Shown here: positions 1-64,000 of the stretch, piece after piece
Layout of the letters: each line of letters opens with the position of its first letter
How positions within the stretch are numbered: position 1 is the first letter of the stretch
From: Yuukianura sp. NJ FZ-2021
Lineage: Eukaryota
Direction: 5' to 3'
NCBI GenBank assembly: GCA_046563655.1
Contig: CM102286.1
Location: 8,370,001 to 8,434,000, forward strand
Length of the DNA: 64,000 nucleotides
Made by a program: the position numbers and the translations under genes
Notes under the pieces: generated by a model
Told to the model about the DNA's origin: nothing
The model's input: only the letters and a program-made list of their open reading frames with translations
Database searches by the model: none

Positions 1-3000
1 TCAGTTTCTTGGCGGCATATTTGTTTCTATGCCTCCCTCCAGGTTTGAGTGCCGTATTCCCAAAGACCCAGTAGGACTTGTCCGGTGGTGGATTGGCACA
101 CATTTCTACGGAAAGTGACAAGGGCTGTCCAGTGTAGCCCATTATGGTACGATTCGTAGGGTAGACAACAGGGCGACCTGGAAATCATAAATTAACGCCG
201 ACAGTTTTATGTCAGAGGCATAATAGGATCAGGCTCACAACTCTACAAATGAACTCGGTTGGAAAGTTTATGACAAATGCTTCCCCCATCGTTTATTTTC
301 CCAAGTGCTAATGACTTTGTTGAGTAGAATTTTAATGCCCTTAAAATAGACGTTCCCTCTTCAAAGTCAAAAATAAGCTCCCCAGCAACCTCGTTCTGTC
401 ATTTCAAAAGGATGAATTCCTTTTCTATTTTCCCAGGAGACATGCATTTGGACTTGGAATAGGAGCCTGTTTTCGACATGTTAGGTTAGGTTCTGAAGAA
501 AAGTGTCCGGATGTAGCAAGTCAGTTCGTTAGACATGTAAAGTTTGACCTCGAAACGAACAACGTTTCGGTCAAGAACAAAGTTTGGTAGTAAAGGCGTA
601 GGGACACCTCGAGGCGTCGTGTACTGCTCTAATGAAAATTAACTACAACTACATAGGTCTATCTTGCTCCTTTGTAATAATCAACTTTCTTCGTAAAATT
701 ACTTTTACTTTCTGCGCTCTTGCGAGACCTATGGGAGCTTTAGGCCGTGTAGTGTTAGTAGCCCATTTCTGTTCCTCTATCTTTATGGCCTCTTAACACT
801 AACTTTCTCCCTCACTCACTGTGGAAGGCCTTCAAAATGATTTTTGACAAAGGAGCAAGAGAGGAGCTCCAACTCACTTCAAACTTCCCTCGTTCCCGCC
901 TTATCTTGTGCGTTTAGAAAGCGTTACAGGCCCGTTTCGTTGGGAGGTTATAAAGAAGAGCTCAATCTCAATCCTATTTGCTAAAAAGTCTTATTACGCT
1001 TCAAGTTGAAAGGTTCTAGCGACTTCCCTTTCTGTTCCTTAGTTGAACTTTGACACGCTAGGGAATGATGTGAATGTGTGAAAAGAAAAGTGAAAAGCGA
1101 CTTTCACTTCTCGACTCCTCGGGAGGCTACGACCTTAACTGAGGAACGTAAAATCCAGTTGACATGATTAAAGGGAAATCCATTAAATTTAATTGACATC
1201 CCCCTGGAAAGTGCCAAAAACCTCCTCGGAACGGAACTCCGAGGGCGGGCACTCCTATATTTGGCATGTTCCACTACAACTTAAATGGATCAGCTCAGTA
1301 GATGAAAGCTGAATGTCCATGATTTCAAACTTACTCTGTCACTTGTCTATAAAAACGAAAAGAAAAGGAGCAGTACGAGAACAAAGACTGGCGTGAACTG
1401 AGAAAAAGACACAAAAAAAGTTGGGCTTATGGGCTTATGATTCAAAAATTGGTCATTTGAGCATAAACTGTTTCTTTCTGATAATTTCTGGTTTTTGAAG
1501 TTTTCTGAAACCTCCTTGCATAAACGGCTTTTAAAAAAACTTTAAACCTAAACTAAATTTTTTGTGAATATAGGAATTTCCGGGTTTTGATCACGTTGGA
1601 GATGCATAATTCAGGAACCTGGCAGTGGTCTAACGAGATTCAGATTCAAGTTGTCAAAATAAGTTGTGGATTGAAATGGAAGTTGCGTAAGTGGAATGTG
1701 ACGTGGACTTAAGTGGATATCAGAAGAAGGTGGGTACAAAGGGGCATGTCACCTGTCACGACTACTTGGACATCACGGGTCTGAGCTCTTCGTTCCTCCA
1801 GTCCCAATCGATTCTGTGCAACGCAACGGTAGGATCCAGCCTCTTGATATAAAATATTCTCCAGAATCAATTCTTGACCTGAACCCACAGCGGTCAATGA
1901 ACCACCAAACCCGATCCGACTCCAACAAAGACCCGGGGACGGACGACCTGAAAATTGAAATTAAAATAACGAGTTCATTTTCTAAATAAAAACTGAACAA
2001 TTATATTATTATCCAGTCAGCATTATATTTTTTACGTTGACAGCCTTAGTTCATAGATAATGTAAAAAATGTGCTTTCCTCCGAACACCTTACAAAGATC
2101 AGAAGTTCGAATTATGGTTAAAAATTCGCGAAAACAATTCGTTTTTTCCTACCGTATGGCTAACTTTATTCTTGGCATAAAATGATAAGTGTAATGCATA
2201 AAATACGATCATAGGATTATTATTTCAAACCCACTACTACTTACCATCAGCCTCGCATTTGAGACCCACTTTCTCCCCCACCCCCGCCTCGACTCTGGCT
2301 GGAGGTTGATGAACGATTGTTGGTTCATCTGGAAAAGAAAGAATGAAAAATTGTTAGCGTCAATCACAAGAGGCGTTCGCCGCTTTCTAAATAGATTTCT
2401 CCAGGAAGTGACCAGCAGGGAACACACACAATGTACAGGATGGAGACTACTTCGTTTAACGTCCCCTACGCCGCGCATTTACAATGTTCCTTAAGAAAGG
2501 GTGGAGTCTGTAATTCGAAAAAAAGACAAGTTTAACGCCAGGCTAAGCAAATCAAAGCTTTAACTGGAAAGCCTTCCGTCACTTTCTTCGCTTTCGACTT
2601 ATCCAGCTTCCTGCTCCTATTCGCTGTGGTGTTTGTGTTCAACAAATCTTAGAAAAACTTTAGTGAGGATGGGGAAGCACCAGGACGTATCAAATGAAGA
2701 AAGTAAACAGAATTAGCATGGAGAAGTTGGAAGGATGCTCATTTATTCATTAAATCAACATCTGAGAAAGCAGCAGGGGTTGCATACAGTTAGGAAGTTG
2801 TGTTTCATTCCGCCTCAAATGCTTCCCGTTTACTTTGGAGGCGCGTCTTGCAACTAAAAGCGTCATCTTTTCCTGGACAAACAGCGGGAGTGAAGTTGCA
2901 ACGAGAGAGCTCGTCATTTGTTCAAATCCGAAAATCACGACACTCAAATAAGACAGACTTCATTTTTCATTTTGTGGAGTCCCTACTTAGAGGACATTGA

Positions 3001-6000
3001 GCTGAAAAACGTCAACGGGCTAACGCAACAGTACAGTAATTTAAAACTTTAGTTGGAAGCGCGAGGAGAGAGAAAAGTTTAAAACCAAAAGTTGCATATA
3101 TTTCGCCACAATAAAACTTAGAGACACAGTGTGTATAGCCAAAAAAAAATTCTGCCAAAATTCAATCGAACGAATTGTGTTGCGTTTGATGTTTTCTGTC
3201 TGAACAACTCACTGAGAAAGGAACTAACATTGCGCATCGTGCGATGTGTTTGCGAGTACAAGTTTGTTTTGCACTTCCTGCAGGAGAAAGTGGTGCGTGT
3301 TGGCAGTGAAAGTTTGAAACTTACATCGAACGTTGAGGTAGTAGCCGACAGACGAGTACTTCCCCAGCGGATGGTGGGAAACACTAAAACAAAAAGTAAA
3401 CTGTTAGATAGCTGCCCTACGTTTCACTACTTCGCATTCGACTCGATGTTAACCAAAATACAGTTTATTTTGTTTTAGAATTTAGAAACCAGGTACTGAC
3501 AACAATATATTCGCAAAGTGACGCGTTTGAAATACATAAATTTGTGTGTCTCGTGCTCTACGTGTAAATTTTGAATAGAATGCTGAATTTTGAAACAAGA
3601 TAGCATGAAGGTTTAATGAAAACCAAGCGATTTGATTCACATTGAGCAAGAATAATGAAACTTCGGAGTAAAGTAGGGTTGTTCAACATCTTGAGCTCTT
3701 ACCATTTGTACCATCCGGTCTGATTCCGCTCGACGTTCGTAAAATTGAGAAACCCATCTTCCGACGCAGCCACCGGCGGAGGATCCCCTCCATCTGCAAA
3801 CAACCAATAATTCCAACACTTCCAATCATAAACTTTACTCAGCGACAGCAGGAACGGTGGATCAAGCAGTCCAGCACGGAAACACTGGTATCCCACCATG
3901 TTCCACCAGCAACCGAACACACATTGCTCCCTACGTACCACCAGTGACCATGACCATCATTCACCATCATCACACGCAGTTCCTTCCATTTCCAGTATTC
4001 AAGATGCTGCAAGAATCGTGAGTCTCTCACAACATTCCTAGGACAGGGATGTACAACAACATGTGAAACAGCTCCTTTTTTGATCAAGTCTTCCAGAAAG
4101 CAAATTCTCCGTTTGATTTTTCACCAAACCAACACTATAGTTTGTCTATTTTTAGAAGGCGGTTTTCAAATTGGAAAAAATTTCAGTCGCCTTATGGACC
4201 GTTAACATAGAAATTATCAATTTTGTGAAATTTTGTATACAAACCTAATGGAGAAAGTGTTTTTCAAAAACTGAGTTTTGCCATAAGCGTCGCAATGGAA
4301 GCGAAAAAATCAACGAAACAAACCCGCCTTCTTAAAATAGACAAACTATAATTCCAAATCCTCCAGCCAACACCGAATCCATCGCTATTTTTTTTAAATG
4401 ATAAACTATAAGCCATTGTTAATTTCTTGTCTTGTGGAAAGGAGTTGACGTAGAATAAAAATAATTATAAGCTAGCGTCTATAAAATTTTTAAAACTTCG
4501 AATTGGGTTGTATAATTTTGAAATTGAGTGGCAGCTAAAAGTTTGGCAGGAGAAAGTTTATGGAATGGAATAAATGATATGGCCCTGCAGTGTGAAACGA
4601 TGCTTCCAACAGTTTCCAGAAGGGGGATGTTCTTCTTTTGGAAGATTTCTTTTGGCAGAAAGCAGAAATCCAGAAGAAAATGAAGAAAGCAGGAAGTAAG
4701 GGAATCCGGATCCAAAAGTTCGGAATCTTGGAAGCAATTCCCTGACTTTTCATTTCCCCTTATTCTCCAGCCTTAACTACAATGTCAATAATCAAAGGAT
4801 AGGGCCATAGGCACTATTGTTAAGTTAGGTTAGGCCTCTATGGTTTTCCCGAATCCACTTCCCTCCCTTTCTCGCTTCCCTATTATTGAATTACGGCAAG
4901 ACAATGAGGAGGAACTGGATGCATACTAATGACGCTCACACCGAATTTTCGAAAAAGAAAAAAGTTTGTAGAAAGTGCGGAAGGGGGGAAGCAGAGATGC
5001 AGTGTACTGCAGTTTGAATTTATTCCGATTGGAGAAGACGTTTGGATTCCACTGGACCAGAACAAATCAACTACAAAGGCACCAAATTCCATATCCATCC
5101 TTCACTCATGGATTCACAAAATGTACAGAGTGATTCATCAGCGCGTCAGGAAACGGAAAGTGAACTTGAAACTAACAATGCAGTGAATCAGTAAAACCCA
5201 GAAACAATTCAGTTCTAACTTCCAATCGTCAAAATTTAAAATGCAAAACAATTCGATGAAACAGCTTATGTTCGGGTAACTTTTGGAACACGTTGTACTT
5301 TCTATACTCTGAGTCTACCTTAAAGTTACTTCCACTTTTCAGTTGTGGGGGACAACTTGGAAAACGATAAGTTTGGAAGTGGCTCCGCAGAAAGTTAAGG
5401 CTAGGAAAACTTAGGTTAGGAAAAGTTAGTTTAGGGGAGAAAGTTCTTATTTGCATAGATATGTCTAATTCTTCCCCTTTCCTCTCCAACTTAACTGACA
5501 GCGCAATTAATTCCAGCAAAACATTGGTATAAACTTAAACCAAACTCTAAATTAATGGGTCGCACTTACCTAAAATGATGAAACTAACTTAATTGGATTC
5601 CAATATCTGCATGATGAGTGGAAAATTTTGAAATTGGTGCAATTATTTTTCAAACCTCGAAATCATGTAATTTAGTCCTTGGTTTCAAAACACTTACGTT
5701 AGCAGGTGGAAGTGGACTATGCCTTATGCTTTCACCCAATAAAGTGTTGTTTAGCCATTGAGCAACGGAGGGTGTTGGCAGGTAGAAATTTTAGTTCATT
5801 ATTAAAATCCTTTGAAGTTATAAGTGGTGAAAGTTAGGTTATGTTGGGTTATTAAAGCCTATTTCACGTGCTTCCCTGCAGCAGTGGAACTGTTGTGTCG
5901 TCGTGTGTGCTTGTTCAGCAGCACGGACCACTTCCTCGGCTTCGTCCAAGTAAACCGTTTCTCATTCAATTTAAAGTGTTTTACTCCACAGAATACCCAT

Positions 6001-9000
6001 ATATTTCAAGAAGAAGCCATTCATGTCGCCTAGTTGCCCATTCCAGCTCCTAGAAAGCACGGAGTCTACAGTTTAAGACTTATTCCAACATTCTAAATTT
6101 CAAAGAATAAGATGTTTTCCAAGAACTCTACTTTTAGCACCCCAATGCTCACTCCTATCTAAATCCTAACCTGTTTTTACAAAAAATAGGTCGTTTAAAA
6201 AAGAAGAGGACGTTTTGAACTTTTGTGGAGCATGAGTGAAGCATGGTAGGAAAATGAAATTTTTAGTAGGATGGAATTGAATTTTAAGTCTCAAAAAATT
6301 CAGATGATCAAAGTACCAATTTTGAAGAAGTTGGAAGAGAATGATGCTCTTTTTCTGTGAAAGGCTTAAAGAAGACAAAATAAATACAGTTTGAAATTGA
6401 TTTTGAAAAAAAGGAAAAAAGAAAATTGGCAATTTTGGAAAAGTGGGATTAAATTCGAGTTGGCTTTGACCTGAAAAGTACATTGCTAGCCCCTAAGGTC
6501 ATTGTTATTTGGAAAAAAAGAGGGTTATTTACTTACATTGAGCTCAACTTTGAATCTCATTGATGAAAATGTCGTGATTCGCATGAGGATTTTACAAAGG
6601 AAAGCCTATTATCATGCCCTGAATGGAATTGAACATGCTGGAAGTAATAATAGTCTCCGCACATCCTTTTGTTAACTTAACTTTTTTTTTCTTTTTGTTT
6701 TCCATTTCAATTTTTCTTTTCTTTTTCATACTTTCTCCTACCCTAAAAATCGAACCAATCAAATCTTAAGTTGCTCCAGCTTCTAACCATTTTCTGCAAC
6801 TTTACTCTTTTTTTTTCCTCCAAATTGTATTTTGTCCCTCTATTTGCTCTTTTCCTCTTTTGGATTCCTTGAGCCCATTTTTCCAATAGATCACAATTGT
6901 ATTTGTTGGAGAATTCCCAAACAACGTCGTCGTTCTTTTTGTAAGCTAAACAAGCTTTAGCCGCCAGTAGTCCACCCATAATGGAAACTTATCGACAGAC
7001 CATTCTTAGGTTAGGCTAGGTTCTTATGTCCTTTTGAGATGAATTTCTTCCAATTTGAAAGCATTCATTCTAAAACCCTTCACTTTCTATCATCTCCAAC
7101 TTTCCAATGAATGGAACCCGCGGCTATACTAGTAGGGAGGGAGAAAGCACAATGAAATATTCTACGTTTTGCCCCCTTCCCTTCTTGCTCTCACACGAAA
7201 ATTCCAAATTAGATTTTCCTTCTTCAAAAGCCAAGTCGGAATTGAGTTTTCTTCTTCTTTCTCTTTTGTCTGGGATGTTTTCATTGGAAAGGAAGGAGAA
7301 AAAACGCTTCCTTTGGACGAACGAGATTAGAATACTAGAACTTACTCACGTTGATGTGAACGAGACAGCTAGCGGCACTTGGACCAACTGGACGGAAAGG
7401 ATAACACTTCTATAACAGTTTACTTTTCTGGAAATTCTTGCCATTTATTATAGAAACAGTGGAGACTGGTCCAGTTGACCAATTTGTTAGAGTAGAAGAA
7501 CCAACTTTAAACTTTTGGACAGGGCCTTGACAGCTGAAAATGCCTTTTCGGCCGGTGACAGTGGAACACTTTTAGAAAGTTTTCGAAACTGCAAAAAATT
7601 CTTACCTTTGACCCATGCGGGAGCACTCCAAGGATTAGCATCAATGTCACACTTTAGAGCCATCGCAATTCCTTCACGGATTGGATATCCAAACCCTGGA
7701 ATTCTGCTGATAACAAAAGACGGTGGATCTGTAAAGAGGAAAAGATTGGTGAAAAACACATTTCTAGGAAAAAGTTCAAATCTTGGCTAGACGCGCAAAA
7801 AGCAGCGGGCGGTAGTCTTTTTGGACGGGTCTTAAACACCATTTGTCAAAATTCCAGCAAGCATTTGGTTGAATTAATGTTGGCTGAAGCGACGGAGGAC
7901 CAAAAAATTGACCTATTTATTTGCAAAATTAATCTGCAAAGACTGCGAATCTCCAAGTACCAAACAATATAGGATCAAGATGGGAAATAAAACCCTGCAG
8001 AAGCTTTGTCACCATTCAAACGTTGGCGGGAGAAGAAGGCAGTTGCGAGAAATATTGGCGACTGGGGTGAATGAAAGCGCCTTTAGTTTCTTTCTCGTTG
8101 TAAAAGTAAAAGACGAAGCAAAATGTCGGCCCAGTTGTCTCCCAAAGTCCCTGACATTTTTATTTCGCTATGGATCATTGAGCACATATTTACTGTACTA
8201 AATCCAAGAGGGACGCTGGCACACCCAGGACAACAAATGGAACAAAGCGCCTTCTACTGTGTGCCCTTAGCCTCTTCTTCCGCCTCCTGCCAGAGACAAT
8301 TCCTGTTCCTGCTCCACTTTCATTTCCTTGTCAGATGCTCTCCTGATTGCCTCCCTATTTTATTACATTACATAATGTTTACTCGCCGAGAAAAGGCGGC
8401 GGAAGAACAGTTTTCCGGGCACCACTGAAGTTAGCGGGGCGCAAACGAACAGAAATGAGCGGAAAAAGAACAAAAAGTCCCATTTTTTAGTCAAAGCGCG
8501 GTGCTCAAAAGATCTTTCCTTTCTCGCCTCTGCCTAAAACATTAACCAGATGCATGATGCTTCAAGCAGTTTCTCCAATTGGAACCAATTAAAGTTTACA
8601 TTCATAAATTCAAAAAAAGTTTCGACAACGTAATTTCAGCCCGATTCAGAGTCAATTTCCGAGAGCAACTAATAATCTAAAAGGTTTGCATAGCTGCGGT
8701 AGCAAGTTTGAATATCAAAAATACTTTGGTGAAGTAACCAAGAGTATTTTGACATAGAAATACGGCAAAAACTCAATTTCAAGAATTCGTTTTAGGGTTT
8801 CACTTTACACAGAAAGCGATGGAAAATGACAACCTCTGAAACTAACTTTCCTCTGAAGTTATGCAACATCGAGAAGGAAACCAAAAATTCAATAATTGGG
8901 AAACCAAGTTTTTCTTTTCAAAATAGTTGCAATTGCAAAGTTTCAAAAACAGGTTCGTTGTTCCTTCATGTTGGATGAGAAACTAATTGGAACCTTTCAG

Positions 9001-12000
9001 TTATAAGACCATTTAATTTCAAAGTTGATCTTTTGTGTTAATAATTAGTCAAGCGTGTTCGGCGTCTCTGCTTGTAATAAAGATGCCTCTGGAGCGAGAC
9101 GAAGAAAAAAACATTTCCTAAGAAAGCGAGTCCACAAGGACTTGTAGCAGATTAGTTTCAATGCTTTTACGCTTTTCAAAAGAATTAATGAAATTGGAAA
9201 TGACAGGGATTTTGTATTTTGTGAGCAAGAGGGGATACGGAAGAGCGGGAAATCTTGAAATTGAACCGAATTCTATTCCGGGTAGAAAAAGCACTTGTCA
9301 CTGGCTCCTGGGATTTCAACTTGTGGAAGAGGCGGTTTTGGCTGGTGCGGGTATTAAGATGGAGAAAGTGGAAGTGAAAGTGAATTTGATTAGAGCATGG
9401 AAGTCACAATAGGACAACAACAACACGTCTCAATCCGATTCTCAAATGCCCGGATTCTTCTTAGCTCTGTGGCATAAGAGACACAAGTTTTCATCCCAAC
9501 GAAAGAGATCCCAGTAGGAGGTTTACTTTTTATAACTGGCGTTCGGATTTAAAAGCAGGAGACAAAATAAGTGCTCGTAAGGGGAAAGGATGAGAACCTT
9601 ACCAACTTGACTTTTTCTCAAAAAAGAAAAAGAAAGTCACTCGGTCGTTGTTACTTTTTTTTTAAAGAAAATACAGAACAGGGTTTCATGTTTTGAAATT
9701 GACTTCACGTACTCACTTCCAACAAAACTCGTATCATCCCTTCCTTTTTCAGCGTTGGATATTGCACCTCCACTGAATATTTAACGCCTTTTTTCCAGAA
9801 GACGTCCGTGCATTTCATCTTGCTTCTTAAGAAAAAACCTTTTAGGTTTTCCATCTAGTTACGGAAATTCTCTTTTATCCTTTCGGTTAGTCAACATATA
9901 CGCGTTGAAAAAAAAAGGAAACTTCAATTCAAAAAGTCTTTTTAGGATTTTTGGCAAAAAAAATTCAACTTTCTCCGTATGATCTCCAAAGGGACAGACT
10001 TGGAAAGTCCAAATTAGTTTTTCTAGTGGAATTGCCTAAGCCTTTTGCCAACTTTTTGAAATGAATGGACAAGAAGAGGGACGGGAATCTATCCGAAAGA
10101 GACCGCAGCTCCATTTTATTAGCCCACTCCAGGCAGCCTCCAGGAGCTACTAACGTCTTAGTCCGAGAAAGCCTTTCAGCGATTGTAAGCGGGATTTATT
10201 TGTAGGAGTTCTTCGATCTATCAAAGGAGGCAGGAAGGAGAGAGATATGAAAAGTTTTCACCAAGATTTCACCTCAAAGAAGGCAGAAGTGAAAGTCTCC
10301 TGCGAGACTTTCTTTGAGGCCAAGAGGACTTTCACCTACCATGAATTATGCATGGGACGTAGTCTATCCTGTTTTTCTCGGCATTAAACCCAGACTTCCC
10401 GCCACAGTCACCACCATTTCATCCCTCGCCCTCACAACGCTGCCCTGTCCTGTCTCTTCTTCCCGCTTCAAGGATCAGAATCTACGCAGTTACCGCTGCA
10501 AAGGAGCCTACTGCAATAAGGTCAACAAAACTTCAACGAAAGTAAACCCAGCACCAAATAAAATAAAATATACGACAGAATTGATGTAGCACCACAAATA
10601 TAATTTGGTAAAGGAAAGCTTTGGCCGTTACCTATATAAAACCAGTTTATTTGAGTCATCTACTTCTTTCTGAAACTTCTAATATACGGGAACGAATGAT
10701 ATGAACAAATCACAGATTTAATTAGTGAGCTATAAGCTTGTATTTTAATAAATGCTTTTTCAGAATTAAATTATATACAAATTAAGAAGACAAAAAATTA
10801 TATTTAAAGGAAAAAATTACAACTTTCTCAAACTCAATAGAATACGCAGCGGTATTTTGTAACTTCTGAGTTTTTAATTTAATTTTGATTAATTTTATTA
10901 ATCACTCCAGTGAAGTTTGTTGAGCTTTTTTGTGTAGCCATTTTACCACTTCGCCGTGGCTGCTTTTGTTTGTTGACAATTTTTCAACTTCGAGTTTTGT
11001 TTTGAAAAAAGCAAAGATAAAAATCAACATGAATACATTCACTTGCCATCCGCCATTTCCCATCCCCCAAACGTGCGGCATCCCCTAAATGTGACATTTT
11101 TCACAAACATTTGCTCATTGGTAGTGACAAATAGTACAAGTCAGAGAGGAAATCCAGGCTTTTCCTTCACTTGGCATGCTAACTACGACCAATACTTCAT
11201 GTTGTAGAGCTTCCTAGTTCTAAGGCTTTAGGATTTAAGGACTCCCAGTCGAGCCCCAACAGGCGCGACATGTTCAGGATTTTCTAACTTCATTTTCAGA
11301 ATTCCTTATTTTCTCCCATATCCCACACCATTAATTTCCTATTCATGATTTCACAACTTAAGACACTTCCCATTCAGCACTGCCCTAAACCAGCTGCCCT
11401 GTGATTTGTGCCCACTTTTCACTCGGTTTAAAGCTGCCTTTCCGCAGTAATAAGGCGGAGGTTTATTATTTAAAAATGTGCGCGGGGACTTTGGAACAGG
11501 TTAGCCTTGTTCCATGATTCATGCCAAAATGTACCCAGAGTTTGTCATTACTCAAGCTGACACTTCCAGAAAGAAAGTACAGAGATAATGGGAAAAGCAT
11601 TGACTTTGGGTGTTTATGATTCTACACTTACTCGGTTCTTACTCCATACAGTAAATGAATAATTTATGCCACTGGCCCCATGCGGCCCTAATTGCGAAAT
11701 AAGTTTGCCAATTCTGCAAATGAAGGGATGAGTTAGGTACATAAAATATTGCACAAAATTTCTCTTTTGTGTTCCTACTAATTCCACTGGAAAATTTTAA
11801 AGAAAAGAAGTTAGTCCATGGAAGTGCAAAATAAATTAAAAGAGTTTCTCCAACTTTAATCAAGAAAAATCCCAGTCTTTCCACTTAAAAAAATGATTTA
11901 AGTCTCCCGGTTTTCACTTCAATATGTAGCCATGCAGTACAGTGGAGGAAGAAAAACAGTTGAATATAAACCTTGTCACGATTTTCATTTTCAAATCAAC

Positions 12001-15000
12001 TTTTACAGAAAACTAATTTGAAAACAAGAAAAAAGTTGGTGCATAAATCACAGTTTCTAAAGTTCAAGTGAGTGTAAAGATCATAGCAAATTATAACGAA
12101 TGCGGTATTTTTACTTTTTGAAGCTGTTGAAATTTTTTGGTACTTGGTAATTCATGGTCTAACAAAAGTTGAGATGATTACATCAAAAGATTGAAATTCA
12201 GCGGCGTGAACGTACGTAACACGACAATTCTGAACGGCAAATATTGTACTGGGATAGCCATACTGCGGTTATCTAAAGAATATTTAGGTTAGGCTTTGCT
12301 GTTATATTTAAGCCAGGATTTAGAATTTGTCGGTTGACAAGCGCGCGTCCAGAAAATACCGGGAATTGGAATAGCAAAGGTTGCCAATGCACAATTTGGG
12401 AAGCTAAGCTCTTGCGTCTGAAGTCTGAACAGACAAAATGAGAGTTTTACTTACATTCAATATTAAAGTAAGCCGCAGCTCGTAAATAAGTGGCCGAGGA
12501 AACGGCGGAAGGTTCTTGATTGGTTTCTGGGCTGCCGCTGCCAACTCCCAGCAGTTCGTGATCCACAATGCAAACAACACTTTTATTGTGGTCTGTTCTT
12601 GAGACATTGGGGAGTAGTAGGGTGCTGCGAGTTAGGTAGACTTTGTCATCTTCCAAGTACTCCGTAGATAGGGAACTTCGATTCGTAACATTTTCTGAAC
12701 TGAGGAACCATGTTATCTTGGGCGGTGGATTTCCACCCTCCACGACACATTGGATCGAGATGTTATCTTTTTCTCTGTAGGTGACTCGAGTGGATGGGGT
12801 TGAGGACGGCGACAACCGACGACCATCAAATTCTAAATGGACTGCTCGGGGTGGTGCTGGAAGGAAAAAATAAGTTGCAATTATAGATCAAAGGCGGGAG
12901 GGAAATTCAAATTCAAAATAGAACCAAATCCTCTAAATCGTTTCCGTCCTTGTCGCTTTTCCCCTCCACTTTCTCCTACTCAGAGATGTAAATGATGCTC
13001 ATCTCCTTTTGAAAGGCAGATTGAAAGTCATGGTTGCAACAATCAGCTCGTGCGGTGGGGTGCATGTTGTTTACTTTTGGGGTTTAAGAAGAAATTTTAG
13101 GGTTGAGTAAACGCAGCACTTCAAATGTTGAAGGCTTCAACTTGAAGCTTCTTTTCACGCTATTCTTGCACCGTTATCGATACGACATTGCATTCTTAAT
13201 GCTAAGGAAATATTTATGATGAAAACAGGAAAGTCGGTAGGTGCGATAGGGTCAACAAACACTTGTCGGTTTAGCAAACGCTTTGAATCATTACTTAAAT
13301 TGAACTGTCGGGTTTCTTAGCTTATGAATTCAGAAACACCAGACTTAACCTGATACACAGGGACGGTCGCTATTCTGATATTTTTAGTTTTATATAAGTT
13401 TCGGTTCATAAGTTGCCGTGTAGTGGAGTCCTGCAATTGACGCAAACCCCCCTCCTACTTCTCTATTCAAATCTTCAAAGCTTCAATAAAGAAAGCGCAA
13501 GTGAAAGTGTTGGTTTAAAAGACGCGGAAACGAGAGAAAGCGGAGAAAGTCCAATATTTGTATTGTCACTCACCCATGACAACCACCCAAATGGGTTTCG
13601 AGATGTGTTCCTTCCCGTCAAACTTAACTTCATGACACTGCCAAATCCCATTGTCTTCTGGCAAAACGTTGTTTATTGTGAGGCGACCCTCAATGGCTCG
13701 ATTCAACGTCGGCCCCTGAATAGCATACCGCCCATTGTCCGTCCTTATCGGCTTACTGTTAAGCAACCAAGTGATTCGGCCATACGTATTGTTCAGGTCG
13801 CATTTGAGTTTCAGCTCTTGTCCAGGTTTAACTTTCATTTGGGGAACTAGTGTAGGTTCGTCCTGGAGTTCCTTGTCTGTCACCTTGTCACTCTGACCTC
13901 CTCTGAGTTGTGACCCTGAAGGGGTCATTGAGGCTGAAGGGCTCCCATCTACCATTGATGAGTCACTTGGCTCTTCGCCTTCGTCACTTTCACTGTTTCC
14001 TGAAGACAGCGGTGACAAGAAGGGGGTTGACGGATGGTTTCGGTGGTGGCGCAAGGAATGAGAGCACAGCACGATGTGACCTGGAACGGAAACAAACGGA
14101 AACGGACCAATTACCATCACGACAACTTTCACGGGTTGTTTCCTTAAAACATTAGGTTAGGTTAACCTTTCTTACAGAAACGCATTCAAATGACTTCCAA
14201 CTTTCACTGACCATTTCCGCACGCATTTACATCATTTTAGTTTAAAAGTTGCATGTCTCCTAAAAAATTTCCCTCACTTTCTGATGAACGCAGCTCATAA
14301 TAAAACGTTACGGGACATGTAGATTTTGCAAACAGAGGAGTGTTTAATGAAGAACGAGGAACATTTTAATTAAAGCTTTCCTCATTCCTACTCCTGGCAA
14401 CAACTCCAAGGACAACAATAGTCACAAAAACTTCCTCCAGAATTAATTAAAAGTGTAATTTGTTAATAAGAGCACAGGAGAAAACGTGAGGACGTATCCA
14501 GGAAGGTTGTCTCCTAGGGTGGTAACCATGCTTCAGGCTTCACTACACCAGAAAAGACTAAAGTGAAAGTATAAAATGAAGTTTAAATTGCGCCAATGCC
14601 TATTTGGCTTTCCTCCTTTTGCCTTCTGTATACCACGCCTTCTGGCAGCGGGAAAATTCGAATTTTTAAAATTGGATCCGACATGGAATAGACGGAATAA
14701 AACTTTGTTCCATCACCTGATTATAACTCCCTTCCAACCCTTCATCTCTCTCGTAATAACTTTCCGGTTTCTCATCAGTATTAAAAGTGATTATTTTTAG
14801 GCATTGAGGCTCGAAGGGGCTTTAGAACTAACTTGGGTAGGCCGCAGGAGGCCTTTGGTTAGGTTGTGGAAGTGAAAGCTAGTGGTAGCACAGCAGCCCG
14901 TTCGTTAGAACTTTCCCCTCCTAGAGCTTTCCCGCCAAAAAAAAAGATGAAAAGTCATCAGAGTAGAAATAATCTAATCGGACTCTTGGTTTTTTTCTGA

Positions 15001-18000
15001 GGAAAATGAAAGTCAAGTGGGTTGAAATAGGGAAAGTGACTTTGAGGAGATAATGGAGTGAAAAGGAAAAAGCGGCGGGAGATGATGATGGGGTACAAAG
15101 TTTCAAAAAAGAGAAAGCGCGGGAAAAAGCTCTCCTCGCTTTAAAAAAAACGAAGTGGCTCCTTTCCTAAAGCAGTGCTGTATGTGCTAGTGCTTTGTGT
15201 ATTGTATGTTATTTCCACTTCTCCAATTTTGAGTCAAAATTCCCTAAAGTCTCATTTATAATTTTTGAAGTGTCTCTTCCGTAGGGAGGGGAAAACAAGA
15301 CAATGGAGAAATGTGCAACAGAAGAACAGCACAGCATTCTTACTGCCGGTTATTACGCAGGCCTCCCTCCTTATGTTGCAACACTAACACACACATCACG
15401 TCATGCTGTTTTACACTTCACTGAAAGTCTAGTCTTTTTCTTACAAATTTAGTGTTTTGAAAAAAAGAAGCTATTTTCAAGGATTTTCAAGAATCAAGTT
15501 TAAGACACCAATTTTTCTCTTTCCAAAAATTCTTGGCTCTGATTTTGCTACAAATAAGACAATCCATCAGGGATTTGTGAGGATCCAAGATTTACGCCAA
15601 GTTGCATCCCAAAATATGACGCTACAAATTGGGAAAAAATATAATATGCTATTTTTATGTTAGTTCATTTACCCCACGTAGAGCGAATTTCAAAACTTTT
15701 GAACAAATCCAAAAAGATAAACAAGATCGAAGGTTGTGCAAGATTTAACAGGTTTAGGAGTGGACAAAACTTTCTGGCACTTGGAAACTGACCTTATGTG
15801 TACTTAAGCATTCACCATGGAACTGGATTTAACTTTTAGTGGACAACCGCATCTGAGAAAATAAAAAGTGCGGGAAGAAGACATAAGTTGTGAATTTACT
15901 TTTCCCCAAACGTAGTCAAACTACAAGTATAAGTTCTGCTCCTTTGAATAAATAGAAAGAAAAGCAGAAAGATTCTTCTTCATTTCTTTTCTCTTTTCTC
16001 CTTCCAGAACACAAACCATAAATCCTCACTTACTCTGAAGGAAAAAGGAAACGAATTTTCTTAGTCCATTAGGACAAAGTCATTGTTCCTTGGTCCGGAT
16101 GGCACGCACTCTGACACTCACCATAACCTAACCATATACCCTGCTCCTGTCTTCAATCCACCCAAATCATCACTTTCTCCTGCTGCCCTGTTCAATTCAC
16201 TTTCTTCTTCTGGATACATATTATTCAATTCCAGACTACGTTTGAAGTGGATGGAAAAAGGAACAGAGGAACACCATTACGCACTTTCTCTCCAGCATCA
16301 AATCAAGATTCATAAGGACTAGAGAACCACAGGAGTCAGAGGGAGACAGTCAATGCGGAGAGGATGGAGAGGAAATAATAAATTTGGAAGGGGTTCAAAT
16401 GAAACCGGAGACAGTTTCATATGGAGAGAGATCATTTACTTAATTAAATTGTAACGGAAAAGACGCAGAGCTCTTTCCACTTTCTCTTCTATTTTACTTT
16501 CTCCTTCAGTTCAAATGTTCAATCGAAAGGCGGAAGCCGGAGCAATTGAAGTGGATTAATAGAAAAAACGGAACGAAGTGGGAGGGGCTTCCGCTTCAAT
16601 TTCTTCCAAGATTTTCTCAAACATCAAAGTTGAAAATCAGCATAAAGCGGCACAGGAGCTACTTCCAGCTTAACATGTGCGTGAGCGGGAAAAGAAAACT
16701 TTATTCTTTCTAGAAGAAAAAAAGCTGAGGCCACAGTTTAAAATGAGTTTGAAAATTTTATTGAAAAAAGGAACTCAAAAGTTTGCACAGCTGAAATATC
16801 CGCCTCAATAGAAAGCTTTCTTATAAATTTTAGCGTCAGGAAATGCAGCAATATGACTCATACCAATTTCAACCCCCCCGGCATGGAGCTTCGATATTCA
16901 AAAGACTTACTCGTTTGAAATTCAAAGCGTAATGATAGTGTAATTAAACAATTATTGCTAGCGGGTTAAGGTACTTATATGAAAGGAAAAATTACAAATA
17001 GGAACAAAGGGTGAGCCAAAATTGGTTCTTGAGGAAATGTTTAAACTTTTGAAAAAAATGAAAGCAATTGTATGATTCTATTTAGCCAGCACTGCCCAAA
17101 TTTTAAACTTATTAGTCTACTATAGAACTCATCGATCTTAGTGGAAACGCTGTTTCTACAGATTAGAATCGCCGTGGAGTCCAAACTTCAAAAGTTGGCA
17201 AAATTTATGCATATTGTGCCAAAGAATAATTTGGTGGTGCTTTGCTCCCGCGGCAGAGCGCAATTAAATATAGAGGATCTCTGCAAACTCTCTGACTCTT
17301 CTCATTGAAATAAATGATAAAGCAAATGGCTGGCAAAGGACTCCCTGGAAAGTGACGAAACCAGGAACCACTTACCATAAAATATTCTCAAATTGAGTTA
17401 ATATATGAAAAAAGAAGCTCCATTAACGTGTCACTTCCAGAAGTCGAAAAATAGCACATGGCTCCGACCATGTCAAAGTTCATTTCCTACCAACTACCAA
17501 GACCAACTGCAATGCAGAAATAAAACTTCTGTTTTGGCCAATTTTCTAAACTTAACCAAAAGTGGTTAAAAAAAAGAAACTCTAAGGCGGTTTTAGGTAT
17601 ATAGTAATAAAGGTTTGATACATTTATCTGCATTTTTAGCTGCATACAGTAGCTGAATTCTAACAGAAAGCTTGAAACACACAGATAATATTTAACCAAG
17701 AACTGTCAAGAAAGTCCAGCTTTTAAAAATAAAGGTAAGACAAGTTTCAGTAACCTTCGATTCTTTTGTCTTTATGTTTTATTTAAAAAAAAAAACAGCA
17801 TCGAGAAATATATTGCCGAATTCAAAGGTGTTTCGAAATGTAATTGTCTGAGGCACGTTGCTAAGATGCGAATTTGTGCAATTGTGAGATTTCAAAATAT
17901 TCAACAAAAATTTCGCAAATAACCATATACTACAATATAAACGACACCACGAATGCGCGCACCCTCGCTTTCACTTTCCCAACTTTTACGCCTTATCAAA

Positions 18001-20555
18001 ACCATACTTTCTATTTTTGGTTCATCTGATGGAGTGTTTCCTAAAAAGGCGTAAAAGTCTTTTGCACGCAAGTTCCTCAAGTTCTAGTTTGAGACTATGA
18101 ACTTACGCGTATTAGCAAACAATTTTTTTTTCAATTACAATTGGCAGTTGTCGATCATTTTATTTTAATATTTTAAGAAAATCGTAACGCGTCTACACAG
18201 AAACGAAATCAATCCAACGAGTTATATTTACTTACGCATTTCTTTTTAAATTTAGCATAAGCTTTCATATTTTCAATTGAACGTTTTGAAGCGAGAGCAG
18301 TATATATAGTATAATTTCCACTTCACAGAAATAACATTCATTCACTCAAACTTCCAATAAAGAATTCAAAAATTTAAAAAATCTGAAGTCATAAACTGTA
18401 ACAGAGTAATTCATACTACTAATTCGCGGCCCTTTCCTGCAGCAATTCCGTTCACATTTAATTTATGACACTTTCATTCCATTTGAATAAAAACGCAGAA
18501 AGGCGTATAGTGGAGTGCCTTGTTATGTAACATCGCTTGTCGTTTTTTTTTGTTTCTCCAGAAATGGAAATCCATAATTTTAGTCGTCTGTTCCAAAATG
18601 GCCTAATCTTGATTTAGTAATGAAAGCTATTTGGTAAAACTATGCATTCATAGGCTTATGACGTGTCAAAACCTTTACAAATTATCGCTTGAAATCACTG
18701 GCACATACTTTGAAAGCTATTCAAATGCTTCAAAACTCACGGATTCCACACGACGAAAACGAAATAGTACCATTGAACTTAAATTTTATGGGAATTTGTA
18801 CTGTTCGTTTGGAATTAGGATGACAGGTTTTGAAATGGCTCTTAAGACAATTATTTTATCATAAGAATTTCGACAGTTATCGGAAGTTATGGTGGATTTT
18901 TAAAAGCAAAAATTACAGTTGGAACTAAAGTTAAAGTTTATGATCAGTTTACCGGAATTAGCCAAAAATCTAAATATCCGACGTCCGGTTTTAGCAAACG
19001 TAACGTAGTTTGGTTTCAAACATGAAATTAAAACTTCCTATCAATAGGCAACACAATATGGCTTAATACCTAACAAAAAGTTTTCGTTCAGCGCTCGTAT
19101 AAGTCACCTTTAACTGCTTTATTCCCTATGCTATTAACTATGAAGGAACAAGCAAAAACTTTATGAAAACTGTGATCCGCAACCTTAGAATTTTTCAAAA
19201 AAAAATTAGTCAAACATTAAAATTCTCCTTTGATGCTTTCATCGAAAGGTCAGTTCAACTTGGCGACATAAATGGCATTGTTCAATTTTAAAATTGTAAT
19301 TCTTTTGAAAATTGCGACCCACCCGATTCTGAACTATCTAGAATGTTTTTGTGTTTTTGTTTTGCTTCTTTAATTCACGTTTTTCTTCCAGCAATCACAC
19401 CGAGGAGTTCCAAATAAACATTTGAAATCAGGGCAGACGAGGAACTTTTTACGTTCTCAGTGAAAAATTGTGGATGGGTAGCAAAGTTCACATGTTAATA
19501 ATTTGAAAAGTAAAGTAACCAATTCGTCTCAGTCATCATGTTTTCGTGGGAAAGTTCAAAATTTTATACACCATGACGCAAAGCCCGGCTTCTTAAGAAA
19601 TACAGTTCAAATTCAGGACTTTGTGCTTAAATCTTTAATGAATTGCAGGCAGGGGGACTATGGAATAAGGTTTGATTTTTCGCAGGGTAGAAAATCTAAT
19701 CAACTATTTTGAAGTGAAAGTGCTTCAGTTCCTTCAACTCGGACGATGCTCTCTCCCAACTTAAACCTTCGCTCAAAGGTGCTGCCATAGAATCGCCAAA
19801 GTATCACACTTCAAAGACAAAGCTTCCCGGAAAGTTGGGAACTTCAGTCTCGTCGTTTGTCAAAGGAAACCATAATTAAGCCCAAAACTGTTAAATTTAC
19901 CTCATGCAATACGACCTTGCATTTCGTTTGGTACACGACAATTTTCACGTTTCGACTTTAAAAAACCATGGAATTTTGAACATGTCTTGTGGGAAGCAAT
20001 CAAGTATGGATAGTTATGTTTCGTATCGTAGGGGTAAAATAAACCGTGGCATGAGTGTAAAAAAATATTGGAGTAAACTTTAACCAACATGAAAACATAA
20101 ATATTAAATTGCACTATCATGCTGTTGACTATTTTCAATAACTTTTGCTGCCAACTAGATACTGCAACGCACGCCTAGTCACGCTTTCTCAAACTGCTGC
20201 ACAAGGTTCATACATGATACTTTTAAAACTTGAGTTCAATGTTCATCGGTTTATATCGACGCAAAAAATTCTTAAGTTTTCGTAGTGGCATTTGTTCAAA
20301 CCGGTTCAGTTCCATTTGATTTTGATCGATTTCATTGCAAGCACAAACTTTTCAATTTGAATTCGCCAAGTGATGCCACAAAATTCAGGAAGATAAAACA
20401 GTAACAATTTTGTTTCGCCCGTGGGCGGTTTACAGCAATCAAGAATTTAATTTGCTAAAATATCAACTAATTCGAAAATCAATTACAAACTTACAAAGTA
20501 TGAGGATCATCCAATGAAGTCCAGCGAAAACCATTGTTCTCCTTTTCGTTCTCAT
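1..20555 (-). CDS. tei: Multi-immunoglobulin-domain cell-surface protein, faint sausage/teiresias-like (3' end beyond left edge of window)
   Basis: Eight internal/5' exons plus a ninth running off the window join in frame through GT-AG introns: 20555-20495, 14080-13574, 12856-12455, 7728-7606, 3793-3703, 3383-3325, 2328-2245, 1947-1753, 177-<1. The product begins with a signal-peptide-like MRTKRRTMVFAGLHWMILILCHIVLC. Ig domains follow (LKLKC...W...DNGIWQC; IQCVVEGGNPPPKITW...SVVC; YPPSFVISRIPGFGYPIREGIAMALKCDIDANP...DGFLNFTNVERNQTGWYKCVSHHPLGKYSSVGYYLNVRY; QEAGSYRCVAQN; LSVEMCANPPP). The GFGYP.REG, DGFLNFT and CANPP motifs match my recollection of Drosophila Fas/Tei; orthology is not search-verified. 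Confidence 0.85.
4136..4350. mobile_element. ~215-bp MITE in a tei-like intron
   Basis: Terminal inverted repeats TATAGTTTGTCTATTTT(T)AGAAGGCGG / CCGCCTTCTTAAAATAGACAAACTATA. Ends are compatible with either an AT or a TA target duplication, so the superfamily is ambiguous. Confidence 0.7.
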
Positions 20556-22418
20556 TGCTTTGTGTTGTGATTCAAAATGATGACAATCTTAAGATGAAGT
20601 CACCTTCAGCAGTATTCGTAGGCGGGAAGCGATGACAGCTAAAACCCAAATGTCACTGTCGACCGTAATGGAATTCTGCGATGTCTCCTTGTGCAGTTGT
20701 GCTTGTCAATTTCCATAGTCCTTGTCTCGATGACAGCACCGCCAGCACTTTAACGACTAAATGATCCTGCAGTGGCTCACATAACCATCACCATTTCAAC
20801 TTAAGTTTAGCTATTAAACTTATGCGTCTTTAGAAGGCGCTTGTTTTCCAACTCTTTGTCCTCCATTTTAATAAACATCTTTAATGTTTACAGACATTTC
20901 AACGTTGCGATTTCAAATTGTTCAAACTGGGGCATGCTTAAATTCATCCCCTTAAAAATATTGAACACGCGCTAGAAGAACCCACAATAATTGGATATTC
21001 TGGATTGGAACAATAAGGAAAGCAGACCGATATACTGGATCAACGCTGTTCAAATGTTTTTTCGGTGTTCAAATTTTTGTTAGGAAGTGGTTTTGATTAG
21101 AGTCTTTTGTGCAGAAACACTGAAGGGGGATGTGATCTCCTTCGGAAGTGGAGGGGAACTACGAGGGATTACGTTTCAGTGCGTTTAGAAAATGCACAAT
21201 AACGTTCAGAACAGAATCCCCAACTGATTGGAAATGGACTGATGGGGTCGAGGATAAAAGTCAGCAGCTTATTAGCAACTTTGGGTCTGGAGTTGATCCT
21301 GAGTAGTTTCGGATATTGTTGGAGTAGGACTGAACGTTTGCAGAGAGACGATGGAAAGTAAACTGCCGGCTTGGAAGGAGAAAACATGGTACTTATACAA
21401 CAGTGGTAAAATAGAAATGCATTCGTTGGGGGTTCCATGCTCTCTGAAGTAAAACCGTGAAAGTGACTACACTTTGGATAGTTTCGTGGGAAACGGTTTC
21501 CCGTCGGCTTCTGCGCACGGGTCAAAATCGGTTCATAAAAAAATCACCCTGAAATCAAACCGGTGAAACGTGTATCCTCGGAGTAACAATGAAATATTCT
21601 TATGTCATCACTTTCCGGGTGTGGGAACCAACAATGAAAGTACAAACAAAATTCAATCAATTCAAAAATAATCAAATCAAATCAAATCAACCAACAAATA
21701 CAACTTTTCAAAAATTTCACAGAGTAAATCCAAAATCAACTAGGTGTAGATTCAAAACCGACAATAATTGTGGCGAAAGTTCAAGTTAACTTTTTTTCTT
21801 CAATAAAGTTTGTTTGATGAGTAAAAACGTTCATCGTCAGTTAATGTCATGATGCCAATAATATCTCTAAAAGTTTGCATTGCAAGTTGGAGAATCTTGA
21901 TTGAAAAATTTTCAATTTGGACATGCCTACCTCGTATCGTCGTAGGCCTGTCCTGGGCCTGGGCGTGGAAATCTCCTGTCATCTGGTGGACCGTTATCGA
22001 GATTTCGGTAAGGATATTGTGAGGCGAAAATAAGAACCCGTTACAAGACTGAATTTCTTTTTTCCCAGTAAAACGTTTTAACTTTTTTAAGTAATAAATT
22101 ACTAATTTGAAAAATAAGTTCCCTCTCCCTCTTTAGCGTAAACTCGGCATCAAATCTATGTAAATTGTAGAAATAAATGTAGAAATGAATTAAATCCAAG
22201 TTATCTTGAGGAAATACAGCATGCAGCGAACAAAGTCATCCCATTAGCCTAATATAAAACTAGGTTTTTCAGACTACTCTAACACAGTGAAACTTTAGAT
22301 TTACCGAAAATTAACGGACATCGGAAAACAACAATTTTTTTTCAAAGTACAGAGTAGAGAGTTGGTTCAAGCCGCAAATGACATAAAAATAACTTCTACA
22401 AAATGTTTTCATGCCCAG

Positions 22419-23558
22419 TATGGAGGGAGTTTGATGGCAAAATTATTTTAAAGTTTCGCGCGTTAAAACATGTTCCGCCAATTAAAAACGAGAGTTTTCG
22501 CGCATTACTTTAATGCGCGAAAACTTTTTTTAATTGCAGTAATTTTAATTGCAGAAAAATTTTAACGCGCGAAAAAGTCTAAGCGTACGTTAACGGAACG
22601 TACGCTTAGAAACGTACGCTTAGGAAACGTACGCTTAGAAACGTACGCTTAGAAAACCTACGCTTAGAATGCATGTCCAATAGAAATCACCTTGCCAGTA
22701 CTGATCAGAATTAGTATTCTGTAAATTATTATTTATTGTCTATTATTATTTATTATTTATTATCTATTGTAGACCATGAAACACTTCCTTTCTCATATGC
22801 TTTGTAAGGTTTTCAAAAATGTATGGCACCATACAGTGTTGCTGGGTATCCACTTTTTTGACATTTCGTCCACGGCTGTATATCCACTGGAAAAAATGGC
22901 CGAATTCAATGGGGCGGAGGTTTGCCCGTGGGGTTTGAAATACTTAAATCGTTAAATCCAAAAAACAAACAATGCAAAATATCGTACAAAAACGAAGGAA
23001 ATGTCTTTTTGTAAGAGTTTTATTTATTTAAAACTCTTTTTTTAAATAAATACTTTATTGCAGCAATAAAAGAATCTTTTTTTGATATTATTTTGTAATT
23101 TTGAATTTGATTTTTGTTGAATTTGGCGCTAAGTTTTTGATTTCCTCCATCCATACATTTTTGAAAACCTTACAAAGCATATGAGAAGGGAAGTGTTTCA
23201 TGGTCTACAATAGATAATAAATAATAAATAATAATAGACAATAAATAATAATTTACAGAATACTAATTCTGATCAGTACTGGCAAGGTGATTTCTATTGG
23301 ACATGCATTCTAAGCGTAGGTTTTCTAAGCGTACGTTTCTAAGCGTACGTTTCCTAAGCGTACGTTTCTAAGCGTACGTTCCGTTAACGTACGCTTAGAC
23401 TTTTTCGCGCGTTAAAATTTTTCTGCAATTAAAATTACTGCAATTAAAAAAAGTTTTCGCGTATTAAAGTAATGCGCGAAAACTCTCGTTTTTAATTGGC
23501 GGAACATGTTTTAACGCGCGAAACTTTAAAATAATTTTGCCACCAAACTCCCTCCATA
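22419..23558. mobile_element. Non-autonomous foldback DNA transposon, IS3EU-like (TATGG termini, 6-bp TSD)
   Basis: 408-bp inverted arms (22419-22826 and 23151-23558) with only a few mismatches by eye, around a 324-bp spacer. Termini are TATGGAGGG...CCCTCCATA, flanked by direct GCCCAG at 22413-22418 and 23559-23564. The arms contain tandem AAACGTACGCTTAG units. Confidence 0.85.
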
Positions 23559-23925
23559 GCCCAGTGCGTCCATTGCAGGTTAAAATTGCGCTAAACTGAG
23601 TTTAGTTAAACTCAGTTTAGTTTTTTAACTGACGGTTAACTTTTGTTTGTTCAGTCAACCAACTTTTCAAAAAGTTAAACTCCGTTTAGTAAAACTCCGG
23701 TTAACGTGAGAATAGGAAATTGGATTACTAAGCTGCACAATTATTGTGCAAGTGGTCTGATTGGCTGAAACAAGAGCACCGCGAAAGTTGAACAGTTTGT
23801 TTACAAATTTCAAACTAAAATTAGATTCTAAACTGAGCGAAACTTGTGATCTCCTCTCTCCTCTTTACCAAATTGCATAGGCAGATTCTAACTAACTATT
23901 CTAGTTTCTGATTGATTAGTAATTA

Positions 23926-24880
23926 ATGGAGTTTCAGAAACGAAAGAGAGGGCCTAACTTTTCAACTAAAGACAGGGAGATATTGATTGATATAGTTTTG
24001 TCAAAGTTCAAAGAAATTATCGAGTGCACAAAAACAGACTCCGTTACGACAAAGCAAAAATCCGAAGCATGGAGTGAGATCTCCCTTCAATTCAATTCTG
24101 TGGCCAGTGTAAGTCGTACAACGGATAACTTGAAGACTTTGTACGAGAATTTGAAAAAGAAAACCAAGAAAACTGCTGCCAGTGACCAGGTCAAGCGTTA
24201 CAAAACTGGAGGTGGAACAGATGAAACTGAAACTGAACTAGATTCCATTGATGAAAAACTTTTGGCGATTCTTGGGCCAAAGGTAACCCCCCTCAACAAT
24301 CCTTTCGACTCGGACGCTGTTTACAACGGTGAAGCTCTTGATACAGGTAAACTAGTGAATTTGTAACGTTACAATGTTAAATTATATCACTTATTCAATG
24401 TGTTTGAAAAGTTTAGTTCTAAACATTATTTTTGTCTTTCAATTTGCAGATACTCCGGTAGTTGATAACATCGAAATCGTGGAGGTATTGGGACAAGACT
24501 CTCATCAAGCAGACAGCTTCCCCCTGACATCGATTACTGCAATGGCTGAGGATAAGACGAACTTCACCACAAATCAACGTGTACTTTACAGTACTGACGC
24601 TCATCCTTCTACATCCAGTTCAGTGGTCCAAAACAACACGCCGAACCTAAGCTCAGCTGCTACGATGTTATGCAGTAACTGCTGGAAAGGTAGACGTCGC
24701 CCTATCCTTAAAATAGGAACACTGACGGAAAAGAAGGTTGATGCCACAACTAACGTAGGGGAACTAGCTCTTACCAAAAAACTATATTATGAGCGCCTAC
24801 TTGAAATGGCTGAAGTGGAGCACAAAGCAAAACTTCGTATGTTGGAAGCGAAAACTGAATTTTATTTGAAAAAGTTGTAA
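23926..24880 (+). CDS. Harbinger-associated Myb/SANT-like DNA-binding protein (MSANTD3-like), 2 exons, ~283 aa
   Basis: Exons 23926-24346 and 24450-24880 join in frame (phase-1 GT-AG). N-terminal KRGPNFSTKDREILI...W.EI...FN...RT...LK..Y.NLKK...KTGGG motif is typical of Harbinger Myb-like proteins, followed by a C-terminal coiled-coil. No stops seen. Confidence 0.88.
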
Positions 24881-25609
24881 GTATTCCTATGTAATCTCAT
24901 TTGTACTTTAAAAAGTAATATTAACAAGCTCAAGTAAAGTGATCTCGTATTAAGGCTGAACGTCGTGTGGTATTAGCAGTACCCCCTTTTTCACCTGGTA
25001 AGTAGTCTTCTGGTTGTTCAAAATCGACTGTACATCCTTTAAGTTTTTGTTGGTCCAAAAAATCAGAAAGTTCACGATCCATTGGAGGCTCATCTTCGCC
25101 TACCATTGTAGCAATGTTGTGTGAAACAACTGTAGCGACGACAATGCTAGAAATGCTCCCCGTTTTCACTCTTAAGCCATATTTTAGTATCGCAAATCGT
25201 GTTTTAAGTACTCCGTTCTCCTTTCAATGCAGTTGCGTGCTTGGACTTTGACTTTTGTTGTAGTTTTATTCTGCTTGCGTTTTTGGTGCTAAACGTGGAG
25301 TCAGTAGGTAGTCCCGACAAGCATATCCACTATCTCCAACCAATGACCCTTCAAGTATTTCGCCATTTTCAAACATTGCAAACTTGTGAGAAGATTCGAA
25401 GATTGTACCGTCGTGAGTTGATCCAGGCCATCGAGCTAGGTACGACATCGGTAATGTAGACGCTGGGATCCGAAATTAGTAGAACATAGAACGAGAAGTA
25501 GCCTTTTCGATTTCTGTATACTTCTGCGTAATTACTTCGGGAGAAAATTGGAACATGCGTTCCATCCATTGCGCCAATTAGCCCATGAAATCCGGATTGC
25601 TCGTAAAAT

Positions 25610-26695
25610 CATAGAGTAACCATGACGATTCGATTTTTTTTCTTTTAACTAGAGTGGACATAAGGCATTTTTTCAACAAAATTTTTGAAACAAATTAAAA
25701 GAGGTTAAAAGAGGTAAAAAACCGCTTTCATCCGAAGTTTAAGCAAGGTTCACACCAAAAATGAAATTTAGATTTTCAGTCTTCAAAATTTCTAAAATTA
25801 TGAATAAAATTTCGAAAAGCAGGGGTTTTGAGACAAAACCGCCCATATCTGTCACGATACAACTGGTGACTAGTAGTATGCCCAGAAGGGGTGACAGCAA
25901 CCCAACAATTCGTCCTCCTGCTAAAATTGCTTTCGAAAAAGTTAAATTAAAGTTACTATTTCCTAATTCTAATTACTAATACTTAACGTTGTCAACCTAC
26001 AAACTCTTCAGCAAGGGGACATCTTCGGAGAATTGAGGATGATCAGCATGGATGAACACACTTTTGAGTGTTCACACGCGCTTACTTTGCTTCGCTTGGT
26101 CATTAGACAATACTGTAAAAGTAGGTTTCATTACATAGCCAAACAGGAAACCACTAAGCTAAACCCAACTACTACAGTTAGTAGCCTTATCTTAGAAACT
26201 GCTCGGATTGGCGCTTCTCATTTCACTCCTCCCACGGTTACCGTAAAACTTCGAGTAATGTGCAAAACTCTTACATTGAGTTGAGTTTTGACAATTTCTC
26301 TTCTCGCCTTCCCTCCACTAGTTGGAAGCTGGCGGTATAAGAGGAGGGAGAAAGAGGGATAACGTGGTTTCTAAGATAGGGCCATTACGTATTCCTAACA
26401 CTTGTAACAATACTAATTTTCAGAGGTCAGTAATGTTAGATCCAGAGTATTTCCGACTCGCGAATTTAAACTCTCTTGTGAAATAAAATCTCACTTAATT
26501 CTAAATAGTTTTATGTAGTTAATGGTAATGGTTAAATGCTACCTGCAATTCATCGTTTGTGTGAACCTGGCTTAAACTTGAGATGAAAACGGTTTTTTTT
26601 TCGCTTTGAAAATGTTTCAAAAATTTTGTTGAAAAAATGCCTTATGTCCACTCTAGTTAAAAGAAAAAAAATCGAATCGTCATGGTTACTCTATG
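25610..26695. mobile_element. P-superfamily-like non-autonomous DNA transposon inserted in the Harbinger nuclease
   Basis: Termini CATAGAG...CTCTATG with ~80-bp near-perfect TIRs, imperfect to ~160 bp. Perfect 8-bp TSD CGTAAAAT at 25602-25609 and 26696-26703. Internal plus-strand peptide SHALTLLRLVIRQYCKSRFHYIAK resembles the C-terminus of THAP9/P transposases. Confidence 0.8.
26175..26389. mobile_element. Tc1/mariner-type MITE (copy 1), nested in the P-like element
   Basis: TA flanks. TIRs CAGT...GCCTTATCTTAGAAAC / GTTTCTAAGATAGGGCCATTACG. The interior is homologous, in reverse orientation, to 57788-58002. Confidence 0.8.
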
Positions 26696-28689
26696 CGTAA
26701 AATCGTTTCATGTTTTGTCTTAGTTCGTCTAGCGTTGCTGGGAATTTGACGTATTTCTTGGAAAGCCTTGCCAATATTGGAACTACTATTTTAATTATGG
26801 AGCATGCGGTAGATTTTCCACCTCCAAACATGTCACCAATTACGAGCTGAAATATTCCGGTGGCAAGAAAATGAAGAGTAATGAGCAGTTGGTTTATTTG
26901 CGTTACGCTATATTGTTGCGATCAAGATCATATTGAAGAAGATGTTCAATCTGTTAAGAATTTAAGATTCAATTTTGGATGTTTTTGCTGCAATTTTTGA
27001 TGAATCAATTTTGATGATATCTTACTAACAATACTTAAGTTATAAATAGCTGACCTCACAAATCACTTTTAGTTGTCGCTTTTGTAAGTCGGAACCGTTC
27101 CCTAAATTCATCATCATCGTACTGTTCGAATAGATGTTTTGTTTTGCCAGAACATAGTAGGTCAGGGAGGGAGTGTTTGGATGTTGTCCAGTAATTCCAG
27201 CTCATCATCCGAACTGTCATGCCGGGTTAGCATGATACTGGAATAACTGTAGTTGAGAAACATGTATTATAAGTTCCACCGTTAGTTATTATTTACCTAA
27301 TAATAAATTATTTACTTTGCTTACGATTTCTGTGTATTTTAAAGCTGGTCAGTTTAACCCACTTTTTTAATCTCCTGCTAACTCACTACCCGAGGAAATT
27401 CGTCCAGTTAAATTTAAACTCCGTTTAAGGAATTTAAACGCCGGTTAAACTTTAACCGGCGTTGGCTGAACCCAAAAAATTTAACCGGAGTTTAAATCCG
27501 AGTTTAAACTCAGTTTAAATTTAACTTGCAATGGACGAACCGGGCATTAATATCGGATCAGACGATCATTTTCACATAGTATTAGACGCAGGATCGCGAC
27601 AAACTTTTGATGTCAAAGGTGAACGCGAGGTTCATATACAACCAGCATAGGCTCTCAACCGATTCTGAAAATAAATTATCCAAAAAATTTTGATAATTAA
27701 AAAAAATTGACATGAGTTTCCTTTCCCAACGAAAAAATAAGATTATCCCGCGGTCTTAGGTTAGCCACCGCGGTGGATTTGAACCACGGCCAGGCGATGA
27801 AGGTTACAGTTAAATTTTTTCCTCAATTTTGCAGTGAGCACAAGTGCTAATTTTTTTTTTTTGCCACTTTAGTGATCTGTCATGAGGTTTAGTTATCTTC
27901 GACTTTTGAATTTTTAATAATTTTTTATGTTTTATAACAACTTGCATATCAGGCAAAGCTGGAGTTCGATCTTATCTAGGTCAAACTTTTTTTTCGCGTT
28001 GAGAGACGAAATTAGTGTCAAATTTTCTCTTTAATTACAATAGATTTTTTGTGAGTAGTAGTCCCATAATTTTTTGGTAAGTTTAAAGCCTCTGCGCTGC
28101 AAACTTGGTAACCTCAGTCTTTGTTCGCGACCGATAGTGCAGGGAGGCACGCGTAGTACCAGTGCGCAGTGTTCCGTAAAAAGTGCGACTTTTAACTTTG
28201 TGCTGTGCTGTTTTTGCTTTAAATTACCTTTTTGTTCTTTGCTTGAATTGCTTAGAATGCAAATAGCGCTGTACATGTACAAATACATGGTAGGATAATT
28301 ATTCAATTACGAAATCATTCTGATTTTAATCTCAGTTTTACTTAAAAGAAGTCTGTTTTAGTTATAGTATTCATTAATTATGATTAAAAAAAACACAACC
28401 AAAAACTAAAAACAGCAGAAAGCAAGAAAACCCGTGTTTTCTATATTTACTGTAAAAGCAACTTCTTTAAAGCATCTCGGAGCACTGCCACAGTACATGA
28501 ACTCGAAAATAATGATAATTTCATTTATGACGACCATTTGTGGAGGGAAATATAACCTTCAGCCCAATTTGAACAAATCTGTGTAATTTTTTGATAACTT
28601 TTGCCATTTTTGATGAAAAAATTGACATATTTTGACATATTTCAGGAAAAAAGTCCTAACAAAGTTTTAACGGTCGAAAAAGTTTTTAA

Positions 28690-28937
28690 TGGCCAGTTCT
28701 ACCATTGCCGGTTAAAGTTAAACTGAGTTTAGTGAAAACTAGTTCCATCTTTAAACTCAATTAACTTAATTATGCGTTAATTAATCTTGACATGCAAGGT
28801 ATCAAAATTCTTGTATTCCTCCGCCGGTTAAACTCCGGTTAAATTTAACCGGCCGATTTTCTCCAGTTAAATTTTTTAATCTCCGGTTAAATATTTAAAC
28901 TCCGTTTAAATTTAACCTGCAATGGTAGAACCGGGCA
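28690..28937. mobile_element. Harbinger-family MITE (248 bp)
   Basis: TAA TSD on both sides. TIRs TGGCCAGTTCTACCATTGC / GCAATGGTAGAACCGGGCA and subterminal TTAAACTCCG repeats are closely related to the ends of the 22412-27546 element. Confidence 0.85.
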
Positions 28938-30207
28938 TAAAAGTCCTCAAAGTGCTAAAATTGCTAAAGAAAAAGTTTTTACGTACTTATTTGATCTCTG
29001 ATTATAATACATATGAACCTGAGTTGTTAATTACACTGTTGCATTATGAACTTGCCGAAGCATAAATTGAGTTGAACGGCACACACTGCCACTTGATTTG
29101 CTATGGTATTTCAAGAATCCATTCATGATCATGTCACGCACGATCATCATATCTTTTGCCTCTTCTTTGAACACTATAGCTGGATGGGTAAACAGTTTTG
29201 ATGTCACAACCGCTCACCTGTGCATAGCTTGGATCGCCGAGCCAAGCGCGCCGAGCGTATAGAAACTTTAGCGATTCGATCCAAGTCAGTAAATTTTTGT
29301 CGCGATCCGAACCGAGCCGAGCCAAAAAGGAAAGTCAGCGATCCGCGATCCGAGCCGAGTCAGAAATTTTTTTCGCGATCCGAATCGAGCCGAGCCAAGA
29401 AGGAAAGTCAGCGATCCACGATCCGAGCAAGCAAATTTTGTTAGCGAGCCGAAATAGCCAAAAAAACAGCTGCTAGGATCGCTGACTCGCTAAACTCCAC
29501 TGTTGGTTCGGCGATCCAATGACTAAAAAGCATGAGGGGAGCCCTATTGTGTTATAATCCCAGTTTACAATCGATAAACATTACAAAACGACAACTCGAG
29601 AGATACATAACATAAATAGACAATTAATTATACATACAAAGTATTAGTTATTTATTACTATAAATTGTTACAAATATACAAACAATAATCAATAGAATAA
29701 TTAATAGTGTATTAACCTAAATAACATTGTATTGTTAACATTACAGTGTCTGATGTAAATTAATTTATTAATCCAATTTGTAATCATACGCGATATACTG
29801 TGTTCTGAAATGAAGGCTATTTCTAAAGGTTGCTCGCTATTTGGAGAGAAATAACTTTTATTCAGAAATAAAGTTTTGGGTTGAATGAACTCTGGTTCGT
29901 TCGCAGAACGAACAGAGTTCCGTTATGTTTGAAAATTGGAATTGTAGTGAGTTTTTGAGGTCACGGCCGAGTCCTTTTTATAGGGACTCGACACGCGCCG
30001 AGTTAATTACATGCAGATCTAATGTAAACTACATTGTGCAAAGAACAAAAGACTGAAGACTAAAATACAGTTTGAAAATCTATTTTTAAATACAAAACTA
30101 GTTGTAACTGGATTACATGTGCAAAAACTAGGATTCGCAGAAAGAACAAAAGATTAATAATTAACATAATCTGGAGAATGAGTTTGCTTCACAACATTTC
30201 CCTACCG

Positions 30208-30745
30208 TTAGTTGGGAAACTCTCCTGAGTTTCGAGAAACGGGAAGTAGTGGACAATCCTTACGTTTGTGGCCGATTTGACTGCAGATGAAGCAGGGTTT
30301 TGGGCGATGTCGCTGTGGGTATTCCGGGGTCATTGAACGGAGAGTGGCTCGTAGGTCAAGGGCACGGAAGATGCAACTTTTCGCGTTGTGACCACGCCTG
30401 CAACACCAGTCGCAACGGTTTGTGTTTTCTTCGGGATGTGAAATGTCCAGTAGAAATGGCATCGTAGGAGATCCGGAAGTTGAAGATGAAGTGGAGATGG
30501 TTGGAGAAGGGGCACTCTGTGTCATCTGGAGTTCCCGCATCTGACCTGTAAAAATAAAAGAAAAATATATTAGAGATGAAATGTACATAATAAAAATTGG
30601 AGTTAGGGAAGGGAATGGAGAGTGCGGACGTGAACTTAAGTGACCTGTAAAGGTCAAAAGTTGCCTTACGTAAGACTTCTTCGTCAATTTGACGAAGATG
30701 CACATCTTCTGCGTCTACGTCCATTGTAGTAGGTCCACTCTCCAT
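30208..30745 (-). CDS. Spliced double CCHC zinc-knuckle protein inside the LTR element (~130-137 aa)
   Basis: Exon 30745 (or 30724)-30670, 124-nt intron C|GTAAGG...TTTTCTTTTATTTTTACAG|GT, exon 30545-30208. The join is in frame (EEVL-R-QMRELQ). Encodes CDWCCRRGHNAKSC and CFICSQIGHKRKDC. The stop abuts the PPT. Confidence 0.7.
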
Positions 30746-31127
30746 AACGGTCTGGTGGTTTCCTTGTACGTCCAGTTCTTCTTGGAGGAGTCGGTTCGTT
30801 GACCTTTGACTTGGCAGGAGCAAGAAGAGACGGGTCTTCTTTTTCAGATGATGAAGATGAAACTGGAGTGACAACTGCTTCGTCATCCTCAGGCTCTTTT
30901 ATAGCCTTGGGGTCATCGGCACTGTCAATGTCACTTTGTGTTTTTGCACGAGCACTGTGACTACGTGACTTCGAATGTCCAGAATGTCCAGGCAATGACC
31001 TGTAACTGGAACTATGAGGATTTGAATTCTGACTGTGTGAACTTTTGTCACTAATTTGACTAACAGCAGTAGACTTGGATTCTCTGCTGGAAATTTGCTT
31101 ATCCTTTTTGTTTACCTCAGTAAACAC
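30684..31127 (-). pseudogene. Low-complexity ORF ending in a Gypsy integrase C-terminal-like motif (pol remnant)
   Basis: Ser/Lys-rich 147 codons containing PRRTGRTRKPPDRYGEW, matching the RRSxRxxxxPxRY motif common at Gypsy Pol C-termini. No ATG at the ORF start and no catalytic core. Confidence 0.6.
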
Positions 31128-33530
31128 TGTGGGGTGAGACGAATCGGCGGACTTAGCCGATTTCGCGCAGTTTTAATTAATTTTGCAACTTTTTGTTTAA
31201 AACAAGTTTATTTTTCGCAAAAAGACAATGACACACACCAAGTTACTCTACAGTTCAATTTTGGCTTTTCGCCGACTGTTTTTTGAGTTTGAATTTGCTC
31301 GGTTGAGGTTTTCCTCACCTTTTGAGCAAACTCTATGGCGGCGCATCATCGAATCATGATTTTGGTTTTGATTTAAACAGTCAGATGCAATGTGATAATA
31401 ATTTTGATAAATTACGTGTACTGTACATTTGAGGCAACGTTATCTCAAATTTAAGTCTCAGAGGTAATTTTTATTTTTAGTTACATTACTTGGAATTGCG
31501 TAACTGAGGTTTATTTTCCTCAGCTTTTGGCAAAACTCAGAGGTAATTTTGTTGGCAATTATTACTTGAATTTGCAATTAACCTTTGAATTTTCCCGCAA
31601 TTTTCAGCAAATCTCAGAGGTCAAATTTAATAATTTTGTTTTTGACGTGTATTTGTGAAAATGGGCTTAATTCAATTGTTATTGACAAATTTCAGAGGTA
31701 ATTTAATACCAGTTGTATAATTTTTTAATAAATTGTCTGGGTTTGTTTACCCTAGTCAGTTAAATTAGCAATGCCTTTATGTTCCTCCATATTATTTTGG
31801 ACCCTGCATTTTGAGTCCTCAAATGGAGTTTGGAGTTTTAGGTCATTTGCTTATTTACAGGTGATTTGAATTTCACCTCAGAATTTGAACTAAACTTGAT
31901 TTTTAAAAGTCCGTTGTTGTTTTGTTGTGTTTTGAGTTTTTAGAAACTCGAATTTTTGTATGGAGGTCAATCGGGGTCAACACAATGCTGAAAGCATTGG
32001 CTACCCTCTCCTCCTTAGTTTGGCATAAATTTTGAAAATTTGACCTCATCTGGGTCAAAAGAATTATTTTTGATTTGACCTTTATCAAGGTCAACATGAT
32101 TTTTCAAAATTTTGTCGAAGTTTGACCTCATTGGGGTCAAATAAATGTTTGTCATGTGATTTGACCTTTTCAAGGTCAACAAGTTTTTGTAAAAATAATT
32201 TTTTATTCATTATAAACATTTTATAAAATGAGAAGAATTGAACATTTTTTTGTTATAGTATGAATAACTCATAGAGATCTTTTCCTAAGGGTAGGCTTCC
32301 CAAGATTGAGCAGGTTATTATTTTTATTATTTGTTATTATTTTTATTTATTGTTATTATATTATTTTTTATTTATTTGACCTTACGTGACCTCTATGGGG
32401 TCAACGTAATTTCTTATGTAAAAACGATTTTTAGTGATAAGAATCACTAGATGAAGGTTTGCAGCATTTTTGCTGTCCAAACCACTATTGATGCATGTGC
32501 ATCCCACCTCAGGTCAACAGGTCAACGTTCCTCTGGCCTCTAAAAGAAGCTCTGAACGGACCACCGCCATGAGGTCAAAACCCGTGGTCGACGCCGAAGC
32601 GGACCCGGTGGGTTTTGTGAAAGCATTTGTTGAGGTGGGGCACGAGGTCATCGATATCTCGTCCACCATTGTTCTGAAATGAAGGCTATTTCTAAAGGTT
32701 GCTCGCTATTTGGAGAGAAATAACTTTTATTCAGAAATAAAGTTTTGGGTTGAATGAACTCTGGTTCGTTCGCAGAACGAACAGAGTTCCGTTATGTTTG
32801 AAAATTGGAATTGTAGTGAGTTTTTGAGGTCACGGCCGAGTCCTTTTTATAGGGACTCGACACGCGCCGAGTTAATTACATGCAGATCTAATGTAAACTA
32901 CATTGTGCAAAGAACAAAAGACTGAAGACTAAAATACAGTTTGAAAATCTATTTTTAAATACAAAACTAGTTGTAACTGGATTACATGTGCAAAAACTAG
33001 GATTCGCAGAAAGAACAAAAGATTAATAATTAACATAATCTGGAGAATGAGTTTGCTTCACAACAACTGGTACTGGTGTGCTCGAATAAAGAACAGCAAA
33101 GACTCTTCAAGTCAACATGAGATCGATGGATATCATATGTTGTTACCCATATCCCTAATTGCAAAGAAGCGACCCACTCTTTTCCCTCCTTCTCTGAGCA
33201 AAGAGCGAAACTTCTTTATCGACACGTTTTTCATTGCAAACATTATTTGAATTATTTGAATTTAACTGTTTAATTAGTAATTAGGCAATCCGTTGCGCAA
33301 TAACAGAATGACAATGTTAACTCTTGTATCAGGTGTACCCACGGAATGTAACCACCGCTGCTGTTATACTTTCGTATCTACCGAGAGTAGTTAATTGGCG
33401 GTTACAATCACATATTATCGCGTGGTTGGGGAGGGGAAAGCACGGTGTCGGTTACACTGGGGGGGGGGGTGATAGGTAATTTATTTGTTTAAATAAATTT
33501 AATGATAGTATCTAATTAAACTAATTCAAC

Positions 33531-33772
<242 letters not shown>

Positions 33773-34300
33773 TTCAGTTTGCTAGTATTCTGTTTATTGT
33801 TGTATTAAGCTGTACTGTAATAATATAAATGCAATAATAACGATATATTGTTAGTGTTATAGTTTAACGTTAGTGAAATTATAATATGATTCATAACAAA
33901 TAATAAATAAAATAATTATGTGAATTTGGTTAGGCATACACTATCAAAGGGTATGCTGTAAAAATTCAGAATTTGATGTAATTACAAACCTTATCGCCCC
34001 TCGCACTGCTGAAAGTTAGTTGGATCGCTCCTTCAGCGATCCAGTGCCTGGCTTTTGTTGGCTCGGCGAGCCGATCCAAAAACTTTTTGGCTCGATCCGC
34101 GATGCGAGCCGAGCCACACAATGAAGTCCGCGATCCGAGCCGACCCGAACCATTCAAACACCGCGATCCGATCCGAGCCTGGTTCGCTGGCTCGCCTCGG
34201 CTGGCTTCTGCGATCCAGCCTGGATCGTTATTTTGGCTCGTGCACAGCTGTGCATCTGCCTTCGTAACCTACGAACGAAGTTGTTCGGTTATTCTATGTG

Positions 34301-35092
34301 CCGTAAATCTTCAAATAATGCCCCCGGGGCACTATTTCTTTCGACGACCCTAGAGGGAGGGGTACTAATAGGGACATGGGGCACTATTAGAGTCAGAGAT
34401 GAAATGTAGTTTTGGCCGGGAATGCTCCGGATTGTCGTCAATTAGCAACACAAAATCGCTGGTTTATTTGAATTTGTAATATATTCGAGTATAATTTCTG
34501 TGTTTTCACTATAAATTTAATATTTCTGTGACTTTGTTAGAATTAGAACGTTCAATTGCGGCAATTTTAATCCGTTTTCACTCTGTTGAACTCTCAAAAT
34601 TTAACATAAACCGCCTTATTACATCTCGAACTGCTGAAATTCCATCGGTATTTTCATCAATTTTGTGTCGCACAGAAGATTGTAACTTACTAGAAACTGG
34701 GTAAAATACAAAACAAATGGCAATTCAAAACACAAAATTGTAGATTACACACGAGGTAGGCAGACAAACTGAAACCAAAATGGCAAAGGTTGGATTTTGC
34801 AATGACAAATTTCAGAGTAAGGTTAACCTAACCGAAAGTAAAGCCTAACCGAAATTTTTTACCTCGGTTTGTGCAATTGCCATTTGTTTTGTATTTTGCG
34901 CAGTTTCTAAGTTAAGTACTCAATGGTATTTGAATATAATTAAATTAATTAGACTTTGAGGATAAATTGAAAATGGGGGGGGGCACTATTAGGGAGGGGC
35001 ACTATTTCTTTCGAGACCTCCCTCCCGGGAGAGGGGCACTAATAGGGACATGGGGCATTATTTGAGGAAGGGGCATTATTTGAAGATTTACG
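34301..35092. mobile_element. pogo/Tc1-like MITE with GGGGCACTA subterminal repeats
   Basis: TIR CCGTAAATCTTCAAATAATGCCCC / GGGGCATTATTTGAAGATTTACG. Right flank TA, left flank TG. Contains a further inverted pair at ~34690-34910 (TAGAAACTG..AAAATACAAAACAAATGGCAATT). Confidence 0.7.
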
Positions 35093-36210
35093 TATTGGTA
35101 CTGAATGAAAATAACCTGTTTAGTATTATTAGTATTTAGGAATGAATTAAGCGATACACTGATACTATTCATTCACAAAACTCACAGGTCTCCTGTCCGG
35201 TCCATGTCCCTAGCCAATCGGGTGTAGTTCGCTACATTGTAATTTTGTTGGAAAGGTATTTCATTGGCTTACTTTAATCATCATACAGAAGAACTACTAT
35301 ACCACACGAGAGTCCCGGTCCGGTCAGCCGTTCCGGTAAACACCACACAGTAAGAAAATTAATGTAATTTCTTATGTTAAATTGCAAAATTACAATGTGA
35401 TGGTGCAAATATTGTTTTATGTAGAGTTGAGATTTAGTATTTTTAGTCTATTCAGCCATTTACTTATTTCAGCCACGACAAATTGAGTCAGGCGGGAGGG
35501 CGGGTCTACTTAACTTAGGCAGGACAATCGGGTCACTACCGACACCGATTGTTCTCCTTTGAAAATTCAATTTCCAAGACTGGTTTTAGGATCGAGTGAA
35601 TGTAAATGAATCACTCAGTAATTATGCCAACCAATCAGTGTCTCTGGTCTTTGAGTGCTGGTACGGTACATGGCTGACGGTGACGGTAATTATGGGATAG
35701 TGATCTTTAGATCTTTGTATTGCATTTGAAAGAGTTTTGGATGGGATAATTGAATTTGGGAACTAACTGTGGATTTTATTCTGAATTGTTCCAGCTTTGA
35801 AGTTGCAGTAAGATGAAGATGAAATGAAGGTTAGAGGATCAAAATCTGAAGAAAAAGTTATCGTTTCGAGACGTTCAAGATAGTGTTGACGACACGGAGT
35901 TGTTCGTATTACTCGAAGTTTCTTCGGAGTAAGATCCGCCTTGACTCCATTTCACGTGAGTTACGCCAACATTTGTACAGTCGGTAGGCATATGTGTCTA
36001 ACGTTAGCATTTGTAGAATTATTTCTCAAGAGGTGTACCAAACACCACAATCACAATGGCTTTTGTGTTTGGTACACCGTCGGGTCTCGGCTCTCGGGTG
36101 GTCGGGTTGGGCCGCAATGATTCCGCCCACGCCGTCCACACCCGGAACGCTTATTAAGTTTAGCGCGTCTCAGCTGAAACAAATCAGATTGAAATATTCA
36201 CACTGAATTA

Positions 36211-36850
36211 CCCTATTTTCTCGCAGATAAGACGCGTCTTATCTGTGAAATTTCGCAAAAATTTGCTAGGAAATTTTTTTTTTCGCTCAAAACTGACGAT
36301 TTTTGTTAAAAATATGTAGGAATTGTCGGCAAATGTGCAAAAATCTACTCGAATGGTTTTAAACTAATTTTAGTTAATCAAATCGAGGATTTTGGCATGG
36401 TTCTGGTTCTGGTTCTTGACAATTCAAATTAGCGCGTATTTTCGTGCATATTTAAAAAATGTTTTGAAAAAATTGTATCTAACTTGCAAACTTTTTACAG
36501 CGACATACTGAGACAATTTATGCCTTTATGTCGAGTTGAAAACAAAATTCTAAATACTGCGAGTTCGCCAAAGACAAATTTTGTCCATGGACGTTCAGTG
36601 GATGGAAAATCCACCCATTGGTCCTGTATAAACAGGGATTCGTTTTGGAATTCTGCTGTGAATGTTTTTGAGCGACTTTTTTCCACATCCGCTGTCAAGA
36701 ACCTAAACGTTAAATTTGAAGAAGTTTCAGAAGACTGGTCAAAAAAGTAAATTTTTAACTTTAAACTACATTTTCGCGCTGTTCAGGTATTTTCGAGAAT
36801 TTTGGGGTGCGTCTTATACGAGAGAGCGTCTTATCTGCGAGAAAATAGGG
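36211..36850. mobile_element. pogo/Tigger-like MITE (640 bp) upstream of the Cbl CDS
   Basis: Perfect 25-bp TIR CCCTATTTTCTCGCAGATAAGACGC with TA TSD on both sides. The internal minus-strand peptide KSRSKTFTAEFQ weakly resembles pogo N-termini. Confidence 0.85.
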
Positions 36851-37586
36851 TATTAGGGATTATTAAGAGAGTAGCGTTATCTGGGTCAAACTAAACTAGC
36901 GTGGCGTAGCGTTATCTTAGCATTTTCATCCTAATATGGGAGGCTTTGGATTAAATCTCTGAGTTAAACCAAAAGTCATTTCCGTCGAACATGAACGATG
37001 AATGACGTAGCGGAAGTGGCAACTGCCAAGCATGAGGATCAACCACAATTATTGGCGAAGGTCGCTATGGTCATTGATCGTCATTTTGTAAGAATAATTT
37101 TCCTTAAAGCTTATTCCTAAGGCTATTAATTATGCCTTGGGGGAGGAGTTTGGGAGTCATTGAATTTGCGACCTTCTCCGAATTTTGAAAGGCGTATTCT
37201 CAAAGCAAAAATGGTGCAGTTGATTGGGCCAGAAAGTCTTTAACCCGTTAACCCAGTTTTTGAGTTGTTCCGTTTTCTGTTTGAATGAAACGCGACGCTC
37301 TCAATCTACTAGATTTGATTGCAGTAGATTCTCTCACGCCTGTCTCCGTAGTACACAGTTGGTCCATGGTTAGCTTAAATATAATATCCTATTCCTAATG
37401 AGTTTTCTAACATTGGCTTATGTGTTTCAGTAAACTACACTTGTCCATACAACCTGGAATTACTGGAAATACTGCAATACCCATTGGAACCTTTCGGTGT
37501 TAAAGCGCATCGATGGCCGAGTAATTTAACTTTCCTTATCCAATTATTTCGGTTCTTATTGAACAGCGTGATATGGTACGAAGGAA

Positions 37587-40500
37587 ATGAAAGGGAGAAT
37601 AATGTCCGGATCTGCCAGTGGTCGTCCTCAAGGGAAACTCCCAATGTCTCAAAACAACATCACGTCGCTATTTTCGAAGCTGCATGGGGCCTTCGCCGAG
37701 GCCATGTCGCCTCCTAAGTTAACAATCGACAAGAGAACGTTAGAAAAATCTTGGAAGTTGATGGACAAAGTAGTGAAACTGTGCCAGCACCCGAAGATGA
37801 ATTTGAAAAATTCACCACCGTTCATCTTGGACATTTTACCAGACACTTATCAACATCTTCGGATTATATACTCCAAGTATGAAGACAAATTGGTTTCACT
37901 CAACAACAATGAATACTTTCGGTTATTCATAGAAAACCAAATGAATAAGTGCAAGCAAGCCATCAAGCTCTTCAAGGAAGGAAAAGACAAGATGTTCGAT
38001 GAAACGTCACATTATAGAAGAAACCTAACAAAGCTCAGTCTAGTATTCAGTCATATGCTTAGTGAACTTAAGGTATAAGAAGTATTTGTTATTACGTAGC
38101 GATCGAAACCATACCCCGCTAACAAACAGCGTTAATCGAATTCTTCGCAATATTCGCAGGCTCTTTTTCCCAGTGGAATTTTCAACGGGGATCAATTTCG
38201 AATTACAAAGTCTGACGCGGCAGAGTTTTGGAGAAATTCGTTTGGGAACAGGTACTATTCTTTTGTTAGTGTTTCTGCTTGGCAATTCCAATGAAATTGT
38301 CGTTTTAATGATTCTTATTAGGGTCACTGATTCTTCCTTTGACACTTTTAGTGATATTCTTGGAATTATTAATAATGTGTTGTATGCTTACTTTTCAGAA
38401 CCACGGTTTCGTGGAAATGTTTTCGTCAAACTCTAAGTGCTATTCACTCAATTAGTACTGGACTGGAAGCGATGGCTCTGAAGTCAACAATTGACCTTAC
38501 CTGCAATGATTACATTTCCAATTTTGAATTTGATGTTTTTACGAGGTACGATATCAATTTTCCATGAGAGTGAATACTACATGCCTACTTAATTAATGTT
38601 AAGACCGCAGTTGGAATGAGCAAAAATTGTCTTTCCGTTCCAGATTGTTCCAGCCTTGGTCTTCGTTATTGCGAAACTGGCAAATACTTGCAGTCACGCA
38701 TCCAGGATATGTTGCCTTTCTCACGTACGATGAAGTCAAAGCAAGACTGCAAAAATACATCAACAAACCAGGAAGGTAATCTTTTACAGCGTAAAATCTT
38801 CACAGTTTCACTTTCACTAAAAGTAATATATTTGTCGAATATTTGTCGATTCTTTCTGTTGTCTAACAGCTACGTCTTTCGTCTGAGCTGCACTCGATTA
38901 GGGCAGTGGGCTATTGGTTACGTCACAAGTGATGGGAACATTTTACAAACAATTCCTCAGAACAAGTCATTGTGCCAAGCACTGCTAGATGGTTACCGAG
39001 AAGGGTTGTAAGTGCACAGTTTTTCCATGTACAATATTAATTTTATATTTTCTCAGTTAGTTTGCATTTAATTCATGAGTCTTAATTGAGTAATCGAATC
39101 GCTTTCGCGAAATATTTGTACGCTGAACGAGAGCAACAGCGAGGACATGCATTAATACAGAAAGCTTTGATTAATGTTATCTTTCATTTCTTGATTTCAC
39201 AGTTATTTGTTTCCGGACGGGAGGAATGTAAATCCCGATCTATCATCTGCCGTACAATCTGCTCCCGAAGATCACGTCACTGTGACCCAGGAACAGTATG
39301 AACTTTACTGCGAAATGGGATCAACCTTCCAATTATGTAAAATTTGCGCTGAAAATGACAAGGATATTCGAATTGAGCCTTGCGGCCATCTGCTTTGTAC
39401 ACCGTGTTTAACATCATGGCAGGTACATTTCTGGATAATTACCTCTCTTAGTTGGTGGAATACCGAATACTTTTCCTAAAAGCTTTTTCGTTTGGTTTTA
39501 GGAGTCAGAGGGACAGGGATGTCCATTCTGCAGAGCTGAGATCAAAGGAACGGAGTCAATAGTTGTAGATCCATTTGATCCTAGACGGCAGCACAAAGCC
39601 GGATCCACTGGAAACCTCGTTGAATTGGATGAGGATGATGAGGTAGATCAACATCAACGTTCGTCCATTATTCCGTCCTTTTGATGTGTGCCGTATAGTT
39701 ATACCACGTAGATATGTTAACTTTGTCTCAAACCTGTGTTTGTTTGCCTTTGTTGCTACTGCATCCTGCATCCGAGGACATTCGAATTTTTGCAAGGCTT
39801 TATAGTGCAAGTGCTGTTGCATGCAATTCGGGCAGCTAAAATGGACGTCGTATTTGTCGAATGGAGAATTCGGAGTATATCAAAATTCCTTCCCCTGTTA
39901 CAGTCGCTTGACGTTGTGCCTGATTCAGTAGTAGCGTTTCCGTTTAATCAGTCTCTTTAGTACCTTAATCTGAAGATTCAGAAACCAAAAGGACGTTCCT
40001 TGTTCCAAATAGTCGAATGCATTACTCCCAGTCCCCCCTTAATACGAAACAGTTTTGAATCATGATTTGAATGAGTAAATCCTTCTTTACGATATGTTAT
40101 AGCTAAAGTGAAATTTGGTCTCAATGAACTGCTTTGCGATTACGTAAATGTTTCTCCCTTATAGTTATACCAAGTAAAGAAAGTTTCTTATTATTACAAT
40201 TATTTACTCAGTGGGAAAAATAATTAAGCTTATTGCATGGCTCGGCTTGAATTGGTAGGTAGGTTACTTAAGTTTAAGTACGGGCAATTTGGCTCCAGTC
40301 TCGACGAAGCGTGGCGAACGACTCAACTCTAAGCTTTTTGCAAATCATTTATTTAATCATTCCTCGTGCACAACCTGGAGCCCTTAATACGGCAAGCACC
40401 CGATCTCGTTTAGTTTATTTTTAAGTGCAATTTATGAATCGCTGAGTTCGCTAATATAGTCAGGGCGTTAGGATTTAACATTTTTCCAAGTGGAAAGTAG

Positions 40501-42529
40501 TACTCGTGGAGCTAGTTTTGTTTAAATTGATACTTTACACCTTGTGCTTTGAGGATGTAAGGAACAGGTATATGCTTAAAGATCCAAAGATCCTATCGTT
40601 TGCTTCAGATTAACTTTCTTTAAATGTTCGTCTTCTGTTATGTAATCTTGAGTCTTGAGTCAATTTGAATGCTGGGAATAATTCAAATTTGTAAGCATCT
40701 AAGTGCGCTTTGCCTTGATTTTATTCTATTTATGGAACTCAAATTTATAATTAACATGGCCGTTATTTGTACCCAAAATTATGTAGGACGGTGGGAATTG
40801 GAACGTGACGAATAATTCTCTTCAAGCCTTGGCACTTTCACCAAGATCCGAAACTCCGGAATTTAGGGTAAGCTCGGAGGATTTTCATGTTGTCAACAGT
40901 ATACTCCGGGGATTTCAGCCTATTTAATTAATTTAATGCCCCTGAGTTTACTTTCTATCTTGAAATTTTTTAGTCTGTTAATGTTTCTAGGCCGAGGTCA
41001 AAATCTCGTTGCTTTCCATTTAGTTTCTACTTCATGATGTTTGTTGTCATTGTGTCTTTTGTTTAGGGTACACCAGGGACAACTCCAAGAACTTCTCCAC
41101 GGATATCACGAAAAGACTGTGAAATGCTTCTTTCTGAAGAGCATCGTAGGAGCACGCGGCAGAGTAATCCAGTGCCACAAGTATCCAATACTTTAATCCA
41201 ACCAGAGGACGGTACAACACGGTCCTCTAGACCCGCATCTCCGATGCTTGCACATACAGAAAGTGGCTCATCTTCAAGCGCTGGTCCTCCTGGAGGAGAC
41301 GCAATCCCGCCTCCACTGCCACCAAGGAAAGGTTCCCCTTCGCGTGGCTCTCCTTCTAGTACTTCTTCTGACGTTTCCTTCCCAAGGTGAACTTCACAAA
41401 AATATGATTCTCCTCAATATTAATATTTTGCATTTCTGTGACACGTACGCTCTGTCTCTCTTTTTCTAGTATGCCATCCGAACCTCCAGCCGTTGCTCCA
41501 AGACCTCCGTGCACAATAACTTCCAGCTCACAAGCTCTGAATGGAGGTCACCGAGGTAACAGCACCGAAGGAATCGAGGAGCGTCCTCGACAATCTAGAG
41601 ATTCGACTGAGCATAGTAAGTTACTATGGGAAGTCTAAATCCACTACAAGAAAAAACATACTAGATGTGAGTCACTGGATATGCAATTTAATAAATATTT
41701 CGTTATGCATTCATCAGTTGAAAATGGCTACGATGTTCCTGCTCGCGTTTCCCGCGGCATAACTCCCGTCGCACAAAATCCACATCAGCCAAGATCTCAA
41801 TCCAGAAAAGTTGTATTACCTGAGAGGAATGTTTCGGGTCCATTCCGAATGATGTCTTCAGCAAATAAGTCTGTCGTGTCACAAATTCATCAAAGTCAAA
41901 TTCGACATCAGTCATGTCCCTCACTCAACAATGCTCCCTCTTACAATAACAGTGGAGCTCACTGCCTACCAATATCATGTCCTCCTTCGGCCACAGTCTC
42001 TCCAAATTCTAGTCAGCAACTCCTGTTGCCCGCCAGCAGTGCGTCCAAGTGCGGCAGCGGCCAGGGTCCTGCGTCAAGTACAAAAAATCAAGCTCTGCTC
42101 CTTCAACCCGTCTCCAGGCATTCACTTCATCCACAGTTGGGTGTCAAAGAAAAAGTCCCGTCCTCGAGCTTCTCTACACGCGTTATCGTAAGTAGGACAC
42201 CGACGAATATCATACCGTGCAACAACAAATCTGGTGACGGCAAGTTGGAAGCATCTGCTTCCTCGAACTACGAAAATACTGGCCCAGGCAGAAGCAATAA
42301 GCCAGAAGTCACCAGAGAACCAAGTGGAGCGGTGTCATCTGATGAGAACTTCCAATTATATTCAGATACTGAAATTACGCCATATGAAAATTTAAATATG
42401 GATTACATTACTCGTCTCACGAGTGAAGGATACTCGCAGGATCTTGTGATTCGAGCATTGGGCATAAGTAGAAATGATATTGACATGGCGAGAGATATTT
42501 TACATGAGTTTGCTACTCGACCGTCGTAG
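37587..42529 (+). CDS. Cbl: E3 ubiquitin-protein ligase Cbl (TKB, RING, Pro-rich, UBA)
   Basis: In-frame GT-AG exons: 37587-38072, 38160-38251, 38399-38545, 38644-38775, 38870-39007, 39203-39422, 39502-39642, 40787-40867, 41067-41386, 41470-41615, 41718-42529. Hallmarks are [112 protein letters not shown] and a C-terminal UBA ([26 protein letters not shown]). Confidence 0.97.
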
Positions 42530-45500
42530 GTTGTAGGCTTGTTGCTCATTCTGCACTTTTCCTGAGGATTCATTGTTTAAATCAAAGAACCAAAACGTAA
42601 TAATTTATTATTTTGTGATCATGGACATCAGATTCCAAGTCTTTTAGTAATACTAACGACGAAAGTTCGAGTCTTCAAATCCACATCACACAAAGTCTCC
42701 AGTGTTTGTAAAGCACAGTTTAGAAGTAATTTTAGTAGCTGAAAGTCTTTGAATTTTTGCAATTGTCGTATTAATTTGGGCAAATAAACAAAAAGCACCA
42801 AAAGTCATGACCCGAGAGACCTCTTGTCAGTTCAATTTTCTGGAAGCTTTTTGAACCAAATGGGTTTCTGCTCCCCCCGGATAATTCTGGGAACCGTTTT
42901 TCGAAATCCGACTCGTTCTGAAATGGGTTCTCATTTGAAATGGAGGTGTTATGGCGTACCTTGGAAATTGTGTAAGAATAAGACGTCTAAAAGGTTCGCA
43001 CGCTGTGTTACCTTTGCACTTTACAGGAATAAACTTTCTCAGGCTTTCGCCGTTCAACCCAACCTATTCCGCCTTTCCTCCTAACCCTAACACTAGCCAT
43101 GCTAACCTAAAAAGTTACTGGGATTGGCCAGGATCAATAAATCTCCCGGACCCACTTAAGGTCAATGTGCCACAACGTCTTCCCAGAGTCTCATGCCTCA
43201 CTTAATTAGCAAATGGAAGGAACTAATCGTAACTTCCAGAGGCAGCTCTGACCTAATATTTGCGGGGACTTGCACTAAGGAGAGTCTGGTATCCTTGGGA
43301 TTGATTTTTTTTTGCACTGCTCATCGTTTTTAGAATGGAAGAACAGAACGGATTTTCTGAACGGAACAGCCAACAAACAACATTTATCATTCGTGTAGCC
43401 AATTTTGGCAGGTTCTGCGAGTCAGATTTTTGAATTTAGGAAATGTTACAGAGTTCCGTATTGCGTTTTTACGTCCCGAATCTGGAAGCTCCATTTTAAT
43501 TAAAATCTTATATAATTTACGTTTTTCCGTTGGACAGAAGCCTAACGACCGATGTCATAACTTTTTCAACTCAGAACCGGCGCCAAAAAGAAGTCCAATT
43601 AATATTTGGCAACCGTAGATTTTCAGAATGCGCAGATGCAAACGTGTGATTTTTGGCGAACTATATTAGCCACATTATATTTATTCTCACAGAAGATGAT
43701 TTAAATTAAAACAATTACATTAGGAATCATAATTTAATGTCTATTATACTTAAAGGTGTAACGAGTCAAACTCACTGACATTTTAACACTGACTAAATTT
43801 AGTTCAAAGTGTTATAGGCTAGGCGTTAAGAAGGATACACAAGAGTGTCGTACTGGTTACATTACAGCTATTAAAAGTGAGGTAATTTTTGTTTTTTCAT
43901 AGGGATTTTCATAAGTGAGCTTAATTTTTTGGTGAATTCATGCTGTTTTATTCTAAATGTATACATTTTTGTCTAAAACTTTTTTGAATACGTTTGTTCC
44001 AAAGAATAAACTGGAAATTACTTTAGTTGCTTCTCGTACCAGGTTATTTTGTCCAGGAAAGGTTCCAGGACTTTGTTTTACTTAACTAGCAAACAAGGAA
44101 ATTCGTGACGTATTTCATTTTTAATTACTAAACTATGACAATACCTTTAATTAAGTTTCGCTTCAGACAGAAGATTTAAGACTATTGCTCAGGACATCTT
44201 TTCAACTTTTTCTAAACAAATCGATTGTAAGATCTACAAAATGACATTGGAGCATGTCCTGGATGCGTTTTGAAAGTTGAACTTTTAGGGGCAAAATGAT
44301 TTCAATTTTATGCGGATTCTTAGTACTAAGTTTTAAAATGGAGTGAGGCACATTTTAAATTATTCTGCGCCATTTGCTTACCACTGATCCACAGTTTTAT
44401 TGAAATCTCATGAGGCAGCGGTTTGCTGACAAGACGAACAAAACTCGTTCTGAATTAGACGCTCTTGGGTTTTCAATTGGTTTAGACCCTTAAAAACGAA
44501 GCTAACAGAACAAAAGAGACAAAGGGCCTGCAAAAAAGTCGTCGTAATTGACCCACTCTTAAAGTTGTACATAACCCAACAATGAAATATTGTTCCTTCA
44601 AATTTCCCAAGTGGATATGGGCTCCGCTGGAAACAAGTCAAATATTAACAAAGAAAGATACGATAGCATTACATGTTTGAACCTAAAAATAAGTTTCAAA
44701 AAAAATTTCCCTTCATACTGTATATTCCATTTTGGTGGAAGAAAGTAGGTTAAGCGCTAGAATTTTAAAAATAAACAAGAGACGTAGAGAAAGAAAAGTA
44801 AGAAGAAAATGGAAAATAAGGACTTTTCTTCTCCCAACTTTCACCGGCAAGTAACCGCCACGGGGAAAGGCGAAGGCCTGAAAATGGTCCAGGTTTTCAA
44901 AGACTCATTTTCAAATTATGCGCCAAACGCTCCTTAGTCGTACATCTAATCTTTATATCGATCTCCACCCACATCACACTTCCGCGCGATATGACTCGAA
45001 TCTGACTTTCGGCATTCTTTCCAATTGAATTCATTTCAACATCCATTTTCAGTTTCGTTCTCATTGCGGCACTCTGCAGTCAAACTTTCACCTCAATCCA
45101 CCTCATGAGCCTAACTTTTTCCTTGTGGGTTCACCCTGTTACGTCCGGCCGTCTTCTAACATTGGAAGAATTAATGCTTCATATCTTTTTCACATAAAAC
45201 CGCAAAGGCTTCACTCGACCCTTCCAACGTTTGCCAAAGCGATTCTGTAGGAATGACAAATCACCCGCCTTTAGATTTCCAACGGAGATTCTGACCATAC
45301 ATCATCATCATTCCAGCCCTTCCTCCGCTCTCTGACGAAGCCAAACCTTATACAGAGATGAAAAATGAATTTACAAGGAAAAACATGCACCAATTCCCAT
45401 ACATGATCCTTTTCATCTTCCAGGAAACTGAGTATATGGCCCATTCCGCTTGAATGTACAAGAAATGGCCTAACATTCAACAGAACGACGACGGAGCGTA

Positions 45501-47752
45501 TTCCTTTTTAGAAAACCTACACTAAAAGAGACGGCTTAAGGTTTCGGCACTAGCCTTTCCCCCTTTACGTTATAACTTTACTGATGTTCTGGAATGTGTT
45601 TGGTCTAAAATGTATTTGGAAGGAAAAGTTTCTGCCTAGGGAAATCAATCCCATGTTCTATCACCGTGTTTCATGTTAAACTCCTCAATCTCAAAAATCT
45701 CACAACTTTCACTCACAAATGGAACAGGAGACAGTTAAGGAAGCTAAGTAAGAAAAATTGGACAGTTAATGGATCCAACGAGGTATAGAGCTATCCACCC
45801 TAACATTCCACACACTAACTTCATAGGGATAGCTTCACGGTTGAACGCCTTTTTGTTCATGAAACGTGGAAATCGGATGTTGATGAAAATTTTAATATTT
45901 TATACAGAGCAAGAAAAGCTTTTGCAGCGTAGTTAAGGTATTCCACCTCTGAAATGCGTGTTTATTAGTATTTGTTGATTGTCGAATTTTGAGAGGGTGG
46001 TTGTGTGGAATTTAAGTTAGGTACTATAGTAAGGTAGGGCGTGTCGTTTGTTCCAGTGACTCCAAAAACGACACTGTTCCATTTACAAATTGCCAGTGTT
46101 CTCATTTCTCCCAAAGAGTCGCCAAACACGCGAAACTGATTTTTTCGTTGTTTTTCTTAGAAGAAAATGTCAAAGAAGTAAAAATTTGGATTTTGTTTAA
46201 AACTAGTTTTGAAAATTATAACCAATAGGTTGAGATCTCAATTCCAGCTTTGTGGTAGACGATAATTTGTAGTTGAAATGAGTTTACATAATAACCATAC
46301 CAGAAAATATTTAGCAACTTTCTCCGTAATTATCACATCGCAACTCCATCAAATTATGTAAACAATCTCCATCATCCTTCTAGTAATAGACACCAATTTA
46401 CAGAGACGATTCTTCCTAGATAAACTGCATTTCGACATCACATTATCCATACTTCGTTTGCTAATGTCTTTCGATTTCCGATTCAGAGGATGATAAGCCT
46501 AAATGCCAAATAACAACAGTACGATGTCCAAGGACCTCACGACCAAATTACTTCTAGTGACGAATGCGAAACTGTATATATTTAAAGGCATTATGACGAG
46601 GAACAGGAAATTGGTGTACTTAACTTTTTCGATACTCCAGTAATGTTATCAGGAGAAACTAAAAGAGAAAGCATGCTTTATTGCATCGATAAGCGACATT
46701 TCTTCCGTACCTGTCACGACCTAGTACTTATTAACATCAAACTCTTTCCTTAAAACATGCGCCTTTCCTGACAATAGGTTTTAGAACGGTAATATTAGAA
46801 TAAGAATCGAATTTCCTGAACAATGGGTTTTAAATCCATTAGGTCTGATCTCCTTGACAACGCACTGCACCACTAACAACTGGAATGCATGTCAAGTGCA
46901 AAGTCTCAAGCCAAGGAATAGTCCCTACTGTCCTGACATGGCATTGAGTAGAAGGAGTGACACTGTGACGTATCATGGGGCCTTGACCTCTGAATGAACC
47001 CTAGGATGAAGGGATCCTTCAGAACATATCCTAGGGAAAGTAAGATTAATCTGGAGATGAAATTCCATTAGTTCGAAGACTGTCTGGAAGTATAGTATTA
47101 ATCCTGACGTGACTCAATTGTTTTAATGTCATAAGTGTCAACCTGGAACTGTAACTCTTTCTGGAATTGAGCTATTCCTGGATTAAGCTCAAAATGGAAG
47201 GACTTTCTCTCTTGTCGTTCTATAAGCCAAAAGACAAGAACAAACTCCTGTCCGGTTTCTAAATCTAGGGATGGCATGTGATTAATTAGATACGTAGGGT
47301 TAAAGGAGTTTAGTAACTGAATTCAGTAGAACAAGGATGATGATAATGTCTTCTAAAGTCACTTGGGTGAATTTCTTTTGTTTCCCATTCTGAACATGAT
47401 TTGGATTGCGCAGAAGCCACGGCGCAATTTTCTGAATTTTTTTCATGTGCAATTTTCAATAATTTTTAAAAGTTAATTCTCAAATCTCAAGTCGATGCTC
47501 CAAAGAGCACCAATGTTTGCGAGGTTTTAAAATTATTCCTCGATTTAAATTATATGTAAATAGCTACCGTAAAATCTAACTAATTAACCATTATCAATAA
47601 TTTTCTTAACGTATCAAAGGAGCCCAAAAGTTTCTGAAGGTGCAAACTCAAATGTTAACCTAAATATCTAAAGTTAGCGTTAAAATTTCATTTTGGTTTT
47701 ACAATTTCGTTCCATTTGTGGTCTTGCATAAGCCTCATAGGAATTTGAATTT

Positions 47753-50700
47753 TCACTTGGATTCCGTAGGCTTTTCCTTTTCGTCAGTTTTCCGTACCAT
47801 GTGACCTCGAAATTGAGCTTGGATTTTAGTTGCTGCTTTATTTAGTTCAGGGTCAGTCAGGTCAGGCATTTCCTCTGCTTCCTATAAAAGATGTACGAAA
47901 AAATTATTCTTTTGGCGCGTCGCTCTGCGTTGTATTTACAAAATTTATTCAAATAACCTTTGACTTTTACCACAATTCTATTTAAGTGACAGTGTCTACT
48001 GCCTTCAACAACAAAACACTGAAATTTGGTTTTTCAAGTGCCTCTCTCATAAAGTTTTGACACAAAAGCAAAAAGAACTGACAACTGACAACTTTTCTAT
48101 TTCTATGAGTTTTCGAAAAAAAAATGAATTAGGTTTTCAAATAAATACATAGGCTTTCAACCACACTTTCATTTCCTACCTTTTAGTACTTTCTACAACC
48201 AAATAAAACATGAAACAACCCAAGTTGCCAGAGACGATGATTTAGTAATGTACACGGTTACATCTGCGCTACATTGGTACAGTTTTTACGCTGATTCTTA
48301 GTCAACCCAATTATTGCTGCGTATTATGTATGTATTTCACGCAGCAATTGCATGTACTTCAAGTCAAACACGGAAGCTATGCTGCATAAGTGCATGCCTA
48401 TGACATAGTGAAATGCCGTGGGATATCTCTTTATTGAAACATAGTGTAGAAAGTAGTGATGTTGTGTTGTGCATAAAAACTTTACTGTTTCTCCATGCAG
48501 CAGGAGTTAGCATAACGACATTAATGTTTCACTTCTGAAACCGCGGCGCGAATCTCACGTTGAGAATGGATGATGCAACGAGCTGTTGTCCGTTGCTCAT
48601 TCTTTTGTTTCAACTTTTGTTTAAACTAGTTCGCAGTATTAGAACACGACATGACCCGGAAAAAGTTTTCTGTCGTGTTTTTTTTTTTCAAGAAAATCGA
48701 TACACCATTGTGCCATCAAACTGGTTAATTGACACTGAAGAAGGACACTTGAAGTAGCATAGCCTGGAAATAGAAAAAACGGAGCTCTACTGATTCGTAC
48801 TGCGGAAAGTCTTCCTGACGACGATTGGAAATAATACCCAGTTCAGTTTATCAAATCGTACGGTGAGGAGATAATATAAATATTAGACATTAGTATGCAA
48901 ATTAGCAAAATACACTTAGGACCGACTAATAATTATATGTTATCCCAATACAGATTCAAAAGATAGAGGATGTAAGAAGGCTGAGACTTTGAAGAACTCA
49001 AAATCACTGGAGACCATCGACTCAAGCGACGATGCTGCACCCTCGAGACAATCATCTTTTCAAAACATTGTCCCTCCTGTACTAACAACATTCCAAATTC
49101 TTCCGTCGGCTGTGGCAACGATTGTCCAAGACCAAGAGACAAACTCTGCCCGACTACATCTCCGACAGCTGATTTATTGCCTGGTTAGTTTTTAAAAATG
49201 TATATGTCTTAGTAATCTGTTAGAATAAGTTCAACGTACGATTTACGTATAGAGTTTGCAATAAATAAAATGTACAAACCAAATCTGTGACGAAGCTGTG
49301 TGTAAACAACGCATTATTTGTGTGTTTTGAGTGCTGTATCAGCATTGATTACTAGGTGAAGCATTTCGACTTATGATTTCATCATGGAATACATACTGTG
49401 GGTATTAGCGATGTGAGGAAACGGGATGCACCATTTACACGGAATTTACACGCGTGTAGATTTACACCACTTTAACTTCATGTATTCGTCACTTCCAACT
49501 AGTTAGGATTTACCGTGTAAACTTGGGGCAAATACTCAAATTTTACTCATGAAAAACTCTTAACTCGATCAGTATGTAATCATCGTGTAATGGCAACTTG
49601 GGAAGTTTGTTAAACTACACAAAACTTTATCACGCAAATTCATTTTCAACCACAAACTAGCGTTTTTTGATTTCCAAAGTCGTGCTGTGCAGAATAAAAA
49701 ATGTCTAGGTAGTGGCGAACATGATCTTTGACATTTTTCAAAAATCGTTAAAAAGTTTCCTAGGACTGTACAACTGTAGCGAATCCTATTGTTGTAATAA
49801 AATTTTGAAATTAGCTTCAGTATACTTTCAAAAATTTATTTAATATAATAATTGTATGCTGGTTTAAAAAATTTCAACGAGGCAGATTTGACTCCTATTT
49901 TCAAAATTTCACAAGTGATGGCAAACAAAGTTGGAAGTTTTGGAGCATTTGAGAAAGTAGAACACTTTTGCATGTGCAGAAAATTGGAAAGGGGCGGACG
50001 CCGAAAAAAATAGGGTTGTGAAATCCCTGGAGAAATTGTTGGTAAAATAAAATAGGAGATTTGGAAATAGCAAACGGAGAAATGGCTCACCTCCGCCTTG
50101 GTGTTGAGAGTTTGCAATTTTTTACTAAGCTCTGCCTCTGCTTTCTCTGCCTTTTCAGCAGCCCTCTTCGCTTGATGCCCTCTGAACGAAGCTTGGATTC
50201 GAGTAGCTGCCAATGCAACGTCTGCAAAAGATTACACACAACATGACACCAAAATTCAGGGACTTAATCTGACGACGTCGAAGACATGCAACAAAAGCTC
50301 TGCTGGTGCAGACCTTATACGAACTATTTTTTCCTCGTCCATCTTTGTCTGCGACTTCAATTTTCGCGCAGCGCCTATTTTTCTATTTATCCGATAAAAC
50401 TACCATGATGAATCTTATTTTTGTTTGCGCAAAAATGTCTTCCGCGTCCTAGTATTTCTCTGTCAGTTCTTCTGGATCGATCCAAATTATTTTTGAAATA
50501 CGGCTCTTATGAAAAATCGCTCAAGCGAGTTTTCAGGAGAACGTGAAAAGAAGAAGTCTTATCGTGAGAGAATACAAAAATCTAGGCTTAACAGAAACTG
50601 TTTTGAAAAAATCGTGATAGTGTTTAATTTATTCTTTTCAAATTCTGAAATTGTTTGAAAAGGAAAAATCAAAACAAAACATGCTTTCCTCAAAGTTGAA

Positions 50701-50984
50701 ATTCTATTAATAACACAAAAGATTTGAGCACAAATTAGTTTTCACCCGCCACACTTCTATTTTTCATTATGTCTGGCTACCGAAGTTGAACTTTGGGGTT
50801 TGTGGGAAGGGAATTGGGAGGAAAGTTCGTAATTACTTGCCTGGGTCCTCCAGATCAATATCCACAACTTCCTCAGGTTGTGCCATTTGCAAGTTTTTTC
50901 GCGTTTTATGCCCTCGAAAACTCGCTTGGATTTTGGTTGCCGCTTCCTGAAGATCCGGATCCTCAAGATTCAGTTCACTAAGGT
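47753..50984 (-). CDS. igl: Triple IQ-motif calmodulin-binding protein, igloo/GAP-43-like (5' exon(s) unresolved)
   Basis: Exons 50984-50841, 50221-50091 and 47881-47753 (stop) join in frame. They give LNLEDPDLQEAATKIQASFRGHKTRK, DIDLEDPDVALAATRIQASFRGHQAKR and PDLTDPELNKAATKIQAQFRGHMVRK. The first intron has a GC donor. A candidate start exon 54820-54793 (MLPTGGRND) is speculative. The symbol is from recalled similarity. Confidence 0.8.
48219..49602 (+). mobile_element. CMC/EnSpm-like non-autonomous transposon in the igl-like intron
   Basis: TIR CCCAAGTTGCCA / TGGCAACTTGGG with 2-bp TSD AA. An internal degenerate spliced ORF (CRVFFFQENRYTIVPSNWL...W..YPVQFIKSY) resembles the accessory protein of animal EnSpm elements. 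Confidence 0.75.
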
Positions 50985-51427
50985 CTAAATAATTCAAAGT
51001 TTGATTAAAGTTGGATGTTTTAAGAACTTCAACTAATGGAACATCTCTGATTTATTTCGTATCAGCTACCACCCATAATTATTTCCGGCTCACAACATCC
51101 GTACTATTAACATCAGTTCTATAAGCCTTACTAAAATCTACTACCTAATACTAATTGTTACAACTTATATTTCACAATTTAGTTTTCGAGTTTGGTAGGC
51201 AAAGGCAAACCACGGTTCTGCTAGAATTTAAAAATTTAATTGCACACCATTTTCAGAGTTGCGGCTTACCGAGCGTTGCCAACCAACAACAAGACTTGCG
51301 TGTCGTAATTCAAGACAAAAAACTCTTTAGCTTTTTGTTTAAAAAAATAATTTTTGAAAAACGTGAAAATAAGAAATATATAGTCAGCCGTTTCCACTGG
51401 ATGGATTGGATTTTTTATTTCCGTTAT

Positions 51428-51467
51428 TAAGTAGCGAAAGTATGAGCTACTTTATGTTTTTCCCCGA

Positions 51468-51499
<32 letters not shown>

Positions 51500-52580
51500 G
51501 CTGGTCAAGCTAGCTCTGGAACCACTGGACAGATTTTCAATCTGTCTTCACACATGAACTTGACATGGTCTGGGGGTGAACAATCAGTATCCGGTTTGAC
51601 CGGAAGTAGACCCCTTAAGGGTCAAAGGTCAAGGTCAAGTTCATTTTTGACGGAAATCGGGGAAATGACCTCTACAAAAGTTGTTTATCTCATTGAACTG
51701 AACAGCTTTTATATAGGTGACCTTGACCTTTGACCTGGGGTTCTGGAGATATAGAGCTTAGAACTTGCATAATGGGGTCACTCATGATATTCGCGTCTAT
51801 AACTCCAGAACCACTGGAGCGATTTTCAATCTGTCTTCACATTTGCGCTTCACATGTTCCAGGGGTGTCTAATCAGTGTCCAGCTTGACCGGATGTTGTC
51901 CAGGTCCGAGTCAAAGGTCAAGGTCAAATACACTTTTGACGGAAATCGAGAAAATGACCCTTACAAAAGTTATCCATCTCATCGAGACGAACAACTTTTG
52001 TATAGGTGACCTTGACCTTTAACCTGGGGTTCTGGAGATATAGACGTTGGAAGTTGGATAATGGCGTCACCCATGCTATTCGCGTCTATAACTCCAGAAC
52101 CACTGGACCGATTTTCCATCTGTTTTCACATTTGCGTTTCACATGTTCCAGGTGTGTCTAATCAGTGTCCAGCTTGACCGGAAGTTGTCGGGTCCAGGTG
52201 AAAGGTCAAGGTCAAATACTTTAATGACGGAAATCGAAAAAATGACCTCCACAAAAGTTGTTTATCTCATTGGGCTGAACAACTTTTGTAAAGGTGACCT
52301 TGACCTTTGATCTACGGTTACACAGATACAGACGATACAAGTTGCAAAAGTGCGTCCCTCATCCTACTCGGGGAAGCATGGCCTACTTTATGTTTTTCCC
52401 CGAGTCTGTCTGTTTGTCTGTCTGCACTATAACTATACCTCCGAAACCCCTGGACCGATTTGCCATCTGTCTTCGTAAATCAGTTTGGCATAGGGGGTGA
52501 TTAATACGGCTCCGGTTTTACCGGAAGTGCACTCTAGCTTCCTTTCGCTACTTACGTACGGCGTTTACAACGGTTTATTG
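51428..52580. mobile_element. Helentron/DINE-1-like non-autonomous element with an internal 289-bp tandem array
   Basis: 13-bp subterminal IR TAAGTAGCGAAAG / CTTTCGCTACTTA, a (GTCT)n microsatellite near the 5' end, and a small 3' hairpin. ACCACTGG recurs at 51521, 51810 and 52099 (period 289). Each unit has AAAGGTCAAGGTCA ... TGACCTTGACCTTT. Confidence 0.7.
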
Positions 52581-55500
52581 TTCTTCTCTTCATACCGAAT
52601 GCCATGAAAAGGTATGTCGATGTTGAGCAACAAAAAATTCTAGAAATCCAGACAAAGTTTTGCGCAAGAAACTTCTAGATTGGTGTTTGGCATTGGCATA
52701 ACAATGCTACCATAAAACCTGAGTGCTTTAAATCTATTCACATATCAAAAGTGGTATAAGCATGCCATTGCTACGAATGAATTGCTCTGAAGCGCATTCC
52801 TTCAAGAAAATTAAAGAATTAAAAAATAAAATTAAATATTCAATTAATTAATAAGTTAAAACATTAGTTGGTTAGGTTATAACAGGGGGTTAATAACCTT
52901 TCTTCAGGCTAACAATCATGGGATGAGACTTGTTTGAGGTATGTCACACGGTTAGGTTGGTAAGTACGCTTAGTAAGTGCGCAATGAATTTTCGGCGCAA
53001 TGTGACTTTCGGAGCAATCTACTATTCGCCGTAATTCGTTTCGTGGCAATTCACTTGGAGCAATGACATGGAACCCAGAAAAGTTAACCAAACCACAAAA
53101 TATCTCACGCACCGTTCCCAAACTTTGAATTTTATAAAAAAAAAAAAATTAATCAACTTCACATAAGATCATTCGCTCCAAACCGCCATCTCGCAGTAAG
53201 TGTCAAGGTAAAGTTTTCTCTAAGCTTTACCGAAAAAAAAGTTTAATTGTGAGACTTAAAGTATATATAACAGCTCGGTGCCAAAATCTAATATCCTCGA
53301 TGAAACAAAGCTTCGCAGCTTTCAACAGTAAAACCTCAATAAGCCTTGAGGTATTTTAGCATCCCCGTCTTAATGTTCATGCACATTTCACAGGATTTTC
53401 TAAACTTGCCGTCGAGTATCATCCTGAAGTACCTCCGAGACCAAGATGACTTTTTTCTCTTTTGTTTTTCCCATTAACCATAATTACTATTAATTTCAAA
53501 GGATTACTCAACTCAAACCAAAGCAATGTAGTTAGAAGTTTTGCCTGTTTGAACCCGAAACAAGATTGTGAAAATAATTGTCCGCATAATTTTAAAAAAT
53601 TGTTTGGAATTAACAAAAGTATACGAAAAGAAAGCTCTTAGAAACTCGTACATGATGGTTTTAGTGAATGAATTTTTTCTCATTGAGTTCAGAGTTTCAA
53701 GTTACCTTGCGCTCGTGACATTTAAGTATCTGCTGTGTAGCTTGTGCAGCGTTAGCCTAGTAAATATGCAAACTTAAGCATAGCGAATGTACGGGGGACA
53801 CTTCTGTTAGCTTAGTTTTTGGAATCCAAGGCAAACGTTTCTTGTCTACTGTCAACGATGTGTCAGTGACGGAAGCTTTAATTAAAGGTTTTGGATTGTG
53901 AATTTTCATTTTGGTGAGTTTAACATAAACTGAAATTCTTGGCAAGCGTTGCAAAACATTTGAAAACAAAATTGACAACATTCCAGTTAAAAATCGGAAC
54001 ACTTAAAAAAATCTTGGAACAAGTAAGGTTAACATAAGGCGTCCTTTTGGTTTAGGTGAGATTCTTTTGAAATTTCCTGAAAAGATTAATTTAGTTCACT
54101 TGCAGTGTCGTCGTCGTCGTTACTCTTCGAATTTGTTTTGCGCATTGATTTGTAAAAGTATGACAAATAAGCATTTGCGTAGAACTGCGTAAAAATATTA
54201 AGATTGTAAAGAATTGAATCGTTACCGTTGAGAATACTCAGCAGGTGAAAGTCGTTTTGTTGCCAAAGAGCCTCGTCATGAAATAAATTGGAGAAGTAGA
54301 GTGACTTGTGGGCTTCCACTGACTTATGTTATTGGTAAATTCGACACGAACTTTGTCTCGCCGGCCAGACGTAGATAATTTGTGGTGTTGGCCCTTGGAT
54401 TGTCAATGCTACTTGGCAAAAGGTGTAAAATTGGAGACCAGTTTTTACTTAAACTCTACACCGACTGCCTGATGGCTCGAGAATGGTCTAGATTCTAGCT
54501 TTTGCAGCTCAACTAACCTGGAGTTTTACAAGAGAAGTCCTGAGAGTACTCTACGGGTACGTATATTGCCGATTCACCAGTGAAAGCCAGGGAAAGCGGA
54601 GTGGGCGCAGGGAAGTCTTTTCTTTTTCAGGTTTCTATTTCCCTAGAGGACATCTTCTGGATTTTGCTCCGTTGAATTCCAGTTTGAACATTTCCAACAA
54701 TTTTGCAAGGAAAACGTGTGATCCCTTGGCTAAATAAGAAGGTTTCAAAATCCTTGGAGGTACGCTGCTATATATATTTTTTTACTTTCTACCGTCGTTG
54801 CGTCCTCCTGTCGGTAGCATAGTGGACCTTACCACACTACCAACCAAAGTATAGAACAGATTTTTGAGTTCGCACAAGGAATAAAATTTCTCACGGCTGA
54901 AAATACTTTGGTAGCTTTTAGCCAATTAAACTTTAAAGGGAAAAATAAGTTTCTGCGGAAAACTTTACTTTCGCCACCGCCTATCCCTCAACTTTAAAAG
55001 ACTAGCGCTTCTGCAGCATTTCATAAGTTTTTTTTTTACTATACTAAGTCCACCTTACGTTGTACGTCTTGGAATGTGCACAAATATCTGCAAGGAGGGC
55101 TCGTTGTTTTTTTTTTTTACTTACAAATGTTGAAATGTTGCAAGCCGTGAGAGTGCGTGTCTCCCGACGAATCACAAATTCCAAGATTTTGAAAAACCAA
55201 AATGGCAAAATCAAAATGGAACTGACGAGATTCTATTTTCGCTACAGATTGGCTGAAGTATCGCCTAATTATTCATCTCAGGGCAGGATTTTGACAGGCG
55301 ATGTGTCACTGTCAATACAGTTCAAGTTGAGCGCCTACGCATATTTCCAATTCTTGAATAAAACTTATGCGGTTTATAGTTTCTTTTTAAGTCAAACTTA
55401 GATTACTTTTCAAAAAAAAGTTACGAACAATTTTCGAAAACGGACAAAGTTCTTGGAAATGCTTGAGGATGATTGAACTTATTAATAGGACCAAAACTTT

Positions 55501-57787
55501 CGGTTCTTCTTTGAAGAGGAGAAGAAGTGAAGCGTCCCTTGCACTACTATTTTCCTTCTATCATCATTCATTTATAAGATAGTGAAGAGAAAGTAATTTC
55601 AGCAGAAAGCAATTCCCACAGCATCTCGACTGTGGACTTTCTTCTTCGTTTGGACAAGGAACTTTCTTTCTTCCATCCGTCCTCTCCAGCCTAATAACTG
55701 GGACTACGAAGACGAAAGGAAGAGGAACCTCAACTGATCGATATCACTTTCTTCCCGCCAACTTCCGTCTTGGGATGGACTGCCACGGGCACAGCGGCAA
55801 TGTAGCGTAACCTAACCTAAGAGGACTGACAGGCCTCATCCATGAACCAACCAACTTACAAAACTTTCTTCCCGCATCCCACAAACCCCTCTCAGAGCCA
55901 AGTCTCTGCATACTGCTACATTTTTGAAGAGTCAAATGGGAGCTTGGAGACAACAGATAGAAGGAAGTTGAGCGCAGGAACTAAATAGTTGAAAGGAGCT
56001 GAAAAGGAATGGCTCTGAACTTTTAAAACGGAAAGGACGCTTCTTCACGGGAAATGGTGGGAAAATGGCAACAGGAACTTTTGTCAGCCATTTCTCTCTG
56101 GGTAAATAACGCCTTTACCTGACTCAGCAGGGATTTGGTTTCAGCACGTCGTTTTTTGTAACTCACAAATTGTAAGTTGCAGTGTTGATGTCTACTATAT
56201 AGTTACTATAGATAGACCAAAGCGCGAGCACCAGGTACAAAAGTTTACAATTCGAAAAGAAATGCAATAAATTCTAGACACAAAACACTGGAGAATAGTC
56301 CGAAAAGAATTCCAAACAAAAAGAATTCATCTTCGAACTCTTGGAATGGAAACTTACCGAAAAGATAAAAATGTAAACTTAATATTAGCACCGGGTTGTA
56401 AATGTGCCTAAAAATCCGTGGCATGTCATCCACAATATATTTCCTAAAATTGCAAAGTAGTGACGACATTCTTGGGGAGCAGGAACGTAAACTTGCAAAT
56501 TTTGATTGCAGCCAAAAACAACTTAACCAATAACAGCCATTAACGTAGGAACTTTCCCACTAAGGGCTAAGAGTTGTTTTTAAATTAGAAAAAGATAATG
56601 GTAATGGTAAATGGGGGGTTCTTTTATGAAAATACAAACTGCCTCAGAAAATGCTTTTAAAATTTAGTTAAAACCCGCTTCCGGGAAATCATTTAAAAAG
56701 CTTTTAAAAGGATATTAAAACCCTATTATTTATCATTGATTTTTTTTAGCCAAAGGAGGCGAGGCGAGTGTGAATCTAGAATTCAAAATCGAGAATAATT
56801 TCCTTTGAAGTTGAAGAATAATTTGTATTCTTTCTCTAACTTTTCTTCGGCGGAACAATTGTATACCCCAGGGGTGTTTGACTATTCTTAACTTTTTTTT
56901 TTCCATTTTTTTTTATTCGAAGGCATCTCCATCTGCCGGATCAACAAGATTGATCTTCGAAAATTGAAATTCGTACGATGTTCACATGGAACAAAGAACA
57001 CATAAATCCGACAACAATATGCTGCGCATTACTTAATTGTTCAAGGAAAAACCTCTCTGTGGACTTTCATTTGTTTCTGGAACATTTTCTTGTCAACTCC
57101 AAACTGCCACTTCCTCCTCTTTGTTCATAAGAAATGGAGCACCCATACATTGTTCGTGCCGGAGTTGTCAAGGGTCATGGATCGGCGACTTTTTTTGAAC
57201 GAAAAAAGACGTTTTTCTGCAGGCTTTGGATTTTAAAAATCCGGGCGGAAACTTGGAAAATTGAAAAGAACATAAAGAGGATGAATAGGAAAGAAAAAAT
57301 GGCGAATCATAAATATTGTAGAGCAGAAAAGTTGAAATCATTCATAGCTCACTTCTATCTTTTCGAAATGAGAGAAGATTATAGAAGGTTGACCAATGTT
57401 GTTTGTTCATTCTGACTCAACGTTCATCTTGCGTCTAGAAAACAAAACAATGTTGAAAATTGCTTGACAGAAAGTGAAAACAAAGGAAATCATTCCACTT
57501 TCACTTCCATTCTAAATCATCTTCCACTCTACTTCATTTGCTTTCTTTCAAAGTAATTTCCCCCATTCATAATTTTACTTCCATGGCGGCTCGGTAGATG
57601 TCGCTATTTGTGCCACTTTCAGCATCATTTTCACTCTACGAACGGGAAAGGGAAACCTCAAGAGCGTCACACAGTTTACTTTCAAGGTTTAGTTTCATTT
57701 TCACAGCAAAAATAGAACGGCGAAATTCTGTTATTCTTTGTTATTTTTTATACGTCTTCCAAACTCCGAGTAAAGACAAAGCTAATA

Positions 57788-58002
57788 CAGTAATGGACCA
57801 ATTTTAGAAACCACGCTATCCCTCTTTCTCCCTCCTCTTATACCGCCAACTTCCAACTAGTGGAGAGAAGGCGAGAAGAGAAATTGTGAAAACTCAACTC
57901 AATGTAAGAGTTTTGCACATTACTCCAAGTTTTACGGTAACCGTGGGAGGAGTGAAATGAGAAGAGCCAATCAGAAGAGTTTCTAAAATTGGTCCACTAC
58001 TG
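57788..58002. mobile_element. Tc1/mariner-type MITE (copy 2)
   Basis: TA|CAGTAATGGACCAATTTTAGAAAC ... GTTTCTAAAATTGGTCCACTACTG|TA. The interior is homologous to 26175-26389. Confidence 0.85.
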
Positions 58003-59000
58003 TATACTTCCATGCTAGTTTCTGAAACATTTCTTCCTTTCGCAGAATCAATTTGAGACATTGAATGGCGGTGGCGTTGCAAATGGTACGGAAGGAACAG
58101 ACGCCGCCAAACGACATTAACTCACATGTTGTACCGAAGCAGGTCTATTCGTAAGCTCAATTTCGTAAGCAGTCAATTCGTAATCGTAAGCGTTCCAATT
58201 CATAAGCATCCAAATTCATAAACTCGGAAAATTCGTAAGCAGTGTCAGTTCCCAACCACCCCCATTCGTAAGCATCCAATCCGTAAACATATTTAATTCG
58301 TAAGCGTAGTCAAGCAACTGAAAATGAGCAGAAGTACATAATTCAAAACGTTCAAACCCATGACTGAGAAATTGAAAAGCTGCAAATCGCCATTAACAAA
58401 ACCAACCTCGTGTTACATGGACTTCAACGATATGCAAACGAAACTACAGAATCACTTCTCTCCGGACTCGAAACGATGTTCTCCAATTGTCTCCAAACTA
58501 CCAATTCGAGTTTTGTCTCTGAAGCATTTAGACTTGGCAAATCAACACCTCAAAATCCAAACAAACCTGTCAAAATTATCTTTACATCGCTTGAAGCTAG
58601 AAACATGATCTGGAAGAATCGTGACAAAATCAAAACTACACATCCGGGCATCAAAATCACACAAGATCTGCCTTTCAGTGCTCGAAAAAAACTTGCAATG
58701 AAATACCGAACTCAAAATGCTGGTAACAATCAAACAACTACTGCTACATCTCAAGCCCCATCATACTCTTCTGTTGCTCAAACTTCCGGATTCGGACGTA
58801 GCAGCATTACGTTACGTTCTCCAATTTGACTATCCGAACCTCGCCGTTCCTCTCCAGACCGTGCTCACCGACTCAAACCTCAGCTTCCGAAAAATCAAAT
58901 CAACCAATCACCTTGTATTTTAAAGAATCGACTAAGTATAGCAGCACTGAATGTCTGTGGCTACAATTCTAAAGCAGACTCAATAAAAATCCTACTCGAC

Positions 59001-59612
59001 TTGTACAACTTTGACGTTCTATGTATAACTGAAACTCATTTAAAGGAAAATAACCCTCCAAGACCCATCGACGGATATCACTTTATTCATAAAGTTCGAG
59101 ATTGGCAAGGAAAAGGGGGAGTCGGAATTCTAATTCGTTCATCACTTTCTTTTAGTGAAAAAATCATCAATCTACTTGAAAATAGAAACGTTGAAGTAAT
59201 TACTGCAAAAATTCAACTGAACCATAATAAATCCGTCCTCATCAGCAGCGTCTACAGAATCCCCTCCTACAATCCAAGTGTTGTTCAATGTGATCTTGAG
59301 ACTATTATGTCATTGTTTAATGAACTGAATACTACGAAAAAAGCGTCATTCGTCCTAGGTGATTTTAATCTTAACTCTACTTACGTCCCGCAAAAATGCA
59401 ATCATGCGGTGAAACAGATCAACTCAGTTTTTAAACAATTGGTGAAAGTGCCTACACGCGGTGACTCAATCCTAGACTTAATTTTCTGTAACAACCCAGA
59501 TCTAGCACTTGACCTCAAAGTATTTGACCCAGGTATTTCTGATCATTGTGTTACAACTATAACTGAATCTGTCGAAACCCAAAGTCAAGAAAACAAAATT
59601 CCAATTTCATGA
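59001..59612 (+). pseudogene. LINE ORF2 apurinic-like endonuclease domain
   Basis: DVLCITETHL, GGVGILI, VYRIP, LGDFN, LDLIF and ISDH motifs; ends at a premature TGA. Confidence 0.88.
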
Positions 59613-59850
59613 CTACAAAACATTTGACTTCGAAGAATACGGACTGAAGTCAATCTACACAACATTTGACAATTTTGGAAAAGATGTAGACATTCTCTTC
59701 CTTGATTTCATGTCAAAAATCAGTGAAAACTTCCAAAGTACAATCAAATTACGTACAGTGTCCTTTACGCCAAAATCACTACCACTCTCACTTTCTGATA
59801 CTACAAAAATGCTGATTACATAAAAAAGGAAGTTACAAAGAAATGGACCG

Positions 59851-61749
59851 TTGTCCATCACTCAACGCATTCAACTCAAACAAATCACGAAATCACTCAA
59901 GTCTGCCATCATTAAGGACAGAAGAGACTCACTTAATACTGAAATTAAGAAAATTGGACCATTCAAAGCTATTTCCAAGATTCGTCCCAACTCAAAAGAT
60001 GTAAATCAAAAATTTCCCTTTTCCGCTGAAGAAATTAACAAATATTACACTTCAATTACGACACCTCAGCACATATCTACTGTTCTGCCTTCAAAACCAA
60101 TTCACATCAATACACCCAGTGAAGAGTTCAGTTTTTCCAAAATTAATTCTACATTGTTTGGCAAAACTTGGAAGAAACTCAAAAACAAAACTGATAAATG
60201 CAAGGATCAGTTTGGAATATCGAATTGGATTTTGAATCACAGCATTGGATCTCAGAATATTCAACATCAAATAATACACATAATCAATGAGTCATTGCAA
60301 ACTGGACATTTTCCTACATGTCTTAAGCATTCAACAGTGATACCGTTACCAAAAGCACCAAAACCACTACATCCAAGTGAAACACGTCCAATCTCTCTTC
60401 AGCCAGTGATTGCCAAATTGTGCGAAAGATTTGCCCTCGACCAACTAAAATCCTTTTTCAACCGAAACAGTTTATTAAACAGTGCACAGTTTGGGTTTCG
60501 GAACCATCACTCTACCACGATGGCACAAATCGCTCTGACCGATCTTATTTATGCTCATCTAAATCGGGGCGAAGTGTGCTTAGTGCTTTCTCTGGATTTA
60601 AGAAAAGCTTTCGACACAGTTGACAAGGACATACTTTGTGAAAAACTACGTTGGTACAACGTAGCATCTCCATGGTTTGAGTCATATTTGAATGGCAGAT
60701 CTCAAAGTGTTAAAACTAACGGTGAAAGTTCAATCTCCAGAGAAACAATTTTATCAGTACCACAAGGTTCTGTATTAGGTCCCTTCCTGTTCTCTATTAT
60801 GATCAATGATCTCCTATACGCTATTAGACATGGATCTCCAGTGCTTTTTGCGGACGACAATAATATCGTACTGGGAGGTCGATTGGAACATTTGGAACAA
60901 CTAATAGTCAACGCAAAGGAAACAATTGCTTCAGTAAATCGATGGACTGCAGAAAATCATATGGGTCTGAATCTGGACAAAACCAAAGTACTTGTTATTG
61001 GTAAACCAAGTCAAGTGAAACGAATTGGCAAAATTCAACTCAACATAGGTGACACAAGAATTCTGAGCGTTGACTCATTCAAAACCCTTGGACTGGAACT
61101 AGACAATACACTTTCTTGGTCAAACCACATAATCAACATAACAAAAAAATGTAACCGAATTCTGTGGTCGCTCTATCCAATTCAGCATCTCCTGTCGCAT
61201 CACAAGAGAAGACTAATGATCGTTTCATACATCTTCCCAATACTACGTTACCTAATTGTCTTGTGGTCAAAATCAGTGCGTCACCAATTTAATAATATAA
61301 GCAAAATATTTCGAAAATGTGTCCGCTTCATTTTTAAACTGAAGAAACGGGAATGTGTAGACGCATTAATCCACCAACTAAAGTGGCTTCTACCTACCCA
61401 ATTAAGTGCACTGGATCACTTACTCATCTATTCATCGATGATTCAGCACAACATTCCTTACTTCAAAGTCATCTCCACTGAAATCGCTAAGTATTCAGAA
61501 AACACAACCTCGACAAGATCAGGAGTGTACATTGTACACAACCGCGCGTATCACCCTAAATCTTTCGTTTCCTCAGTGTCTAGAATTCTGAACTCCATAC
61601 ATGAAGAACACAGAGAAGCGGTCAAAAACCCGGGACCAAGAACTAGAAAAATTCTGACTACTTTCTTTTTAAATCAGCAACTGCGATCAAGTTTGGATTC
61701 AAATCCGTATGAAGATACTGACCAGAGTTCCTCCGACTCTTCCTCTTAA
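59851..61749 (+). pseudogene. LINE ORF2 reverse transcriptase portion
   Basis: 632-codon open stretch with non-LTR RT motifs including FADD; out of frame with the endonuclease portion. Confidence 0.9.
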
Positions 61750-63070
61750 CTATTTTAACTATTTTAATTACTTTAAGTTTTGACTATAAGTTAGCAATAA
61801 TTTTTTCATTTTCATTGCGTTCCCTTATTCATTTACTCTACTACTCAACTTAACTCTTTTTAACTATTAACTTTTAATTAGTAAATCAACCGTCACCTAA
61901 TTTTAACTATAATCATATTGACATAATTATTAACCTAATACGCCATGGTGTAACTACCTGCTTGCAGGATACCATTCGGCCAATAAATCAAATCAAATCA
62001 AATCAATTCGTAAGCATAGTCAATTCGTAACATTCGTTTTCGTAACCGCTGCATTTTCGTGATTCGTATTTTATGATTCATGCTTTACCTTTCGGGTTGA
62101 CGTTAAATTTGGTCCCCACCCGTTCCAATTGTATCCACCTGGTGGATACATTTGTCCCCAGTTGGTGAGGGGGGGGGGGACAACTGTACCCACCAGCTCT
62201 AAACAACGAGTCCCCCTATCGGTTGGTGTCGACCTAACGAATTCGAGCCGGCAACGTTGTAGTGTTGCTCAATTGTACCAAGAAGTTTCAGGCTCAAATT
62301 GCACGAGGAAATTTCGCTGCAGTTTCCGCGCCGAAGGCGCGGCATTAGGTCTGGTAAAGCACGAAATAGTGATTACGTCTGTAGGTTTGGTTGTCTACCT
62401 AACCTGACCTAACGCAATATGAAAATAGATTCTTAGGTTTTTCTACTTGCGAATTTGCTGTGCTTACCAATTTGCTGTGCTTACGAATTTGCTGCTTAGG
62501 AATTGCTTTTGCTTACGAATTGGGTTGCTTACGAATTGACTGCTTACCCTATTTGCACATAAGCTCCTGGGAACGTCCGATTAGAGTCCCAAAATACTAT
62601 TCGGGACGTGAGCAGTTTGTTCTCTCCACCGGACCTCCCTCGTATTTTCGCATTAGAACATGTCCGAGGAAATTAATGAATCTCCCAATAATGTCCCAGG
62701 GATGACCCGCACGGAATCAAATAAAGTCATGTGACTTTTGCCCCTACGCAGTTTAATTTTAACTTTCCAGATGATCCTAACGCATTACATCACCATTTGC
62801 TCACTGCTTTTGTCTATTCTGTCTCAAGTCAGTATGAATTTAATATAATTCTAAACATCAACTAATTTAGTTAAAGTTAACTCATTTGGAGATTGTTGTC
62901 GCAGCACTAGAGAAAACAACAGTGTACAGGAATTCACACGGATACGATTACTTCGGTAAGTATGTCAAAATCTTTAATACGATTAATTTCAAGTATACCA
63001 CTCAGACTTTGCACTCATGTGTTTATACAGCAATTATATTTCGGTTAATTTGAGATTATTGTTTCATTAG

Positions 63071-63969
63071 TGGTTTGCCGAAAATTATACGTACAACCCT
63101 TTCCAAGTCTCCCGACTAAGATGATTCTGACGAAAACTTTGGCTTAGTTTTGGTAAATCACACTTCTCAAATTCCTGTGACCGTGGACAAACCAAAACCA
63201 TCAAATCGATCTGAGGTAGTTACTACCAAACGCACTCGCCTAAATTTTGAAACCAACCTTGAGAGTACGACTGAATGGACAATTAAAAGTAAGTAGAATC
63301 CTCATGCCACTGTTTCTACTTACAGTTCATTTTAGTTCATTACAGTTCATTATTTCAATTTTATTTTACCATGTTAGGTCTAGAAGAGTATGTTGTAAAG
63401 GGATTTACAATACTAAACGAGCGACAGAAGCAAATTGACGAAAAGTTGTCCATTTTATTGGCAAACAGAGACAGGCACATGACTCATCTTCCGCTACAAT
63501 TGTTTGAAAAAGCAAGCGACATTGCAACGTGTGACGAGCTTGAGCTGAAACTTACTGAAGAGGAGTTCAGACAATCAGCGGTAAGTCTGTTCAGCGTTTC
63601 GTTGTAAATAAGAATGCAAAAACTGTTCTAACACTATTCTCGTTTGATAGATTGCAAAGCTACTGGAGTTAGGAGGAAACAGCTGCTACGAAACTGTAAG
63701 AGGGATAATGACAGCACTTTGGACCGAGGACTTGCTTAGACAGTTTAGTCTTCACGGGAGAAAAGGAAAAAGGCCATATTTACAAACACAAGCTTACCAA
63801 TTGGTACTCTGTAAGTTATTTCTAAAATTTCGGTGATTTGGATTAGAAACTGAGATTTCATAGGTTTACTTTTTCTTTGATTTCAGATTGTGCTAAACTT
63901 AACATGAGGGTGAAGATGGATGACGCGGAGATACGGAAGGCAATTTCCAGTGTTTTTAGGCATACTTAA
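63071..63969 (+). pseudogene. DUF4806-like transposon-associated gene, probably degenerate
   Basis: Spliceable exons 63071-63288 (contains an in-frame TAA), 63378-63580, 63651-63810 and 63887-63969. They give LLELGGNSCYETVRGIMTALWTEDLLRQFSLHGRKGKRPY, matching the recalled LxxxGG...M......L...S..G.KGK..F DUF4806 pattern. A possible CCC-type element end lies at ~62706. Confidence 0.65.
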
Positions 63970-64000
63970 TACTCTTGCCATCATTCACAAGCAATCCTTT

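Follow-up and report, generated by a model that had tools for sequence, protein, structure and literature searches.

Non-autonomous LTR elements of the LARD/TRIM type are built from LTRs, a primer-binding site (PBS), a polypurine tract (PPT) and an internal region without RT. Other LTR retrotransposons have gained genes. Acquisition behind pol is recurrent, the genes involved are unrelated to one another, and the resulting third ORFs (ORF3s) are diverse and, as outlined in the reports concerned, are typically expressed from spliced messages (PMC5718144; PMC5408684). In the Ty3/Gypsy-type element Cer1 of C. elegans, CERV is a spliced accessory protein encoded behind pol; spliced message specifies the protein and unspliced RNA serves as the genome. 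As summarized in that account, CERV is 517 aa long, is assembled from five exons (three of them common to gag), contains a Cys-rich putative RNA-binding element and a C4-type loop, and has a shown role in the export of genomic RNA (PMC10309623). Functional introns that are retained in genomic copies and yield alternative messages are described, in outline, for Ogre of legumes and EVADE of Arabidopsis, autonomous plant elements in which the introns lie within or between gag and pol and modulate gag/pol expression (PMC12786077).

The locus described here (Table 1) is a 3,265-bp LTR element on the minus strand. On balance we favor, by a modest degree of confidence, reading it as a non-autonomous Ty3/Gypsy-order derivative with an intron-split, nucleocapsid (NC)-like ORF3 between pol and the PPT. 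It shares with Cer1 an extra, lineage-specific ORF behind pol that has a Cys-rich putative RNA-binding element and no homologues outside close relatives, to the extent that the published account of CERV covers them (PMC10309623). ORF3 differs from CERV in encoding 130 aa in two exons, in carrying CCHC knuckles and in belonging to a non-autonomous element, and the two are likened by layout, not by sequence. Its position behind pol is that of the post-pol ORF3s of other LTR elements, among which no NC-like CCHC protein was found in the literature searched, consisting largely of titles and the beginnings of abstracts (PMC5718144; PMC5408684). Whereas the introns of Ogre and EVADE are tied to gag and pol, the one considered here splits a separate 3′ ORF, and does so in an animal-type genome. 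Unlike elements of the LARD/TRIM type, this one has kept an intact small coding gene. With the NC portion of retroviral and Ty3/Gypsy gag (PF00098) ORF3 has in common two CX2CX4HX4C knuckles, whose spacing and flanks align with the protein P0060 and, weakly, with solved NC/Gag chains. Its place is not that of gag NC, however: instead of sitting between capsid and protease it follows an integrase tail and immediately precedes the PPT, an ATG and an intron of its own set it apart, and no capsid-type domain is present in it or elsewhere in the element. ORF3 is an unusual extra retrotransposon gene, though not an unprecedented one, and its known counterparts are the ORF3s and spliced accessory genes such as CERV of Cer1.

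Anatomy and age of the LTR element

In the window (the whole 64-kb stretch of DNA that was analysed), the LTR matched twice, with no third copy, and two or more matches arose in 0 of 100 shuffles. The two direct repeats are identical at every position and, read on the minus strand, have TG...CA ends, and ACTG flanks the element on either side as a 4-bp target duplication. The minus orientation fits both the PBS-like site that starts with TGG and the GGTAGGGAAA run that abuts the 3′ LTR. No tRNA gene was found in the window, and inverted repeats of at least 40 nt were absent around the insertion. Contigs free of the element were recovered as well. A joint from 29795 to 33071, with sides of up to 255 letters, occurred in three of the four sequencing runs (X1 to X4), and the exact empty-site joint, from 29796 to 33066, occurred in one of four (X2). 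The latter skips 3,269 letters, equal to the element plus 4, and is to be read with the qualification that its shorter side spans only 24 letters and its row is flagged 'between: not known'. Identical LTRs and element-free contigs mark this as an LTR element that was inserted very recently.

Searches for gag, protease and RT by ORF listing, Pfam and tblastn found none of them in the element. The longest minus-strand ORFs of the 5′ internal region measure at most 66 aa. When eight stop-to-stop ORFs upstream of exon 1 were compared with Pfam, six had no family at E ≤ 0.1, and the hits of the other two were sub-threshold only, far below the cut-offs. A tblastn search with the Gypsy pol protein P0072 (1,409 aa; Pfam domains PR, RVT_1, RNase H, Integrase_H2C2 and rve) gave the tail motif PRRTGRTRKPPDRYGEW as its sole match. 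This motif is identical to P0072 at 17 of 17 consecutive residues (positions 1375–1391), a correspondence that should lie far beyond chance in any database, and it also matches the C-terminal ends of P0073 and P0071; P0071 had no counterpart in viral contigs. The closest pol relatives terminate 18–19 residues past the motif, and the likeness stops right after GEW. These relatives surfaced by a region search only, and a search for longer proteins with the whole ORF returned none. Judged by its sequence, the pol-tail ORF is a true remnant of the integrase end of pol from a Ty3/Gypsy-order element.

The order PR-RT-RH-IN was not found in the element, which has no PR, RT, RH or IN core, and because only the integrase tail of pol is left we file it as a non-autonomous derivative and not as an autonomous member. 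The first-pass annotation had described a young LTR element devoid of RT, with an integrase tail upstream of a zinc-knuckle gene. Both parts of that description hold, given the identical LTRs, the lack of any RT and the identity of PRRTGRTRKPPDRYGEW with the C-terminus of PR-RT-RH-IN polyproteins.

Table 1. Coordinates of the features of the element and its flanks (positions in the window).
Feature	Position	Strand	Remarks
5′ LTR	32670..33065	-	396 bp, TG..CA, TATAAAA at 32851; 396/396 identical to 3′ LTR
3′ LTR	29801..30196	-	396 bp
Target-site duplication ACTG	29797..29800; second copy 33066..33069		Flanking letters
PBS-like site (TGG...)	32651..32668	-	Begins TGG, 1 nt past 5′ LTR
Non-coding 5′ internal region	31173..32650	-	Short internal duplications; no gag/PR/RT (ORF, Pfam, tblastn)
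Pol (integrase) C-terminal tail remnant, Met-less	30687..31172	-	162 codons; motif PRRTGRTRKPPDRYGEW at about 30732–30785
ORF3 exon 1	30670..30724	-	ATG 30724–30722; acidic 18 codons + 1 nt; 55 nt
Putative GT..AG intron	30546..30669	-	124 nt; splice signals and DNA joint 30543->30668
ORF3 exon 2	30208..30545	-	Ser/Thr linker, two knuckles, stop 30208–30210; 335 nt; protein P0001
CCHC knuckle 1 (CX2CX4HX4C)	30373..30414	-	Motif
CCHC knuckle 2	30253..30294	-	Pfam zf-CCHC 22.8 bits (cut-off 20.8)
PPT-like purine run GGTAGGGAAA	30197..30206	-	Abuts 3′ LTR

The knuckle ORF and its candidate intron

ORF3 occupies the slot between pol and the 3′ LTR. Its ATG, in the good context ACAATGG, falls in the final 13 codons of the pol-tail ORF but in another frame, and its stop codon lies 1 nt short of the PPT-like run. 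The spliced CDS of 393 nt specifies 130 aa and a stop. Of the first 19 residues 7 are acidic; a Ser/Thr-rich linker follows, and the two knuckles occupy residues 63–76 and 103–116, about 26 residues apart. PF00098 (zf-CCHC) scores knuckle 2 above its gathering cut-off and gives knuckle 1 no separate score. A product of about 130 aa with two CX2CX4HX4C knuckles, obtained by joining two ORFs, had been proposed in the first-pass annotation, as had the location of the knuckle ORF in the post-pol (env/ORF3) slot; the reanalysis agrees on both counts, and a real ORF3 very probably sits in that slot. Since 28 ATGs lie ahead of its start in the full-length RNA, translation of ORF3 would need a subgenomic or otherwise processed message; candidate splice sites for such processing are donors at 32385 and 31318 and an acceptor at 31127. 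A fusion of integrase and knuckles, with the exon 1 frame representing the ancestral pol C-terminus, was considered and rejected, as the translation of that frame (frame-B) had no BLASTP match to P0072 or P0073 better than E 3.7.

The two ORFs are separated by a segment that begins at 30669 with the donor C/GTAAGG and ends at 30546 with the acceptor TTTTTCTTTTATTTTTACAG/G. It has a GC content of 34%, a 20-nt pyrimidine tract, a CAG acceptor and a CTAAT located 24 nt before the acceptor, and its removal joins the exons in frame to give one ORF that opens with the ATG and closes with the stop codon next to the PPT. Among the 15 joints listed out of 43, one identifies a family copy in DNA contigs that lacks exactly 30546–30669. 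It was present in three of four runs (X1, X2 and X4, all from one sample) and was not seen in X3. The joint was recorded as 30543->30668 and in all three runs has 2 letters common to both sides, its row being flagged 'between: not known'; with the cut shifted by +2 it becomes 30545->30670, and CT..AC on the plus strand corresponds to GT..AG on the minus strand. X1, X2 and X4 each contributed one intron-less contig (depths 77.1, 85.5 and 26.5; sides of 49, 86 and 34 letters), and the summed depths of the intron-containing bin in the same runs were 1521.8, 1286.4 and 90.5. Contigs passed through the donor into the intron in X2, X3 and X4, and through the acceptor in X2 and X3.

Splicing of an RNA before its reverse transcription would produce just such an intron-less sister copy, which provides strong though indirect evidence that both have occurred. 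The intron that had been placed at 30669–30546 from splice signals and reading frames is lacking, to the base, from this DNA copy, and we consider it probable, with good confidence, that it is real. The far greater depth of the intron-bearing contigs is in line with the copying of mostly unspliced RNA. Spliced RNA is nonetheless not strictly excluded from reverse transcription, as the existence of an intron-less DNA copy implies.

Relatives of ORF3 and competing explanations

An exhaustive HMMER search of 1.84 billion representative sequences with the knuckle protein gave 68 hits at E ≤ 1e-3 and no relative more specific than generic CCHC proteins. Pfam was applied to 19 of the 68 (the top two and those spanning both knuckles); it assigned CCHC-type families to 17 and gag-type domains to 3, and found neither RT nor integrase among the 19. 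The best alignments over two knuckles were with NC-type modules, the clearest being that with P0060, a protein with SCAN/capsid-CTD, CCHC and aspartyl protease domains, in which 21 of 66 residues were identical (32%) with one gap and equal spacing. Six loci in metagenome contigs all proved to be generic knuckles (best 36% over both knuckles), the best score in the ESM Atlas (0.83) was likewise generic, and no relative was detected in viral contigs or by a word-index search at similar lengths. An exact 24-nt pattern had no match in prokaryote genome contigs. PDB sequences gave 18 hits at E ≤ 1, all to knuckles of TUT4/7, NC, Lin28 or AIR2, including the Gag chain 6rwg at E 0.036. The autonomous parent of the element was not found in protein, metagenome, viral or prokaryote-contig searches. 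The knuckle module thus appears to resemble gag nucleocapsids only generically: the HMM search proposed in the first-pass annotation returned NC-type CCHC matches and no specific relative, and, for the structure search suggested with it, an AlphaFold single-sequence model with mean pLDDT 43.6 and pTM 0.22 was uninformative. Because the pol relatives end soon after the motif, and the protein library that contains them holds no relative of the knuckle protein, ORF3 looks like a family-specific acquisition and not an old accessory gene. It is not a conserved feature among the nearest pol relatives and could have been captured recently.

Identical LTRs mean that an intact ORF3 says nothing on selection. 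Other observations bear on this question. Among the variants listed (40 of 552 variants and 12 of 189 indels, so that the counts are tiny and derive partly from one variant contig), 3 of 4 in exon 2 were synonymous, and of 5 in the overlap at 30687–30898, 4 were synonymous in the ATG frame and 1 was synonymous in the pol frame. A copy that is about 86% alike spans 30343–30570 with 33 substitutions and 0 gaps over 228 nt. The synonymous lean and the gap-free diverged copy hint at constraint on ORF3.

These observations also bear on the idea that ORF3 is a passenger, in which a knuckle module and its intron were recently captured from a gene of the host or of another retroelement, are spliced simply because the signals are good, serve the element in no way, and are intact because the family is young. 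The abrupt end of the likeness to the nearest Gypsy pol tails after GEW, where exon 1 starts, agrees with this, as do the missing ORF3 relative in the library holding those pols, the uninformative intactness, and the 28 upstream ATGs, which make translation from full-length RNA unlikely. Yet a host-type homologue was not found either, the searches yielding generic CCHC hits only; the listed variants lean synonymous in exon 2 and the overlap; the diverged copy has accumulated no indel; and capture by way of an mRNA would normally have stripped the intron. We regard a passenger as unlikely, although it is the strongest of the competing accounts. Rearrangement of gag is far less probable. Here non-homologous template switching in the course of reverse transcription would have carried the NC end of the parent's gag to the far side of the integrase tail, and two knuckles with a spacer of about 26 residues are indeed the layout of Gypsy-type gag NC (P0060, 32% over 66 aa; 6rwg, E 0.036), with a stop at the end of the ORF as in a separate gag ORF. 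However, with gag upstream of pol, the move would presumably take two or three non-homologous events at the least; one deletion is unable to bring gag NC behind an integrase tail, which makes a deletion-rearranged normal gag unlikely. Nor would an ATG in good context overlapping the end of pol, or a canonical intron, be expected inside gag, and a remnant of gag capsid was found nowhere in the element.

The remaining account concerns the intron itself: the 124 nt could be an indel polymorphism among copies, arising as a small insertion or as a microhomology deletion at a shared GT, and GT..AG could be accidental. The 2-letter microhomology and flag of the intron-less joint are compatible with this, and other joints, whose sides are short (24–33 letters), map within that stretch (30553->30665, 30570->30674 and 30595->30674). 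Two of the three frames are also stop-free across the segment, but 1,113 of 20,000 shuffles equal this, and we rejected it as a sign of former coding. Against a chance indel, the ends of the missing segment match to the base the GTAAGG donor and the pyrimidine-tract CAG acceptor that had been predicted from sequence alone, and its removal restores a single ORF between the ATG and the PPT-side stop, an outcome that a random indel would be very improbable to achieve. We judge this explanation the least probable of the three, at about the same low level as a rearranged gag.

A possible role for ORF3

Our preferred reading, a non-autonomous derivative with an intron-split ORF3, suggests the following scheme. 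The element would be a deletion derivative of a Ty3/Gypsy-order element that retained LTRs, PBS, PPT, the last ~160 pol codons and ORF3, with Gag, PR, RT and IN presumably supplied by an autonomous helper. The ORF3 intron would be spliced in vivo, and the protein made from the spliced, probably subgenomic, message; the templates for reverse transcription would be mostly unspliced, with spliced RNA now and then returned to the genome as DNA. The protein of 130 aa would be a zinc-dependent binder or chaperone of single-stranded nucleic acid of the NC kind, and may act on the element's own RNA in packaging, chaperoning or export. Whether the protein matters for the element at all we put at somewhat below an even chance. 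More doubtful still is the specific proposal that it is an RNA-binding factor private to the element, be it a packaging adaptor or chaperone or an export factor like Rev or CERV, that marks unspliced RNA for helper particles and lets an RT-less element out-compete its helper, the intron being kept to separate the coding message from genomic RNA. The helper-hijacking or helper-regulating role assigned to ORF3 in the first-pass annotation is pure conjecture, and the expression only from spliced RNA that was proposed there is likewise hypothetical.

Should ORF3 prove a passenger, the locus would be a young non-autonomous Gypsy derivative of the ordinary sort that had captured a fragment. Genes behind pol have been a repeated route to new abilities of retrotransposons, among them env, export factors and enzymes, and an NC-type RNA binder in the post-pol slot would be an unusual solution. 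Two points set the locus apart: an intron that splits ORF3 is kept in most copies and lost in one, and ORF3 was retained by an element that discarded gag and RT. The locus touches on how retroelements hold introns through an RNA intermediate and on how elements that lack autonomy get themselves packaged by a helper, and it offers a natural 'intron reporter' for retrotransposition of the family to which the element belongs.

Anatomy of the LTR element and its probable two-exon gene

The element is a minus-strand LTR retrotransposon of 3,265 bp, bounded by direct repeats of 396 bp that are identical at 396 of 396 positions, begin with TG and end with CA on the minus strand, and are flanked on both outer sides by ACTG. 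Searching the window with 26 nt of the LTR end gave two matches, both within the element's own LTRs; two or more matches occurred in 0 of 100 shuffles. A PBS-like site starting with TGG lies 1 base past the 5′ LTR, TATAAAA is found 214 nt into the LTR, and a PPT-like purine run, GGTAGGGAAA, adjoins the 3′ LTR. Upstream of 31172, the internal region (2,473 nt in all) contains no minus-strand ORF longer than 66 codons. Pfam gave no family at E≤0.1 for six of the eight stop-to-stop ORFs upstream of exon 1 and sub-threshold matches for the other two (16.0 and 14.2 bits, far under the cut-offs), and a complete Gypsy polyprotein compared with the element by tblastn matched only the pol-tail motif. 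On these grounds the element is non-autonomous.

The knuckle gene, ORF3, opens at an ATG at 30724 (context ACAATGG), 13 codons ahead of the pol-tail stop and in a different frame. Exon 1 contributes 55 coding nt from the ATG to the donor C/GTAAGG, and the following intron segment of 124 nt (34% GC) carries CTAAT at 24 nt from its 3′ end and terminates in TTTTTCTTTTATTTTTACAG. Joining 30670 to 30545 yields a CDS of 393 nt, encoding a 130-aa product plus a stop codon separated from the PPT-like run by 1 nt. The product has an acidic N-terminus (7 of the first 19 residues), a Ser/Thr-rich linker and two CX2CX4HX4C knuckles at residues 63-76 and 103-116; exon 2 scored 22.8 bits against Pfam zf-CCHC (cut-off 20.8). 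The ATG and exon-2 frames are both open across the intron, all 5 stops of the intron region falling in the third frame, and since 5.6% of shuffles are equally open this is probably due to chance.

The surrounding window is eukaryotic and animal-like, with host-gene exons (see table). The two ORFs of its non-LTR retrotransposon occupy separate frames or segments, and the 58-62 kb interval shows strong negative GC skew. The Myb/SANT-like ORF and a nearby HTH_Tnp_4 fragment are probably the remains of a PIF/Harbinger-type DNA transposon.

Features of the window, and of database proteins matching the pol tail
Feature	Position	Strand	Remarks
LTR element	29801-33065	-	
3′ LTR	29801-30196	-	
5′ LTR	32670-33065	-	
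ORF3 exon 1	30670-30724	-	
ORF3 intron	30546-30669	-	
ORF3 exon 2	30208-30545	-	
Open ATG frame	30359-30898	-	
Open exon-2 frame	30211-30714	-	
Pol-tail ORF	30687-31172	-	162 codons
Second candidate intron region	31127-31349	-	
Tandem-like duplications	31457-31628, 32027-32194		~80-nt units, 72-78% alike
Two 65-nt direct repeats	29291-29428		73 nt apart
ATT/AAT-type microsatellite	33459-33828		long, trinucleotide
Ig-domain exons	12447-14156	-	host gene
Cbl N-terminal domain exon and likely 3′ exon, same gene	37572-38078, 41639-42529	+	host gene; Cbl E 5.5e-51
LINE / non-LTR retrotransposon	58368-61749	+	Exo_endo_phos (endonuclease) ORF, RVT_1 (reverse transcriptase) ORF
Myb/SANT-like DNA-binding ORF	23923-24880	+	Myb_DNA-bind_5, E 1.7e-19
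HTH_Tnp_4 fragment	26691-26921	-	weak
17-residue motif in P0072	residues 1375-1391 of 1409 aa		pairwise alignment
17-residue motif in P0073	residues 860-876 of 893 aa		pairwise alignment
17-residue motif in P0071	residues 293-309 of 327 aa		pairwise alignment

The intron and insertion site in family copies

Contigs of four sequencing runs (X1-X4), marked 'DNA?', were aligned to 29500-33400 at 80% likeness. X1, X2 and X4 share a sample; X3 belongs to a different study and has a different organism label. Contigs as long as 403 kb in X2 and 275 kb in X4 identify both runs as DNA. The family is multi-copy, with 88-274 contigs aligned per run at likenesses from >99% to <90%. Among the best 15 of 43 joints listed is one, 30543->30668, that skips 124 nt. 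Its cut fits equally well 2 places on, which gives CT..AC ends on the plus strand, or GT..AG on the minus strand, and exactly the predicted intron. The joint was carried by one contig each in X1, X2 and X4 (depths 77.1, 85.5 and 26.5; shorter sides of 49, 86 and 34 letters), all from one sample, and was without counterpart in X3 among those best 15 joints. Its row is flagged 'between: not known'; that the two sides abut is argued from the 2 letters they share.

The boundary of exon 1 with the intron is crossed by unbroken contigs in X2, X3 and X4; in X2 and X3, contigs also extend from exon 2 into the last 25 nt of the intron. Single-copy-like flank contigs have depths of ~110-170 in X1, 137-233 in X2 and 20.6 in X4, and the summed depths of the intron-holding bin are 1521.8, 1286.4 and 90.5. 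Roughly one copy would be intron-less and several intron-bearing, contig depths not being copy numbers. Several further short-sided joints (24-33 letters) map inside the segment, and we take them to come from copies whose intron interiors have diverged. A sister copy missing the exact segment is what reverse transcription of spliced RNA leaves. The boundaries that the first-pass annotation drew from sequence alone are those of the missing segment, and the intron-split double-knuckle gene that it placed behind a pol tail in an LTR element is confirmed.

Variants were counted among the best-supported 40 of 552. Three of the four listed in exon 2 are synonymous, and in the overlap at 30687-30898 synonymous changes number four of five in the ATG frame versus one of five in the pol frame, three of the overlap variants stemming from a single contig. 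The sole listed exon 1 change outside the overlap, at 30672, is non-synonymous and common to all contigs, so it is the window copy that deviates there. Over exon 2 and the acceptor, an ~86%-alike contig shows 33 substitutions and no gap in 228 nt; another diverged contig has 3 gaps. These patterns are hints rather than a test of constraint, and, given identical LTRs, the intact ORF of the window copy is uninformative on selection.

Element-free sequences are present too, at ~95-98% likeness, and represent either alleles or flank paralogues. X2, X3 and X4 all show a joint 29795->33071 that skips 3275 nt and has sides of up to 255 letters; a joint 29796->33066, skipping 3269 nt (the element plus 4), was seen in X2 alone, its side measuring 24 letters. 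The 6-nt difference between the two equals one unit of a TACTGG tandem seen in the flanks at the target. The element-less joints support a 4-bp target-site duplication. Contig depth over the flanks is high and uneven, and the element therefore probably sits within another repeat. The 65-nt direct repeats lie just beyond the 3′ LTR and the microsatellite ~400 nt past the 5′ LTR. The non-coding 5′ part of the element contains the tandem-like duplications. Near 31833 and 32252 many family contigs break or diverge, suggesting structural variants among copies of this region.

Relatives of the pol tail and the knuckle protein

The pol-tail ORF lacks a methionine. Pfam assigned it no family (sole match at E≤1, DUF1674, 13.4 bits vs a cut-off of 23.5), and at full length it retrieved no longer protein. 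A region search with residues 100-155 recovered three proteins among 31 candidates, at library-wide E of 0.022 to 0.48. In pairwise alignments P0071, P0072 and P0073 share with the ORF 17 consecutive identical residues, PRRTGRTRKPPDRYGEW, an exact match that presumably far exceeds chance. P0072 has the Pfam domain order aspartyl protease (weak), RVT_1, RNase H, Integrase_H2C2 and rve, and a long Ser-rich stretch precedes the motif in both P0072 and the window ORF. Because the 17-mer is shared with a protein of PR-RT-RH-IN order, the ORF is, judged by its sequence, the C-terminal remnant of a pol of Ty3/Gypsy order. The relatives' pol proteins end 18-19 residues past GEW; their similarity to the window ORF ends directly after GEW.

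Searched exhaustively with HMMER, 1.84 billion representatives yielded 68 matches to the knuckle protein at E≤1e-3, one alone at ≤1e-10. Pfam, run on 19 of the 68 (the top two and those aligned across both knuckles), found CCHC-type families in 17, gag-type domains in 3 and RT or integrase in none. The most telling match is P0060, a gag-protease protein (SCAN/capsid-CTD, CCHC, aspartyl protease) whose NC aligned with the knuckle protein over 66 residues with 21 identities, one gap and equal knuckle spacing. PDB sequences yielded only knuckles of TUT4/7, retroviral NC, Lin28 and AIR2, the ESM Atlas only generic CCHC clusters (best score 0.83), and metagenome, viral and prokaryote-genome contigs no close relative. 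A single-sequence model of the protein (pLDDT 43.6) was too poor for a fold search. By these comparisons the knuckle module is NC-like in architecture, with no orthologue found in the databases searched.

Proposed origin and expression of ORF3

Post-pol ORF3s are described as recurrent and heterogeneous (PMC5718144) and as 'typically' expressed from spliced messages (PMC5408684). In Cer1 of C. elegans, the spliced post-pol protein CERV is reported as required for export of unspliced genomic RNA (PMC10309623), and Ogre and EVADE are cited as retaining functional introns (PMC12786077). A limited search of excerpts from the open-access literature found neither a nucleocapsid-type CCHC gene behind pol nor an intron splitting one.

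In the full-length transcript 28 ATGs precede the ORF3 start, and ORF3 would be translated from a processed message. Candidate donors lie at 32385 (CAC/GTAAGG, in the leader) and 31318, and a candidate acceptor at 31127. A second candidate intron of 192 nt runs from a donor AAG/GTGAGG (GT at 31318-31317) to an acceptor CACCCCACAG/ (G at 31127); its excision would bring an ATG-ATG start at 31349 into frame with the pol-tail ORF. No joint for it is among the best 15 of 43 listed.

The order 5′ LTR, leader, IN tail, ORF3, PPT, 3′ LTR would be explained by one internal deletion in a Gypsy-order element already carrying a small post-pol gene. Derivation of the knuckles from gag is unlikely; it would need several non-homologous jumps and leave the gene's own ATG and intron unexplained. 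Three parts of the interpretation in the first-pass annotation rest on evidence: the position behind pol, the Gypsy origin of the pol tail, and the intron itself. Its other parts, namely expression of ORF3, presence in the parent and any helper-hijacking role, are inferences. Gag, PR, RT and IN must come from a helper; the 130-aa product would bind element RNA in nucleocapsid fashion. Similarity to related pol tails ends abruptly, exactly at the ORF3 start, and no ORF3 relative was found in the protein library that contains those pols. Both points suggest acquisition of ORF3 by this family over inheritance from its clade.
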